Shown here one piece after another: positions 1 to 64,000 of a DNA stretch of 64,000 bases. The notes below the pieces were generated by a model that searched no databases, was not told the origin of the DNA, and worked only from the letters and a program-made list of their open reading frames with translations. Numbering within the stretch: the stretch's first letter is position 1; each line of letters begins with the position of its first letter. The stretch spans positions 2,432,001 to 2,496,000 of the forward strand of contig OY771587.1 of NCBI GenBank assembly GCA_963674825.1, given 5' to 3'. Source of the DNA: Candidatus Cloacimonadales bacterium (GTDB lineage: Bacteria; Cloacimonadota; Cloacimonadia; Cloacimonadales; JAIOQZ01). A program made the position numbers and the translations under genes.

Positions 1-87
1 TTGGGCATCCGCCGGGAGCGCATTCGTCAGATCAAACAGAAGGCAATGCGAAGGCTCCGGCTGTCCGTCGAAGCGGAAGGTTATTAG
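1..87 (+). CDS. 3' fragment of an RNA polymerase sigma-70 family factor (region 4.2 HTH), truncated by the window edge
   Basis: Frame +1 reads LGIRRERIRQIKQKAMRRLRLSVEAEGY*, matching the RERIRQIExKALRKLR motif of RpoD/RpoS-like region 4. Its stop overlaps the phoU stop convergently. Confidence 0.8.
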   Translation: MGIRRERIRQIKQKAMRRLRLSVEAEGY

Positions 88-746
88 AACGCTCCGTGTC
101 GGACGATCTTACCATTTACCATGTAGATGGTGTCTTCGGCGATATTGGTCGCCAGATCTCCGATGCGCTCGAAGTATCTGAAGATATTGATGTAGCGTAG
201 CAGAACACCGATGTAGGTCGGGCTCTTTGTCATCTCGTTCTTCAGATAGCTGATCATGCTGCGTACCATATCGTCCAGTTGATCGTCCATCTTACAGACT
301 TCCGCTGCAAGCTTTTCGTCCTGGTTGAACATCGCGTCCAGGCTCATACGCACCATTTCCAGGGATTTGGATGAAATCTCTTCGAAGGTGAAGTGCGGAT
401 TGAGCTCCGGCTTTGGATATTCGCTCATGAAGATCGCGTTTTTCGACAGGTTGACCGCCATATCGCCCATACGCTCGAGGTCATTGTTGATCTTGAGCAT
501 GCCGACAATGAGGCGAAGGTCGTTCGCCACCGGCTGATAAAGCGCAAACATCTTGAGGCAATCTTCTTCGATCTCCACTTCGCGTCGATCGATTTCGTTA
601 TCTTTGTGAATTATCTCCTGTGCAAGCTCGCTGTCGCGCGTTTCGATAGCCTTTGTGGCTTCTTTCAGCATCGATTCTACTGACATTGCCAGGGACATGA
701 TATTTTTCTTTAGGTCCTCGATTTCTCTCCAAAGGTGAATCATCAT
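84..746 (-). CDS. phoU: Phosphate signalling complex protein PhoU
   Basis: Two PhoU repeats (QPVANDLR...DLERMGD; FERIGDLATNIAE); last gene of the pst operon. Confidence 0.97.
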   Translation of the reverse strand: MMIHLWREIEDLKKNIMSLAMSVESMLKEATKAIETRDSELAQEIIHKDNEIDRREVEIEEDCLKMFALYQPVANDLRLIVGMLKINNDLERMGDMAVNLSKNAIFMSEYPKPELNPHFTFEEISSKSLEMVRMSLDAMFNQDEKLAAEVCKMDDQLDDMVRSMISYLKNEMTKSPTYIGVLLRYINIFRYFERIGDLATNIAEDTIYMVNGKIVRHGAF

Positions 747-757
747 TACTCCCTTAT

Positions 758-1579
758 TTATCCGAAACGACCCGTAATATAGTCTTCCGTCTTCTGTTTT
801 CTCGGTTTTCTGAATAGCAACGACGTATCGGAGAATTCGATCAGGTCGCCCTCGTAAAAGAAGGCTGTATAATCGGAAACCCTGGCAGCCTGCTGCATGT
901 TGTGGGTCACGATGATAATCGTGTAGTTGTGGACCAGCTCGTCAATCAAATCTTCGATCTTGAGCGTTGCTTGCGGATCGAGCGCTGAGGTGGGTTCGTC
1001 CATCAGCAGGATTTCGGGATTCGCGGCAAGCGCCCGTGCGATGCAGAGTCGCTGCTGCTGTCCGCCGGAAAGGCCCAGCGCGTTCTTGTCGAGGCGGTCT
1101 TTTACTTCGTCCCAAATCGCTGCCTTGCGCAGGCAGGTCTCAACGACTTCATCGAGTTTCTTCTTGTTTCGTACACCCTGAAGGCGCTGACTGAAGATGA
1201 TGTTCTCGTAGATCGATTTCGGGAAAGGATTCGGTTTCTGGAAAACCATTCCGATACGCTTCCGAAGGGTAACCACGTCGATGCGCGGATCGTGGATGTC
1301 CTGATCTTCGAAGACCATCTTGCCTTTATTGTGGCAAATGGGAATGAGATCGTTCATGCGGTTCAGTGCTCGAAGATAGGTACTTTTACCGCAGCCACTG
1401 GGGCCGATGATCGCGGTGACCTTCTTCTGCGGGACGTTCATGGAGACCTTCTTCACGGCCTCGTGGTTTCCGTAAAAGATCGAGAAATCTTCCGAATATA
1501 TATGAGCCTGCTCCCTTGGGATCAGGGTTCCCTCGATCGCGGGGTATGTTTTCCCGTTTTCGGTGGTGATGATGTTCAT
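758..1579 (-). CDS. pstB: Phosphate ABC transporter ATP-binding protein PstB
   Basis: GPSGCGKST Walker [27 protein letters not shown]-terminal [10 protein letters not shown]. Confidence 0.98.
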
Positions 1580-1583
1580 TTCA

Positions 1584-2945
1584 TTAACCTCGCAGTTTCT
1601 TTGAAATACGCGCCCTGAGGATAATAGCGAAAAGATTCAGAGTTAGAACCAGCAATATCAGGGTGAGAACCATTCCATATTGTACGTGGCGAATCTCGTC
1701 CACAGCTTCGTGTTCCGTCGCCAGATTGTAGATATTCCAGGAAAGCGCTGGTGTACCGTTGTTGAAGACTTCAAAGAGCTTCAATGGTTTACCGACGCTG
1801 ACCGCTGCCGTGAAAATAATCGGCGCGGTTTCACCCGCCGCACGGCCCATGCTGATCACGATACCGGTGAGAATTCCGGGAAGCGCTGCTGGCAAAATCA
1901 CTTTGAGCACAGTTCCCCACTTGGTAGCGCCCAAGCTTAGCGCGGCTTCCTTGTAGGTATGCGGTACGGACCGGATCGCTTCTTCCGCTGCGCGGATAAT
2001 GGTCGGAAGGATCAGAATCGCCAGGGTCATCGATCCGGCAAGCACGCTTTTATTGCTGGAAACGTGCATTGTGTTGATGAAAAATGCCAGTCCGAACAGG
2101 CCGAACACGATGCTGGGTACGCCGGCAAGCGTACTGATACAGGTTCGGAGCAGGCTAACGAACTTACCTTCTTTGGCAAACTCTGCCAGGAAAATTGCTA
2201 CGATGATTCCCAACGGCACGGCAAAGAGCATTGAACCAAGTGTCAGGTAAAATGTACCGAGCACCTCGGGCCAGATTCCGCCAAAGAAATGGGAATCACG
2301 CGATTCGTCGAACAGAAAACGCCAGTAACAAGTCAAACGCGGATTGAGGATGTCCTTGATGATGGTCTCGAACCAGGGAAAAAATTCTTCCATGGACGTA
2401 CCCTTGAAGTCATCCGTGCGCGAAACCTGTCGCAGACGTCCTTCTTCGTTTCCACTTTCGCCATAATACCACTCTTCGCGGTTCATGACAAGGCCAACCA
2501 GCAACTTGGTGCGCCCATCCCATCGGGTCCTGCCGTAATTGTCGCTGGGCAATACGGAATGGGGTTCGGTGCCGGGCTGAGGGCCGAGTAATTTATAGAG
2601 ATTTTCTTCGATCTCTTCCAGGTCATTATTGAAATCCCGACGCTCCGCGTAGGAGTACTCGGGCAGTTCGTTTTCCCGGAAGTAGGCAATTTTATCATAG
2701 ATCGGCTTTGCCATCTTCCGGCTACGCTCCACTTCCTCGTGGATTTTTGCAGCGTTACCTCTTCCAAAGGTGTCCAGCTGGAACCTGCGAAACTCTACGG
2801 TTCCCTGGAAGAAGAACGCGCTGGAACCCTTGATGAATATCGGAACCAGAAGCACCAGCAGCGCAAGCGCCATAAAGAAAATTGATATGAAGCCGAAGCC
2901 TGTGAAGGAGCGATCTAGAATCTTGCGTGTTCTCAGATGTGCCAT
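1584..2945 (-). CDS. pstA: Phosphate ABC transporter permease PstA with a large soluble insertion after TM1
   Basis: [33 protein letters not shown] motifs; operon position. Confidence 0.95.
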
Positions 2946-2946
2946 G

Positions 2947-4104
2947 TCAGCTCCCCTTCAGTTTCTTGCGGGAGCGTACGACGATCCATTCGCTGACCAG
3001 GTTGCTTACAAACGAGAATACGAGCAGGCAAAGACCCATCGCGAAGAGAACGTGGAATCTGGCGGAACCGGTCGATTGATCGGCCTCACCCATGTCTCCT
3101 GCGATGGTCGCTGTCAGGGTACGGATGGGCTCAAACAGGTTGTAGAACGGCTCGGGAATCTGTGCCGCGTTTCCGGACGCCATCCAAACCACCATGGTTT
3201 CGCCAAGCGCACGCATCGTTCCAAGGATGACAGCCGCGATGATGCCACTGCTTGCCGCAGGGAGCACCACCTTCAGCAGAGTTTCCGCACGGGTCGCTCC
3301 GAGTGCATAGCTGCCTTCCCGGAGATCGCGACCAACCGCCTGAAGTGCGTCTTCGGAAACACTGACGATTGTGGGCAATGCCATGATGCCGAGGATCACT
3401 GAAACGTTCAGAGCGTTAGTTCCACTGGAAATCTGGATTGCGCTGGCTTTGGAACTCAGATAATAAAGAATCCCGATTACTACAATTTCAAATAACGCAA
3501 GCACAGTAAGGTAAATTGATTTCTTAAGGCCGTATTTCGTTTGCACAATATCCGAAACCATGAAAACAACGATGGTCAGGATGGGCAACCCTACTGCCCA
3601 GATGGCCACTGCGAGGAAGTTTCCGCCGTGGTTCTGGAGCATCGGCGCGAAAATCACCAGCGCGAAGAATCCGTAAACGACCGACGGGATTGCAGCCAGA
3701 ATTTCAATCACTGGCTTGACCATCTGCCGGATATTGAACGGCATCACGTCGCTGAGGGAGATTGCTGCCGCCACACCCAGCGGCACGCTGACAATCACTG
3801 CTCCAAGCGTCACAATGGCCGATCCGAAAAAGATCGCCAGTGCTCCGAATTTGCCGGGATCATGCGATGGATACCAGGCTGTGCTGGTAAAAAACTCTTT
3901 GAAGCCCTCGATTTGGAAGAACGGTATGGCATCCCGTGCGATTACATAGATAATAAAAAAGAGGGTGAGCATCGTCACGGATGCGACCACAAAAAGAAAT
4001 CCATGAGCGAGGTTAGAGGCCAACCTGCGAAGCAGGCTGGCTCTCTCGCTCATTAAAAGGGAGCTTTTTGTACCGTTCTGGGATGGTACGGTTTTATTCT
4101 CCAT
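2947..4104 (-). CDS. pstC: Phosphate ABC transporter permease PstC
   Basis: ILAAIPSVVYGFF, EGSYALGATRAET, MRALGETMVV motifs. Confidence 0.95.
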   Translation of the reverse strand: MENKTVPSQNGTKSSLLMSERASLLRRLASNLAHGFLFVVASVTMLTLFFIIYVIARDAIPFFQIEGFKEFFTSTAWYPSHDPGKFGALAIFFGSAIVTLGAVIVSVPLGVAAAISLSDVMPFNIRQMVKPVIEILAAIPSVVYGFFALVIFAPMLQNHGGNFLAVAIWAVGLPILTIVVFMVSDIVQTKYGLKKSIYLTVLALFEIVVIGILYYLSSKASAIQISSGTNALNVSVILGIMALPTIVSVSEDALQAVGRDLREGSYALGATRAETLLKVVLPAASSGIIAAVILGTMRALGETMVVWMASGNAAQIPEPFYNLFEPIRTLTATIAGDMGEADQSTGSARFHVLFAMGLCLLVFSFVSNLVSEWIVVRSRKKLKGS

Positions 4105-4128
4105 GATTCTCTTCAGAGTATCTCGGGG

Positions 4129-4953
4129 TTATTTATAGGATGTGACCGGAATATAGCCGATCGACTCGATCATTTTCTGTCCTTCTTCGGTCAGATAGAT
4201 ATTTATAAACTTGTAGACCCATGAGCCCATCTTGGGGTAGCCGTTGGTGAACATGAAAAGCGGGCGAGCGATTGGGTAGTCGCCGAGAGCAATGGTCTTT
4301 GCGGAAACTTCGATTCCGTTGACGGTAAGAGCCTTGACGGTGCGATCGACGAAGCCGAGTCCAACGTATCCGATTGCGCCTTTGGTGCTCTGTACGCGCT
4401 GACGAGCCTGACCGTTACTTCCTACGTATTCTGCGCCATCCGCGATCTTTTCTTTCTTCATAACAAGGCCTTCAAATGTTTCGTAGGTACCGCTGTTGGT
4501 GTCACGGCTGATCACAACGATATCGACGTTCGGACCACCGAGGTCTTTCCAGTTCTTGATCTTGCCCATGTAGATGTCGCGAATCTGATCGATCGTCAAG
4601 TTCTTTACAGGATTACTGGGATGTACAATCATAGCGATGCCGTCGAGTGCGACAACGTGAGCTACCGGAGTAACGCCTTTCTCAACGCAGCTGGCAAATT
4701 CTTTGTCTTTCATGAAGCGGGACATATTTGCGATATCGCAGGTGCTGTTCATAAGGCTCTTTGCGCCGTTACCACTACCGGATTCGCTGACTTCGACGTT
4801 CACTTCGGGATACATTTTCATGTAATATTCGGCAAAAGCTTTCGCGATCGGGCCGACTGTTGTGGAACCATCAAGCTTAATGCTTTCTTTTGCGGACAGA
4901 GAGAAAATCGCGAGCATCACAAGGATCGCAATCATCAAACCTTTCGAATTCAT
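4129..4953 (-). CDS. pstS: Phosphate ABC transporter substrate-binding protein PstS
   Basis: Signal peptide; DGSTTV, GSGNG, SRDTNSGT and YPIARPLF motifs. Confidence 0.95.
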   Translation of the reverse strand: MNSKGLMIAILVMLAIFSLSAKESIKLDGSTTVGPIAKAFAEYYMKMYPEVNVEVSESGSGNGAKSLMNSTCDIANMSRFMKDKEFASCVEKGVTPVAHVVALDGIAMIVHPSNPVKNLTIDQIRDIYMGKIKNWKDLGGPNVDIVVISRDTNSGTYETFEGLVMKKEKIADGAEYVGSNGQARQRVQSTKGAIGYVGLGFVDRTVKALTVNGIEVSAKTIALGDYPIARPLFMFTNGYPKMGSWVYKFINIYLTEEGQKMIESIGYIPVTSYK

Positions 4954-5011
4954 TTTTCCTCCGAATCATCTGTTTTTTTGTGTAGAAATTTTACACACAG
5001 ATACGCTTGCA

Positions 5012-5042
5012 GGGTGAATTCAGTATAAGGTTGACGTTAACA
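5012..5042 (-). promoter_or_regulatory. Possible degenerate Pho box upstream of pstS
   Basis: On the minus strand TTAAC, CTTAT and TTCAC recur at 11-nt spacing, upstream of a TAAAAT -10-like hexamer. The match is weak and rests mainly on position. Confidence 0.3.
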
Positions 5043-5100
5043 CAAAACTAACAATAGGCAGTAGCGTAACTTTAGGACTCAAATGAGTTTAAGTAACCAT

Positions 5101-5134
5101 TCCAGCCCTTCCCCGGCAAAGGAGAAGGGCTGGA
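5101..5134 (-). terminator. GC-rich hairpin after the C25 gene, probable terminator
   Basis: TCCAGCCCTTC...GAAGGGCTGGA inverted repeat about 10 nt past the stop; the U-tract is weak. Confidence 0.6.
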
Positions 5135-5143
5135 GATGGTATA

Positions 5144-8100
5144 TTATTTCAGCAGCAACATTTTGCGGATCTGTTCTTTGCCATCTGCCGTCATGCGGCT
5201 GAAGTAGATACCGCTTGCAACCGGCTTGCCGGCGTCGTTATAAGAATTCCAAACGATTTGATGCTGGCCTGCATCGAAGCGATCACTCACCAGACGTTTG
5301 ACACGCTGTCCGCGAATGTTGTAGATATCGATTGTAACGAGCGAAGTATTTTTGATCGAGAAGGGGATGATCGTCTCTGGATTAAACGGATTGGGGAAGT
5401 TCTGCCCGAGAGCTGTCACATATACCGGAACATCGTTATTCGGATTTTCGAGAACACCGGAATAGACCTGGGCGGTGTTTCCGAATGCGCTTTCGCTGCT
5501 ATCGGTTGCTCGCGTCACTACATAGTAATTGTAGTGGTAGGGTACAGGACTGTCGTCAGTAAACGTAGTACCAGTAGCCGATTCAATCAGCTGATAGGGC
5601 TGCTCGAGGTCGGAGCGGCGATAGATATTATAGTGAGTGCCTTCCGATTCAGATTCATCCCATGAAAGCTGGATATTCTGATTGCCCATATAAGCAGCCG
5701 AGAGGTTTTCCGGTGGAAGAAGCGCGGCATCCATCTCGGTGATGGCGATATTATCGATGTACCAGCCTTCGTATGTGGTACCGACATCGGTACCGAAGAC
5801 GAAGCGGAATTTGACTGTCTCGCCCAAACCACTAAGGTCGAAGTACGCTGTCTCCCAATTGATATTGCCAGAATAGAATGGTGTTTCATAGTCAAACTGA
5901 GAGGACGTACCGCGAGAGAGATATGGGTATCCACCAACAGGGTCGATCTGCGTCCATACACCGTCGATGAGAACCTGGATAAAACCACCGTCGTAAGCGA
6001 ATCCAGGATAGCTCGACGCAGATTCCGCTTCCATCCAGTGACGGAAAGTCAGGCAGCAGTTATCGGTTATGTTCATCTCAGGAGATTCGAGTGCGCAAAG
6101 CGAATCATCGTAGTAATCGTTCGGTCCAGGGCCTCCGCACTTCCAGGAAGTCACCGGTGAGAAACAGCGGCTGGTGTTCAATCCCCACATGTCGTAATTT
6201 TCGTTCATGACATAATGTGTCCAGTCACCGGCACCAAGCTCCACATTATCGAAGAAGCCGACGTTGAAGTTATACTGGCTCAGGGAATAGACACCAATCG
6301 CATCAGATAGAGTCACGTTTACGCGGAAGTGGTTGATTTCGGGGCAATCCTCACTCACCGTAAACTGGAAGCAAGATTCCAGTTCCGTGCTTTGGTTGGG
6401 AGCCAGAAGCTCAATCTCGATCCCACTTTCGTTGATTGTGATGTATTCGTCGCTGCATGCGAGCAAGCCTTCCACTGTGTAGCCTGGAAGTGAGCCGGTG
6501 TTGGTTACCATCATGCTGAATGAGCCGCTCTCACCGGGTTCGAGCATACCATCACCGGATGCGTCAATGAGGTTGAAGCTTTCGATGGAGAATTCCGGTG
6601 CTCGGCAGGTGAAGCTGAACTCGCGTTCGAACACATCTTCGCCGCAAGTAATTTCAATACCGAACTCGATCTCTTCATCATCCGGGCAATAAGGATCTAC
6701 CTTAATCACGAATGGCTGAGCATTGTTTTGCACTCCACCGCTTACGATCTCCGGATAATCGGATGTTCCTTGAAGAATCGTCACATGCTGGTTCTCGGAT
6801 GAGATAACGGTCGCTACATCGCTTGCTGTCTGCGTGCCGGTATTTTCCACACCGACATAGAACTCGATCTGGGTACCGCAATCGATGAGATCGTCCATGT
6901 TGGAATCGATGACATCAACGTCACTCACACGCAGGAAAATATCCTGAGCTCCAGCGAAACGTGTTGTGAAAAGGATTGCTGAGTGATCGGTAATCGTCTT
7001 CGCTCCAGGATAATAGATATTATTATAGGTATATTCGAGACCGTCGTCAGAGTCATGGTTTTCGAGCCCGACAGTACAATAATTGCCGTGCTCGGGCCAG
7101 TAGGAACTCGAACTTCCCTGATTCACATTGTTGAAATCGTTGTACTGGATCTTGATCATACCATCGCCGGTGGATGTGGGATAGTATTCAGGATCGTAGA
7201 GGATGATCTCGAATGTTTCGTAGGAGCTATTGTAACGATTCCTGCATTCGGACCATTCGATAACGTAGTAATGCTCGTTGCTGTTGAACCATGTATAGAT
7301 GCCTTCACCATAGTAGGTCATAAGGTCGTCCCAAAAGGCTGCAACCATCGCGCGCGGACCAAGCGGGCCGGGCACATGCCAGTTACGGAAGGTGGACATC
7401 TGAGTCTCGATAAACGAAATCCAGCCGTTGCTGCTGATACTGATTGAGCTGTAGATTTCGCCATAGAACTTGAAATTGAATGGGAGATCGAAGCTATCTA
7501 CGTCGTCATTGTTTTCGCCGGCATCAGAAAGGCCGGTGTTGGTTCCCGATCCCCCATCGCTTGGATTGATTTCAATCCATTCGTAAGTTGGGAACTCTTC
7601 ATAATTTACATCGCCTTCATCGAAGCAGAAATATCCGTAATTATCCGGTCCGAGGGGATCGGTTATCGTTTTCGTTCCGATGGTAAAGCTGATAATCTCG
7701 CTTTCGGAGTATCCATCCTCGTTCCAGATATCGAGCTGGAATTTCGCTGTCATTCCGGGAACGGAAATAGAGACGGCATTGATTGTGAATTTATCCGTAA
7801 GACAGGTTGCAGACTGTCCGATAGCGATATCGCCGAAGGTCGCGGTCGAATCGCTGACTCCAACGAATGCCATCAGTGGGGTAAGACGAGCCTTGACAGC
7901 CGTGAGATCTACGTTGCCGTTATTGGCCAGTGTAATGCTAAGATCGGCACTTTCGCCGGGGTCCAGCACATCGTTACCGCTGATGTCGTAATCGATGACA
8001 TCCAGATCGCTGCCCTGTACGATGAGCTCGTAATGGCATTGCCAGTTGCCGAGTGACGTTGCGACATTCAGTTCAAGGTCGATAACGTGATGATCCGGGC

Positions 8101-10360
8101 AGTCGAGCCCGATGGCGATTTCAAAATCGTCGAGACAGGTTCCTGCTCCGTTGCTCTCAATGTTGCTAAAAGTTTCCTGATTGTCGATCACGGTAACATA
8201 CGGATCTTCGCAGATCAATGTCGCGGTAATGTTTTCGGCGGTTTCGCCGAGATAGTTCATCAGGATAGGCAGGAGTTCGAGTGTTTCACCGGAGTTGGGG
8301 TCGCCGTTGCCATTACCCTGCGAGTCATTTTGGTTATCATCGTCGATCGTGAGGTCGTATATACCGACCATCTCACTACTTCCGATGTTGAACGATTCAA
8401 TAACGGGAATGTGCTGCGGTTTGGTTGCCGTGACATCGATGGTGCCATCAGCGGTTGGATCGAAATAGAGCCGCACGTAGCCAGACGCATCGGTGTAGCC
8501 TGTTGCGAAAAGTGTTTCGTTATCACTTGCATCGGTTTGGCGGATGGTGACCCAAACATCTTCCACACCGCTTCCGCTACCATCCACAGCCTGGATTTGA
8601 ATGGAATTGCTACCGGTAGGAAGCTCGGAATCATAGTTGAGACTGAACTGTTTCGGCGTGGCTTTCCAAACATCGAGTGACGGATCGCCCATCTGATTAC
8701 ACCAGTGCGAGAAGCTATTCACGAAGGTCTGGAAGCTTCCGGAATATGACTTGTGCAGGTTGACTTTTCCTCTGACAAGCGCTTCACCCATCGTGTTCAT
8801 TCCCTGCATGTAAAGACCGTACCAGATACCCCCGTGGAGGCAGTTATTGAACATGGTGTGCGTACCGTTTGTCGCCATGCCGATCGCACTGATAGCACCC
8901 TTGGGAGAGGCGGAAGTACCACAGCGCAGCAGGGCTTCGGTACGGCTCTCATAGCTGCCGTTAAAAGTCCCTGTATTACAGGTGATGATGGATGTATTGG
9001 CGAGATGCAAGCCGTTATCGAGGTTGTTGATATCGGTAGTATCCCAGCCGTTGAGTTCACCGATACCACGATAACTGAACACCACACAGCCTTCATTGTA
9101 AGCGTTACTGAGAAGCGAAGGATTCGGGCTGTTCTGGTGGACGACGGTGAAAGTATGGTCCGGATCGTACCAGAGGATCGATTCGCGAACAAATTCATTT
9201 GTGTAATAGGTTGAGATTCCTGAGGATGCCGTATCGCTGATCATGGCTGAATGGTTATACCAGCCCATATCGGTAGTGAATGGCATAATCTCATAGTTGA
9301 CGATCTTGCTCCAAATTGTGAGCAGGTCGTCCGTAGAGCCCACAGAAATACGTCCAACGAAAGCATCAGGGATTAGATCTCCGCCAACGAGTGTAGCATA
9401 TGGGTTATCGCCGCAGCCCTGATAACCGGAGTATGTCTCGGTCCAGGTGGGAACATTGAGCGAGCCACTTGTGTCGCCAACAATGATCAGGTACTCGGGG
9501 GGATTCTCCCACGTGTCGTAGGCATCTTGTATGTAGTTCTTGATATTCGTATTACTTGCGTAGCTGAGGTCGTCAGTGTTAAGGTAATTTACTTCGAATC
9601 CTTTCATCCGCTTCCAGTCGCCAAGATTGTGTGCAAAGTCAATCGCGCTGGTGACATCGGGATGGATGATCAGGATCGAACGGGCCTGATATTCTACTTC
9701 GTCGCGCTCGTAATTAATGAACAGGGAGCTATAAAGCGTCTCGAAGCTGCGGGAACGTTTATGGTTTCCGCGTATCTCGTTGATGCCCTCAGTTCCGTCG
9801 GTGACAACCTCAACATCGATATTGCTGCGAGTAACAAGCTCCTGGGTGGTGGGGTTGTAAGCATAGGGGTAGATCGTGAGAATCACAAAACGTTCATCGC
9901 GAAGCACTTCCGGATCGCTTAGTTCAGCTACGTTCGCCGGATAAAGGCCGCTGATTTTATAGTTCAGGCTGGCGTGACGGGTCTGGTTTCCGCTTATATC
10001 GACACCTGTTGCGGCTGGGATGCGAACACCGGCTGTGGTTTGGATGTCATATCCGTTTACACGCAGGGTGACACCTCCGGTAGCCGGAACCGACAGCATC
10101 GTCGTATAATACGGCAATGCCGGCATACCATCATCTATAATCATGCTGACATTTTCACCGGTGAGAAGCTGGGCAGCTTCGCCTGAGACCGATATCTCGT
10201 TCAGCTCGCACTGCGGCTGTTCGAAGCGCAACGAAACGTGTCCCTCGTTCTGCTGAGTAATATCAAAGAGTTGGAACTCGGCAGGCCTGATTTCCGATTG
10301 GATTGAGAACAGTACGCTACTCAGTAACAGCAGCATTAGCGCATAGAATAAATTCTTCAT
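5144..10360 (-). CDS. Secreted C25-family (gingipain-like) protein: propeptide, C25 domain, Ig-like/beta-sandwich repeats, FN3-like domain and FlgD-Ig/T9SS-type C-terminal sorting domain
   Basis: Signal peptide; WKRMKGFEV, PEYLIIVGD, FVGRIS, MGDPSL C25 motifs; repeated G-x-(L/P)-x-PGE segments; C-terminal NFPNPFNP...SGIYF...RKMLLLK. Confidence 0.9.
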   Translation of the reverse strand: MKNLFYALMLLLLSSVLFSIQSEIRPAEFQLFDITQQNEGHVSLRFEQPQCELNEISVSGEAAQLLTGENVSMIIDDGMPALPYYTTMLSVPATGGVTLRVNGYDIQTTAGVRIPAATGVDISGNQTRHASLNYKISGLYPANVAELSDPEVLRDERFVILTIYPYAYNPTTQELVTRSNIDVEVVTDGTEGINEIRGNHKRSRSFETLYSSLFINYERDEVEYQARSILIIHPDVTSAIDFAHNLGDWKRMKGFEVNYLNTDDLSYASNTNIKNYIQDAYDTWENPPEYLIIVGDTSGSLNVPTWTETYSGYQGCGDNPYATLVGGDLIPDAFVGRISVGSTDDLLTIWSKIVNYEIMPFTTDMGWYNHSAMISDTASSGISTYYTNEFVRESILWYDPDHTFTVVHQNSPNPSLLSNAYNEGCVVFSYRGIGELNGWDTTDINNLDNGLHLANTSIITCNTGTFNGSYESRTEALLRCGTSASPKGAISAIGMATNGTHTMFNNCLHGGIWYGLYMQGMNTMGEALVRGKVNLHKSYSGSFQTFVNSFSHWCNQMGDPSLDVWKATPKQFSLNYDSELPTGSNSIQIQAVDGSGSGVEDVWVTIRQTDASDNETLFATGYTDASGYVRLYFDPTADGTIDVTATKPQHIPVIESFNIGSSEMVGIYDLTIDDDNQNDSQGNGNGDPNSGETLELLPILMNYLGETAENITATLICEDPYVTVIDNQETFSNIESNGAGTCLDDFEIAIGLDCPDHHVIDLELNVATSLGNWQCHYELIVQGSDLDVIDYDISGNDVLDPGESADLSITLANNGNVDLTAVKARLTPLMAFVGVSDSTATFGDIAIGQSATCLTDKFTINAVSISVPGMTAKFQLDIWNEDGYSESEIISFTIGTKTITDPLGPDNYGYFCFDEGDVNYEEFPTYEWIEINPSDGGSGTNTGLSDAGENNDDVDSFDLPFNFKFYGEIYSSISISSNGWISFIETQMSTFRNWHVPGPLGPRAMVAAFWDDLMTYYGEGIYTWFNSNEHYYVIEWSECRNRYNSSYETFEIILYDPEYYPTSTGDGMIKIQYNDFNNVNQGSSSSYWPEHGNYCTVGLENHDSDDGLEYTYNNIYYPGAKTITDHSAILFTTRFAGAQDIFLRVSDVDVIDSNMDDLIDCGTQIEFYVGVENTGTQTASDVATVISSENQHVTILQGTSDYPEIVSGGVQNNAQPFVIKVDPYCPDDEEIEFGIEITCGEDVFEREFSFTCRAPEFSIESFNLIDASGDGMLEPGESGSFSMMVTNTGSLPGYTVEGLLACSDEYITINESGIEIELLAPNQSTELESCFQFTVSEDCPEINHFRVNVTLSDAIGVYSLSQYNFNVGFFDNVELGAGDWTHYVMNENYDMWGLNTSRCFSPVTSWKCGGPGPNDYYDDSLCALESPEMNITDNCCLTFRHWMEAESASSYPGFAYDGGFIQVLIDGVWTQIDPVGGYPYLSRGTSSQFDYETPFYSGNINWETAYFDLSGLGETVKFRFVFGTDVGTTYEGWYIDNIAITEMDAALLPPENLSAAYMGNQNIQLSWDESESEGTHYNIYRRSDLEQPYQLIESATGTTFTDDSPVPYHYNYYVVTRATDSSESAFGNTAQVYSGVLENPNNDVPVYVTALGQNFPNPFNPETIIPFSIKNTSLVTIDIYNIRGQRVKRLVSDRFDAGQHQIVWNSYNDAGKPVASGIYFSRMTADGKEQIRKMLLLK

Positions 10361-10415
10361 AGTCTCTCCCTGTAAATCCGTAAGAATTTTTCTCAGATAA
10401 AATCAACAAGCAAGA

Positions 10416-10431
10416 TGCAATTAATGAACCA
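10416..10431 (-). promoter_or_regulatory. Candidate sigma54 (-24/-12) promoter for the C25 gene
   Basis: Minus strand TGGTTCATTAATTGCA has exact GG-N10-GC spacing with TTGCA, about 55 nt upstream of the ATG. Confidence 0.45.
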
Positions 10432-10578
10432 AAACTATTCTGAAATGCATCAACCCTTCATGGGCGTTTATGAATGATTCGATTGCAATGGGGAATGCAT
10501 CCACATGATTGAGGAACAAGGAGCCAGGGATTCCAGCAAGCGCGAAACGAAGTGATGAGCTTTGGCCCATTGGTAGAT

Positions 10579-10606
10579 AAAAAAAACCGGCCCATTGCGA
10601 GCCGGT
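10579..10606 (-). terminator. Rho-independent terminator downstream of cls and the TM1266-like gene
   Basis: Minus strand ACCGGCTC-GCAAT-GGGCCGGT followed by a T-run. Confidence 0.8.
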
Positions 10607-10628
10607 GTAAAGCTATTATTCGATTCGA

Positions 10629-10889
10629 CTATTCGTATTTGAAGTCCATGTGTTTGACGGAGATACCTTCGATAGCGTTGAGTTCGTTTTCGAGACTGTC
10701 CCAGATCGACTTTTCGCCGACCAGTTCGAGAATGAGAAGGCCGGTGCGGCTGCAGAAGGTTTCGCTGGTTTCGTGCAGTCCGAGACGTGTTTTAATGTTA
10801 CATCCGTATTTGGTGAGGATTTCCTGCGCTTTGGTTGCTTCAACGAGGCGATTCGTGACCAGAACGCCCATGATGCGGATTTCTTCCAT
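10629..10889 (-). CDS. TM1266-like (putative iron-only hydrogenase system regulator, ACT-like) small protein
   Basis: 86 aa; QEILTKYGCNIKTRLGLH...GLLILEL pattern is typical of this family. Confidence 0.75.
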   Translation of the reverse strand: MEEIRIMGVLVTNRLVEATKAQEILTKYGCNIKTRLGLHETSETFCSRTGLLILELVGEKSIWDSLENELNAIEGISVKHMDFKYE

Positions 10890-10961
10890 AACTCACTCCT
10901 TCGTGTGTTTGACTGGACAATGCAAACAAATCTTTCTATGTCAACAACTTTCTCGCAAAAT

Positions 10962-12497
10962 TCAAAGCAACGGCGAGAAGAGCCTGGATGCTGACTCGGC
11001 CATCTTGTGCAGCACATTGCGCTTCTGGAATACATCTGGGTCAACCTCGGTGGACTGACCGAAATCGACTTCGAACTGCTTCCGCATAGCCTGCGCGAAA
11101 TCGGGATCGTACACAATGGAATTGACCTCGAAATTGAGTAGCAGGCTACGCATATCGAAATTAGCTGTTCCGACAGACGTGATCTGATCATCGGTGAGGA
11201 TGACCTTAGCGTGAGTAAAACCGTTGTTGTAGAGGTATATCCTGACTCCCGCGCTCATGAGTTGGTCGAAATAAGAACGGTTACCGGACCACATCATCCA
11301 GTGCTCAGGGATAGCTGGAACAATGATGCGAACATCGACGCCGCTGAGCGAGGCTGTGCTGAGCGCGGTCAGCAAGCTTTCGTCGAGGATGAGGTAAGGT
11401 GTCGTGATCCAGATGTAATGCTCTGCGCTGGTTATCAGCATGAAATAGACTTGCTGGATATTCTCCCACTGGGTATCGGGACCGGATGTGACGGTCTGGA
11501 TATCGATCTGATTCTGGATATTGTGCGCAGGGAAATAGGCATCCAAGTCAAAGTGTTCGTTGCTGGCGAAAAACCAGTCGAGCAGGAACACTTTCTGAAG
11601 AGCATAGACGATGTCGCCCTCGGCCATCATGACGGTATCCCGCCAGTGACCATAGTGGCGATCGAGATCGTAGTATTTATCGCCGATATTGACCCCACCG
11701 ATGAATGCCTTTTTACCGTCGATAACCACGATTTTCCGGTGGTTCCGGTAGTTAACCCGGTGCGCGACAAGTCTGAACCGAACCGGGAAATACGGGACGA
11801 TTTGGATGCCAGCATGCTTGAGCTTTCCCACACGCCACGACCACAGCGTCCAGCTACCCACTGCATCGAAGATAACCCTTACTTCGACGCCTTCTCTGGC
11901 CTTCCGGGCAAGGAGTTCCAGTACCCGCATACCTGTCTGGTCCCACATGATACTGAACATCTCCATGTGGATGTGATGTTTGGCCTTCTCGATTTCTTTC
12001 ATCATGCTATCGATGGCCTCTTTTCCGCTGAATATCGTCTGAACCCGATTGTGAATGGCGATACCGGCTTTTGTGTGGTAATAGAGCAGCCGTGAGAGCT
12101 TGTTTTGTTCGAGTAGTATATTCTGTGCTTGTAGTGCTCCATGGGCGTCTGTAATGGGGGTGATGGCCTGGTTGATGCGGTCTTCGTCCTCTTTCATCTT
12201 TCGTGCGAAGAGGCGGCGTTTTCGGAAATTTACACCAAACACAAAGAATAGCACCACGCCAACGATAGGCAGAAAAACGAGGACTTGAATCCAGGCCAGG
12301 CTGCTTCGCGGATCACGATTTTCGCGGACGAGCGTGTAGATAATCGTAACGATTGTAATGGCGATGATAACATTGTAGATAATCAGCAGGATCTTTGCGG
12401 TAATGCTGTAATCAGCATCGGTGTTCCGGTTGATGAAAACCCATGTAATTGCCAGGATTAATAAAATAATGATTATCAAGCCAAGTACTCGCCGCAT
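10962..12497 (-). CDS. cls: Cardiolipin synthase
   Basis: N-terminal TM helices with a PLDc_N motif (ENRDPRSSLAW); two HKD motifs (HRKIVVID, HAKVILTD). Start set at ATG 12497 behind AGGTGG rather than 12542. Confidence 0.93.
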   Translation of the reverse strand: MRRVLGLIIIILLILAITWVFINRNTDADYSITAKILLIIYNVIIAITIVTIIYTLVRENRDPRSSLAWIQVLVFLPIVGVVLFFVFGVNFRKRRLFARKMKEDEDRINQAITPITDAHGALQAQNILLEQNKLSRLLYYHTKAGIAIHNRVQTIFSGKEAIDSMMKEIEKAKHHIHMEMFSIMWDQTGMRVLELLARKAREGVEVRVIFDAVGSWTLWSWRVGKLKHAGIQIVPYFPVRFRLVAHRVNYRNHRKIVVIDGKKAFIGGVNIGDKYYDLDRHYGHWRDTVMMAEGDIVYALQKVFLLDWFFASNEHFDLDAYFPAHNIQNQIDIQTVTSGPDTQWENIQQVYFMLITSAEHYIWITTPYLILDESLLTALSTASLSGVDVRIIVPAIPEHWMMWSGNRSYFDQLMSAGVRIYLYNNGFTHAKVILTDDQITSVGTANFDMRSLLLNFEVNSIVYDPDFAQAMRKQFEVDFGQSTEVDPDVFQKRNVLHKMAESASRLFSPLL

Positions 12498-12579
12498 TGT
12501 TCCACCTTGACAAAGCCAGTGTTGTTGATTTCCCTGTTTCAATGTGAAATTTACGTAAGCTTACTGAGTGGAGTAAAAC

Positions 12580-13461
12580 ATGGCAACTAAAAAATCTGCA
12601 ATTGTAGTGCTGGGTGGAGGAGCTGCCCGTGGATATGCTCATATCGGCGTTCTGGAAGTAATCGAGGCCGAGTATAAAATCGAGGGAATCATCGGAACCA
12701 GTATGGGTTCGATCATCGGCGGACTCTACGCTTGCGGTTATCGGACAGATGAGATCCTCGAGATCGCGAACGATATCGATGCCCTCGATTATCTTTCCTA
12801 CCTGAAGATGGATGTCGTGCGGGGCGGTTTGGTGCGACGCGCCAAGCTACACAAGTACCTCTCCGAGTTGACTCACAACATCAAGATCGAAAACATGCGC
12901 ATCCCATTCCGCACGCTCGCGTTCGACTTGGTCAGCCGTAAGTCGATCCTCTTCGATCAGGGCGATCTTGCCAGCGCGATGATATCCTCCAGTTCGTTGC
13001 CGTTTATCTTCAAGCCCTACGAATACGGTGGTTACGAGTTTGTGGACGGCGGTATCCAACACCCGCTTCCAGTCGAGTTTATCGGGTTGTTCGATAAACC
13101 CAGACATGTGATCGCGGTAAATGTATTACCTCCCATCGAACTCCAGGCTGCGCGAATCGACATCGAAAAGACGCTGTTCCAAAGCGATCGAGCTCAAACA
13201 TCCTTCTACCAGGGAATTCGATCCACCGAGTACATGCAGGCTTTCCTCTCCAGGCGCTCGATCGAGCACACCAAGCCGGATATCCTAATCTCTGCTTACA
13301 GCGAAGAGCTTGAGGGTTGGGACTTCAATAAGGCCGATGAATTCTATCAACTGGGACTAGACGCAGCCCAAGAGCAGCTCGAAAGCAAGAGAGACACCGT
13401 CGCGCAGTTCCTCAAGAATCCCGACCACGTAATCGACTACCTCAAGGAACTCCTGCGCTGA
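12580..13461 (+). CDS. Patatin-like phospholipase (RssA/NTE family)
   Basis: GGGAARGYAHIG, GTSMG nucleophile elbow and DGG motif. Confidence 0.92.
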   Translation: MATKKSAIVVLGGGAARGYAHIGVLEVIEAEYKIEGIIGTSMGSIIGGLYACGYRTDEILEIANDIDALDYLSYLKMDVVRGGLVRRAKLHKYLSELTHNIKIENMRIPFRTLAFDLVSRKSILFDQGDLASAMISSSSLPFIFKPYEYGGYEFVDGGIQHPLPVEFIGLFDKPRHVIAVNVLPPIELQAARIDIEKTLFQSDRAQTSFYQGIRSTEYMQAFLSRRSIEHTKPDILISAYSEELEGWDFNKADEFYQLGLDAAQEQLESKRDTVAQFLKNPDHVIDYLKELLR

Positions 13462-13588
13462 GGAAATGCGTTCGCAATACGGGAGGGTGGGAAGCTGGTC
13501 GTGTTTTGGAATCGGATTTGCCAAGCTAGCATAGCAAATCCGATTCGAAAACAAAGCCAGCGGGACCGCTGCTCCCGAACGCATTTCC
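13462..13588. repeat. 127-nt nested inverted repeat (rod-like hairpin), function unknown
   Basis: Nested pairings GGAAATGCGTTC/GAACGCATTTCC, GGGAG/CTCCC, GCTGG/CCAGC, GTTTT/AAAAC and GAATCGGATTTGC/GCAAATCCGATTC. Confidence 0.75.
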
Positions 13589-13681
13589 GTAACCATGAAC
13601 CAAATGCAGGAAAAAGAATTACTTGACCTCCACGGGGCTGAATAGATGGTTGCCGTCACGAAGGGACTTGGAGCATCAAGC

Positions 13682-15577
13682 ATGGTAATGGTTACCCTTG
13701 AAAAGCTGACGAAGCGATATCCCGGCAAGACACTTTTCGAGGATGCCAATCTGGGCATTGAGAAGGGTGACAGGATCGGCCTGATCGGCGAGAACGGTTG
13801 CGGTAAAAGCACGTTTCTCAAGATCCTCATGGGCGCAGAGCCAGCCGATTCCGGCTCTATCGTCTTCCGCTCCGGCATCAAGACAGGCTACCTGCCGCAG
13901 GTCCCCAGCCTCGATCCCAACAAAACAATCTTCGAGCAGATATATTACAGCGATCATGAGCACTTCCGCGTTTTGCGACAATTTCATGACCTGACAACAC
14001 GACTGGCAAAAAAACCCAGCGATGCCCTCATGAAGCAGCATCAAGAGCTGATGCATGACATGGAAGCGCGTGATATATGGTCTATCGAGACAAAAGCGAG
14101 AAGCCTTCTGACCCGCTTCGGTTTCGACGACCTCGACCGCAATACTGCCAACCTCTCCGGTGGCGAAAAGCGCCGCATTGATATGGCGCGTGTGCTACTC
14201 GACGAACCCGATTTCCTCGCGCTCGACGAGCCAACCAACCACCTCGATATCGACACCATCGAGTGGCTGCAAGACTACATGAAAAGCTATCAGGGAACCA
14301 TGATTTTCGTGACCCACGACCGCTACTTTCTGGACGATGTCTGCAACCGCATTTTCGAGATCGACAATGGTCAGCTCAGGATTTATCCCGATAACTACTC
14401 CGGTTACCTGAAACGCAAGGAACTGGAACTCATAGACATTCAACGCAAGGAGACTCGCCGCAAAGCACAGCTTCAGAAGGAAATGAAGTGGCTGCAACGT
14501 GGGGCCAAAGCCAGGTCTTCCAAGCCTAAGGATCACATCGATCGCGTAAAAGAACTCCTCGATAAATCATACCTCTCCGAAGATCGCGAACTGGAAATAT
14601 CGTTCCGCGAGCATCGCTTGGGTAAGACGATTCTCGAGGCAGGAGATATCACAAAATCTTACGACAAAGAACTCTTCAAGGACTTCTCGCATATCTTCCA
14701 GAAGCGTGAACGAATCGGCATCATCGGCCCCAACGGCAGTGGCAAGACGACCCTTCTACGCATTCTGCTGGGAACCGAAGAGCCCGACAGCGGCAAGGTC
14801 AAACTGGGCGTGAACACCAAGTTCGCCGTACTCGACCAGGAATCGAAGGAATTCGAGAAGGACATCACGGTGCTCGACTACATCCGTGAGGAAGCGGATC
14901 GCATTCGCACCGCAGATGGCACGCTTCTTTCGGCCTCCGAAATGCTTGAACGCTTTCGGTTTGACGGCAAGATGCAGCAGTCCAAGCTTTTCTCGCTATC
15001 CGGTGGTGAACGGAAGCGACTCGCCCTCATGAAATCGCTGATGTTCGGTGCGAATTTCGTGGTGCTGGACGAACCCACCAACGACCTCGACATCCAGACG
15101 CTAGAGGTGCTGGAAGACTACCTGGACGCTTTCCGGGGATGCCTACTGACCGTCTCGCATGACCGCTATTTCCTCGACCGGATCGTAGATTATCTGTTTG
15201 TGTTTACCGAAAACGCCGAGGGCGGAACCGAGATTCGGAAATTCCCCGGAAATTACTCGGACTATTATCTGGTGAAAAGATATCAGGATGACGAGAAACA
15301 GGAAATCCAGAAGCGCGGGAAACCGGTACAAACCCGGCGGCATGAGGATAACACGGGACGTCTGAGTTATAAGGATGAGCGAAGAGTTTCCGAGATTGAA
15401 AAAAGCATTGACGAATTGGAAAGAAAGAAAAAAGAGTTGGATTTCAAACTCACCGAGTGCTCATCTGATCTTAAGCCTCGGGATTTTATAGAGATAAATG
15501 ATCAATTGGCGGAGATTGGGGTGAGTCTTGAACAGTTGATGGAAGAATGGATGGAAATCGAAAATAAAAGGAACTAA
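13682..15577 (+). CDS. ABC-F family ATP-binding protein (Uup-like) with C-terminal coiled coil
   Basis: Two ABC domains (GENGCGKST, GPNGSGKTT; LDEPTNHLD, LDEPTNDLD), linker WLQRGAKAR, no TM helices. Start set at ATG 13682 behind GGAG. Confidence 0.92.
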   Translation: MVMVTLEKLTKRYPGKTLFEDANLGIEKGDRIGLIGENGCGKSTFLKILMGAEPADSGSIVFRSGIKTGYLPQVPSLDPNKTIFEQIYYSDHEHFRVLRQFHDLTTRLAKKPSDALMKQHQELMHDMEARDIWSIETKARSLLTRFGFDDLDRNTANLSGGEKRRIDMARVLLDEPDFLALDEPTNHLDIDTIEWLQDYMKSYQGTMIFVTHDRYFLDDVCNRIFEIDNGQLRIYPDNYSGYLKRKELELIDIQRKETRRKAQLQKEMKWLQRGAKARSSKPKDHIDRVKELLDKSYLSEDRELEISFREHRLGKTILEAGDITKSYDKELFKDFSHIFQKRERIGIIGPNGSGKTTLLRILLGTEEPDSGKVKLGVNTKFAVLDQESKEFEKDITVLDYIREEADRIRTADGTLLSASEMLERFRFDGKMQQSKLFSLSGGERKRLALMKSLMFGANFVVLDEPTNDLDIQTLEVLEDYLDAFRGCLLTVSHDRYFLDRIVDYLFVFTENAEGGTEIRKFPGNYSDYYLVKRYQDDEKQEIQKRGKPVQTRRHEDNTGRLSYKDERRVSEIEKSIDELERKKKELDFKLTECSSDLKPRDFIEINDQLAEIGVSLEQLMEEWMEIENKRN

Positions 15578-15593
15578 GCAGAGGGAGTTATTT

Positions 15594-16055
15594 ATGGACC
15601 AAAAAAGACCGGAAATCGATGCGATCATCGACCGCTATCACGGCAAGAAAGGTGTGCTGATTCCGCTGCTGCAGGATGTCCAGAAGTTGGAAGGTTACCT
15701 TTCCAGGGATTCGATGCAGTACGTTTCGAAGCACACGGGTGTTCATCTCGCTGATATTTTCGGTGTCGCCACCTTCTACACCATGTTTCGCCTGAAACCG
15801 CAGGGGAAACACGTTGTTCGCGTGTGCAAGGGTACGGCATGTCACGTATCCGGTGCGAATCTGATTACAGAAGCAATCAGAAGCGAACTGGGATTGAAGA
15901 AGGATGAAGACACCACGGATGACGGAAACTTCACGTTGATGGAAGTGGCGTGCCTCGGCTGCTGCAGTCTGGCACCCGTAATCATGGTAGATGATACCAC
16001 CCATGGAAAGCTGACGCCGGACAAAGTCGGCGGCGTCCTGGCGAAGTACAAGTAG
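15594..16055 (+). CDS. nuoE: NuoE/HydC-like [2Fe-2S] subunit (StnA/BfuC-like)
   Basis: VCKGTACHV...ACLGCCSLAP thioredoxin-like 2Fe-2S motif; GVATFY. Confidence 0.92.
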   Translation: MDQKRPEIDAIIDRYHGKKGVLIPLLQDVQKLEGYLSRDSMQYVSKHTGVHLADIFGVATFYTMFRLKPQGKHVVRVCKGTACHVSGANLITEAIRSELGLKKDEDTTDDGNFTLMEVACLGCCSLAPVIMVDDTTHGKLTPDKVGGVLAKYK

Positions 16056-16071
16056 ATCTTAGGAGGATAGT

Positions 16072-17838
16072 TTGAGTCAGCTAATGATCAAAGTCGGAAT
16101 GGCGAGCTGCGGAGTAGCGGCTGGCGCTGGCGATGTCTGGAAAGCGATCGAAGAATACATGGCGAATAACGCTCCTGACGTAACGCTGGAAAAGACCGGT
16201 TGTATCGGAATGTGTTCTTACGAACCGCTGGTAGAGATGAAGTCTGCCGGTAAAGATATGATTACGTATGGCAACATCACCGCGGAAGAAGTTATCACCG
16301 CGATTGAAGCCCATCTCAATAATGACGCCGAGAAACTCGAATCTGTCGCGAAACGTATTATTCCTCGCGTCGAGACTCTCGATAAGCAATCCCGTATCGT
16401 TCTGCGCAACACAGGTATCATCGATCCTACATCGATTGACGAATACCTTGCGAACGACGGCTATAAAGCTCTTGAAAAAGCTTTGAAGAACATGACCCGT
16501 GAACAGGTGATCGATGAAATCAAGGCATCGGGCCTGCGCGGTCGTGGTGGAGCTGGTTTCCCAACCGGTCTCAAATGGCAATTCGCATATCAGGCGAAAG
16601 ACGACAAGAAATACATCGTCTGTAACGCGGACGAAGGCGATCCGGGCGCATTCATGGACCGTAGCGTTCTCGAAGGCGATCCCCACAGCGTGATCGAAGG
16701 TATGATCATCGGTGCATACGCAATCGGAGCCGACGAAGGCTACATCTACTGCCGTGCCGAGTACCCCATGGCGATCCGCCACCTGCTCATTGCCCTTGAA
16801 GCAGCCGAGAAACTCGGATATCTTGGCAAGAACATCATGGGAACCGGGTACAACTTCGAACTGCACATCAAGGAAGGCGCAGGCGCATTCGTGTGTGGCG
16901 AGGAAACAGCCCTGATGGCATCGATCGAAGGCAAGCGCGGTATGCCGCGTATCCGTCCTCCGTTCCCGGCACAGTCCGGTCTCTGGGGACATCCCACCAA
17001 TATTAACAACGTAGAGACCTTCGCGAATATCGCCTGGATCATCAACAACGGCGCTGCCAAGTATGCCAGCCTCGGAACCGAGAAGAGCAAGGGCACCAAG
17101 GTGTTCGCGCTTGCCGGTAAGATCAAGCACGCCGGCCTGGTGGAAGTTCCGATGGGAACTCCGCTTCGCGACGTGATCTACGAAGTTGGCGGCGGCATGC
17201 TCACCGAGAAGCCGTTCAAAGCCGTTCAGCTTGGCGGACCTTCGGGCGGTTGCGTTCCGAAGGAACTGCTCGACACCATCGTCGATTACGATTCCATCAC
17301 CAAAACGGGCGCTATCATGGGTTCCGGCGGTATGGTCGTCATGGACGAAAGCACCTGTATGGTCGATATCGCAAAGTTCTTCCTCAATTTCACCCAGAAC
17401 GAATCCTGCGGAAAGTGTACTTTCTGCCGCGTGGGAACCAAGCGCATGCTTGAAATCCTCCAACGCATCACCGAAGGTAAAGGCGAGATGGAAGACATCG
17501 ACAAGCTGTATGAGCTTTCCGAAAACATTCGCAAGACCTCTCTTTGCGGTCTGGGACAGACAGCCCCCAACCCGGTGCTGACCACCCTGCGCTATTTCAA
17601 ACATGAATACATTGCTCACATTCAGGACAAGAAATGCCCGGCGGGAGCTTGCCAAGCACTCATCAAGTTCGAAATCGATCCTGACAAGTGCGTCGGCTGT
17701 ACGCTTTGCGCACGCAGATGCCCTGTGAACGCCATTACCGGAACCGTCAAGCAACCGCACGTGATCGATCAGGACGCCTGTATCGGTTGCGGAGCCTGCG
17801 AAGCGGCATGTAAATTCGGCGCAGTGATTAAATCATAG
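16072..17838 (+). CDS. nuoF: NuoF/HydB-like FMN/NAD(H) subunit with Fe-S domains (StnB/BfuB-like)
   Basis: GLRGRGGAGFPTGLKW, NADEGDPGAFMDR, GAFVCGEET, GGPSGG, SCGKCTFCR and a C-terminal 2x[4Fe-4S] domain; TTG start behind AGGAGG. Confidence 0.93.
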   Translation: MSQLMIKVGMASCGVAAGAGDVWKAIEEYMANNAPDVTLEKTGCIGMCSYEPLVEMKSAGKDMITYGNITAEEVITAIEAHLNNDAEKLESVAKRIIPRVETLDKQSRIVLRNTGIIDPTSIDEYLANDGYKALEKALKNMTREQVIDEIKASGLRGRGGAGFPTGLKWQFAYQAKDDKKYIVCNADEGDPGAFMDRSVLEGDPHSVIEGMIIGAYAIGADEGYIYCRAEYPMAIRHLLIALEAAEKLGYLGKNIMGTGYNFELHIKEGAGAFVCGEETALMASIEGKRGMPRIRPPFPAQSGLWGHPTNINNVETFANIAWIINNGAAKYASLGTEKSKGTKVFALAGKIKHAGLVEVPMGTPLRDVIYEVGGGMLTEKPFKAVQLGGPSGGCVPKELLDTIVDYDSITKTGAIMGSGGMVVMDESTCMVDIAKFFLNFTQNESCGKCTFCRVGTKRMLEILQRITEGKGEMEDIDKLYELSENIRKTSLCGLGQTAPNPVLTTLRYFKHEYIAHIQDKKCPAGACQALIKFEIDPDKCVGCTLCARRCPVNAITGTVKQPHVIDQDACIGCGACEAACKFGAVIKS

Positions 17839-17849
17839 GAGAGTGGATC

Positions 17850-20800
17850 ATGATAAAAATCAAACTCAACAACAGAGAAATCATCACCGAAGCCGGTAAG
17901 ACTATATTGGAAGTCGCGCAGGAAAACGGAATCAAGATCCCAACCCTGTGCCATGATCCCGAACTCCAGCCCTACGGATCCTGCTGGGTCTGCGCTGTCG
18001 AAGTAAAAGGCGCTCGCGGATTCGTGACCGCTTGCGGTACCCGCGTCAGCGATGGCATGGAAGTTCAAACAGATACCAAGGAAGTTCACGCTGCGCGCAA
18101 GATGGCGCTCGAACTGCTGGTGTCCGACCACTACGCAGACTGCGAAGCCCCGTGCTCGGTCGCATGCCCGGATCACGTGGACATCCAGACCTACGTTGCT
18201 CATATCGCAAACGGTGATTACCACGAAGCGGTTCGCGTCATAAAGGAAAAGCTGCCGATGCCGCTTTCCATCGGACGCGTATGCCCGGCTTTCTGCGAAT
18301 CGGAATGCCGCCGCAAAATCGTTGACGAACCCATCGCTATTCGTCAGCTCAAGCGTCACGCTGCCGACTTCGATCTAGACGACTACTGGACATACGTTCC
18401 GGAGAAGATGCCCGAGACCGGTAACAAGGTCGCGATCGTCGGTGCCGGTCCTTCCGGCCTTACCTGCGGTTACTACCTCAGCAACGAAGGTCACGACGTA
18501 ACCGTTTTCGAAGCCTCTCCCAAAGCGGGTGGCTGGCTTCGGTACGGTATCCCGGAATACCGCCTGCCCAAGGCGATCCTCGATAAAGAAATCGAGCTGA
18601 TGTGTGCCAACGGCATGGAAATCAAATACAATGTGAAGATCGGCGAAGAGATCACCATGCAGCAACTCTGCACGGAATACGACGCCGTCTATCTGGCGCT
18701 GGGCGCACAGAACGCAGTTCCGATGCGTGTGACCGGAGCCGACCTCAATGGCGTCCTGCTGGGTGTCGATTTCCTCAAGGATTTCGTGCTCGGTAAGGAA
18801 ATCAACGTCGGCAAGAAAGTCGCTATCATCGGTGGTGGTAACACCGCTGTTGACTGTGCCAGAACCAGCCGTCGTCTCGGTGCCGACGTCACCATCGTTT
18901 ACCGCCGTACCCGCAAGGAAATGCCGGCGGAAGAGTATGAAGTCGATGCAGCGGACGAGGAAGGAATCAAGTTCTACATGCTGACCAATCCCGTGGAATT
19001 CCTGGGCGAAGACGGCCAGCTGAAGAAAGTGAAATTCGAGAAGATGGAACTGGGAGAACCGGACAGCAGCGGACGCCGTCGTCCTGTTCCGACCGGTGAA
19101 TACTTCGAAGAAGAGTTCGATACCGTGATCGCAGCGATTTCGCAGGCTCCGGACGTCGATTTCTTCGCGAAAGAAGAGAACTACGTCGATGGACGTCAGA
19201 TGCCGCTTACCCGCTGGCAGACTGCTGAAGTCGATGAAAATACCATGTACCTCGGATACGGTAACGTATTCGCCGGTGGCGACTTCCGCAGAGGTCCCGC
19301 AACCGCGATTGAAGCGATAGCCGATGGCCGTATCGCGTTCGAGCAGATCGATCGTTATCTGATGGGTCTGGAAATCGAAGCAGATAAGCCGAAATTCGAC
19401 AGCAAGAAAGAGAAGAAGCTTGCCGACGTATCACCGGAAGAATACGAACAGTACGAAAAGAAGCCTCGTGCCAAGATGCCGGAACTGGAAGCCGAAGTTC
19501 GCGCGACCAATTTCGAAGAAGTCGAAACAGGCTTTGTGGATGAAGACGCGCGCGCCGAAGCCGAGCGCTGCCTCGAATGCGGCTGCCAGGTCAATTCGAG
19601 CTGTGTGCTGCGCCAGTACTGTACTGATTACGAAGTGGACGTCGATCTGTTTGCCGGTTCCAAGAACAAGCATCCGATCGATCACAGCCACCCGTTCATC
19701 CTTCGCGACGCCAACAAGTGCGTCAACTGCGGTCGCTGTATCCGCACCTGCTCCGAGATTCAGGGCGCAGGCGTTCTGGGATACATCTTCCGTGGCTTCT
19801 CCAGCCTCGTAGCGCCGGAATTTGGCGAGAGCCTGACCTACACCACCTGCGAATCGTGCGGTAAGTGCGTCGCGGTGTGTCCGGTAGGCGCTCTCACCGA
19901 GCGTCAGGTCAACTACAAACTGCATCCGCATCCGGGTGAGAAATTCATCCAGAGCTGCGGTAACTGCGGCGTCGGCTGTACCATCGAAGTCAACACGCAG
20001 GTCGATCGCGTAGCCTTCATTCAGACTCCGGAAGAGGAAGGCTTCAATGGCCGCAATCTTTGCTTTAAGGGCAGATTCGGCTGGCAGGTCTTCGAAGATG
20101 ATGAGAAGCTCACCGAGCCGCTTCTTCGTAAAGATGGCAAGTACGAACCCATCTCTTGGATCGATGCGATGGAAGTCCTTCGCGAGAACCTCGAAAAGGC
20201 CGAGAACAGGTCGATCTATATCAGTGCGGACACAACCAACGAAGAGATGCTTCTGATGCAGGAAGTCGCGATGAACATCGAAGCGGAGATTGGCTCTATG
20301 TCGCTCATTCCTGACTTCACGGACGACATCGTGATGTACCATCGCTACCGTAAATCGTTCACCGAGATGGATGACGCTGAAGCGATCGTGATCGTTGGCG
20401 AGGTCAGCCACACACTGCGCACACTGGCACGTACCCAGCAGCGTAAGGGCAAAAAGCTCATCCTGATCAACAACAGCGATGCCGACTTCAACAACTTCGC
20501 GGATGCACACATCAAGGGCGAGGACTTCGACAAGGCTCTGGACGGTCTCTGCCAGAACAACTGCTGCTGCGACGACTGCCACTGTGGCGGTTCCGACAAG
20601 ATCGAACTCGATCTGCCGAATCGCACGCTGTTCTTCTACGACCGCACCGAACTTGGCGAAGATGTGATCCACAAAATCTGGACCGTTGCCACAGCTACCT
20701 GTAGCTTCGGCAAGGGCTCCGGCGTGATCCCGACCTCCAAATGGATGAACCTCAACGGTCTGATCCGCCTCGGATTCCAGCCGATGCCGGCGATCCAGGC

Positions 20801-21254
20801 CGATTTCGTCATACTCTATGGCGAATCACCGGATGCTGAACAGCAGAAAGCGCTCGAAGGCAGCGGATTCACCGTGTCGGTACACACGCATCACGTCTAT
20901 GATGCCGACCTCATCCTGCCGCAAGCTTCCTACCTGGAAACCGAAGGCTCCGTGTTCGCGGACGATCATCGTCTGAACTACTTCTACAATCCGAAGGACT
21001 CGAGTCTGTTCGACGAGATGGTGGAACTGTTCGCAGATCTCTTGATCATCCCGGAAGCACACGGCGAGAAGAGCTACTGGCTTGGTCGTACCCGCTACGT
21101 GCAGGAAACCGAACCTCAGATTCCGATCGAGGCGAAGGAACTGCATGAGTGGCTTGCGAACCTCACCGATCTCTCAACTTGCCCGATGCAGGTCAACACA
21201 GGTAAGCTGTCGCGCATCATGAAGCTGAAAAAAGAAACCGAGCAGGAAAGATAG
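17850..21254 (+). CDS. Fused [2Fe-2S] + GltD/NfnB-like FAD/NADP(H) + NuoG-like Fe-S and degenerate molybdopterin-fold protein (StnC/NfnA-like transhydrogenase large subunit)
   Basis: IPTLCH...CWVC...TAC; HYADCEAPCSVACP; GRVCPAFCESEC; GAGPSG; GGGNTAVD...YRRTR; CVNCGRCIRTC; CESCGKCVAVCP; CGNCGVGC...LCFKG. No H-cluster motifs. Confidence 0.85.
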   Translation: MIKIKLNNREIITEAGKTILEVAQENGIKIPTLCHDPELQPYGSCWVCAVEVKGARGFVTACGTRVSDGMEVQTDTKEVHAARKMALELLVSDHYADCEAPCSVACPDHVDIQTYVAHIANGDYHEAVRVIKEKLPMPLSIGRVCPAFCESECRRKIVDEPIAIRQLKRHAADFDLDDYWTYVPEKMPETGNKVAIVGAGPSGLTCGYYLSNEGHDVTVFEASPKAGGWLRYGIPEYRLPKAILDKEIELMCANGMEIKYNVKIGEEITMQQLCTEYDAVYLALGAQNAVPMRVTGADLNGVLLGVDFLKDFVLGKEINVGKKVAIIGGGNTAVDCARTSRRLGADVTIVYRRTRKEMPAEEYEVDAADEEGIKFYMLTNPVEFLGEDGQLKKVKFEKMELGEPDSSGRRRPVPTGEYFEEEFDTVIAAISQAPDVDFFAKEENYVDGRQMPLTRWQTAEVDENTMYLGYGNVFAGGDFRRGPATAIEAIADGRIAFEQIDRYLMGLEIEADKPKFDSKKEKKLADVSPEEYEQYEKKPRAKMPELEAEVRATNFEEVETGFVDEDARAEAERCLECGCQVNSSCVLRQYCTDYEVDVDLFAGSKNKHPIDHSHPFILRDANKCVNCGRCIRTCSEIQGAGVLGYIFRGFSSLVAPEFGESLTYTTCESCGKCVAVCPVGALTERQVNYKLHPHPGEKFIQSCGNCGVGCTIEVNTQVDRVAFIQTPEEEGFNGRNLCFKGRFGWQVFEDDEKLTEPLLRKDGKYEPISWIDAMEVLRENLEKAENRSIYISADTTNEEMLLMQEVAMNIEAEIGSMSLIPDFTDDIVMYHRYRKSFTEMDDAEAIVIVGEVSHTLRTLARTQQRKGKKLILINNSDADFNNFADAHIKGEDFDKALDGLCQNNCCCDDCHCGGSDKIELDLPNRTLFFYDRTELGEDVIHKIWTVATATCSFGKGSGVIPTSKWMNLNGLIRLGFQPMPAIQADFVILYGESPDAEQQKALEGSGFTVSVHTHHVYDADLILPQASYLETEGSVFADDHRLNYFYNPKDSSLFDEMVELFADLLIIPEAHGEKSYWLGRTRYVQETEPQIPIEAKELHEWLANLTDLSTCPMQVNTGKLSRIMKLKKETEQER

Positions 21255-21276
21255 CTATCGGACTGCTTAGATAATC

Positions 21277-21312
21277 AAAAACGGCTGAGTTCATTCTCAG
21301 CCGTTTTTGTTT
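21277..21312 (+). terminator. Rho-independent terminator of the stn-like operon
   Basis: AAAACGGCTGAG-TTCATT-CTCAGCCGTTTTTGTTT. Confidence 0.88.
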
Positions 21313-21344
21313 GAATCATGTCACTGTGTTTGCCCTTCTCTCAT

Positions 21345-21682
21345 GGAACGCAGACGTCCCCGTCCGCATGCTTTTTCATCATTATCTGCTATTCCCATGA
21401 AATCATCTTCTGAATGTGTCGAACGGCGTGAGACTCTTCCGAATGTTGATTTCAGGCGCTGAATGGTTGATTGAGAGATAGAGATGCCAAGCTGGGCTTG
21501 GCGCTCCGTAGAGAAACAGAGATGCAGACGCTTAAAGTCTCCAGGTTGTATTCAAAAACATACAGGATCTCTGCGTTCCCAAGGGCTGTAGGGGTAATCC
21601 ACTGTGATTGCCCTTTTCTGATGCAGGTCTGGAGCAATAGCTACCCAGGCTGTAGGGAAATTACAGTGGATTGTCGCTACAG
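21345..21682. repeat. Cluster of REP-like palindromes between convergent genes
   Basis: GGAAC-GCAGACG-TCCC-CGTCCGC (21345-21367); GCCAAGC-TGG-GCTTGGC (21486-21502); two inverted GTAG-initiated units CTGTAGGGGTAATCCACTGTGATTGCCCT (21586-21614) and its 24/29-identical reverse complement (21654-21682). Confidence 0.6.
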
Positions 21683-21686
21683 TAAA

Positions 21687-22031
21687 CTACGTAGTCAGCT
21701 CATCCCAAAGATCCATCGCTCTTCTGAGGTGCGGGATCACGATTGATCCACCGACAATCAAGGCAATGGTCATGGCTTCGTTGTATTCTTCGGAGGTGAT
21801 ACCGGCTTTGTGGCACTGGATGGTGTGGTATTTGATGCAATCGTCGCAGCGTAAGACAGTTGAAGCGACAAGTCCGAGAAGCTCCTTAGTCTTGGCTGGC
21901 AGCGCTCCCTCGCGATACGATTGGCCATCGAGGCTGAAGAAGCGCTTCAGCTCCTTACCGGCATACTTCATTGTGACTTCGTTGAGCCGGTCTCGTTCTG
22001 CGAGAAATTCTTCCATTTTACTTTTCATCAT
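21687..22031 (-). CDS. Carboxymuconolactone decarboxylase/AhpD-like protein
   Basis: GALPAKTKELLGLVASTVLRCDDCIKYH with a CxxC motif. Confidence 0.88.
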   Translation of the reverse strand: MMKSKMEEFLAERDRLNEVTMKYAGKELKRFFSLDGQSYREGALPAKTKELLGLVASTVLRCDDCIKYHTIQCHKAGITSEEYNEAMTIALIVGGSIVIPHLRRAMDLWDELTT

Positions 22032-22921
22032 GCCTCCTCTGGAAATGGTTCGATGTGTACCACCACGTCGGCGACGTCCGGGCCCTCTTTGAGCAGCTTC
22101 AGCTTAACTACCGTAGCAATTTCATGGCCGTCATAAACGCTCATATCGGCATCCACCTCGATGTGCATGTCAACATGCAACGTTTGACCGATCCGTCTGG
22201 TTCGAACCGCGTGTGCCGTTCTGACACCCTCCACGCTCAGCGCGATCTGAATGATGTCTGCGTGCTCTTTTTCACCGGCACCGGCATCAGTAAGCTCTTT
22301 AAGAGCTGGATAGGTGATATCCCAAGCCACCTTGATGATAAACGCTGCCACCACAATCGCGCCAACGTGGTCGAGAACGGCCAACCGAGGATCGATGACG
22401 GCAGCTCCGACCGCGAGAAAGGCCGGGATGGAGCTGAAGGCGTCAGAACGATGGTGCCACGCATTAGCGATGAGCGCGGGAGATTTCTGCTTCTGTCCGA
22501 TGCGGACGGTCACACGGTAGAGAATCTCCTTGCTGATTATGGATACACCTGCACCGATGAGCGCGATCCAGCGCGGGATATGCTCTTCGGCCGACTGAAT
22601 GCCTTTTATCGCGTCACGGGCCAATTCCACCGCTACAAGCGCCAGAACAACGCCGATGAATACCGTGATGAGCGTCTCGATACGACGATGGCCGTAGGGA
22701 TGGTCATCGTCTGGCGGTGCGGTCCAGAACTTTACGCCGAGGATCACCGCCAGATCGGTAGCTGTATCTGATACGCTATGAACCGCATCCGCGACAACAG
22801 CCTGGCTGTTTCCGAGGATACCGGTAGCGAATTTCAGGATGGATAGCAAGACGTTCACCACCAGCCCAGTCCAAGTTACCTTGCGTGTGATGGCAATCGC
22901 CTCTTGATTCGTGCCTTGCAT
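22028..22921 (-). CDS. Cation diffusion facilitator (FieF/MamM-like)
   Basis: ADAVHSVSD, HPYGHRRIE, NAWHHRSD and C-terminal ZT-dimer domain (VVVHIEP). Confidence 0.92.
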   Translation of the reverse strand: MQGTNQEAIAITRKVTWTGLVVNVLLSILKFATGILGNSQAVVADAVHSVSDTATDLAVILGVKFWTAPPDDDHPYGHRRIETLITVFIGVVLALVAVELARDAIKGIQSAEEHIPRWIALIGAGVSIISKEILYRVTVRIGQKQKSPALIANAWHHRSDAFSSIPAFLAVGAAVIDPRLAVLDHVGAIVVAAFIIKVAWDITYPALKELTDAGAGEKEHADIIQIALSVEGVRTAHAVRTRRIGQTLHVDMHIEVDADMSVYDGHEIATVVKLKLLKEGPDVADVVVHIEPFPEEA

Positions 22922-23222
22922 CGGATTTTCTCCTGCATCGTGTAATGGTCATACATTAATTTCCAGTCGCAGGTTGTCCAAGAAAAAGTGATTCTGTTTA
23001 TGTTCAATGTTGGTCAGCTTTGTGATAATCGTTGTCCTTGGACTCCACTAAGGATGATACGATTATTACTGGGTAGTCCAAGATAGCACGTTGATGGCTA
23101 GGCGAGGATCGATGGGATAATCTGTCCATGTTTTCATGATGACAAGCTGATATTCGGGTTTTTCTTGACATGCACAGCCAATTTTCCAGCATAAAGAAAA
23201 CTAAAGATTAATTGGAGAATGA

Positions 23223-24044
23223 ATGCTGCTCTACGATTTTCCAGATGCTTACGATCTTTTCTACGATGCCAGTTTCCAGACATCGACACGTGATTTTTAT
23301 AGTCGCTTCATGCTGAAGAAAAATATCCACGATGTGCTCGACTGTACTTGCGGTTCAGGTCAGATGACCATGCCGTTGGCGAAACTCGGATTCAATGTAA
23401 CTGCTTCCGATGTCAACCGTAACATGATGCGTAAGGCCAGGCTGAATTTTGTCCAGAATGATCTGATGGCAAACTTCGTCACCAGCGATATCCTTGAGCT
23501 TGAGACACGTGTAAAGCGCACCTTCGATTGTGTGATGAGCACCGGAAATTCCTTAGCGCATGTTAAAAACGATCAGCTCGAATCGGCGATTCGTCAGATG
23601 GACAGTGTACTCAAGCCGGGGGGAACTCTCTACATCGATTCCCGTAACTGGGATCTGATTCTGGAACGCCAGCAGAGATTCTACCTCTTCAATCCGCTAA
23701 TACGTGATCGTGGACGAGTCAATTTCGTGCAGGTATGGGACTACAATCCCGATGGCTCGATGGTGTTCAATTTCCTCCTCTTCGAAGAGATCGAGAACAA
23801 GATCGTCAGCAAACGGCAATTCTATACGCTATATTACCCCTTCAAGAGCGAGGACCTACGCTTGATTCTCGAGGCGATGGGCTATCACAGTATTAAATTC
23901 TTCAAACTGGGCGATCCGGGCAGCAATGATCTGTCACAAATCGACTGGTATGCCGTTACAGCAGAGAAACCTTTCCCAAGTGAAATTACCGACAAAAAGA
24001 CTGACAATAAAAAAGATAGAAAAGCCAAAGGAGGCAAACAATGA
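23223..24044 (+). CDS. Class I SAM-dependent methyltransferase
   Basis: VLDCTCGSG motif I, FDCVMSTGNSLAH, LKPGG; similar in style to glycine/sarcosine N-methyltransferases. Confidence 0.85.
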   Translation: MLLYDFPDAYDLFYDASFQTSTRDFYSRFMLKKNIHDVLDCTCGSGQMTMPLAKLGFNVTASDVNRNMMRKARLNFVQNDLMANFVTSDILELETRVKRTFDCVMSTGNSLAHVKNDQLESAIRQMDSVLKPGGTLYIDSRNWDLILERQQRFYLFNPLIRDRGRVNFVQVWDYNPDGSMVFNFLLFEEIENKIVSKRQFYTLYYPFKSEDLRLILEAMGYHSIKFFKLGDPGSNDLSQIDWYAVTAEKPFPSEITDKKTDNKKDRKAKGGKQ

Positions 24045-24649
24045 AGGCTTTCAAGATCGTTTTAACACTTATGGCAGTAGCAATAATCCTGGCTGCATGC
24101 GGCGGCCCGGCAAAGACCGTCGAACGCAAATCTGTGGATGAGGCAATCGACCTCAGCGGACGCTGGAACGACACTGATCTTCAGCTCACCGCAGAGCAGA
24201 TCGTTCGCGATGTACTTTCCCGTAACTGGCTTCCTGAATTCAAGACTGAAAACGACCGCAAGCCGGTTGTGATCGTCGGAAGCGTACGCAACAAGACATC
24301 CGAGCATCTGGATACCGTTCCGCTGGTGAACCATATCGAGTCCGAGCTGATCAACAGCGGTCAGGTCAAGTTCGTAGCGAACAAGCAGAAACGCGAAGAG
24401 ATTCGTGACGAGCGCATGGACCAGCAGACCCAGTCATCTGAAGAGAGCTCAAAGCGTCTTGCCGCCGAAACCGGCGCTGACTTCATGCTTCAGGGTGAGA
24501 TCACCTCAATCACGGACCAGGAAGGCGGTCAGAAGGTTGTTTATTATCAGGTTGCCATGGAGCTGATCAACATCGAAACCAACGAAATCAACTGGAAGGG
24601 TACGAAGCAGATCAAGAAGTTCGTTTCTCAGAAACGTTCGAAATTCTAA
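24041..24649 (+). CDS. lpoB: Penicillin-binding protein activator LpoB-family lipoprotein
   Basis: Lipobox ILAAC; DLSGRWNDTD, NKTSEHLD, GADFMLQGEI; ATGA overlap with the upstream gene. Confidence 0.8.
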   Translation: MKAFKIVLTLMAVAIILAACGGPAKTVERKSVDEAIDLSGRWNDTDLQLTAEQIVRDVLSRNWLPEFKTENDRKPVVIVGSVRNKTSEHLDTVPLVNHIESELINSGQVKFVANKQKREEIRDERMDQQTQSSEESSKRLAAETGADFMLQGEITSITDQEGGQKVVYYQVAMELINIETNEINWKGTKQIKKFVSQKRSKF

Positions 24650-24655
24650 GCGAGT

Positions 24656-26047
24656 GTGAGGATGAAACGTGGTTATCTGATCGCGCTTGTTTTTGCGATC
24701 GCATTGATGGTGGGTTGTGCCGCACCCAAAAAGGAACTTCGCGAGATCGAGGTAAAGCTGGAGAAGCGGCAGTTCGATGCGGCTTCGAAGCAGGTTGAAG
24801 AGATCAAGGACAAGGTCTATTCGAACAAGAATCGGGTCCTGTTCTATCTCGATGCGGGTGTTGTGCACCATTACGATCGCGACTGGGACAAGAGCAACAA
24901 CCGGCTGGAAGAGGCCGAACAGGCCATCGAAGACCTCTTTACCAAGAGTGTCAGTCGCGCTGCGGCTTCGTACATCCTGAACGATAATGTGATGGAGTAT
25001 GACGGCGAAGATTACGAGGACATCTACCTCAACGTATTCAAGTCACTCAACTATTTGGGTAAGAATGATTTCGACGGCGCGTTCGTGGAAATCCGGCGAA
25101 TCAACAACAAGCTGAATCTTCTGGAAGACAAATACAAAAAACTGGCCGACGAATACAACAAATCGAAGGACAGTAAGGCAAAAGTCGAAGTAGGACACAG
25201 CCAGTTCCACAACTCTGCATTGGGCCGGTGGCTTAGCATGCTCATCTATCGAACAGAAGGCGATATCGATAATGCACGCGTTGACATGGAAGGAATCAGG
25301 GATGCCTGGAAAACCCAGAGTCACATCTACAACTATACCATGCCACCACTGGAAGGTTATCTGGAAAAGACGGACAAGGCGCGAGTCGATATCATTGGAT
25401 TCATTGGCAAGAGCCCGGAGAAGAAGGCTCACACGCTTTATATCCATACTGAGCAGAACCTTATCGTGTTTGCTTCCACCGCCGAAGACAGTGACGGCAG
25501 GAAGATGATGACCAACCTGACGCCGATCCAATGGCCCGGTATCGAGAAAGGCTTGCACTTCAAGTTCGAGCTGCCGTTCTTCGAGCCGCGTGGTACTATT
25601 GTGCGAAGCGTTCGTGTGTTGATCGATGATCAACATGTGGGTGAACTGGAATTGCTGGAAGATATGGAAAAGGTAGCGATCGAGACCTATCAGGTCAAGA
25701 AGCCGCTGATCCTGATGAAGACCCTGACACGTACGATCGTGAAGGGACTTGTCGCGAACGAAGGTAAAAAGCAGATGGAGAAGGAAATCAAGGATCCGCT
25801 GCTTGCTTTCGGAGCACGTTTGGCGACCGATCTGGCCGTTGATGCCACGGAACAGGCGGACCTGCGATTGTCGCACTTCTTCCCGGCAAAGGCGATGGTC
25901 AACGAATTCGAAGTCGAGCCCGGTGAGCACAATGTAAAGCTGGAATATCGTGGATCAGGCAGAACGTTGCTCTACACGCACGACCTGGGTATGCGAAACT
26001 TCGAGCAGGGCAAGCTGAACCTTCTGGAATCGTATTATTTGAAGTAA
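24656..26047 (+). CDS. COG3014-type TPR-containing lipoprotein
   Basis: Lipobox LMVGC; YDGEDYEDIYLN...ADLR motifs; adjacent to LpoB-like and LPP20 genes. Confidence 0.7.
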   Translation: MRMKRGYLIALVFAIALMVGCAAPKKELREIEVKLEKRQFDAASKQVEEIKDKVYSNKNRVLFYLDAGVVHHYDRDWDKSNNRLEEAEQAIEDLFTKSVSRAAASYILNDNVMEYDGEDYEDIYLNVFKSLNYLGKNDFDGAFVEIRRINNKLNLLEDKYKKLADEYNKSKDSKAKVEVGHSQFHNSALGRWLSMLIYRTEGDIDNARVDMEGIRDAWKTQSHIYNYTMPPLEGYLEKTDKARVDIIGFIGKSPEKKAHTLYIHTEQNLIVFASTAEDSDGRKMMTNLTPIQWPGIEKGLHFKFELPFFEPRGTIVRSVRVLIDDQHVGELELLEDMEKVAIETYQVKKPLILMKTLTRTIVKGLVANEGKKQMEKEIKDPLLAFGARLATDLAVDATEQADLRLSHFFPAKAMVNEFEVEPGEHNVKLEYRGSGRTLLYTHDLGMRNFEQGKLNLLESYYLK

Positions 26048-26060
26048 CAAGGGAGAGCTT

Positions 26061-27071
26061 ATGCGTAAAACGATCCTGTGGCTGCTAATTTTGAGCTGTG
26101 TGCTGCTGGTCGCGAAAAAGACGGAAGAGCCCGAATGGCTGACCAACCCGAAGTCGCTGTACCCCGACACGATGTACCTTTCATCGTTGGGCGAAGGCGA
26201 CACCAGAGCTTCTGCAGAGAATGACGCCGCCGGCAATCTGTCGCGCGTGTTCGAAAGCAAGATCAAGGTTGATCAGACCTACCGGGAGCGATACAAAGAG
26301 CTTACGCGTGGCACCGCCACCGAGACCGAGGACATATCCGAACTGAACAAGAACATCGGCGTGCAATCACAGCAGACGCTTTACAACATTCAGTTTGGCG
26401 AATCGTACACCGACGGCAAGGGCCGTGTCCATGTAATCGCTTATCTGGACAGGCTGCGTACCGGCGAAATCTACAGCAGTAAGATCGAGCAAAACGCCAA
26501 CCAGGTCTCGTGGTATCTGGACAAGAAAAAGTCCAGCAACGATCCTCTGACCAAATACGCGCTACAAAATGCCGCGATCATCGTCGCTACCAACAATCAG
26601 GTGCTGCTGGAGCAGCTTCGAATCATTTCGCCAAACATGGCAGATTTTATCGACATGCCGTACGACCTTACCGAATTACAGGCTACGCTCAAAGAGATGG
26701 GCAAAAGCGTACGGGTTTCTGTAACGATCAAGGGTGATCAAGACATGAAGATCACCAATCTGCTTAAAGAGATGCTAAATGAAGCGGGATTCGGCCTGGC
26801 AGACGATGGTTACCTGAAGGTTACCGGCGATATCGGTTACGAGAAAGTCGATCTGGGTAAATCGGACGAGAAGTTCGTGCGTTGGGAGATCACGCTGGAC
26901 TTGGATACGCAAAAAGGTGATAACCTGATCCATTACTACGAAAAGGGTCGCGAAGGCCATATCTCCTATCCCGAAGCAATGGAACGCTCAGTACGTGAAA
27001 TCGAGAAGAAGCTCAGCAAGCAGTTCATCGGTAAGTTGAATGACTACATCGATGGCCTTGTGATGCAATAG
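26061..27071 (+). CDS. LPP20-domain exported protein
   Basis: Signal peptide then PEWL...YLSSLGEG...AENDAAGNLSRVF, an LPP20-like N-terminal pattern. Confidence 0.65.
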   Translation: MRKTILWLLILSCVLLVAKKTEEPEWLTNPKSLYPDTMYLSSLGEGDTRASAENDAAGNLSRVFESKIKVDQTYRERYKELTRGTATETEDISELNKNIGVQSQQTLYNIQFGESYTDGKGRVHVIAYLDRLRTGEIYSSKIEQNANQVSWYLDKKKSSNDPLTKYALQNAAIIVATNNQVLLEQLRIISPNMADFIDMPYDLTELQATLKEMGKSVRVSVTIKGDQDMKITNLLKEMLNEAGFGLADDGYLKVTGDIGYEKVDLGKSDEKFVRWEITLDLDTQKGDNLIHYYEKGREGHISYPEAMERSVREIEKKLSKQFIGKLNDYIDGLVMQ

Positions 27072-27099
27072 ACTGCATAGCAGCTACATATTACAATGA

Positions 27100-27126
27100 G
27101 AAGCGGATCGAAACGGTCCGCTTTTC
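27100..27126 (+). terminator. Rho-independent terminator
   Basis: AAGCGGATCG-AAA-CGGTCCGCTTTT. Confidence 0.75.
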
Positions 27127-27434
27127 ATCATCACTCATTCACCCCCCACGAAATCAACATTGGGAAGATAATTTCATGGGTTCGAAGTAAAAGAGAAAGG
27201 CAGACACGGAGGAATCCCCTACGGAAATGCCAGGAAATCACATATATACATTCGAACCAATCACAACCAGGAATATTGTGTAGTGAGGTAAATAATCCCC
27301 CAAACGGATATCCTTGTGATGGCTGAAAATGCATTCTATAAGCTAATTCCGCTTCATTTTCATCTGAAAAAATACTTTACACAATTCCGGCGCAAAATAA
27401 CTTCGCGCAAAACGCGTAAAGGAATGTAAGATAT

Positions 27435-28640
27435 ATGTTTACGGATATGAAGGCTGACTTGGCCGCAACGCTGGAAGAACTTAAAGGCAAAGGACTTTAC
27501 AAGAGCGAGCGCATCTTGTCGTCACCGCAATCGTCTGATATAAAATTACGAAATGGCAGTGAAGTGCTTAACTTCTGCGCCAACAACTACCTCGGGCTTT
27601 CGAATCATCCCGAAATCATCAAAGCTGCCCATGAGGCTCTTGATCGCTGGGGTTTCGGACTATCTTCTGTGCGCTTTATCTGTGGAACGCAGGAGATTCA
27701 TAAGGTGCTTGAGCAGAAAATCAGCCAGTTTCTGGGCATGGAAGACACCATCCTGTTCTCGTCGGCATTTGACGCCAACGGCGGTGTTTTCGAGCCGCTT
27801 CTTAGCGTCGATTCCGCCATCATTTCAGACGAGCTGAATCATGCTTCAATCATCGACGGTGTGCGGTTATGCAAAGCCCAACGCTTTCGCTATAAACACT
27901 CGAACATGGCTGAGCTGGAAGACTGCCTCAAGAAGGCGTCCGACGCGAAGTACAGGCTGATCACCACCGACGGCGTATTCTCCATGGACGGCGACATCGC
28001 CAAGTTGGACGAGATCTGCGATCTGGCGGATAAATACAACGCGCTGGTGATGGTGGACGATTCCCACGCTACCGGTTACATCGGCAAGACTGGTCGCGGC
28101 ACGCACGAGCACTGCAACGTGATGGATCGAGTTGATATCGTTACGACCACATTCGGCAAGGCCCTGGGCGGTGCATCCGGTGGATGTGTGTCCGGACGCA
28201 GAGAGATCGTCGATATTCTTCGGCAGCGTTCCAGACCATACCTTTTCTCAAATACGCTCGCTCCTACAATAGCAGGTGCAACAATCCGCGCGATCGATAT
28301 GCTTATTGAAAGCACCGAGCTTCGGGATAAAGTTGTAGCGAATGCCGAGTACTTCAGAAGCCTCATGAACCAAGCGGGATTCGACCTCGTAAAAGGTAGC
28401 ACCGCGATCGTTCCCGTAATGATCTACGACGAACCCATGGCGCTCAAGATGGCTGACATGCTGCTCGAACGCGGCATATACGTGATCGGGTTCGCATACC
28501 CCGTCGTACCGCTTGGCAAGGCCCGTATCAGGGTTCAGCTTTCCGCGGCACACACGCGCGAACAGATCGACATGGCTGTCAAATGTTTCATCGAAGTGGG
28601 GCAAGAACTCGAGTTGATCGATAAAAAAATCAGCGCGTAA
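27435..28640 (+). CDS. kbl: Glycine C-acetyltransferase (2-amino-3-ketobutyrate CoA ligase)
   Basis: [35 protein letters not shown] (PLP Lys), [22 protein letters not shown]. Confidence 0.96.
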
Positions 28641-28720
28641 ACAACGAATAACTTTACAGATTCGTTTCGATCAGTTACTCTTGAAGCAGATTCATTGGCA
28701 TATGAACATCAGGAGGAACC

Positions 28721-31717
28721 ATGAAGCGATACGTATTACTTTTTCTTGTTTTTCTGCTAATTTCACAGATTCTATGCGTTACTGTGACCCAACAACGAGC
28801 GGACACGATCGCAGAGAATTGGCTATCGTACATTAAAGGATCGCGGAGCTCGATCTCAGAGACGATCACGCTCGATTATGAAGGGCACAGTAGTCTCTAC
28901 ATCGTGAACTTCGAAGGTGGCGGGTTCGTTATCGTACCTGCCGATGATGCGGCGATTCCCGTATTGGGCTATTCTGATAAAAATCAGGCGGTTGCCGAGA
29001 TTACGCACCCAGCTGTACAGGAATGGTTCGAAGACTATCATAAACAAATTCATGCAGCAATTCAGCTAAACGAATCAAATGCAGAGACATTGCCGCTCTG
29101 GAACGAAATCGAGAATGGCGATTTCTCGCGTTATCCAATGTCTCGTGGCGTAGGCGCACTTTGCACAACTACTTGGAATCAGGGGCAGTATTACAACGAA
29201 CAGTGTCCAGTTGATGCAACATCGAGTGCTGGTAACGGACATGTCTGGGCTGGCTGCGTGGCTACCGCGATGGCTCAGATTATGAAGTATTACAACTCAC
29301 CAACTGCCGGCTATGGATCGCATTCTTTCACCTCTACTTACGGTGTCGAGTCAGCCAGTTTCGGCTCAACTTCCTATGATTGGACAAACATGCCGAACGC
29401 GGTTAACTCCGGATCGACGACAACGCAGAAGAACGCAGTTCAATCGCTGATTTATCATTGTGCGGTTGCGGTAGATATGGATTTCGGGCCTTCCGGTTCG
29501 GGAGCTCATAGCGGTAGCGCGCTCAAAGCGTGTGTCATGTACTTCAACTACGACAACGGTATTTCGTATGAAGAAATTGGATCGGATATCACTGCCTGGA
29601 AGACAATGCTGAAAACGGAACACAATAATAGCAGACCTGTATTATACTGCGGAACAAATGGCGCAAGCAGCGCTCATGCCTTTGTGTGTGATGGATATAA
29701 CGATAGCGACTACTTCCACTTCAACTGGGGTTGGGGAGGTGTCTATAACGGGTATTACCAGATTGGAAGCCTGACACCGACTGGACACGATTATTCCTAT
29801 GAAAATAGCGCACTTATCGGTATTACACCCAGCACCTCGTCCAATACCTATCCGCTTTTCTCAAGCTTCGATGGTTATGATGACGCTGGCTGGAATCGCG
29901 ATGTGGACGGCGATAGTACCATTGACTGGGGTTTCTACACTTATTCTCCTAATAGTGGTGTAGATTGCCTGGGAGCGAAGCATACTCCAAAATGGCTGAT
30001 CTCCCCACTGATTACATTGCCGGCGAATACCAACAATACGTTCACGATCTACACGAAGCGTTTGAATAGCTTCAATCAGGGACTCGATGTGCGTGTTTCC
30101 ACGACAGGAACCAATATCAACACTGATTTCACTACATTGCTGGGTAATATCTCAGTCGGTTCGTCATGGGTGCAATCTACCTATGACCTTTCCAGTTATG
30201 CGGGAACGACAATCTACCTCGGATTCAAGACAACCGGAACCGACGACGCTACCTACTATTATCTGTTCATCGATGACTTGCAGATCGAATCCACACCGGT
30301 AACCAATCCGACGCTTAGCGCGACCGACGTACCAACAGGTATTCTTTATCATCGTGCAACCACAGGCGGTACCATCAGTGATGATGGCGGAGCCAGCCTG
30401 ATTCAGCGCGGTGTATGCTATGCTCCATGGCCTGCGGTTCCTTCATCTGGAGTATTTGTTACGGCATCTGGCACAGATGTCGGATCATTTACTGTCACAC
30501 TGACGGGATTAATTGCTGGAATGCGATACAACGTCTGCTCGTTTGCTGTTAACAGCTTCAGCCTTTTCGGCTATGGCCCGGTGCAAGATTTCACAACGGA
30601 TGTCTATCCTCCGGATGGTACCAGCACGCAGACTGTAGTCGAAGGCGTTGTCACCTTCCCGTCAACCGGTTTGGATATTGATTTCACGGGAGTTGCTGGT
30701 TCAACGACTGATGATGTAACGATTGATGTGATCGAAGAAGCACCACAAAGTCCTGGCGCTGCATTCCTTTCAGCTACCAATCCGGGTGCGTTCTCCATTG
30801 TGATTACCAACAATACCGGCTTCACCTTTGACACTGGACAGCTCCAGTTCAATATCGTTGAATTGGATGGAATTGCCTCCGGTGGTATTAACACCAGTGC
30901 TTTCGCGACAATGGCAAACGGTACCGATACTGGTATATCGCTTTGGCATAGAAGCGATTACGAAAGTGGGGACTTTTCCTTCGTAAGCAATCTCCTCTAC
31001 CACGACAACAACGGCATCAATGGCGATCCGGACGACTACCTGTATGCCAATGTGGCTTCTTTCAGCGAGTTCACCATGAGCGGCGGATCGGAGCACACAC
31101 TGCCGGTAGAACTATCATCCTTCACTGCGACGATTACCTCGGAGGAAGCAGTCAAGCTTGACTGGGTTACTCAATCCGAGAACGATATGGCAGGATACAA
31201 TGTACTTCGTTCCGTGACAGATTCGATGGATGAGTCCGCGCAGCTCAATTTGCAGATCATCCCGTCGCAGAACGCGACCGAATCAACTACCTACAGCTAT
31301 GTTGACGTGGATGTTGTATCGGATGCGAGCTATAACTACTGGCTGCAGGGCGTTAATCTCGATGGAAGCACGCGCTTCTACGGGCCGGTTTCAGTGACGG
31401 TACAGTACACTGATCCGGGTGAGGGCGATACGCCGGAGGTTGTGTTGATCAATAACCTCGAAGCTGCTTACCCGAATCCGTTCAACCCTGCTACAACGAT
31501 TCGATTCAGCGTAAAGAAAGATGAGACCGGAAGTGTACGTATCTACAACCTCAAGGGCGAATTGATCCGTAGCTACGATGGTTATACATCAGGCGAACAC
31601 AAGGTTGTTTGGGACGGTGCGGATCGTTCGGGTAAAAAGGTCGGATCCGGTATCTTCCTTTATCGGCTCGAAACCGATTCCTATACACAAACACGCAAGA
31701 TGATGATGATCAAGTAA
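28721..31717 (+). CDS. Secreted C10 (streptopain/SpeB-like) cysteine peptidase with I69 propeptide, adhesin-like and FN3-like domains and a T9SS-type C-terminal domain
   Basis: GFVIVPADD...VLGYS propeptide; GCVATAMAQIM (catalytic Cys); HAFVCDGY (catalytic His); HFNWGWGG; LPVELSSF linker; YPNPFNP...RKMMMIK. Confidence 0.92.
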   Translation: MKRYVLLFLVFLLISQILCVTVTQQRADTIAENWLSYIKGSRSSISETITLDYEGHSSLYIVNFEGGGFVIVPADDAAIPVLGYSDKNQAVAEITHPAVQEWFEDYHKQIHAAIQLNESNAETLPLWNEIENGDFSRYPMSRGVGALCTTTWNQGQYYNEQCPVDATSSAGNGHVWAGCVATAMAQIMKYYNSPTAGYGSHSFTSTYGVESASFGSTSYDWTNMPNAVNSGSTTTQKNAVQSLIYHCAVAVDMDFGPSGSGAHSGSALKACVMYFNYDNGISYEEIGSDITAWKTMLKTEHNNSRPVLYCGTNGASSAHAFVCDGYNDSDYFHFNWGWGGVYNGYYQIGSLTPTGHDYSYENSALIGITPSTSSNTYPLFSSFDGYDDAGWNRDVDGDSTIDWGFYTYSPNSGVDCLGAKHTPKWLISPLITLPANTNNTFTIYTKRLNSFNQGLDVRVSTTGTNINTDFTTLLGNISVGSSWVQSTYDLSSYAGTTIYLGFKTTGTDDATYYYLFIDDLQIESTPVTNPTLSATDVPTGILYHRATTGGTISDDGGASLIQRGVCYAPWPAVPSSGVFVTASGTDVGSFTVTLTGLIAGMRYNVCSFAVNSFSLFGYGPVQDFTTDVYPPDGTSTQTVVEGVVTFPSTGLDIDFTGVAGSTTDDVTIDVIEEAPQSPGAAFLSATNPGAFSIVITNNTGFTFDTGQLQFNIVELDGIASGGINTSAFATMANGTDTGISLWHRSDYESGDFSFVSNLLYHDNNGINGDPDDYLYANVASFSEFTMSGGSEHTLPVELSSFTATITSEEAVKLDWVTQSENDMAGYNVLRSVTDSMDESAQLNLQIIPSQNATESTTYSYVDVDVVSDASYNYWLQGVNLDGSTRFYGPVSVTVQYTDPGEGDTPEVVLINNLEAAYPNPFNPATTIRFSVKKDETGSVRIYNLKGELIRSYDGYTSGEHKVVWDGADRSGKKVGSGIFLYRLETDSYTQTRKMMMIK

Positions 31718-31734
31718 TCTCAATAGCTTCATAC

Positions 31735-31768
31735 AAGCCCCTCTCTTGACCAAAGAGAGGGGCTTTTT
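31735..31768 (+). terminator. Rho-independent terminator
   Basis: AAGCCCCTCTCTT-GACCA-AAGAGAGGGGCTTTTT. Confidence 0.9.
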
Positions 31769-31862
31769 GCTTGCAGCAGAAAAGGGCAGTCACAGTGACC
31801 TGCCTCTGCGAGAAAAAACAATTATCATTTGCCATTCAGGGAAAACATAGTACTTTATCGAT

Positions 31863-31879
31863 ATACCCCCAGGGGGTAT
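31863..31879. promoter_or_regulatory. CsoR operator
   Basis: Perfect palindrome ATACCCCC-A-GGGGGTAT (C/G-tract type typical of CsoR) just upstream of the csoR RBS. Confidence 0.88.
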
Positions 31880-31898
31880 CGCGAAAAGGAGTGATAAC

Positions 31899-32210
31899 AT
31901 GAGCAAAAGTTGCCCAATGCACAGCAGGATGGCGCATCATCCGGAGGAATTCAAGAAGTTGCTGAAAAACAGGCTGAGCCGGATTGAGGGCCAGATACGC
32001 GGGATCAATCGAATGGTGAACGAGGACGTTTATTGTGATGACATTCTGGTGCAGATATCAGCGATCCAGGCGGGATTAACCGCCGTGGCAACAAAACTGC
32101 TGGAAGCGCACTTGAAGAGCTGCGTAGTCGAGCAGATACAAGAAGGTAAGCTCGATGTGATTGATGAGCTGATGCTTACGCTCCAAAAGCTGATGAAAAC
32201 GATGAAATAG
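31899..32210 (+). CDS. csoR: Copper-sensing repressor CsoR
   Basis: RLSRIEGQIRGI...YCDDILVQI...HLKSCV (Cys-His-Cys Cu(I) site). Confidence 0.92.
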   Translation: MSKSCPMHSRMAHHPEEFKKLLKNRLSRIEGQIRGINRMVNEDVYCDDILVQISAIQAGLTAVATKLLEAHLKSCVVEQIQEGKLDVIDELMLTLQKLMKTMK

Positions 32211-32224
32211 CAAAGGATAGCATT

Positions 32225-34450
32225 ATGATAAAGACGACACAATTGAAAGTTGGAGGCATGACATGTGCGTCGTGCTCCCGAGCGGTAGAGCTTGCGCTCA
32301 ACCGCGTGAAGGGTGTCGAAGGCGCGAGTGTGAATCTGGCGACGGAGAAGGCGATGATTGGCTTTGACGACTCTGTTTCAGATGCTGAGATGTTCAAACG
32401 GGCGATTGTCGATGTCGGATACAGCGTTGTTGATGACGAGATCAATCGCGAAGAAGAATGGGAGATGGCCCGAAAACGGATGTTGTTTGCATGGGCGATA
32501 ACGATCCCCTCCATGGTGTGGATGTTCGCCTCGATGGCGATGGGATTCCACTGGCCGAGTCCGCTTGTGATGCGCATAGGGATGTTGATTCTGGTATTGC
32601 CGGTGTTGGCTGTAAGCGGGAAGCAGACATTTATTTCCGCTTGGAAATCCGTGCGCCACGGAAGCGCTAACATGGATATGCTGATCGTCCTGGGCACCGT
32701 TTCTGCTTATAGCACCGGGATACTGCAATTCTGGCTTCCGATCGGTAGTTTTACCGGTGTGGCAGCGATGATTATGGCATTTCACCTGACGGGTAGATAT
32801 ATCGAGAAGAAGGCGCGCGGCAAGGCGTCACAGGAGATACGAAAACTGCTGGAACTGGGTGCGAAGACGGCTGTTGTCGATCGAGAAGGTATAGGGAAGG
32901 AGATCCCGCTGTCGGAGGTGATTGTAGGTGATGTGATGCTGGTCAAACCTGGAGCGAGGATCCCTACGGATGGTGTAGTTGTGGATGGTGCGTCTGCTAT
33001 CGATGAATCGATGGTCACCGGTGAATCGATGCCGGTTGCCCGGATCGAGGGGGATCCGGTAATCGGAGCGACCATCAATGGCAGTGGATTTCTGAAGGTG
33101 CGTGCTACGAAGGTGGGGAAGGAGACGTTTCTTTCGCAAGTTATTCAGATGGTGGAACAGGCGCAGGGAAGCAAGGTTCCTATACAGCTTCTGGCGGACA
33201 GGATCACGGGCTGGTTTGTGCCGGTTGTGATCGTTCTGGCTGTTACCGCGCTTAGCGCTCATCTGATCTTTCCCGAGATCTTCGTGAAGATATCTGCCTG
33301 GCTTCCGTGGTCTGGTTCGGAAATGAGCGATCTGACCCGGGCGATTTACGCGATGGTAGCTGTGTTTGTTATCGCGTGTCCTTGCGCGCTCGGACTGGCT
33401 ACGCCTACTGCTTTAATGGTGGGTAGTGGATTAGGCGCGAAAAACGGTATTCTGATCCGCAATGGCGAAGCGATCCAGGCAATGAAGGATGTGCGTGCGA
33501 TCGTATTCGACAAAACTGGTACGGTAACTCAAGGCAAGCCGTCAGTGACAAGGATGCAGTCCATGGATATCGGCGATATCGAACTGATGACGATTGCCGG
33601 TGCACTGGAAAGCCGATCGGAACATCCTCTGGCTGCTGCGATCATAGATTTTATCAGTGAGTACGTGGAGCATCAATTACCGGAGGTGGAAAGCTTTGCC
33701 AGCTCGACGGGCAGCGGCGTACAGGCGACGGTCAGGGGCATAAATTACTATGCGGGAAACGCTGGATATATGGCGGAAAAAGGTGTGGATGTCGAATTGG
33801 TGCAAGATGATGTAAGGCAGCTCGAGAAGCATGCTAACACCATGATCTATGTTGCAGATTCCAAGCGATTACTGGGTTATTTCGCAGTCACTGATCATAT
33901 CAAAGACGATTCTTGGGCAGCGATCAAAGAACTCAAAGAGATGGGTTTTCACACGATGCTGCTGACCGGCGATAATCCCATCAGCGCCAAGGCGATCGCC
34001 GATGCCGCCGGTATTGACGAAGTGATTGCGCAGGTTAAACCCAGCGAAAAGGTGGAGGCTGTAAAGGGCCTGCAACTGCGCTATGGTAAGGTCGCGATGG
34101 TCGGCGACGGAATCAACGATGCTCCCGCTCTCAAGCAAGCGGATGTAGGTATCGCGATGGGATCCGGTACAGATATCGCCATTGAAAGCGCAGACATTAC
34201 GCTGATTCGCTCCGATTTATCGTCAGTCGTATCTGCTGTGCTGCTCTCCCGCGCGACATTTCGCAAGATCAAGCAAAACCTGTTCTGGGCGTTTTTCTAT
34301 AACCTGCTGGCAATTCCGCTGGCTTTCAGTGGCCTCTTGCATCCGGTTGTGGCGGAAATCGCGATGGCGGGTAGCTCAATCACGGTTGTGAGTAACGCGA
34401 ATCTTTTGAGAAATAAGAATATACGACTCAACCGAAACTTCGGAAGTTAG
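32225..34450 (+). CDS. copA: Cu(I)-translocating P1B-type ATPase
   Basis: GMTCASC HMA domain, TGES, CPCALGLATP, DKTGT, SEHPL, GDGINDAP, YN and MAGSS TM motifs. Confidence 0.95.
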   Translation: MIKTTQLKVGGMTCASCSRAVELALNRVKGVEGASVNLATEKAMIGFDDSVSDAEMFKRAIVDVGYSVVDDEINREEEWEMARKRMLFAWAITIPSMVWMFASMAMGFHWPSPLVMRIGMLILVLPVLAVSGKQTFISAWKSVRHGSANMDMLIVLGTVSAYSTGILQFWLPIGSFTGVAAMIMAFHLTGRYIEKKARGKASQEIRKLLELGAKTAVVDREGIGKEIPLSEVIVGDVMLVKPGARIPTDGVVVDGASAIDESMVTGESMPVARIEGDPVIGATINGSGFLKVRATKVGKETFLSQVIQMVEQAQGSKVPIQLLADRITGWFVPVVIVLAVTALSAHLIFPEIFVKISAWLPWSGSEMSDLTRAIYAMVAVFVIACPCALGLATPTALMVGSGLGAKNGILIRNGEAIQAMKDVRAIVFDKTGTVTQGKPSVTRMQSMDIGDIELMTIAGALESRSEHPLAAAIIDFISEYVEHQLPEVESFASSTGSGVQATVRGINYYAGNAGYMAEKGVDVELVQDDVRQLEKHANTMIYVADSKRLLGYFAVTDHIKDDSWAAIKELKEMGFHTMLLTGDNPISAKAIADAAGIDEVIAQVKPSEKVEAVKGLQLRYGKVAMVGDGINDAPALKQADVGIAMGSGTDIAIESADITLIRSDLSSVVSAVLLSRATFRKIKQNLFWAFFYNLLAIPLAFSGLLHPVVAEIAMAGSSITVVSNANLLRNKNIRLNRNFGS

Positions 34451-34487
34451 AGTCTGATAAATGTAATCGTAACTTTGGAGGATAATA

Positions 34488-34703
34488 ATGAGAAAGATAG
34501 AATACCTGGTGAAGGATATGCACTGCGCAATGTGCAAGAAGGCGATCGAAAAGGCATTGTCCAGGCTTTCGGGCGTGGTCGGTGTCATGATCGATCTTGA
34601 TAGGCAAACTGTGACGATCGACACCGGGGAGGGAGCCGATGAAGAGAAGCTCGAGAGGATGATCACGTACCTCGGCTATACGCCGGAGCGAATCGAGTCC
34701 TGA
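34488..34703 (+). CDS. copZ: Heavy-metal-associated (CopZ-like) chaperone
   Basis: 71 aa with MHCAMC; follows copA. Confidence 0.85.
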   Translation: MRKIEYLVKDMHCAMCKKAIEKALSRLSGVVGVMIDLDRQTVTIDTGEGADEEKLERMITYLGYTPERIES

Positions 34704-34710
34704 GGCCATT

Positions 34711-35616
34711 ATGCACGATCATGCGCATCATCACCATGATGTTCCCCGGAGGAAGCTGCTTTTCGTAATCCTGTTGAATCTGATCATCACGATCGCGGAA
34801 GTTGTTGGCGGACTTCTTTCGGGGAGCCTTGCTCTCCTTTCCGACGCAATTCATAATTTGAGTGATACCATGGCAATGGTGATCAGCTATCTGGCGATGC
34901 TGATCTCTCGCAAGCCGCGCAACGAACGGAAAACATATGGCTACAATCGTGCACAAACGCTGGCGGCCTTTATTAACGCCTCGTTTCTGCTGTTGATTTC
35001 GGCCTATCTAATCTACGAATCGATTATCCGTTTCCTGCATCCTGAGCCGATCAAGAGCGGTCTTATGATTGTGGTGGCAGCGATTGGTTTGGCATCCAAT
35101 TTTCTATCGGTGGTTCTGCTGCATTCCCACTCGAAGGCAAGCCTGAACTTGCGCTCCAGTTACCTGCATTTACTGGGGGACACGGTTTCATCTGTTGGCG
35201 TCATCGCTGGCGGTATTGCGATCCATCTGTGGCATGTTTACTGGCTGGATCCGTTGGTGACAGTTCTGATTGCGCTCTATATCCTGCGCGAGACATGGCA
35301 AATTCTCAGGGAGTCTATCGACGTATTTATGCAGAGCGCACCCGATATCGATTTCGACGACCTGCAAACCAGTCTTGAAGCACTTGAAGGTGTTCGTAAT
35401 ATCCATCATGTTCACATCTGGATGTACGACGAGCATAGCACATGCCTGGAAGCGCATGTGGAAGTCGACGATATGATGCTTTCCGAAACGACGGCTATTC
35501 GCTTGCGTATCGAGAAGATATTGCACGATCAGTATCACATCGAGCATGCGACGCTACAAATGGAGAATGGCTCGAAGTGTGAGAAAGAACTGATTGTCTC
35601 GACTGAGCATGAATAA
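34711..35616 (+). CDS. czcD: CDF zinc/cobalt/cadmium exporter (CzcD/ZitB-like)
   Basis: His-rich N-terminus, SDAIHNLSD, TYGYNR, YLHLLGD, HHVHIW, HATLQME. Confidence 0.88.
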   Translation: MHDHAHHHHDVPRRKLLFVILLNLIITIAEVVGGLLSGSLALLSDAIHNLSDTMAMVISYLAMLISRKPRNERKTYGYNRAQTLAAFINASFLLLISAYLIYESIIRFLHPEPIKSGLMIVVAAIGLASNFLSVVLLHSHSKASLNLRSSYLHLLGDTVSSVGVIAGGIAIHLWHVYWLDPLVTVLIALYILRETWQILRESIDVFMQSAPDIDFDDLQTSLEALEGVRNIHHVHIWMYDEHSTCLEAHVEVDDMMLSETTAIRLRIEKILHDQYHIEHATLQMENGSKCEKELIVSTEHE

Positions 35617-36087
35617 GCATTCGAATACGTTCAATCAGGCTCAGTTGGGAATTTCTTGATTTTTATGTAAAAAAAAGGTAAGGACTCAATGGGTGTCGCG
35701 AAATTATGTAAAGTGCTGATATTGAAGGGAATACGGTGAATGGAATGACGCGTCGTGCAATTTATCTATCTGAATAATGAAAATTTTTTCGAGAAATCCT
35801 GAGAATTTCATTGACGCCAATAGGTGTAAAACACGATAAACTAATTGAAATAAAACCGGGGCGGCTATCATCATAACAAGCCTTTATACGGTTTTATGGG
35901 TCGTGCAAAACTACGGTTTGCTATCAGAAATTTTGCGTATTCCGGTGAAACGCTTGCGCTGCAATTTCTCACAATGTTAAGGTGCTACAAAGCGCAATAT
36001 ACTTGGTATATGCAGGAGAATGCAAGTCGGGCAACAACGGCGGGAAGTCCAGTGTAGACCCGTCCTCTGGCAGGAACAGGAGGAATA

Positions 36088-39000
36088 ATGACCAAGCGCG
36101 TTCTAACAATTCTCATGATGTTTGCAGCTATCTATCTATCCGCCCAGATGTTACCTTTACGCAATTACGATACGCGGGATGGATTGACTCAGAATCAGGT
36201 AATATCATCCTTTCAAGATTCCAAGGGCTTTATCTGGCTACGGACGCACGGAGGAGTTTCACGATTCGATGGCTTCAATTTTACGAACTACACAGTCTCG
36301 AACGGGCTTGCGTCGAACAACCTCAAGGGGATGATGGAAGACGAGAATGTTGGAGACGGCGTGATTTATTTCTTTGGATTTGCCACTCTCACTGTGCTTG
36401 AGAACGAGAAGTTGTACGCGTTCGACAAGAAATGGTTCAGGGATAATCTTGACGACGAGATTATCACCGTTACCTGGGATGGCGATTCGCTGAATACGTG
36501 GATCCACGCAGTATCTGAGACATCTGTTTACTTATACAAAAATGAAACAAAGACTTTTGAAAAGACATACGATCTCACGACTCTTCCGATCAAGATCGAT
36601 AAGCAGCAGATCAGCATTACCTTCGAAGAATACAATTTCTTTGTAATCTGCTCAACTGACGCAGTGCTGCTTATCGACGAAAAGTACAACCGCATCACAA
36701 ACCTGACGGAGGAACTGAAAATCCCTACCGGACAGGATCTGTATACATCGCTTATTAATTTCGATGGCTTACCTGACGACTATTTCCTATATACATATGA
36801 TCTATTCCGGGAGCAGAGCTATCTCTATCATTACAGCAGGAGCAAAAACACGGCTTCGCTTATCCTTAAATCAAATTCCATCGACTTTATTTATGCCCGT
36901 GATGACGAAGACGATGTTTCCTTTCAGCGGGATGAAGATGGCGCATACTGGATGCTAACGAGTGACGGGACAATATACCGTTATGTTCCGGGCGCAGATA
37001 AAGCTGTTAAAACCGAATACCGTATCGATACAAAAATAATCAATCTCAAGGAGCATCAGGACAACGTACTCTTTGAGGATGAGCTATGGATTGCGACCAC
37101 CAATGGATTGGGACACTACGCGCTAGATACGGGAAAGACTGTACTTTATACGCAAAAGAACGGGCTTTCGTCCAATTCGATCGAATCGATCCTGCTGGAC
37201 AGGGAAGATAACCTGTGGTTTGGAACCAACGGAACCGGCGTCGATATGCTGATTCCGGGAAAGATAACCAACTATACAGAGCGTAACGGCTTGCCTCACC
37301 AATCGACTGCGAACACAGTGGAGACACCTGATGGCTCGATCTGGTTCAGCTGCGATCGTGGAATCGCCCGGCTTTACCCGAATGGAACGATGGAAAACTA
37401 TACCCATGAGAATGGCCTCGAGAACGACCATACTTGGGCGCTTTCGCTTGATGCAAAAGGGAATGTATGGGTTGGATGCCTTTACGGCGACATCTATCGC
37501 TTCGACGGTAAACGTTTTGTCAACATGGTTCCTCCGGGTGTTAAGAAAGACCCGTCTTACATCACAGAAATCTTGCTTGATAGCGATGGTAATCTCTGGG
37601 TTCCCCGTTACGAAGAACTTATCCGCTACAGTGGTGACCATGCGAAAGTGATCAAGTTTGACGAGCCGATTGCAATATATGAGATGATCGAAGATCACGA
37701 AGGGCATCTTTGGGCCGCAGCGGCTGACAGTGGGCTTCTTAAGCTCGACAAGATGGGGAATATTCTGGCTGAATACAAGCCGGACCCAGCTCTCTTCACC
37801 ACAAATGTGGTCGATCTTCTGCAATTTGACAACAATACGATCTGGTGTGCTACATATGGCGAGGGAATTGTCGTATTCGATATCTCGAAAGAGAAGTACG
37901 TCGAGAAGATCGTCGATGAGTTTAAAGACGCAGAGATTATTAAATCGTTGATCCGCGACAAGCTGGGCAATATCTGGATCGGTACGATCAATGGTATCTT
38001 CGAATACAGAGATGGTAAGTACCGGAAATATACGATGGTCGATGGGCTTGTCGCCAATTCAACCCGTGCGAATGGCTCATACGTAGACAGCAAGGGCAAT
38101 GTGTGGTTCAATTCCGCGTTTGGTGCCACGAAGATTGATCCCTACAAGTCGGATACTGATGAAGTTCCGCCGCTGCTTTACATCAGAAATTTCACGACCA
38201 AGGAGCAGCGCTACACCGAGCCTGGCAAGCAGACCTATGTGCTTCCGTATTTCGACAACGATGTGAATTTCTCCTATATCGGTCTTGATTTCCGCTATCC
38301 ACGACAAGTGGTGTATGAATACTATCTTGAAAATTACGATTCAGATTGGTCGGAACCGACAAGCGAGACGAAAATCCGCTATACCAACCTCGATCCGGGA
38401 GTATACACATTCAAGGTGAAGGCCAACGACCGTCACGGTAATATGAGTAAAACCGCGGAAGTCCAGTTCCAGATCAAGAAAGCGTTCTGGGAGACTTTCT
38501 GGTTTTACGGGCTCGAGATTATCGTCCTCGGTGGATTGATATGGCTGATTATCCGCTGGCGACTGACAATCCTGAAGATGCGTAATGCAGAGCTCGAACG
38601 GCTGGTTCAGGAACGCACGCACGAGTTGAATGAGAAGAACCAGCAGATCATGAGCAGCATTCGCTATTCGAAGAGAATTCAGGGTGCGATCCTGCCAAAC
38701 CTTGACAGCTTGAATAAGGTATTCGATGACGTCTTTATAATCTACAAGCCCCGCGATATCATCGCCGGTGACTTCTACTGGTTCACCATAGAAGATAAAT
38801 ACCGGTTTATCGCAGCTGCGGATTGTACGGGACACGGCGTCCCGGGCGCGCTGCTTTCGATCATCGGCAACATGCTGTTGAATGAAATTGTCAAGCAGCA
38901 CAAGACGTTTGATCCTTCAAAGATTCTAGGTGAACTGCACACGCAGATGCAGATCGTGCTGAAGCAGGAGAATCCCGACGCTTCGACACGTGACGGATTG

Positions 39001-39423
39001 GAAATATGCCTCTGTCGTCTGGAGAGTGGCTCTCCGCGGATGGTGTTTGCGGGTGCGGGGCGTCCGCTTTATATCGCCCGGAAACAGCCGGAACGCGATG
39101 CAGCGATTCTGCTTGAGATCAAGGGGGACACCAAGGGAATTGGTGGAAAGCAACGAGAAGACGAGCGGAAGTTTACCAACCACGAGATCGAACTGCTGGA
39201 TCAGGACATGGTTTACCTTACGACCGATGGGTATATCGATCAGAACGACCCCAAAGACAGGAAGTTTGGGTCGCGTCAGCTGAAAGAGCTTTTCAGCACA
39301 CTGAGCGTCAAGTCGACCGAGGAGCAGAAAAGGCTTCTGGAAAAAGCGCTGAAGGATCATCAGCAACATGAAGAGCAGCGCGACGATATTACCCTGATGG
39401 GATTCAGATTTGTGAGTAAATAA
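36088..39423 (+). CDS. Membrane sensor phosphatase: beta-propeller sensor + Y_Y_Y + TM + SpoIIE/PP2C domain (SiaA analogue)
   Basis: Signal peptide; repeated DxxGxLWxGT/GL propeller motifs; YTNLDPGVYTFKV; FWETFWF TM; IIAGDFYW, ADCTGHGVPGA, TTDGYIDQ, QRDDIT. Confidence 0.92.
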   Translation: MTKRVLTILMMFAAIYLSAQMLPLRNYDTRDGLTQNQVISSFQDSKGFIWLRTHGGVSRFDGFNFTNYTVSNGLASNNLKGMMEDENVGDGVIYFFGFATLTVLENEKLYAFDKKWFRDNLDDEIITVTWDGDSLNTWIHAVSETSVYLYKNETKTFEKTYDLTTLPIKIDKQQISITFEEYNFFVICSTDAVLLIDEKYNRITNLTEELKIPTGQDLYTSLINFDGLPDDYFLYTYDLFREQSYLYHYSRSKNTASLILKSNSIDFIYARDDEDDVSFQRDEDGAYWMLTSDGTIYRYVPGADKAVKTEYRIDTKIINLKEHQDNVLFEDELWIATTNGLGHYALDTGKTVLYTQKNGLSSNSIESILLDREDNLWFGTNGTGVDMLIPGKITNYTERNGLPHQSTANTVETPDGSIWFSCDRGIARLYPNGTMENYTHENGLENDHTWALSLDAKGNVWVGCLYGDIYRFDGKRFVNMVPPGVKKDPSYITEILLDSDGNLWVPRYEELIRYSGDHAKVIKFDEPIAIYEMIEDHEGHLWAAAADSGLLKLDKMGNILAEYKPDPALFTTNVVDLLQFDNNTIWCATYGEGIVVFDISKEKYVEKIVDEFKDAEIIKSLIRDKLGNIWIGTINGIFEYRDGKYRKYTMVDGLVANSTRANGSYVDSKGNVWFNSAFGATKIDPYKSDTDEVPPLLYIRNFTTKEQRYTEPGKQTYVLPYFDNDVNFSYIGLDFRYPRQVVYEYYLENYDSDWSEPTSETKIRYTNLDPGVYTFKVKANDRHGNMSKTAEVQFQIKKAFWETFWFYGLEIIVLGGLIWLIIRWRLTILKMRNAELERLVQERTHELNEKNQQIMSSIRYSKRIQGAILPNLDSLNKVFDDVFIIYKPRDIIAGDFYWFTIEDKYRFIAAADCTGHGVPGALLSIIGNMLLNEIVKQHKTFDPSKILGELHTQMQIVLKQENPDASTRDGLEICLCRLESGSPRMVFAGAGRPLYIARKQPERDAAILLEIKGDTKGIGGKQREDERKFTNHEIELLDQDMVYLTTDGYIDQNDPKDRKFGSRQLKELFSTLSVKSTEEQKRLLEKALKDHQQHEEQRDDITLMGFRFVSK

Positions 39424-39437
39424 ACACATAGAATGGA

Positions 39438-40013
39438 GTGAATATGTATCATTCGATCCTGGTATCGAGCGATGACCTTTTCGAACTGTACTCGAAGAAG
39501 GGGCTCGAAAAATCGATACTGATGTTCAAAGGGGTGTTGACACAGGATATCCTTGTGTTGCTTGCAGAAATGCTGGCCAACAACCTGACGAACTTTTCGC
39601 ATTTGGGGTCAACGAAGAAGATGTTCTCGATCTTCGTTGAGCTGGCACAGAACATACACCGATATTCGGCCGAGCGTGTGGATGTTGATGGAAAAGAAGT
39701 TGGCTGCGGCATCGTTCTGGTGAATGAATATGACAGCTATTACAGTATCATCTCAGGGAATGTTATTTCCACAAATCAGATCGAAGCGCTTTCGAGCCAT
39801 CTGGAGCTGTTGAACAAAATGGATTCCGACGAGCTCAAGAAATTCCGCAAGGAGCTGCTTCGCAAAGATCGCGAGCAGGGCAAGAAAGGCGCCGGCATCG
39901 GTTTGATTGACATCGTTCGAAAAGCGAATGCGCAGATCAAGTACAAGATCAAGCCGATCCGTGACGGTGTATCGTTTATCAGTTTCTTTATTCAACTCGA
40001 TAAAGGGATATAA
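39438..40013 (+). CDS. siaB: SiaB-family protein kinase (GHKL-like)
   Basis: FSIFVELAQNIHRYS, SGN, GAGIGLIDIVRK. Start could be ATG 39444. Confidence 0.85.
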   Translation: MNMYHSILVSSDDLFELYSKKGLEKSILMFKGVLTQDILVLLAEMLANNLTNFSHLGSTKKMFSIFVELAQNIHRYSAERVDVDGKEVGCGIVLVNEYDSYYSIISGNVISTNQIEALSSHLELLNKMDSDELKKFRKELLRKDREQGKKGAGIGLIDIVRKANAQIKYKIKPIRDGVSFISFFIQLDKGI

Positions 40014-40022
40014 GGAGTCAGC

Positions 40023-40397
40023 ATGGATCGTTATATAATAGAACCAACCAAATACACGATCGAAGTGGATCTCGATCCGGCAACCGGCGTGTTTAGCCTG
40101 TCGGGCAGCTCATATCCCGAAGACGCGATGAGTTTCTTTGAGCCCATCAACGAATGGATCGAGAATTATATCAATCAGGAAAAGCGCGGCATAACGCTCA
40201 ATATACGAATGAATTATATCAATAGCAGTTCGTCTAAATGCTTCATAGACATTTTCGAGATCCTCGAAAACTACGCAACCGAAGGTGGGCAAGTGATGGT
40301 CAACTGGTACTACATGGAAGATGACGACGATATCTACGATACCGGTGAAGAACTACTTGAGGACATGGACTTTCCCCATCAGCTGATAGCATACTGA
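40023..40397 (+). CDS. siaC: SiaC-family regulatory phosphoprotein (DUF1987)
   Basis: GSSYPEDA..FFEPI..W, YINSSSSK, VNWYY..DD...TGEE. Confidence 0.9.
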   Translation: MDRYIIEPTKYTIEVDLDPATGVFSLSGSSYPEDAMSFFEPINEWIENYINQEKRGITLNIRMNYINSSSSKCFIDIFEILENYATEGGQVMVNWYYMEDDDDIYDTGEELLEDMDFPHQLIAY

Positions 40398-40418
40398 TAA
40401 ACTCAGAGGTCTTTTGCA

Positions 40419-43004
40419 TTGGAACATCGGAATATGAACGGATCTGATCAGGAAAACCCGACAGAAAAACAGGCGGTGCGGGACGATCAACTGCGGAAAT
40501 TTTACCGCAGGGAGTACGAGGTATTTCTCGATAATAAAGAAATCGAGAATCTCGACGAATTGAGCAACGAGCAGCTTAAAGACCGCTTACGGTCTCTGAG
40601 CAGAAACTACTACAAATTGCTCGTGAAGATGCTTAAGATCACCAATATCAACGACTCTGTTCAGAAGAAGCTGATCACGACACAAGATATCCTGAAAAAA
40701 CGCGATTTCGAGATCACACAGGCTATGGAAAAACTTCGTGACGAAGAAGAGAAGCTTCGCGTCGTTTTCGATAACGCGATTGTTGGTATCCTGATGATCG
40801 ATCGAGACAGCCGTATCGTATTCACAAACAGCAATTTCAATGACATGCTCGGTTACGAACTGGATGAGACGTCGGAGCTTTGCTACGATATGATCATCCA
40901 TAAAGACGATATAGAGCATAATCGCCTCTGCTTCCAGCAACTGCTGGAAGGAAAGCTGAGCAGGTTCCGTAACCAGAACCGCTTTGTTCGAAAGAACGGT
41001 ACGACATTCTGGGGTGATTTCTCGGTTTCACCGATTTTCGACGCCGAGCAGCGCTTCACGTCCGCAATCGGTATCATTGCCGATATCGATGAACGTGTGC
41101 GAGCAGAAGAACAGCTCAAAGAGTCGTATCGCAAGCTCAAGACCGCTCAGGAAGAGATCATCCAGCTCGAAAAGAAGAACTCTGCCTTCGCGATGGCGGT
41201 AACGGCCAACCATGAGATCAACCAGCCGTTGATGATCCTGCGTGGTAATCTCGAGATGCTGGAAATGAGCATTGCTCCGGGTAATATCGATCCCAAACAG
41301 AAGCGTTATATCGCACGGGTGCTCAGTTCGATGGAGCGCATCCAGTCGATCCTGGACAAATTCAAGCAATCGACGGCAATTCGGTTCGAAAACTACAGCG
41401 AGAATACACCGATGGTGGTGTTCTCAGATCAGGATGAGCAGAAAGAGGATCTGGACTGGCAGGATGTCCTACTGGAAAACAACAACCTCTTCTATTCGCT
41501 TGCGCAGAACGCACAGGCAATTTTCTTCCGGATGTCACTGCACGACGGCATGCTGGAATACATTAGCCCATCAGTGGAGGAAATGACTGGCTACTCACAG
41601 GAAGAATGCTATGAGAAGCCGTACTTCCTGAACAGCATCATCCACCCCGACTGGAAAGAGCACTTCAGCGTCATCTGGGCGAACATCATCATGGGTAAGA
41701 TCAATCCCTACGATGAATTCGCCATCCAGACCAAAGACGGTGATACCATATGGATACTCCTCTATCTCGCTGTGATCGACGACATTCTGTCCGATCCGGT
41801 GGCTGTCGAGGGTATCATCACGGATATTACGGAGAAGAAACGTGTGCTCCGGACGCTCTCGGAGGAACGGGATATCTTCATGGAAGGCCCGGTAACGACG
41901 TTCAAGTGGCGCTCGCTAGAAAGTGGGCTGTTCCTGGAATACGTCTCTCCCAATATCAGTAAATACGGCTATATGCCTGAAGATCTGGTTGGAAAAGACT
42001 ACGATGAATGGCTCAAGATTGTTCACCCGGACGATGTCGACAAGATCCCTGAGAAAAATTCGAGGGTCTTCGATATGGTGCGAAATATTCACTCTGCCGA
42101 GTATCGTATCGTAGGGCCGGCCGGACAGGTCAATTGGGTTTATGATCTCACGGGAGCAGTTCGCAGCAATCTGGATAGGGTCGAAGAGTTTTTTGGTTAC
42201 ATCTTGGATATTACAGACAGGAAGAACGCGGAGCTGGAGCTGCAACGAAACGAGCATCAGCTGCGTGAAGCAAATGCTGCCAAGGATAAATTCTTCTCAA
42301 TCATCGCCCACGACCTGCGAGGTCCATTCAGTTCACTAATGGGATCCGCAGAGCTTCTATATACCTTCTACGATCGGTTTGATGACGAAAAACGGAGCAA
42401 TCAGGCACGGAGGATCTTCACATCCGCCAGTCAGGTAAACAACCTGTTGGATAATCTTCTGGAGTGGTCTATCAGCCAGTCCGGCAACATCATTATCAAT
42501 GCTGAGCTTATCAAGGCACGAGGTGTTGCAGATGAGATTATCTCACTTCTGAACATCAATGCCGAGTCAAAGGGCATCATTCTACGCGCTGAAATACCGG
42601 AGTCCCAGACTGTATTCTGCGATCGCAATATGTTCCACACGATTCTGCGAAATCTGGTATCAAATGCGATTAAATTTACCTCTAAAGGTGGAAGCGTGAC
42701 GGTACGCTGCTGTGAGAATGGCGAGTTGGTCGAATTCTGTGTACAGGATACCGGCACCGGAATGCCACTCGAAAAGGTTGCGCAGCTATTTGATCCGGAA
42801 CGAACGCTTTCCACGGTGGGAACAGCCAAAGAAACCGGTACTGGATTGGGTTTGCTGCTCTGCAAAGAATTTGTGGAGAAAAACGGTGGTGCGATCCGGG
42901 TTGAGTCTGAGGAAGGAAAAGGAAGCGAATTTTGTTTCTCCCTGCCTCGGGAGAATCCACAACTTGCTATTGCTGAGAAAGATAGCGGGATAGCTGGCGA
43001 ATAA
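40419..43004 (+). CDS. Cytoplasmic PAS histidine kinase: SiaD-like N-terminal helix, PAS, orphan HisKA, PAS, PAS, HisKA, HATPase_c
   Basis: Three PAS/PAC units; H-box 1 TANHEINQPL; H-box 2 IAHDLRGPF; NLVSNAIKFT, DTGTG, GTGLGL. Confidence 0.9.
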   Translation: MEHRNMNGSDQENPTEKQAVRDDQLRKFYRREYEVFLDNKEIENLDELSNEQLKDRLRSLSRNYYKLLVKMLKITNINDSVQKKLITTQDILKKRDFEITQAMEKLRDEEEKLRVVFDNAIVGILMIDRDSRIVFTNSNFNDMLGYELDETSELCYDMIIHKDDIEHNRLCFQQLLEGKLSRFRNQNRFVRKNGTTFWGDFSVSPIFDAEQRFTSAIGIIADIDERVRAEEQLKESYRKLKTAQEEIIQLEKKNSAFAMAVTANHEINQPLMILRGNLEMLEMSIAPGNIDPKQKRYIARVLSSMERIQSILDKFKQSTAIRFENYSENTPMVVFSDQDEQKEDLDWQDVLLENNNLFYSLAQNAQAIFFRMSLHDGMLEYISPSVEEMTGYSQEECYEKPYFLNSIIHPDWKEHFSVIWANIIMGKINPYDEFAIQTKDGDTIWILLYLAVIDDILSDPVAVEGIITDITEKKRVLRTLSEERDIFMEGPVTTFKWRSLESGLFLEYVSPNISKYGYMPEDLVGKDYDEWLKIVHPDDVDKIPEKNSRVFDMVRNIHSAEYRIVGPAGQVNWVYDLTGAVRSNLDRVEEFFGYILDITDRKNAELELQRNEHQLREANAAKDKFFSIIAHDLRGPFSSLMGSAELLYTFYDRFDDEKRSNQARRIFTSASQVNNLLDNLLEWSISQSGNIIINAELIKARGVADEIISLLNINAESKGIILRAEIPESQTVFCDRNMFHTILRNLVSNAIKFTSKGGSVTVRCCENGELVEFCVQDTGTGMPLEKVAQLFDPERTLSTVGTAKETGTGLGLLLCKEFVEKNGGAIRVESEEGKGSEFCFSLPRENPQLAIAEKDSGIAGE

Positions 43005-46000
43005 GCTCTTTCAGGGTAAACGGTTTCGCAAGACATCCATCGAATCCCATCTGAGAGAAACTCTCTGACGACATTCCAGGCATTGCGACTGTCATTGCGA
43101 TGATTTTCGTGTCCGCAAGTTTCGCTCTGATCTGGTCGATAACATTCTGAACATCCATTCCGGGCAGGTCGCTGCTGTACATAATGAGGTCAGGCTTTTT
43201 CTCGATCGCCAACCGAAGGGCTTCTTCCGCAACGATTGCTTCATACAGCACAATAGGCTGCTTTTCCAATGTATCATGGATGATGCGGCGGTTTTCGTCT
43301 GATTCATCAGCAACCAGGATAGTAGCAGGAACGAATCGGATGGTGTTTATATTATTCTCCTGTGACTCGATGAATCCCGGGATATCGGAGCATATTTCGA
43401 CTTCTTTGAACAGAATTTCGAATCTTGAGCCCTCTTCCTGTGTGCTTTGCACCTGAATCGTACCGTTCATGAGTTCAACGAATCTCTTGGTGATCGTCAA
43501 GCCTAATCCAGTGCCTTTCGATATATTATCAGAATAAACAAGTTCCTGGTAGAATGGGTCGAAAATTTTCTCCCGATTTTCTTCCTTGATTCCGATCCCT
43601 GTATCTTCCACTGAAATCGCGAGGTCAAAATGGTTGTCATTACGGCTGTGAACTCTGGCTTCGATGATTACCGATCCCCGTTGTGTGAATTTCACGGCAT
43701 TGCTGATCAGATTGAGCAATATCTGCCGCATCCTCGTAGCGTCCAGAACGATAAAGTCCGGAATATCCGGGTCAATGTTTGTAAGTATCTGTATATTCTT
43801 CTTGTGGGCTCGTATCGCGGAAAGCGTGACAACTTCCTTGATGAGATCGGGAATTGACAGAGGGCCATATTGAAGCGTGAAAAGCCCCGCTTCAATCTTC
43901 GAGAGATCCAGAACTTCATTGATGATTGTAAGCAGGCTATTACCTCCAATCTGGATTGCCTGAATATATTCCTGAAGATTTTCGTCATCGACAAGTGTGT
44001 TCAGAAGGTCTGCAAAGCCGAGTACGGCATGGAGTGGCGTCCTGATTTCATGGCTCATATTGGCAAGAAACTCGCTCTTGGCTTTGTTCGCCTGATCGGC
44101 CTTGTAACGAGCTTCCTGAAGGGCTTTAGCGATGCGCTTTGCTTCGGTGATGTCGCGCACTGTCGCCTGTAAAACCTCACGGTTTTCAAGCTGGAAACGG
44201 GTCAACCATATCTCGGCGGGGAATATCTCACCATTCAAGCGCTTATGAACCCATTCGAATTTGGCATAACCGTTCGTGAAGGCTTCTTCTATTCGCTTCA
44301 TGGACAGGGGATAGGAATCCTCCCCATTCGGTTGCTGAGGTGGAGAGAAATCAGCCGGATGCGTACCGATGAAGTGGTTCTTATCATCTGTGCCGTAAAT
44401 CGTCACGGTCTGTTGATTACAGTCGAAGAATCCGTTTCGGTCAAGGAGCATGATCGCATCCATGGATGATTCAAACAGCGTGCGATACTTGACTTCGTTT
44501 TCGGAGATATCCTGCATGAGCTTGCGGATATCTGAAACGTCTTCCAGCTTCACAAGGATGTCGTCTGAGTTAGAGCCATCGCTGAATCTGAGCAAAGTAT
44601 ATTCAAACCAGCGTTTTTCTCCGGAGTGCAGTGTCTCCAAGACTGGTTGTTTGATGACGGGCTTACGTTCTTCTTTCAGAATTTTGACCAGCGTGACAAA
44701 GTGCTCAAATTCCTGGAAAGGCCAGATATTCTCGATCGTTGTTTTTTTATCGATTCTGGACGGTAGAGATGCCAGGCTGCTGAATGCCTGATTACAGCCG
44801 AGAAGGTTGCTATTCGAGTCTTGCCAAAAAATGTTGATAGGCAGCATGTTGATGATGCTTTTCATCAACGACTGTGTCTGCTGAAAGCGGTTTTTTATAT
44901 CTTGCTGATCACTGATATCGCGAATCATAAAGAATGCGTTTCCGCTTTCCTGGTTATAGACCGCGTTGACGGTGAGGAATCGATCGGTGTTCTCCCAATA
45001 TATTTCCTCTTCTTCCAAATGATGGCTGGTGATGAGTTCCTGGACGAGATTTCTGTCTTTTGGGTGCAGGAAATCCTCGAGATTGAACCATTTATTCATC
45101 TCCGTATGCGAGCTATACCCCAGGATCATGAAGAGTTTGGGATTCTGCTTGATAATCGTGAGTGTATCTACCCGGGCAGTAAGGAACCCATAATGTTCGG
45201 ATGTGAAAAGTAAGTCCTCCTGCATGTCCACTTCAGTTTCATGCAGGAATACTTTACGGTCTTCATCACATGAATTCGTAGTTTTCGTGTCATCCTCTGA
45301 TTCGCGAATGAGCTCCAGAAATTGCTGATCGTTCTTGCGTTTGTTTAGTGCCTCAAGTTGCTCATATATATCAAGATAAGCCTTCAGGTAGCGGTAGGCC
45401 TTCGCGGGATTATCGATCTTCTCGTAGGCTTTGGAGAGGATTTTATGGATCTCCATCATGCGCGGCATAGCAATACTGTCGTCGTTACTCTGAATGAATG
45501 CCTGAAGCAAGCTGATACTGCGTAACGGGTGATAGCCGCTATAATGTGGATCGAGAAAAAGCTTTGCCATGGCAATGGTGATGAGCTGCTCACCGCTGTG
45601 ATTCTGGATTGCTTTGAACATGGAAAGGCTTTTGTTGTACTGCTCCATTGCCTGATCGTATTGCTTCATCTCGTGCAGTAGTCTGCCGATGTTACCATTC
45701 ATGAGGGCGATACTTTCGGGTTGATTGACCCGGGATGCCTCCTCGACAGCAAGTTCGTAATATCGCATGGCGAGTTTGTACTGCTGTTGTTGATGATAAA
45801 CGATCCCGAGGTTCCCTGTAGCGCTTGCAATCATTCTGCCATCGGAAACCTCTTGAGCGATAGAGAGCGCTTCCTTGTGGTAGGCGATTGCTTTTTCATA
45901 TTCGCCCAATTTCTGATACGCGACACCAGTGTTGTTTAATAGCTGGCTGGTGCATTTCCGTTGTTTTTGTTCGCGGCAAAGAGCCAGGCAGCGCAGGAAA

Positions 46001-46515
46001 ATGATCAGCCCAGACTCGATGTCACCTTTATTGGTAGCAAGGATGCCGATCTTCTTCATATGCTCGATCTGCTCAGGTATGAGGTTATTGCGTTGGTACA
46101 ATTCGAGCGCGGCATAGTAGTCATTGATTGCCTGCGTGAAGTTCGAGCTTATGTAATTGAGCCGAGACGAGAGGGACAGAATATTGGCTCGAAGTTCGTC
46201 GTCGAGGCGATCGCTATCGAGCTTGCGAAGCTGCACCATGGCTTGAATTGCTTCCGATTCGAGTCCTTGGAGGATTTTCGCTTCGATGATAAGCATAAGG
46301 GCGTTGGCGAGGCATTTGATGCGATTATACTGTAATGATAAATCACGCGCTTCGGAAGCGTATTGCAGCGAAATGCTCGTGTAGCTCCCATATTCTTTGG
46401 CCAGTAGCAAAAGAATTGGTATTCGGTCAGCGCCCTGCTTGTTTTCGAGATCGCCCGTCAGATTCTGGATATTGACCTGATCAGGATTGATGTCGCATTG
46501 CTCGAATGTTGACAT
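42967..46515 (-). CDS. TPR-PAS hybrid sensor histidine kinase with C-terminal atypical receiver domain
   Basis: TPR array; PAS domains; MSHEIRTPL; NLISNAVKFT; GTGLGL; REC-like C-terminus ending AKPF. 38-nt convergent overlap with the upstream kinase. Confidence 0.92.
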   Translation of the reverse strand: MSTFEQCDINPDQVNIQNLTGDLENKQGADRIPILLLLAKEYGSYTSISLQYASEARDLSLQYNRIKCLANALMLIIEAKILQGLESEAIQAMVQLRKLDSDRLDDELRANILSLSSRLNYISSNFTQAINDYYAALELYQRNNLIPEQIEHMKKIGILATNKGDIESGLIIFLRCLALCREQKQRKCTSQLLNNTGVAYQKLGEYEKAIAYHKEALSIAQEVSDGRMIASATGNLGIVYHQQQQYKLAMRYYELAVEEASRVNQPESIALMNGNIGRLLHEMKQYDQAMEQYNKSLSMFKAIQNHSGEQLITIAMAKLFLDPHYSGYHPLRSISLLQAFIQSNDDSIAMPRMMEIHKILSKAYEKIDNPAKAYRYLKAYLDIYEQLEALNKRKNDQQFLELIRESEDDTKTTNSCDEDRKVFLHETEVDMQEDLLFTSEHYGFLTARVDTLTIIKQNPKLFMILGYSSHTEMNKWFNLEDFLHPKDRNLVQELITSHHLEEEEIYWENTDRFLTVNAVYNQESGNAFFMIRDISDQQDIKNRFQQTQSLMKSIINMLPINIFWQDSNSNLLGCNQAFSSLASLPSRIDKKTTIENIWPFQEFEHFVTLVKILKEERKPVIKQPVLETLHSGEKRWFEYTLLRFSDGSNSDDILVKLEDVSDIRKLMQDISENEVKYRTLFESSMDAIMLLDRNGFFDCNQQTVTIYGTDDKNHFIGTHPADFSPPQQPNGEDSYPLSMKRIEEAFTNGYAKFEWVHKRLNGEIFPAEIWLTRFQLENREVLQATVRDITEAKRIAKALQEARYKADQANKAKSEFLANMSHEIRTPLHAVLGFADLLNTLVDDENLQEYIQAIQIGGNSLLTIINEVLDLSKIEAGLFTLQYGPLSIPDLIKEVVTLSAIRAHKKNIQILTNIDPDIPDFIVLDATRMRQILLNLISNAVKFTQRGSVIIEARVHSRNDNHFDLAISVEDTGIGIKEENREKIFDPFYQELVYSDNISKGTGLGLTITKRFVELMNGTIQVQSTQEEGSRFEILFKEVEICSDIPGFIESQENNINTIRFVPATILVADESDENRRIIHDTLEKQPIVLYEAIVAEEALRLAIEKKPDLIMYSSDLPGMDVQNVIDQIRAKLADTKIIAMTVAMPGMSSESFSQMGFDGCLAKPFTLKELIRQLSRYLSQQ

Positions 46516-46538
46516 AATCCACCCCTTGTCACAAGGTG

Positions 46539-46567
46539 ATATTAATGGACTGTCATAAAACTGTCAA
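46539..46567 (-). promoter_or_regulatory. Sigma70-type promoter for the TPR-PAS kinase with an overlapping direct repeat
   Basis: Minus strand TTGACA-17 nt-TAATAT; TGACAG is repeated at 11-nt spacing. Confidence 0.6.
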
Positions 46568-46601
46568 AGAAAAAAAGCCGAGACGCAATTTGTGACAAAT
46601 A

Positions 46602-47438
46602 CTATTCCAGCAATTCCTCAATAGCTTTGATCTTGTCGATCACGTTGTGCAGGATTCGATCCAGGTCGTTACTGTGGATTTTGTAACGCATGAGCAGCTT
46701 CTGGTGGCCTTTGTAGTGTAATCCGTCTTTCTGGGACGATTTACCGATGATCATCGATAGGTAATCGGCAAGAGCGGTGAGATTAACGTATGGGTTGTCG
46801 AGCTTTTCTGGCGCGTGATGATGGCGTGCGGCAAGAACGACATCTTCTGGGAAATTCCAGTCGCGCAGTACCTTGGCGCTGACATCGGAGTGGGTAAATC
46901 CAAGGACTTTTCGTTCGGCGGTAAGGAAATCGACGTGTTCTTCCTGTATCATTTTGAGCATTGTTTTATATTCTTCATGAACGTACTGGCTCAGTACAAT
47001 TTTGCCGATATCGTGAAGGAGATTGGCTGTATATAGAACCGAGGTGTCAATTTGTGGCTCCAGAAATTGCAATTCGATGCCCAGAATTGCCACCGCTAAG
47101 CTGTGCTCCCAGAGTTCTCCAGGATAGGATTCGTATCCATCGATCATTTCGTTGAAGTAAGGTTTCGCAGCAGATTTCATGATGATTTCGTTCATCTCTT
47201 CCAAGCCGATGATACTCATGGCGAGGCGAAGATCGGTGATGGTGCGTGCGGTTGTGTACTTGGCAGAATTAGCCACGCGCAGGATATTCGCCGTCAGGGA
47301 GGCATCAACATGAACGATATCCGCAAGTTCCTGCATTGTAAAGTCTTGCTTCTTCAGTATCTCGGTCGCTTTATTAGCTACCTTGCTGAAAGGCGGTAGC
47401 ATTTCGATTTTAGACATCATATCTTTGATCGATATCAT
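46602..47438 (-). CDS. Stand-alone HDOD-domain protein
   Basis: LPPFS...DASLTANILRVANSA...LWEHSLAVA...LLHDIGKIVL...H..VSAKVLRDWNFP...HHH. Confidence 0.9.
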   Translation of the reverse strand: MISIKDMMSKIEMLPPFSKVANKATEILKKQDFTMQELADIVHVDASLTANILRVANSAKYTTARTITDLRLAMSIIGLEEMNEIIMKSAAKPYFNEMIDGYESYPGELWEHSLAVAILGIELQFLEPQIDTSVLYTANLLHDIGKIVLSQYVHEEYKTMLKMIQEEHVDFLTAERKVLGFTHSDVSAKVLRDWNFPEDVVLAARHHHAPEKLDNPYVNLTALADYLSMIIGKSSQKDGLHYKGHQKLLMRYKIHSNDLDRILHNVIDKIKAIEELLE

Positions 47439-47539
47439 GGGTTCTCCTTCACCTCGTGGTATCTATAGTGACAATATAAAGGATGTTTCAGGCATGTAAA
47501 TCACGAATCAATATTTTTTTTTCGTCAAATCTTTTTCTT

Positions 47540-47568
47540 TTGACAAATCCTGATACATATCTTATCAT
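47540..47568 (+). promoter_or_regulatory. Sigma70-type promoter
   Basis: TTGACA-17 nt-TATCAT, 35 nt upstream of the ATG at 47604. Confidence 0.7.
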
Positions 47569-47603
47569 CTGTACCAAGAACCTTTTCCTTCGGAGGCCGC
47601 GTC

Positions 47604-48455
47604 ATGAGACCTTTACTTATAGCTTTTCTGCTGATACTTACGCTTGCTTTTACATCATGTACGATCAAGTTTGAAAACAGTGATGGCGATTCAAAAACAG
47701 ATTTCTGGAAAGGCAATTACTTTGTACAGGAGAACGTGAAGACTGTTCCGGAAAACCAGGATCACGTAGAAGCTGAGATCGAAGACGAATGGCACTCGTA
47801 TGATCTTCAGAATTTCACTGAAAGCTTCATGGCCTGGAATCTCAAGAGTCGCAAGGAGACACTGGAAGGATTCATGATGCATCCCCCCAAGCCACCGAGA
47901 CTCGCCGGACCGCACAATGGAATGGTGGCCACATGGGGCAACCGAAGGGATGACAGCCAGTTCAGCCTCAATAACGCTGTAAAAGGTATGGGATTCTGTC
48001 CGAAAGAATCAACCATCGAAGCCATGATCCAAAAAATGAATGACACCATGCAGGCGCCGTTTCAAGAGAAACTCGACGTGCTGATGGATTTCTATAACAA
48101 CGCAGATTCGCTCTTCTACCTCGATCGACAGATCTCTCTCGAACTCTACTCCACGCCCGAATTCGAAACGCAATCCTTTCTCAACCAGATGACCTATCCT
48201 GTCTCAACTGTCGTATTTCTGGACATCCCATCCTACAAACTGAAAACGATTACACGTCTACTGCATCCGCAAGATCCCAACCTGACCAGGCAAGAGAAGC
48301 TGCTGGTCGATTACGTCAATATCATTCACAGCTATTTCCATGGCGAATTCGACAAGGAATTCTCCGCTGTGATCTACTATGTCGTCGAAATCTACGATAA
48401 CTCACCCGGTAAACCCGACGCGCGCGGAACGCGCCTGATGCCTCCTCTGCCATAA
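47604..48455 (+). CDS. Hypothetical lipoprotein
   Basis: Lipobox LAFTSC; 283-aa ORF with its own promoter; family not confidently recognised. Confidence 0.7.
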   Translation: MRPLLIAFLLILTLAFTSCTIKFENSDGDSKTDFWKGNYFVQENVKTVPENQDHVEAEIEDEWHSYDLQNFTESFMAWNLKSRKETLEGFMMHPPKPPRLAGPHNGMVATWGNRRDDSQFSLNNAVKGMGFCPKESTIEAMIQKMNDTMQAPFQEKLDVLMDFYNNADSLFYLDRQISLELYSTPEFETQSFLNQMTYPVSTVVFLDIPSYKLKTITRLLHPQDPNLTRQEKLLVDYVNIIHSYFHGEFDKEFSAVIYYVVEIYDNSPGKPDARGTRLMPPLP

Positions 48456-48656
48456 ATTGATCGATCCGGAGTAACGGAAAAGCGAAAAAAGTTAGATTCT
48501 GGTAATTAGCACTGGCAAAAGCGCTTGGCAAGCGCACTGAGGCTTAAATTGAATAGTATTAAATATTGACGCTATAAAATATTTTTGTTGACAAATAGTT
48601 TTGCATATATTGTCGTTTGAATGAACGATTACAAATGACAATACAACGGAGGTGAG

Positions 48657-49154
48657 ATGCAGCGATTGAAAGCGTTCATCCTGCTTTTTCTGTTTCTCTA
48701 TCTTGTGTGGATGCTGCTTACCGATTTCCATTCAGAGCAGGAGTGGATCGCGGGAGGGGTCGTATCGCTTGTATTGGCGGCGATTTTTGCGGCACGTGCA
48801 CAGGCGATCGGCAGGATCCATTTGAATCCCAAAGCGTTGGTTTATGGGATTCTGTATATTTTTGTGTTTGTATGGGAGCTGGTCCGATCGAATCTTGATG
48901 TTGCACACCGCGTGGTGATGCCCTCTCTTCCGATCAATCCCGGTATCGTCAAAGTGAAGACCAAGCTTCAGTCGCCACTTGGACGGACAGTTCTGGCCAA
49001 TTCGATCACGCTGACACCCGGCACGCTGACGGTAGAGGCTAAAGAGGATACGCTATACATCCACTGGATCGACGTAAGTGCTGGAGACATCAATGCCCAC
49101 ACACAGGCAATCGTGTCGAAATTCGAAAAGTACCTGGAGGTGATCTTTGGCTGA
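48657..49154 (+). CDS. mnhE: Na+/H+ antiporter subunit E (MnhE; MbhA/MbxA equivalent)
   Basis: SNLDVA, INPGIVKV, LANSITLTPGT, LYIHWIDV. Confidence 0.93.
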   Translation: MQRLKAFILLFLFLYLVWMLLTDFHSEQEWIAGGVVSLVLAAIFAARAQAIGRIHLNPKALVYGILYIFVFVWELVRSNLDVAHRVVMPSLPINPGIVKVKTKLQSPLGRTVLANSITLTPGTLTVEAKEDTLYIHWIDVSAGDINAHTQAIVSKFEKYLEVIFG

Positions 49155-49407
49155 AATAATATACCAGGTTGCGGCGTTGATCGCGCTGAGCGCACTAGCG
49201 CTGGCGATGATCCGCATGTTCAAAGGGCCCACGATTGCTGACCGCGTTGTGGCGCTCGATGCCATGACCATTATATCCATCTCGCTTCTGGCCTTTATAT
49301 CAGCGAGCGCATTGCGCATCGTTTACCTCGATGTGGCGCTGGTCTATGGGCTGATCAGCTTTGTTGGAGTTGTTGCGGTCGCGAGATATCTCGAGAGGGG
49401 GCTGTGA
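49147..49407 (+). CDS. mnhF: Antiporter subunit F (MnhF; MbxB equivalent)
   Basis: KGPTIADRVVALD...LDVALVYGLISFVG...ARYLE. Confidence 0.92.
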   Translation: MAEIIYQVAALIALSALALAMIRMFKGPTIADRVVALDAMTIISISLLAFISASALRIVYLDVALVYGLISFVGVVAVARYLERGL

Positions 49408-49742
49408 TGGCGATTATTGGCTCATTGATGACCCTATTCGGATCGATTTTCCTGCTTCTGGGAGCGCTTGGGCTGCTGCGTATGCCCGACGTTTATAATC
49501 GGATGCAGGCCGGAACCAAGGCGACGACTTTAGGTAGTATGCTGTTTTTAATCGGACTCAGCCTGGGCCGAGTGGAATGTATCTGCATCGGTCGTATGAT
49601 CCTCCTGATCGTGTTCTTGATCTTTACTAATCCGCTTTCTTCGCACGCGCTGGCACGGGCCGCCCATTACCTGGGCATTCCGCTGACGAAAAAGAGCGTT
49701 CGCGACGAGCTCGCTGAAGACGAGCAGGGAGAGCAGGCATGA
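49404..49742 (+). CDS. mnhG: Antiporter subunit G (MnhG; MbxC equivalent)
   Basis: GLLRMPDVYNRMQAGTKATTLG; TNPLSSHALARAA. Confidence 0.93.
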   Translation: MMAIIGSLMTLFGSIFLLLGALGLLRMPDVYNRMQAGTKATTLGSMLFLIGLSLGRVECICIGRMILLIVFLIFTNPLSSHALARAAHYLGIPLTKKSVRDELAEDEQGEQA

Positions 49743-49999
49743 CGACGATGAATTTGATCCTGTTGGTCGGGCTGGGTGTGTTGATGCTGGCAGCGGCCGT
49801 GTTTGCCGTTATATCAAAGAAAGTGCTCTCCGCAATTATCGCAGCGGGGGTTGTCAGCCTTCTGGCGAGTGTGATCTACCTGCTTCTGGCGTCACCGGAT
49901 GTGGCGATGACAGAAGCGGCCATAGGCAGCGGACTTACGACAGTGGTGTTTCTTTACGCCTACAGTAGAATGAAATCGGACAAGGAGGACAGACGGTGA
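49739..49999 (+). CDS. MbhD/MbxD (DUF4040) membrane subunit
   Basis: SPDVAMTEAAIGSGLTT. Confidence 0.88.
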   Translation: MTTMNLILLVGLGVLMLAAAVFAVISKKVLSAIIAAGVVSLLASVIYLLLASPDVAMTEAAIGSGLTTVVFLYAYSRMKSDKEDRR

Positions 50000-50691
50000 T
50001 AACCCGAATACTCGCATTTTTGGCGGTAATCGGCTTTGCGCTGATGCTGCTTCCATTAATCCATCAGATACTGCCCATGCAGGAACTGACGCCTGTGGCT
50101 GGAAGCTATGTGGCGAAGGGGCCGGACGAACTGGGCACACAGAATATTGTAACGGCTGTGGTGGTTACCTACCGTGGTCTGGATACGTTGGGAGAGGTTA
50201 CGGTGCTTTTCATCGCGACTGCCGGCGTGGGATTCCTCTTGGGTAGACGCAAAGAGAAGAAGCCGAAAAGAAAGTCGTCCGAAATCCTTCAGACGGGTGC
50301 GTCATTTCTGATCGCGCTCATCTTCATGTATGGCGTGTACGTGTTCATGCACGGGCATCTGACGCCGGGTGGCGGATTTCAGGGCGGCGTGGTAATCGCA
50401 ACGGGGATCCTCCTGATCATGCTTGCTGATGTGAACATGAAGTTCAACCACGGTCTGCTCCATTTTGTGGAGTCGATCTCGGGCGTGGGGTACGTGGTTT
50501 TGGGGCTTCTGGGGCTTTTGATGGCTTCCACAACGACCGGACTTGGCGACGGATTCCTCAACAACCGCTTCCTTCCGCTTGGAACATACGGCAGCCTCTT
50601 CAGCGCCGGAGCGATACCGCTTATCTACTCGCTGGTCGGGCTCAAGGTGGGTTCTGAACTCACCGGAATTCTGGACAACATGCAGGAATAG
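49996..50691 (+). CDS. mnhB: MnhB-like subunit (MbhE/F fusion; MbxF equivalent)
   Basis: NIVTAVVVTYRGLDTLGE; HGHLTPGGGFQGG; GLKVGSEL. Confidence 0.9.
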   Translation: MITRILAFLAVIGFALMLLPLIHQILPMQELTPVAGSYVAKGPDELGTQNIVTAVVVTYRGLDTLGEVTVLFIATAGVGFLLGRRKEKKPKRKSSEILQTGASFLIALIFMYGVYVFMHGHLTPGGGFQGGVVIATGILLIMLADVNMKFNHGLLHFVESISGVGYVVLGLLGLLMASTTTGLGDGFLNNRFLPLGTYGSLFSAGAIPLIYSLVGLKVGSELTGILDNMQE

Positions 50692-50700
50692 GATGATCTT

Positions 50701-51054
50701 ATGAATATAACCATACTTTTCGGAGCTATGCTGCTGATCATCGGGATCTGGGCGATGCTTACGCACAAGAACCTGATACGCATGATCATCGGATTCTCGC
50801 TGATGGACACCGGCATCCATGTAATCATGGTATCGGTAGGCTACATTGGTGGCAGGACAGCGCCCATTATCGACAAAGCGGTCAGCAAGGCCAATGCGCT
50901 TCACGAGGTGGTCGATCCCATCCCGTCAGCGCTGGTTCTCACCGCGATCGTTATCGGCCTGGCCGTGACGGCGCTAATGCTATCCTACGCCGTTCGCATG
51001 TATCAAAAAGGAAAATCACTCTCCATAGACGATTATCAGGAGACAAGATGGTGA
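50701..51054 (+). CDS. mnhC: MnhC/NuoK-like subunit (MbxG equivalent)
   Basis: NLIRMIIG; DPIPSALVLTAIVIGLA. Confidence 0.92.
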   Translation: MNITILFGAMLLIIGIWAMLTHKNLIRMIIGFSLMDTGIHVIMVSVGYIGGRTAPIIDKAVSKANALHEVVDPIPSALVLTAIVIGLAVTALMLSYAVRMYQKGKSLSIDDYQETRW

Positions 51055-54000
51055 ATCCCATATACATATTCGTAATTGCATTGGGTGGCGCATTCCTGAT
51101 CGGACCGGCTGATCGTCTGGGCAAGCAAGCGTCGGTCTGGCTGACAACCTTGATCCTGGCGCTCATGACCTGGATTGCCGGATCGTGGTTCTTCGCGATT
51201 TCCGGTGGTGCCGAATCCCAGCAAATATTTACCGCCGGGCTACGTCCACCCGTATCTATCAACCTATTTATGGGCTACAAAGAGGCTCTGATTCTGTTTC
51301 TATCCAACGCTGCCGGTCTCCTGGGCGTTTTTGCGCTGCGTAAGCGGTTCAATGAGCTGCCTGCCTACGCGATGATGCTCTATGTGGCGATGCTCGCCGG
51401 TGTGAACGGTATCGTGATGACGCGCGACCTCTTCAACCTGTTCGTGTTCATCGAGATCAACTCGATCGCGACCTATGCTTTGATCGCGCTGGAGCCAAGC
51501 CGCAAAGCGCTCTCTGCCGGATTCAAGTATATGATTGCCGGTGGAATCGCTTCCATCCTCTTCCTGCTTGGTACGGTGTACATCTATCGCTTGAGTGGTA
51601 CGCTGAATATCGACCAGCTCTCCGGGATGAACATCGCGCTTCTTGGAAAGGCTGGTTGGCTGGCGATTTTCATGCTACTGATGTCGATTCTGATCGAACT
51701 GAAGCCTTTCCCCGCTAACGGGTGGGCGCTGGATGTCTATCAGAGCGCGCATGGTGGTGTATTAGCGCTGATCTCGTCCGCAAACGCGGGTGCAATGTTC
51801 TACGCGCTCTACAAGCTTATGCCCGTGATTGGCGATGGCTTTCTGAATCTGATTGCGGTCGTGGGATTGGTGACGTTCTTTTTCTCGAATTTGTTGGGAA
51901 CGCGACAATTCAATTTCAAGCGATTGCTAGGCTATAGCTCCGTGGGGCAGATTGGCCTTATGATGGGCGTTTATGCTCTGATGACCAGACTCGGTTACGA
52001 TGAGGGCTTGATCCTGATCATCACGGGTGCGATCTTCATCAACCACTTCCTGGCAAAGGCCGGACTATTCTGGCTTTCCGAGACAATCGAGGGTGAGAAT
52101 CTCTCCGATTGGAGTGCCATCCGGGAGCGTCCCGAGAAGTTGTTTGGCTTTGGTGCGCTGCTCATCGCGCTGGCCGGTTTTCCGCCGTTCCCCACATTCT
52201 GGGCGAAGTGGAACCTTGTGCTGCGCCTGATGGACAGTGGCTCCTATGTAGCGCTGGTGGCGATTCTGCTCGGGTCGCTGTTCGAGATCTTCATGTTGTT
52301 GCGGTGGTTTGGACTTGCACTCAAGATCGATACTGCAAAACAGGCGGAGGATAACCACGGACTTGAAATCCCTGCCCGGCTCTTCATGCTAGCGCTGGTG
52401 GTTGTGGGACTTCGTGCGAGTTGCTACTTCATCCACGGTAATTTCGTGATCGACACCATCGCGCTTCCGTCTTGCGTGCCAGTGATGGCTCCACTGGTGG
52501 TGGGTGCGTTCCTCTATCTGGTCGATTGGTTGCCAATGAAGATGAAGGCAGGCCTGACGATTGTCCTGACGGGAATATACTTCTATTTTGTGCTCCCCGC
52601 GATCCAGCCGCTTCCGATGCTATTCGCGGCGATCTTCGCGCTGGGTGGCATGCTGATAACCTTTGCGAGTATGAATCGCGAGATCAATTCGCGCGGTTTC
52701 TACCCACTTCTCATCATGATGATCACCTCGCTGATCAACCTCACGATTTCCGAATCCACGTTGGAGTTCTTCACCGCGTGGGAGTTTATGACGCTGAGCT
52801 CGTATCTGCTACTGATTCGCGGCAAGAATGCAGGTGAACACGCGCTTCGCTACGTGATGTTTTCCATGGGAGCCGCGTTCCTCATCATGAGCGGTTTTGC
52901 CGTGATGTACTCGACGACGGGCGTTACCGACTTCTACAGTCTGTTGCTTGGTCGCTATGGTTTCAGTTGGGGCTTTGTCCTGGTTGGACTCGGCATGTTG
53001 ATCAAGATGGGCGGCATAGGATTCCACGTGTGGTTACCGGGTGCTTACGCGGAAGCCGAGGACGATATTTCGACATTCTTTTCCGCGATCCTCAGCAAGG
53101 CCGCGGTTTACGGTCTTATGCTGGTGGCGCTTATCTACACGATCAACTACCACGGTGGATTCGACTTCCGCAATGTTCTGGGATGGCTGGGTGTGCTGAC
53201 GGCTGTTTTCGGCGCGCTGATGGCAGTTTTCCAGGAAGATATCAAGCGACTATTGGCCTACTCGAGCATGAGCCAGTTGGGATACATCGTACTGGCGCTG
53301 GCGATGGCGGATCATCTGGGCTGGGTGACGGCACTTTACATAACCGTATTGCACGTGATGTTCAAAGGGATGCTCTTCCTTGCGGTTGCCGGTATCGTGC
53401 AGGCAACAGGTACGCACCTTATGTACCGCATGGGCGGACTGATCAAGAAAATGCCGCTGAGCTTCATTTCGGTGCTGATCGCGATTATTGCTGTCTCGGG
53501 CGTACCGCCGTTGGCTGGATTCGGGGCCAAGTGGATGCTCTATACGAGTCTGATCCAGAAGGGATGGTATCTGCAAGCGGGTGTTGCGTTCTTCTCGAGC
53601 GCGATCGCGTTCCTGTACCTATTCCGGCTGATCCACAGCATGTTCCTGGGGCAGCTCAAGTATGAGAACCGCGAGGTGAAAGAAGCTTCTCCGTGGTTGA
53701 TCGCACCGCAGTTTGTGCTGCTGATGGCAATCATGGCGGTCTCGACGTTCCCGTCGCTCCTGCTCAAGCCGCTGAGCGCGATGCTTCCTGAGTCGATTCC
53801 GGGAACGATCGTCTGGCAGGGCGGCACGATGCTCTCGAGCCTGGGCTACTGGAATGGAACGCTGGTCATGTGGGTGACGATGGGTGTGTTTGGCCTGGTG
53901 CTGCTGTGGCTGATCCTCTGGCTACGAAATGTGAAGAAAGTCGGACAATTTAACATCGTGTATTCTGCCGAGAAGCCCATGCTTCCCGAGACGACCCACT

Positions 54001-54209
54001 ATGCATATAACTTCTTCCCCTTCTATCAGAAGGCGTTGGGTGGACTGGTCAAGCCGCGTGCGACATCGTTCTGGAATGGTGTGACGGAGTGGACGGCGTC
54101 GACAGCCGGCGTGATTCGTCAGCTTTACACCGGTAACGCACAGACGTACGCGATGCAGATATTCCTCTATATTATCGTACTTTATCTCGTGTTTGGAGTT
54201 GGATTATGA
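51048..54209 (+). CDS. Tandem fusion of two MnhD/NuoL-M-N-type proton-translocating modules (MbxH + MbxH')
   Basis: Two antiporter cores: DLFNLFVFIEI...KRLLGYSSVGQIG and EFFTAWEFMT...HVWLPGAY...KRLLAYSSMSQLG...GVPPLAGFGAKW. Confidence 0.9.
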   Translation: MVNPIYIFVIALGGAFLIGPADRLGKQASVWLTTLILALMTWIAGSWFFAISGGAESQQIFTAGLRPPVSINLFMGYKEALILFLSNAAGLLGVFALRKRFNELPAYAMMLYVAMLAGVNGIVMTRDLFNLFVFIEINSIATYALIALEPSRKALSAGFKYMIAGGIASILFLLGTVYIYRLSGTLNIDQLSGMNIALLGKAGWLAIFMLLMSILIELKPFPANGWALDVYQSAHGGVLALISSANAGAMFYALYKLMPVIGDGFLNLIAVVGLVTFFFSNLLGTRQFNFKRLLGYSSVGQIGLMMGVYALMTRLGYDEGLILIITGAIFINHFLAKAGLFWLSETIEGENLSDWSAIRERPEKLFGFGALLIALAGFPPFPTFWAKWNLVLRLMDSGSYVALVAILLGSLFEIFMLLRWFGLALKIDTAKQAEDNHGLEIPARLFMLALVVVGLRASCYFIHGNFVIDTIALPSCVPVMAPLVVGAFLYLVDWLPMKMKAGLTIVLTGIYFYFVLPAIQPLPMLFAAIFALGGMLITFASMNREINSRGFYPLLIMMITSLINLTISESTLEFFTAWEFMTLSSYLLLIRGKNAGEHALRYVMFSMGAAFLIMSGFAVMYSTTGVTDFYSLLLGRYGFSWGFVLVGLGMLIKMGGIGFHVWLPGAYAEAEDDISTFFSAILSKAAVYGLMLVALIYTINYHGGFDFRNVLGWLGVLTAVFGALMAVFQEDIKRLLAYSSMSQLGYIVLALAMADHLGWVTALYITVLHVMFKGMLFLAVAGIVQATGTHLMYRMGGLIKKMPLSFISVLIAIIAVSGVPPLAGFGAKWMLYTSLIQKGWYLQAGVAFFSSAIAFLYLFRLIHSMFLGQLKYENREVKEASPWLIAPQFVLLMAIMAVSTFPSLLLKPLSAMLPESIPGTIVWQGGTMLSSLGYWNGTLVMWVTMGVFGLVLLWLILWLRNVKKVGQFNIVYSAEKPMLPETTHYAYNFFPFYQKALGGLVKPRATSFWNGVTEWTASTAGVIRQLYTGNAQTYAMQIFLYIIVLYLVFGVGL

Positions 54210-55153
54210 GTCATGTTCTGATCCTTATTGGCAATGCCCTTCTAACCCTGTTTGTCGTGATGAACTGGGGCCTGATCATGGGCGGTATGGTGCGCAAGAT
54301 CGTCGGTCGAGTGCACGGTAGATACGGCCCACCCATCTGGCAGCCGTACATCGATATTATCAAGACGCTCGGAAAACGTACCAGCGTGATCCACGGCGTG
54401 ATGTTTTTCCTTGGACCGGTCTTCCGTCTGGCCGGCGGTATCGGAACGCTGATGTTTATTCCGGTACTGTTCCATTCATCGGTATTTGCGAACTTTAGCT
54501 TTTCTGGCGACCTTCTACTGGTGATGTATTTCATTTTCTTCGGTCAGCTCGGAATGGCGCTGGGAGCTGGCGAAAGTGGGCACCCATACAGCGCGATGGC
54601 CGTGGGAAGAGGTCTGGCGCAGATGACCGCATTCGAAGTGCCATTTGCACTTTCAGTGATCTCGCTGGCCATCCAGTACAAGACGCTTTCCGTGACCGGT
54701 ATCGTGGCAGCGCAGCAGGGTGGATTGCTCCACTGGACGCTGTTTACCAACCCGGTTGCGACCATCACCGCGATCATTGCCATGCTGGGGATGAATATGC
54801 ATTCCCCGTTCGATATCGTGCTTGCACCGCAAGAGATTCCCATCGGGCCGCCGACGGAGTTCCAGAGCAGTTTCCTGGGCCTTTTGCAGACCAACCGTGC
54901 TATTTTCACAGGCGCGAAACTGGTGCTGTTCATGAACCTCTATCTGGGTGGTTCGTCGATCGGAAACGGTGGCTTCGCAGGCTATGCGATGGCGATTATC
55001 ACCATGATGGCGAAGACGTTCGGGCTGTATATGATCTCGGTGTTTGTCGGCGTGGCATACCCGAGGTTCCGCACCGAGCAATCGATCCGGTTCTTCCTCG
55101 GCGTGCCGACCGTATTGGGCATTCTCGCCATACTGATTTTCTGGATCTGGTAG
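54206..55153 (+). CDS. nuoH: NuoH-like membrane anchor (MbxM equivalent)
   Basis: RKIVGRVHGRYGPPIWQPYIDIIK; PFD...EIPIGPPTEF; YPRFRTEQ. Confidence 0.9.
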   Translation: MSHVLILIGNALLTLFVVMNWGLIMGGMVRKIVGRVHGRYGPPIWQPYIDIIKTLGKRTSVIHGVMFFLGPVFRLAGGIGTLMFIPVLFHSSVFANFSFSGDLLLVMYFIFFGQLGMALGAGESGHPYSAMAVGRGLAQMTAFEVPFALSVISLAIQYKTLSVTGIVAAQQGGLLHWTLFTNPVATITAIIAMLGMNMHSPFDIVLAPQEIPIGPPTEFQSSFLGLLQTNRAIFTGAKLVLFMNLYLGGSSIGNGGFAGYAMAIITMMAKTFGLYMISVFVGVAYPRFRTEQSIRFFLGVPTVLGILAILIFWIW

Positions 55154-55162
55154 GAGTATAAC

Positions 55163-55804
55163 ATGGACGAAGAAATCAAGAAACCTTACGAAGAAATGGA
55201 CATAGACGAGCTGATCAAATCACAGCCGACAGATCCGGTGCTGTACTGTCAGGATTTACCCAAACCGAGTAAACCGCTGGGCATATATATGGAGAAGTTT
55301 CTCAACTGGGCGCGCGCGAATTCGCTGTGGTTCCTGGGATTTGGAACCGGTTGCGGCGCGGTGGAGCTGCGTCCGCTGATGACAGCACGTTTCGATGTGT
55401 ATCGCTACGGAATCGCCGGAAGACCTACGCCAAGGCAGTCGTCGGTATTCGTCATCGGCGGGTACGCTTCGGTGAAGACGATCAAGCGCATTGTGCGTAG
55501 CTACGAGCAGATGCAGGGGCCCAAGTTCGTGATCGGACTAGGAAGCTGCACGATTAACGGCGGTATGTATTGGGACAGCTACAACACCATCAACCGCCTG
55601 GATCACTATATCCCGGTGGATGTATATATCGCGGGATGTATGCCACGTCCTGAAGCGCTTATCGCGGGATTCGAGAAGCTCAAGCAACTGATAAAAGAAG
55701 GGAAGGCTGAAGGCGCGAACCATTACGCCGAGAACTTCGAGTGGTACAAAGCGAATCAGAAGAAAATCATAAAAGACTGGAATATGCCAGACTACAATTG
55801 GTAA
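55163..55804 (+). CDS. nuoB: NuoB-like Fe-S small subunit (MbxJ equivalent)
   Basis: WARANSLW..FGTGCGAVE; GSCTINGGMYWDSY; VDVYIAGCMPRPEA. Confidence 0.9.
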   Translation: MDEEIKKPYEEMDIDELIKSQPTDPVLYCQDLPKPSKPLGIYMEKFLNWARANSLWFLGFGTGCGAVELRPLMTARFDVYRYGIAGRPTPRQSSVFVIGGYASVKTIKRIVRSYEQMQGPKFVIGLGSCTINGGMYWDSYNTINRLDHYIPVDVYIAGCMPRPEALIAGFEKLKQLIKEGKAEGANHYAENFEWYKANQKKIIKDWNMPDYNW

Positions 55805-55809
55805 AGACT

Positions 55810-56340
55810 ATGCAAAGATTGATTGAAGAGATTTCTCAGCGCTATCCGGTAACCGATTCGAAGGTATCGCGTCCGGATCAGTCGTGGATCACCGTTCCGA
55901 AGGAGAAGCTGGTGGATATCCTGACGTGGCTCAAGAGCCAGAAGGAATTTACGCACCTTGCATTTTTCACCGTGGTGGACTACCTCGAGCAGGGCAAATT
56001 CCAGCTAACCTACATGCTTCACAACTACAAGACCCACAAAGACCTGGGTGTGCGGGTGCTAATCGACCGCGAGAACGCGACGATGGAATCGATCCATCAC
56101 CTATGGGAGCACGCCCATACGTTCCAGCGCGAATGGCGGGAGATGTTCGGGATCGATTTCCCGGGCAGTCCGCGTGTGCATGAACCGATGATTTTGGAAG
56201 GATGGGACGGACCACCGCCTTATCGCAGAGACTTCGACACGAAGAAGTACTCGGAAGAGACCTACTTTCCGCGTCCTGGCCGGGAAACGCACGATCCGCG
56301 CGAGCACATGAAAAAGAAGCTTTATCCGGAGGAATCATGA
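55810..56340 (+). CDS. nuoC: NuoC-like subunit (MbxK equivalent)
   Basis: REWREMFGIDFPG..PMILEGW..PPYRRDF. Start set at ATG 55810, 5 nt after the nuoB stop. Confidence 0.88.
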   Translation: MQRLIEEISQRYPVTDSKVSRPDQSWITVPKEKLVDILTWLKSQKEFTHLAFFTVVDYLEQGKFQLTYMLHNYKTHKDLGVRVLIDRENATMESIHHLWEHAHTFQREWREMFGIDFPGSPRVHEPMILEGWDGPPPYRRDFDTKKYSEETYFPRPGRETHDPREHMKKKLYPEES

Positions 56341-57473
56341 TCAGGCCGAAACAGGATATCGATCTCAGGTCTGGAAAATACCTGAAGATCTGGCAAGGAC
56401 CGAATCATCCGGGTATCACCGGTAACATGTCGCTTGAACTGACGGTTTGCGGTGACGAGATTGTGGAAGCGACCACGCATGTGGGCTATCTGCATCGCGG
56501 ATTCGAAAAGCTCATGGAACGCAGAACGTACATCCAGTGCTTTCCGATCGTGTGTCGTATCGCGGTTCCGGAGCCCGATTACAACGAGTATTGCTTCACC
56601 GCCGCAACGGAAGAATTGGGCGGTATCGAAATCCCCGAGAGGGCTGTCTGGCTTCGTATGCTGATTCTGGAGATGTCGCGTCTGGCGAGTTTCCTGATGT
56701 GGATCGGCGGTCAGGCAGGAGCTTTCGGAATGGGAACGATCGGGCAGTGGGCGGTTGCACATCGCGACTTCATGCTGGATCTCTTCGAAGAGCTGACAGG
56801 TGGCCGCGTGTACCATATGTACATTATTCCCGGTGGCGTTCGCGGACCGCTTCCCGAAGGGTTCGAAGGGCGCGCTCGCAAGGTGCTGGACAAGGTGGAA
56901 AAGCTTCTCGCCGAGATCGAGATCGTAATGTTCCACAGCGTTGTTTTCAAGATGCGCGCGAAGGATTTAGGCATCATTACGCAGGACATGGTCGATCAAT
57001 ATGGGCTTGTCGGCCCTAACGCCCGTGCTACGGGCCTGGCGCGTGATATTCGCAAGGATCAACCGTACCTGTACTACGACCAGCTTGATTTCGAGGTGGT
57101 GACCGATACCAAGTCGGATGCCTACAACCGTGCGTATCTGCGTTGGCGCGAGATGCATCAGGCAGTCGGATTGATTCGCCAGATTCTGGATCGGATACCT
57201 GATAAGGGTGACTTCCACGTGAAGGTTCCGAACGTGCTGCACTGGAAGATTCCGGCAGGTGAGGCATACGTCAAGGCTGAGAGCACGCGCGGCGAATATG
57301 GATTCTACATTGCCGCCGACGGAACGGAGTACCCCAGACGCGTCTATGTGCGCGGACCAAGCTATTCAACGGCGATACCCTTCATGGAAGACCTTCTGCG
57401 GGGTGTCAACATTGCGGATGTGGCGGGACTGAACGTATCGCTGCACACCTATCCGCCCGAAATAGAACGATAA
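56337..57473 (+). CDS. nuoD: NuoD-like large subunit (MbxL equivalent) lacking NiFe ligands
   Basis: GPNHPGITGNM; GYLHRGFEKLME; RIAVPEPD; ESTRGEYG; RGPS; ends HTYPPEIER. Start at ATG 56337 overlaps the nuoC stop (ATGA) behind GGAGGA. Confidence 0.9.
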   Translation: MIRPKQDIDLRSGKYLKIWQGPNHPGITGNMSLELTVCGDEIVEATTHVGYLHRGFEKLMERRTYIQCFPIVCRIAVPEPDYNEYCFTAATEELGGIEIPERAVWLRMLILEMSRLASFLMWIGGQAGAFGMGTIGQWAVAHRDFMLDLFEELTGGRVYHMYIIPGGVRGPLPEGFEGRARKVLDKVEKLLAEIEIVMFHSVVFKMRAKDLGIITQDMVDQYGLVGPNARATGLARDIRKDQPYLYYDQLDFEVVTDTKSDAYNRAYLRWREMHQAVGLIRQILDRIPDKGDFHVKVPNVLHWKIPAGEAYVKAESTRGEYGFYIAADGTEYPRRVYVRGPSYSTAIPFMEDLLRGVNIADVAGLNVSLHTYPPEIER

Positions 57474-57484
57474 CGGGAGTCGAA

Positions 57485-59257
57485 ATGAGTTTACGAGATA
57501 TACTGTCACCGTTTTACGTCTGGAAACGCGCGTTTTCCAAGCCGTTTGTCGTAGATAAACCGCTGGATGAACGTCCCGGCGCACCGCGCTACCGTGGATT
57601 TCACAAGAACGACATGGAGAAGTGCATTGGCTGCGGAACCTGCTCGGATATCTGCCAGAATGCGGCGATCGATATGGTGCCCGTGGAAGGACAGGAAACC
57701 ACCAAAGGCGACAGCGGACTGCGTCCGATGATCGATTACGGTCGTTGCTGCTGGTGCGCGCTGTGTGTTGATGTCTGCACGACCGGTTCGCTGACGATGT
57801 CCAACGAATATACCTGGGTGGATACGGACGCGGACGTTTTCCGGTTTGTCCCTGGTGCTGAAGAAAAGCCGTGGGATAGCGCGGAGCTTGGTTACCAACG
57901 GGCTGATAATTATTCATTATTGCATCATGACCGCATTTCGATGCCAATGGAAGATTTCGATGAGGGGATTCATTCATTCGTGGAGATGGTCAAGGGCTAT
58001 TCCAGAGAACAGGCGCAGAAAGAAGCAGATCGGTGCGTGCAGTGCGGAATTTGCGTAGCTGCCTGCCCTGCCCATATGGATATCCCGGACTATATCAAGG
58101 CAGTGCGGGAGGGTGATCTGGAGGAGGGGCTCCGGTTACTCTACCGCACCAATCCGATGAGTGCAACCTGTGGTCGTATATGTACGCATAAGTGCGAAGA
58201 AAGCTGCGCGATGGGGCATCTGGGCGATCCGATCTCCATTCGCTGGCTCAAACGCTACATCATCGACCAGATTCCCGATAACGAGTTCGGCAGGATTTTG
58301 AACGAGGAATTTGCGCCCAACGGCAAGAAAGTCTCCATTATCGGTGGCGGTCCCGGCGGTTTAGCGGCCGCGTACTACCTCATCCTGATGGGATACGAAG
58401 TCACGATCTACGAGTCACGTTCGAAGGCCGGCGGTATGCTGCGTTACGGCGTTCCGGAGTACCGGCTTCCCGAGCTTCAGCTCGACAGAGACATCGACCA
58501 TGTCGTGAAGCTGGGCGTGAAGATGATGTACAATACACGCGTCGGCAAGGATATTGACTTCAAGAAACTGCATGAGGAATCAGACGCGATTTTCATCGCG
58601 ATCGGATTGGATCAGCCTTATTACATGGGCATCGAAGGCGAGGACCTGCCGGGTGTGATTCCCGGACTGAAGCTTCTGGACGACGTAACCGAAGGACGTG
58701 ACCCGGATATCGGAAAACGAGTGGCTGTCATCGGTGGCGGTAATGTGGCGATGGATGCCTGTCGGGTGTCACGGCGTCTGGGCTGCGATGTGACGCTGCT
58801 CTACCGCAGACGTGAGGAAGATATGCCGGCGGACGAAGAGGAAATCCACGATTCGAAGATGGAAGGCGTGAACATCGTCACGCAGGCTATCCCCATCAAA
58901 ATCGAGAAGGGCGACCCGCTGACGTTCGTATGGGGCGAGGCAAAGATGGTCGATCAGGGTCCCGGTAAACGGCCGAATCCCGAGCTGATGGAAGACCGAA
59001 TCCACAACGATCCGTTCGATACGATTATCAGTGCGATTGGTCAAGGTGGCGATTTCCGATTTATACCCGAGAATCTCGCAGAATCCGTGAAGGTCAAGCG
59101 CGGTAAGATATTCACTTATGAATGGAACCAGACCGGCGATGCAAAAGTCTTCGCTGGTGGGGATATCGCCAACAGTACCGCCGACGCGATCAGCGCGATC
59201 GCGGATGGTCATCGTGCTGCCAAGGGCATTGACATGCTACTGAAAGGCAAATTATAG
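57485..59257 (+). CDS. NuoI/MbxN-like 2x[4Fe-4S] domain fused to a GltD/NfnB-like FAD/NADP(H) oxidoreductase
   Basis: YRGFH...CIGCGTCSDIC...DYGRCCWCALCVDVC, then RCVQCGICVAACP, CGRICTHKCEESC, GGGPGG, GGMLRYGVPEYRLP, GGGNVAMD...YRRR, FAGGD. Confidence 0.9.
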   Translation: MSLRDILSPFYVWKRAFSKPFVVDKPLDERPGAPRYRGFHKNDMEKCIGCGTCSDICQNAAIDMVPVEGQETTKGDSGLRPMIDYGRCCWCALCVDVCTTGSLTMSNEYTWVDTDADVFRFVPGAEEKPWDSAELGYQRADNYSLLHHDRISMPMEDFDEGIHSFVEMVKGYSREQAQKEADRCVQCGICVAACPAHMDIPDYIKAVREGDLEEGLRLLYRTNPMSATCGRICTHKCEESCAMGHLGDPISIRWLKRYIIDQIPDNEFGRILNEEFAPNGKKVSIIGGGPGGLAAAYYLILMGYEVTIYESRSKAGGMLRYGVPEYRLPELQLDRDIDHVVKLGVKMMYNTRVGKDIDFKKLHEESDAIFIAIGLDQPYYMGIEGEDLPGVIPGLKLLDDVTEGRDPDIGKRVAVIGGGNVAMDACRVSRRLGCDVTLLYRRREEDMPADEEEIHDSKMEGVNIVTQAIPIKIEKGDPLTFVWGEAKMVDQGPGKRPNPELMEDRIHNDPFDTIISAIGQGGDFRFIPENLAESVKVKRGKIFTYEWNQTGDAKVFAGGDIANSTADAISAIADGHRAAKGIDMLLKGKL

Positions 59258-59281
59258 ATTCGTACAAATCCACTCAAAAAG

Positions 59282-59312
59282 AAAAACGGCTCCTAGCACT
59301 GGGAGCCGTTTT
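59282..59312. terminator. Bidirectional intrinsic terminator between the mbx-like operon and tetR
   Basis: AAAAACGGCTCCTAG-CA-CTGGGAGCCGTTTT, with A- and T-runs on either side. Confidence 0.85.
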
Positions 59313-59329
59313 CTATGAAGGTTGAATAA

Positions 59330-59950
59330 TTATGATTGGATGCGGGTTCCGTAGCGAATAATGTCGATCGCCTGCTTTTTCAGATCTTCAAGCGAGACAG
59401 TATCGCGGTGGATGGACCACAGAGTCAGGAAAAAATCGACAGTACCGAAGATGATGTAAGTTAACGCCTGAGTCTTCATTGGGCGAATTACTCCGGCTTC
59501 AACGGCATCATCGCAGAGCTTTTGCAGGAAATTCAGATAGCCCTGTAACGGCCAGTAGTCGGGATAGCGTTCGTAGAACTCTGGACTTTGCCGGAGTTCG
59601 ACCGCCATGAACTTGGCGATGTGCGGGTTTTCTGTGAACAGCTCGATATGGAGATCAAAGAACTTATCGAGCCTTGCAGCCGGGCTGTCTTCCTGGTTCA
59701 CGCGGGTAGTGATACTTTTAAGCTTGTCTTCGAATAGGTGCTCAAACGCCTTCATGAGCAGTTCGTCTTTGTTTTTAAAATACAGATAAACTGTTCCATC
59801 TGCGACCCGCGCCTGTTTGGCTATTTCAGAAATTTTCGCGCGGTGGAATCCTTTCTTCGCAAATGTCTCAATCGCCGCTTCAATAATTGCTTTCCGTTTC
59901 TTCTCTTGTTTCTTCGTCATTCGTTCCGAATGTTTGGTGATTTTACGCAC
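59330..59950 (-). CDS. TetR/AcrR family regulator (FadR/YsiA-like)
   Basis: IIEAAIETFAKKGFH...IAKQARVADGTVYLYFKNKDELL; GTG start behind GAGGAGG. Confidence 0.93.
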   Translation of the reverse strand: MRKITKHSERMTKKQEKKRKAIIEAAIETFAKKGFHRAKISEIAKQARVADGTVYLYFKNKDELLMKAFEHLFEDKLKSITTRVNQEDSPAARLDKFFDLHIELFTENPHIAKFMAVELRQSPEFYERYPDYWPLQGYLNFLQKLCDDAVEAGVIRPMKTQALTYIIFGTVDFFLTLWSIHRDTVSLEDLKKQAIDIIRYGTRIQS

Positions 59951-60093
59951 GACTTACCTCCTCAACCTTACCGGTACAACACTTGAGATAACTATTAATC
60001 AGTCAATGCATTTGTTTCCGGTTAAGGAAATATTAACATTTTATTGTCTGCCACTTTCGTGGCCTTGCTTTCCGTAACAGAGTCTCCATACTA

Positions 60094-60122
60094 AATATAT
60101 AGCTGAATTACAATTCAGTCAA
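60094..60122 (-). promoter_or_regulatory. Sigma70 promoter of tetR with a palindromic operator between -35 and -10
   Basis: Minus strand TTGACT-17 nt-TATATT enclosing the palindrome CTGAATT-GT-AATTCAG (60103-60118). Confidence 0.6.
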
Positions 60123-60136
60123 TCTCAAATCCTATA

Positions 60137-61045
60137 TTATTCTGTGATAATATCGCTGCTTTCCCGTAGCTTCTCTTTATTAATATCTTCCCTAAGTTTG
60201 CCATTATGGATAATACTGGTTATTTCCGCACCAATGAAAATTATCTGGATCGTATAGTAGAGCCAAAATAACATCAGGAGGATAGAACCTGCTGTTCCGT
60301 AAAGAGATCCGATCATGCTCCTGGACAGGTAAAAGCCGATGAGATGCTGGCCGATAAGGAAAAGGATTGTTGTTGTGATCGCCCCTGGAATAACCTCGCG
60401 CCATCGTGTGCTGGAGGAGGGAAGATAGTGGAATATCACAACGAATAGCAGGGTAATGATCAGGAATCCACCGGCAACGTTCAGCGTTTCAAGCATACCG
60501 GGGAAGCCCGGCAGAAGCCTGTCGAGATAATGAACGATGGTCGTGATGAACGTGCTTACAAAGATTACCAGAACTACCAGAAAGCCGATGCCGACAACGA
60601 TGAGAATCGAATAGAAACGTTCGATGAGCCCGTGCATGATGGGATTGCGTGATTTGGCTGGAACCTCGAGGATTGTGTTCATGGCGTCACGGAGTTGGAA
60701 AAAGACCCGTGATGCACCGAATAGCAAGATAATGAACCCGAAGAAAGCCGCCAGGAGATTTGGGAAACTGGCTGTCTGCTTGCTCAGGAAGTATTTGATA
60801 ACTTCTTCCGATTGCGGTCCGAGTGTGCCTCTGATTCTCTCGAGTAGTGCGATACGTGCAGATTCCTCGCCGTAGAAAAATCCGGCGATTGAAATGGCGA
60901 TAAGCGCGAGCGGAGCCAGGGAGAACAGGGTGTAAAACGAGACTGCCGCTGCAATGGCGGAGTTCTTGTGTTTGGCCCAGTTATCCAGGATTCGGTTGAG
61001 CATATGCCACGTGTTATTCAGTTTATGCTTTAGATTCAGTCTCAT
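60137..61045 (-). CDS. YihY/virulence factor BrkB family membrane protein
   Basis: AAAVSFYTLFSLAP; GASRVFFQLRDAMN; YGTAGSILLMLFWLYY...GAE. Confidence 0.92.
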   Translation of the reverse strand: MRLNLKHKLNNTWHMLNRILDNWAKHKNSAIAAAVSFYTLFSLAPLALIAISIAGFFYGEESARIALLERIRGTLGPQSEEVIKYFLSKQTASFPNLLAAFFGFIILLFGASRVFFQLRDAMNTILEVPAKSRNPIMHGLIERFYSILIVVGIGFLVVLVIFVSTFITTIVHYLDRLLPGFPGMLETLNVAGGFLIITLLFVVIFHYLPSSSTRWREVIPGAITTTILFLIGQHLIGFYLSRSMIGSLYGTAGSILLMLFWLYYTIQIIFIGAEITSIIHNGKLREDINKEKLRESSDIITE

Positions 61046-61093
61046 ACTAAAATCGTGGTATTGGACTGAAACTCGTCAAGGAAAACGATATAG

Positions 61094-61441
61094 TCAAGTG
61101 AGATAGTCGTTAGAGGTTGCTCCTGATGAATCAGGTAGTGGACGATTTAGGGCCAGATAATCCTGGATGCGTTGATGGATTCGCATGACTTCCTGGTGAA
61201 TTTTCCCGCGATCAGCTTTCGAGTATTCCTGCAGTACGTTGATTATCTCGCGGTCTTTCATGTTGATGGTGAAGCATAGCATGCGGATGTTGTTCTGCTG
61301 GATATCGAGAATTTCGCTAACATCATCGATATCGCACAAGTTCACTATTCGGTCTTCTGACAGGTTGATAGATTCATACATTGATTCGTTCCGTTTCCTT
61401 TTATTGCTGTGTAATGCATACATAATGCCAGAAGTTGACAA
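61094..61441 (-). CDS. Hypothetical protein (start uncertain; ATGs at 61423 and 61381 are alternatives)
   Basis: Fills the gap on the same strand as its neighbours with protein-like composition; no family recognised. Confidence 0.5.
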   Translation of the reverse strand: MSTSGIMYALHSNKRKRNESMYESINLSEDRIVNLCDIDDVSEILDIQQNNIRMLCFTINMKDREIINVLQEYSKADRGKIHQEVMRIHQRIQDYLALNRPLPDSSGATSNDYLT

Positions 61442-61520
61442 GGGTTAACGTGTTCGTAAATGCAAAAGATATAGGCGATTAGCTTGATCGCCATTGTGGG
61501 GGAACACTATCTGCAATCCT

Positions 61521-61560
61521 TCAAAATGCACGACCCGATCAAAATGACCGATCAAAATGA
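61521..61560. repeat. Tandem 13-nt direct repeat plus a third partial copy; candidate activator binding sites
   Basis: CCGATCAAAATGA twice (61535-61560); the TCAAAATG core also occurs at 61521. Confidence 0.6.
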
Positions 61561-61598
61561 CGCAAGGGGATCTAGGTTATCTTACTATGAGTGAATTA

Positions 61599-63731
61599 TC
61601 AAGACAGGTTACTCGTATCGATTCCCCGAAGCTTACGCTGTATGGTGGAGTACGATATGCCGAGTAGCTTAGCGGCATTGGTCTGGTTGTTGTCAGTACG
61701 CCGAAGCGCTTCCAGGATCAGCCGTTTTTCCATCTCTTCCATAGTCCCAAAGAAAGTTCCCTGCACCTCGGCTTCGGCTGCCGGTGCGCATTCGAGGTTG
61801 AAAAGTTCCGGTTCAAGCGTATCGCCCTTGAGCATGATCATGGCTTTTTCGACCATATTGCGAAGCTCGCGGACGTTTCCTGGGAAATGGTATGCTTTCA
61901 GCTTTTCGAGCAACAACGGTGAGTAGTTGGGAGTGGGCTTTCTGAGGATACGTGCGTAGTCTTCGATGTAGAACTGAAGGAGCGGTTCGATGTCGTCCTT
62001 GCGTTCACGGAGTGGAGGAATATGGATTTCGATGGTATTGATGCGGTAGAGGAGATCGGCGCGGAAGATATTGTCCTTGATCAGCCGTGTGATATCTTTA
62101 TTGGTAGCAGCGATCAGCCTGAAATCAATCTGAATCTCCTGGTTGGAACCGACTTTTTTGACGCGTTTATTCTCAAGTACACGAAGGAATTTGGCTTGGA
62201 GGGCAGGCGGAGTATCAGCGATTTCATCGAGGAACAGCGTGCCGCTATTTGCCTCTTCGATGTATCCGGTTTTTTCGGTAATTGCGCCTGTAAACGCGCC
62301 TTTCACATGCCCGAAGAATTCGCTTTCGACAAGCCCGTCCGGGATTGCGCTGCAATTTACAGGTACAATGAGGTAATCTTTGCGCTTGCTGGCGTAGTGG
62401 ATGATGTGCGCAATGATTTCTTTACCCGTTCCGCTTTCACCGGTAATCAGGACGCTGGTTTCCGGATGACTGGCTGCGGTCATGGCAAGATCGAGCACTT
62501 GGCGGATAGCCTGGCTGCATCCGATGAAATTCATCTTCATACTGCGCTTGAGCGCGTCGGAGATAAGGGAGTTGTGCTTGCGAGTTTCTTGCAATTCCCG
62601 GTTTGTCTGCTCGAATTTCTGCTGAAGGGATGTAAGTTTATCTGTGAGATCTTTGCTGAAAGTCTCTTCCCGGTAACCTACGTATTGTTTGTAGAGGTCG
62701 AGAGCCTTGCTGTAGTCTTCTTGCAGCTCGCTTATTTCGCTGAGCAATTTGTACGATTCCTGAATGGTGTCTTTCTCGCCGATTTCAAGTGCGAGCTTCA
62801 AGCTCTGATTGAGATGTCTTTCAGCATGCTCGAAATCCTTTATTTTTTTATACACGGTTCCGATGTGTTTGTGAAACACCGGCAAGTAACGGGTGAACTT
62901 GAATTTGTGGCAGAGCTTCTGTGCTTGGAGGTATTGTTTCAGCGCTTGTGGGTAGTCTTCGAGGTCTTCATATACACCGCCGATGTTATTCGTCAGGACG
63001 GTGATCATCGTGTGATCGTTGATGCGCTCAGCGTAATGGAGTGCTTCCTGGTAATATTCGAGTGTTTTTCGTGGATCTTCCTGACTGTACGAAACCCCGA
63101 GATTATTCAACCCCTGTATGATACCGATATCGTGGCCGGCTTCCTTCATGATCTCGATTGCCTTGGTAAGATGCTCGCGCGATTTATCGACTTGATTCAG
63201 GATTCCGTAGATAACGCCGAGCGATTCGAATGTGCTGCCGTAATCGATGAAACAGCTGGAACCTTTGACGAGCATTCCCTTTTCGCGCAAGCGTTCGAAA
63301 TATTCCATAGCCTCCATGAAGCAGTTTAGCGCTTCCGTGTGATTGCCGCGGAAGCGATTGATCGCGCCGCGCGTAATCAGCGCATTTGAGATACCTTCGA
63401 GATGATTCATCTGCTTGTAGATAGCATATGCTTCATCGATATCGCTGAAAGCCATCTCGAAATTCCCCATACGGTTATATAGCTTGCCGCGGAGCAGGAT
63501 CACCTCTGCATATTTCAACATCTTGCCAAGCTGCTTTTGCAGCTCCATGTTTATATCCAGATAACGAATCGCTTCGTCGTTTTTACTTCGGCGATATAGG
63601 AAAATGACAATGTCGTCATAGGCTTTGGTCAGGCGCACATTGTCTTTAGCACGCTTGGCGAGAGTAATCTCGTTTTCGAACGATTCGAGCGTTGGTTGCT
63701 TATTTATATTCTGCTGATTCATGATTATCAC
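61599..63731 (-). CDS. TPR-domain sigma54-dependent transcriptional activator (AAA+ and Fis HTH)
   Basis: N-terminal TPR array; GESGTGKE, ESEFFGHVKGAFTGA, LFLDEI, FRADLLYRI, FPGNVRELRN, NQTNAAKLLGIS. Start may be ATG 63722. Confidence 0.94.
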   Translation of the reverse strand: MIIMNQQNINKQPTLESFENEITLAKRAKDNVRLTKAYDDIVIFLYRRSKNDEAIRYLDINMELQKQLGKMLKYAEVILLRGKLYNRMGNFEMAFSDIDEAYAIYKQMNHLEGISNALITRGAINRFRGNHTEALNCFMEAMEYFERLREKGMLVKGSSCFIDYGSTFESLGVIYGILNQVDKSREHLTKAIEIMKEAGHDIGIIQGLNNLGVSYSQEDPRKTLEYYQEALHYAERINDHTMITVLTNNIGGVYEDLEDYPQALKQYLQAQKLCHKFKFTRYLPVFHKHIGTVYKKIKDFEHAERHLNQSLKLALEIGEKDTIQESYKLLSEISELQEDYSKALDLYKQYVGYREETFSKDLTDKLTSLQQKFEQTNRELQETRKHNSLISDALKRSMKMNFIGCSQAIRQVLDLAMTAASHPETSVLITGESGTGKEIIAHIIHYASKRKDYLIVPVNCSAIPDGLVESEFFGHVKGAFTGAITEKTGYIEEANSGTLFLDEIADTPPALQAKFLRVLENKRVKKVGSNQEIQIDFRLIAATNKDITRLIKDNIFRADLLYRINTIEIHIPPLRERKDDIEPLLQFYIEDYARILRKPTPNYSPLLLEKLKAYHFPGNVRELRNMVEKAMIMLKGDTLEPELFNLECAPAAEAEVQGTFFGTMEEMEKRLILEALRRTDNNQTNAAKLLGISYSTIQRKLRGIDTSNLS

Positions 63732-63832
63732 ATCCTGGATTGACTTTGATTCACAACGCGAACGATTTACAAGATTTCATAATCTGTCAAGCCGGATATT
63801 GTGAATTTTCGCAGAATGAGTGGTTTGGGCGA

Positions 63833-64000
63833 TTAGAACTCGGCTCGTATTTCTAGAGTCATCTCGTGAGTGGTTTCGTCATCAGGATAGGAATCACCGG
63901 AATACTGGAAGCTGGCACTGGTGAACTGGTTGACCTTGTAGGAGAGGTTCAGGCTCCACTCGAAGATATCGCCTTCGCGTTTATCCGCGAGATAGACAAG
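63833..64000 (-). CDS. 3' fragment of a probable outer-membrane beta-barrel protein, truncated by the window edge
   Basis: Open frame LVYLADKREGDIFEWSLNLSYKVNQFTSASFQYSG...HEMTLEIRAEF*, with amphipathic strands and a terminal Phe (beta-signal-like). Confidence 0.55.
   Translation of the reverse strand, partial: LVYLADKREGDIFEWSLNLSYKVNQFTSASFQYSGDSYPDDETTHEMTLEIRAEF

Follow-up and report, generated by a model that had tools for sequence, protein, structure and literature searches.

What does a respiratory complex of the Mbx/Mbs type do when its electron-entry subunit is fused to a flavoprotein of the NADP(H)-using kind? The question is raised by an operon in a 64,000-nt window (the whole stretch of DNA that was analysed) of a Cloacimonadales genome. 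An earlier note, made from the sequence alone, proposed that the complex has no known catalytic site and acts as an ion-pumping ferredoxin:NADP+ oxidoreductase. Our analysis points elsewhere. The operon probably encodes an MBS-family NADPH:sulfane (S-S) oxidoreductase that pumps Na+/H+ and has its own NADPH port, a reading to which we give a probability of roughly 0.55. Most likely, NADPH is spent on sulfur reduction rather than made from ferredoxin. The operon is another member of a widespread, already described design, and a good example of it, not a new system.

The operon and its membrane arm

Twelve plus-strand ORFs occupy 48657–59257 with intergenic gaps of -8 to +11 nt. Pfam and NCBIfam give the order MnhE, F, G, MbhD, MnhB, MnhC, antiporter, NuoH, B, C, D, NuoI-GltD, and nuoE/F/G are absent within the operon (Table 1), all as the earlier note had described. 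The operon and its NuoI-GltD fusion are confirmed as real and intact. Because 45 of 72 related loci keep the same order from mnhE to the fusion gene, the arrangement is not chance; most of the remaining loci are interrupted by contig ends. All parts of the MBS/Mbx family are present in one operon, namely the A, B, C, D, E, G, H, H' arm plus M, J, K, L and N, with H and H' fused. Regarding the terminator said to close the operon, the hairpin is there, its GC stem lying between an A run and a T run (fold energy of 59271–59325, -21.8 kcal/mol); it is predicted on the minus strand only, and its use by the operon is thus put conditionally, as a probable bidirectional terminator.

Table 1. Features of the operon and its downstream hairpin
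Feature	Position	Strand	Basis
MbsA/MnhE-like subunit, 165 aa	48657..49154	+	PF01899, E 9e-41
MbsB/MnhF-like subunit, 86 aa	49147..49407	+	PF04066
MbsC/MnhG-like subunit, 112 aa	49404..49742	+	PF03334; TIGR01300 over cut-off
MbsD/MbhD-like subunit, 86 aa	49739..49999	+	PF13244
MbsE (MbhE + MnhB domains), 231 aa	49996..50691	+	PF20501, PF04039
MbsG/MnhC-like subunit, 117 aa	50701..51054	+	PF00420; MnhC models (NCBIfam)
Fused MbsH + MbsH' antiporter-like pump subunit, 1053 aa	51048..54209	+	two PF00361 stretches; 6u8y_X, 6u8y_H
MbsM/NuoH-like membrane anchor, 315 aa	54206..55153	+	6u8y_M
MbsJ/NuoB-like subunit, 213 aa, predicted catalytic site	55163..55804	+	6u8y_J; Cys conservation; PMC7684303
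MbsK/NuoC-like subunit, 176 aa from ATG at 55810	55810..56340	+	PF00329; start read from sequence
MbsL/NuoD-like subunit, 378 aa from ATG at 56337	56337..57473	+	6u8y_L; tree
MbsN(NuoI)-GltD/NfnB fusion, 590 aa: four predicted [4Fe-4S], FAD, NADP(H)-type site	57485..59257	+	Pfam, motifs, AlphaFold, Foldseek
Hairpin, probable bidirectional terminator	59282..59313	.	between operon and convergent tetR gene

The 1053-aa antiporter is a fusion of MbsH and MbsH', a feature that the earlier note overlooked; searched at E 1e-45, it matches 6u8y_X and 6u8y_H and no other solved chain. By alignment, its H' half retains E579, K653, K684 and K828, and its H half retains E136 and E217, with no Lys at the MbsH K250 position. 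Similarly, only 6u8y_M passes E 1e-20 with the NuoH-like subunit as query. MbsH K250/H330, MbsH' H336 and MbsM E104/E193 of the Pyrococcus furiosus enzyme are none of them kept in the Cloacimonadales operon. We nonetheless reject an eroded NuoH charge axis: E104/E193 are missing, yet E144, E210 and E218 of the M subunit are invariant in 54/54 relatives, so the axis is rearranged, not lost. Cation pumping, which the earlier note expected, is likely.

The predicted catalytic site on J

The closest characterised system is the P. furiosus membrane-bound sulfane reductase (MBS, formerly Mbx; PDB 6U8Y; PMC7684303). MBS is the top solved relative in all five subunit searches (L, J, H/H', M and N). 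It shares with the operon the gene order, two antiporter-like units, the Mrp Na+ module and a three-Cys J cluster, and, like the operon, it lacks the quinone His/Tyr and a NiFe site. The operon differs in fusing H to H', in carrying a 460-aa FAD/NADP(H) module on N and in having J C25, L C85 and L C385 replaced.

Catalysis in Pyrococcus MBS takes place at a [4Fe-4S] cluster that three cysteines hold on the NuoB-like J, not on L; the C25A and C85A/C385A mutants leave activity unchanged, and removal of the unique iron abolishes it (PMC7684303). The three-Cys motif, also overlooked earlier, is kept in the Cloacimonadales J, whose best match is 6u8y_J (219 bits; next, 132). Specifically, C64, C129 and C159 align with MbsJ C28, C93 and C123 and are invariant among relatives having a residue there (56/56, 58/58 and 58/58). 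The next position in J is Gly in 56/56 relatives, and the second Cys of complex I is never found there. By sequence, the proximal cluster has three Cys, with neither a fourth nor an adjacent one. The cysteines that are lost are precisely the three that are dispensable in MBS: J has Gly61 at the MbsJ C25 position, and L has Ala76 and Tyr372 at P. furiosus MbsL C85 and C385. These vestigial residues are not treated as defining MBS/Mbx, because they are dispensable for MBS catalysis and variable inside the clade, where L C85 is kept in 53/61 relatives and C385 in 13/64. Tyr stands at the C385 position in 51/64 relatives, and a new Cys73 in 51/61. Since the MBS site is on J and is intact in the operon, we reject an operon without a catalytic site. 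The companion claim, that the substrate site had moved to the flavin domain, is not supported, given the intact J cluster and the dispensability of the lost cysteines in MBS.

The earlier note read the NuoD-like L correctly: in alignments, L has no NiFe CxxC pair, neither MbsL Cys, and no quinone His/Tyr (Val77 at Thermus Tyr87, Thr28 at His38). A group 4 [NiFe] hydrogenase (MBH/Ech) is rejected because the two CxxC motifs of its large subunit are absent; complex I, Fpo or NDH is rejected because the adjacent Cys-Cys N2 ligands, the His38/Tyr87 quinone site and the nuoAJK order are all absent. HMMER places L closest to 6u8y_L (305 bits, versus 217 for Nqo4 and 131 for MbhL). In the tree (IQ-TREE, 33 rows), L is sister to the Thermotogae MbxL group (93/87; 22-row clade, 97/97) and separate from NiFe, Fpo and Nuo; P. 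furiosus and other Thermococcales MbsL are absent from the trees, P. furiosus MbsL being the top HMMER match instead. The L branch is long (0.85 from Thermotogae MbxL) and the chamber is changed (Tyr372, Cys73), which suggests that the acceptor may differ from that of MBS. By the earlier note's own test, the company that L keeps among characterised enzymes, these placements (all searched subunits nearest MBS, L with Thermotogae MbxL) lean against its ferredoxin:NADP+ model.

The flavin module, its host and its relatives

The last gene encodes two CxxCxxCxxxC motifs followed by Fer4_20 and Pyr_redox_2 domains, with GGGNVA at 417–422 and YRRR at 440–443, bearing out the proposed fusion of a NuoI-like to a GltD/NfnB-like domain. 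The YRR after the second Rossmann strand (440–442) marks NADP(H) use in homologous DsrL/NfnB enzymes (PMC7596348) and supports the NADP(H) preference suggested earlier. For the AlphaFold model of the fusion (pTM 0.83), the best Foldseek match is the NfnI large subunit (TM 0.89 over target), and none of the solved proteins found by Foldseek spans the fusion from end to end (best TM 0.71 by query). PRK13984 matches at 715 bits, under its cut-off of 946 (NCBIfam). The fold, the FAD and YRR motifs and two [4Fe-4S] clusters are common to the fusion and to NfnB/GltD/DsrL/NfnA(Bfu) modules; NfnB, in contrast, has a Glu ligand where the fusion aligns Lys256. Canonical flavin bifurcation is unlikely, as the genome has no NfnA partner, its sole PF10418 match being pyrK in the pyr operon. 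The two ferredoxin-type clusters known from MbsN, distal and medial, are both retained in the N domain; in MBS they form the end at which electrons enter (PMC7684303). The NuoI-like stretch 40–110 is net acidic (5 K/R, 10 D/E) by a crude count rather than a surface model.

The host genome (99.6% complete) yielded no quinone route (MqnA/D, 0 matches), and its sole UbiA-family gene is of the geranylgeranylglycerol-phosphate transferase type. With no quinone residues in L and no pathway in the genome, a quinone acceptor is unsupported. NrfD/PsrC was not found in the genome either, and no sulfur gene flanks the operon. The host carries FeFe hydrogenases, Rnf and PFOR, and so looks fermentative; an NfnABC/Stn-like transhydrogenase is encoded within the same window. 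J occurs in 56 of 151 sampled genomes of the phylum, and 54 of those 56 also have Rnf. Therefore, the complex is not a replacement for Rnf, an Fd:NAD+ oxidoreductase that has no homology to the operon and shares only the function proposed in the earlier note. Of the genome check that the note advised, the lack of a quinone pathway agrees with its reading of L, and the separate Rnf speaks against its idea of a substitute.

The earlier suspicion that the architecture might not be unique proved right. Relatives exist in spirochaetes, Bacteroidales and proteobacteria, and "mbx-like" operons whose last subunit is gltD-related (NCBIfam PRK13984) were described from Thermotoga and proteobacteria in 2015 (PMC4758237). 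These have the same design, with a gltD-like flavoprotein and, in relatives, a terminal rubrerythrin gene. The older Mbx hypothesis (Fd:NAD(P)+) was applied to this operon type in the same paper, so that reading was not new either. There, the flavoprotein is taken as a NuoI replacement and the site of NAD(P)+ reduction, whereas in the present operon an intact NuoI-like domain precedes it in the same polypeptide. As the earlier note had stated, no biochemical study turned up: the literature found holds no measured activity for any GltD-fused member. Marinitoga-type loci (L056, L057, L066) have separate H/H' and an NAD-type motif, and neither J C25 nor the two L Cys have been replaced in them, whereas the Cloacimonadales operon is NADP-type and belongs to a derived clade with fused H and H'.

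New here are the split of the fused modules into NADP-type (30/72 loci) and NAD-type (37/72 loci) with different neighbouring genes, and the PFOR richness of alphaproteobacterial carriers. nfnAB directly follows the operon at 8 loci, all NADP-type. The alphaproteobacterial carriers include genera that we take to respire oxygen, and their operons end in a rubrerythrin-like gene (23 loci), not a sulfur gene. A prediction that they would lack a ferredoxin economy failed: 18/20 genomes have 2-oxoacid:ferredoxin oxidoreductase (POR_N/PFOR), against a family baseline of 20/201, and RnfC is absent in 20/20. In three Celeribacter genomes, PFOR lies 3–5 kb upstream of the operon and has beside it a GltD-like gene of its own, which passes the PRK12771 cut-off in two of the three scanned. 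This richness suggests that a role for ferredoxin be kept open.

Electron donors, acceptors and direction

NADPH as electron input, which the earlier note offered as its alternative, fits the evidence best. The notion is that NADPH, supplied by the NfnABC/Stn-like transhydrogenase, would reduce the FAD of the GltD/NfnB module. Four [4Fe-4S] clusters, two in the flavin module and then two in the NuoI-like domain, would carry the electrons on to J. There, within the J/L/M chamber, the open iron of the three-Cys cluster would split an S-S bond, the substrate being polysulfide or an organic polysulfide. This chemistry would drive the Mrp-derived arm to export H+/Na+. Electron transfer from NADPH (-380 mV) to polysulfide releases about -22 kJ/mol, enough for one ion, and in T. 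maritima mbxA is up 4.36-fold on sulfur (PMC9431562). Several points speak against the NADPH:sulfane reading: its driving force is half of what ferredoxin gives MBS, NAD-type members would fall short of one ion with their -3 to -11 kJ/mol, expression of Mesotoga mbx on thiosulfate is weak, neither a flanking sulfur gene nor NrfD/PsrC turned up, and the alphaproteobacterial pattern of PFOR without RnfC suits a ferredoxin-consuming role. The soluble JKLN part of MBS has been assayed. If the NADPH:sulfane reading is true, MBS-type sulfur respiration is not confined to hyperthermophiles, and complex-I-like pumps have a pyridine-nucleotide input other than NuoEFG, in NAD and NADP versions.

Could ferredoxin be a donor? 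We consider a dual-input sulfane reductase unlikely. In such an enzyme, reduced ferredoxin would still supply the NuoI-like clusters, as it does in MBS, and the flavin would give NADPH an additional way in or let surplus electrons out to NADP+. In its favour are the retention of both MbsN clusters, the PFOR-rich carriers, the position of PFOR upstream of the operon in Celeribacter, NADH alone being too weak for NAD-type members and a proposed MBS cycle whose second electron would reduce a 3+ cluster, probably a high-potential step. Against it, ferredoxin electrons would leak to NADP+ along the common wire unless gated, the acidic stretch is a poor dock for acidic ferredoxin, and the GltD-like gene beside the Celeribacter PFOR could turn its electrons into NAD(P)H. 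The earlier note's NADP-specific Rnf analogue we rate as somewhat less probable still. It has the NADP-type motif, a printed precedent, PFOR without RnfC in the alphaproteobacterial carriers, nfnAB that could recycle NADPH, and sufficient energy (-19 to -23 kJ/mol for ferredoxin at -476 to -500 mV). However, by homology both sites would lie at the distal end; with the flavin module attached to the subunit where electrons enter, flow from ferredoxin to NADP+ would bypass the J/L/M coupling chamber (PMC7684303, extended to the fusion). It also leaves a conserved three-Cys site unexplained if unused, the same hypothesis for Pyrococcus Mbx gave way to direct polysulfide reduction, and host Rnf and the NfnABC/Stn-like enzyme already join ferredoxin, NADH and NADPH. 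Finally, we speculate, at long odds, on the boldest version of the dual-input enzyme, in which each S-S bond cleaved would cost ferredoxin one low-potential electron and NAD(P)H another, with confurcation at the site-differentiated [4Fe-4S] and Na+/H+ export; if true, this would explain the fused flavin, the PFOR link and pumping by NADH-type members despite weak NADH.

Other readings keep NADPH and the open iron of J but change the acceptor or the direction. An organic disulfide or persulfide, a peroxide-linked carrier or some lipophilic acceptor in place of polysulfide is improbable, slightly more so than the Rnf analogue. The altered chamber, the rubrerythrin-like genes and the presumed oxygen respiration of some hosts are consistent with it, and NAD-type members would escape their energy shortfall if the acceptor had a higher potential; no candidate acceptor gene lies near the operon, quinone residues and pathway are absent, and MBS already takes an organic trisulfide (PMC7684303), an overlap with the NADPH:sulfane reading. 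Very unlikely, too, is reverse operation, in which the ion gradient would drive electrons from sulfide or short polysulfide at J to NADP+ and supply NADPH: MBS is demonstrated in the reductive direction only, and the host looks fermentative and has a cheaper NADPH source. Still, the gap of about 22 kJ/mol amounts to one to two ions, homologous DsrL enzymes run in either direction (PMC7596348), members occur in Chromatiaceae MAGs, and Mrp-Mbx genes, the fusion not being implied there, are co-expressed with rTCA genes in the Riftia symbiont (PMC11636981).

Kinship and precedents

The twelve open reading frames that fill the operon overlap or are separated by at most 11 nt, and Pfam and NCBIfam naming (table) bears out the intact Mbx/Mbs gene order described in the earlier note. 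Between the operon and a tetR gene that converges on it lies a strong hairpin. The order from mnhE through the fusion gene is kept in 45 of 72 related loci in the genome collection, 56 of 151 genomes sampled from the phylum carry the NuoB-like J subunit, and the two nearest loci, both from Cloacimonadales, are 89-90% identical to the operon. The operon is real, intact, and widespread.

Features and their coordinates in the window or, where marked C1, in the host genome (G000)
Feature	Coordinates	Strand	Content
Operon	48657-59257	+	MnhE, MnhF, MnhG, MbhD, MbhE/MnhB, MnhC, double antiporter (1053 aa), NuoH, NuoB, NuoC, NuoD, NuoI-GltD fusion (590 aa)
H half of the antiporter	51048-52500
Lipoprotein-like ORF	47604-48455	+	283 aa, upstream of operon
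NfnABC/Stn-like (Bfu) cluster	15594-21251	+	NuoE-like, NuoF-like, and 1134-aa NuoG/GltD-like genes; YRR motif
ATP synthase rotor genes	G000:C1:1332400-1333500		c subunits with one hairpin and with three hairpins
L095/L094	G000:C1:382043-383701		CoA-disulfide-reductase-like protein fused to rhodanese domain
L085	G000:C1:1855300-1862500		six-gene Hyf/Ehr-type complex
L084	G000:C1:2928400-2932300		Nqr-like cluster (B, C, D, F scanned)

For every subunit searched, the nearest solved structure is Pyrococcus furiosus MBS. Specifically, the NuoD-like L subunit scores 305 bits against MBS, 217 against Thermus Nqo4, and 131 against MbhL; J scores 219 bits (next 132; MbhJ 81) and the NuoI-like N domain 90 (next 57). 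For NuoH-like M and antiporter H/H', MBS chains were the sole matches at the thresholds used. In a 33-row IQ-TREE phylogeny, L belongs to a 10-row clade (support 100/100) whose sister group (93/87) contains Thermotogae MbxL, and a 97/97 clade around both leaves out NiFe large subunits, FpoD, and NuoD; a 152-row FastTree agrees, P. furiosus MbsL being absent from the rows of these trees. The operon falls in a derived clade in which H and H' are fused, and its port is NADP-type. It belongs to the bacterial Mbx/MBS-GltD kind, already described, whose function is predicted.

Degli Esposti (2015, PMC4758237) describes mbx-like operons of Thermotoga and proteobacteria, often ending in rubrerythrin, in which a gltD-related flavoprotein is the site of NAD(P)+ reduction. 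The architecture and the hypothesis of the earlier note, an Rnf-like ion-pumping ferredoxin:NADP+ oxidoreductase, are already in print. The Fd:NAD(P)+ label recurs in passages on Mesotoga (10.1101/322537) and Thermoanaerobacter (PMC3608648). In those of Liang et al. (2022, PMC9431562), T. maritima mbxA is 4.36-fold up on sulfur and a ferredoxin-fed sulfur reductase is predicted. The consulted passages of PMC10356935, PMC8165549, PMC11636981, PMC10451490, and PMC6405883 hold nothing on the NuoI-GltD fusion. In the open literature we found no biochemical characterization of any GltD-fused member, no NADPH-input reading, and no NAD/NADP split of the module; Wu 2018 and Schut 2013/2016 may cover these.

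A conserved site on J and a variable flavin module

The earlier note held that the complex lacks a known catalytic site. Alignment confirms that L lacks the NiFe, quinone, and MbsL cysteine residues; the catalytic site itself is not missing. According to Yu et al. (2020, PMC7684303), the MbsJ proximal cluster has three Cys ligands only (C28, C93, C123), its open iron is required for trisulfide reduction, and mutants C25A and C85A/C385A retain activity. J of the window shares the three ligands (C64, C129, C159) but has Gly61 in place of C25. Across the 58 relatives compared, each ligand persists in every row that has a residue at its position (56/56, 58/58, and 58/58), so the working site is conserved; position 61 carries Gly in 53 of them and Cys in 3 others. 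Among 64 relatives of L, the C85 position holds Cys in 53, Ala in 8, and a gap in 3; at the C385 position, 51 have Tyr and 13 have Cys. Because these three positions vary and the MBS mutants stay active, the residues underlying the earlier case are both variable and dispensable.

The fusion protein matches NCBIfam PRK13984 over its full length (715 bits; cut-off 946), and AlphaFold, using 47 sequences, folds it as one unit (pLDDT 87.4, pTM 0.83). By Foldseek, its C-terminal 470 residues match NfnI, NfnA, StnC, and GltD. Eight nearly invariant Cys lie in the NuoI-like part and eight in the GltD part; four clusters are predicted on the fusion, plus one on J. Complex I has NuoEFG at its electron-entry end. 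The flavin module sits at that end here, because the distal and medial clusters belong to MbsN (PMC7684303).

In homologous DsrL enzymes, NADP(H) use is signaled by YRR and NAD(H) use by residues of the S/T-L-E type (PMC7596348). Across the 72 loci, the motif is YRRR in 30, xLE in 37, and broken, cut, or from non-members in 5. Thus, the NADP specificity earlier proposed holds for the window copy, which has YRRR, and fails for the family. Directly 3' of 8 loci, all YRRR, lies nfnAB; among the 63 loci whose downstream sequence reaches 600 nt or more, a rubrerythrin-like gene comes next after 23 xLE ones, and a DHOD-like gene follows 7 xLE Bacteroidales loci. A domain swap is hinted at, since a long branch sets the two types apart in the nucleotide-binding-domain tree, although they group together in the FeS/FAD part.

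Proposed electron path and its alternatives

We favor, at a probability of roughly 0.55, a complex in which NADPH-fed S-S cleavage powers ion export. The notion is that electrons would pass from NADPH through FAD and then across four clusters until they reach the open iron on J, where an S-S bond would be cleaved in the chamber, and that this cleavage would drive ion export. With potentials from PMC9304861 and energies from Yu et al., NADPH-to-polysulfide transfer is calculated to yield about -22 kJ/mol, or 1.5 ions at 150 mV, half the driving force of ferredoxin-fed MBS. A lower ion stoichiometry is possible. Specifically, the MbsH K250 position is without Lys in 43 of 43 related H domains, all of which have Lys219, two residues beyond the TM7 Glu; the H half could be either a degraded pump of lower stoichiometry or one with a shifted charge.

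Several observations count against NADPH-driven sulfane reduction. NADH-type members are calculated to have too little drive to polysulfide. POR_N occurs in 18 of 20 alphaproteobacterial carriers versus 20 of 201 baseline genomes, the baseline being one carrier's family, with J in only 1 and kin not independent, and RnfC occurs in 0 of the 20. Dual input of ferredoxin and NAD(P)H strikes us as unlikely, yet less so than the ferredoxin:NADP+ pump of the earlier note, which in turn we rate above an acceptor other than polysulfide. That pump is energetically possible (-19 to -23 kJ/mol), but both substrates would join the wire at its distal end, away from the redox-pumping coupling loops. Most doubtful, and equally so, are reverse electron flow and a confurcation of electrons from two donors at J's open iron.

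In three Celeribacter genomes (L104-L106), a nifJ-type PFOR with a GltD-like neighbor of its own lies 3-5 kb upstream of the operon, an arrangement that fits either PFOR feeding the complex through NAD(P)H or direct ferredoxin input.

Genomic surroundings

The host genome is 99.6% complete. Of the two pathways singled out earlier, Rnf is encoded (C, D, G, A, and B, the five subunits scanned, all above cut-offs), and quinone biosynthesis went undetected: MqnA/D and a quinone prenyltransferase were not found, the sole UbiA-family gene being of the archaeal-lipid type. Searches for NrfD and NfnA likewise returned nothing in this genome. Of the 151 genomes from the phylum, 146 have RnfC, as do 54 of the 56 J carriers. 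The host also carries FeFe hydrogenase (4 domain matches), one NiFe hydrogenase gene, PFOR, and two rhodanese domains. The NfnABC/Stn-like transhydrogenase cluster is a likely source of NADPH.

The lipoprotein-like ORF, with no Pfam or NCBIfam match, adjoins the operon only in L001, 1 of 72 loci. The L084 cluster has no adjoining nqrA in a genome whose quinone pathway is undetected, and the L085 large subunit is without the N-terminal NiFe Cys pair. The CoA-disulfide-reductase-rhodanese fusion, below the TIGR03385 cut-off, is possibly a soluble persulfide reductase. Near the operon in six spirochaete loci (L052, L054, L055, L056, L060, L062) lies an ArsR/SmtB regulator with a weak, below-cut-off BigR match (E 4e-13), a candidate sulfane-sulfur sensor. 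Finally, the host's rotor genes contain the E-S-T motif, which we take to be a Na+ signature.
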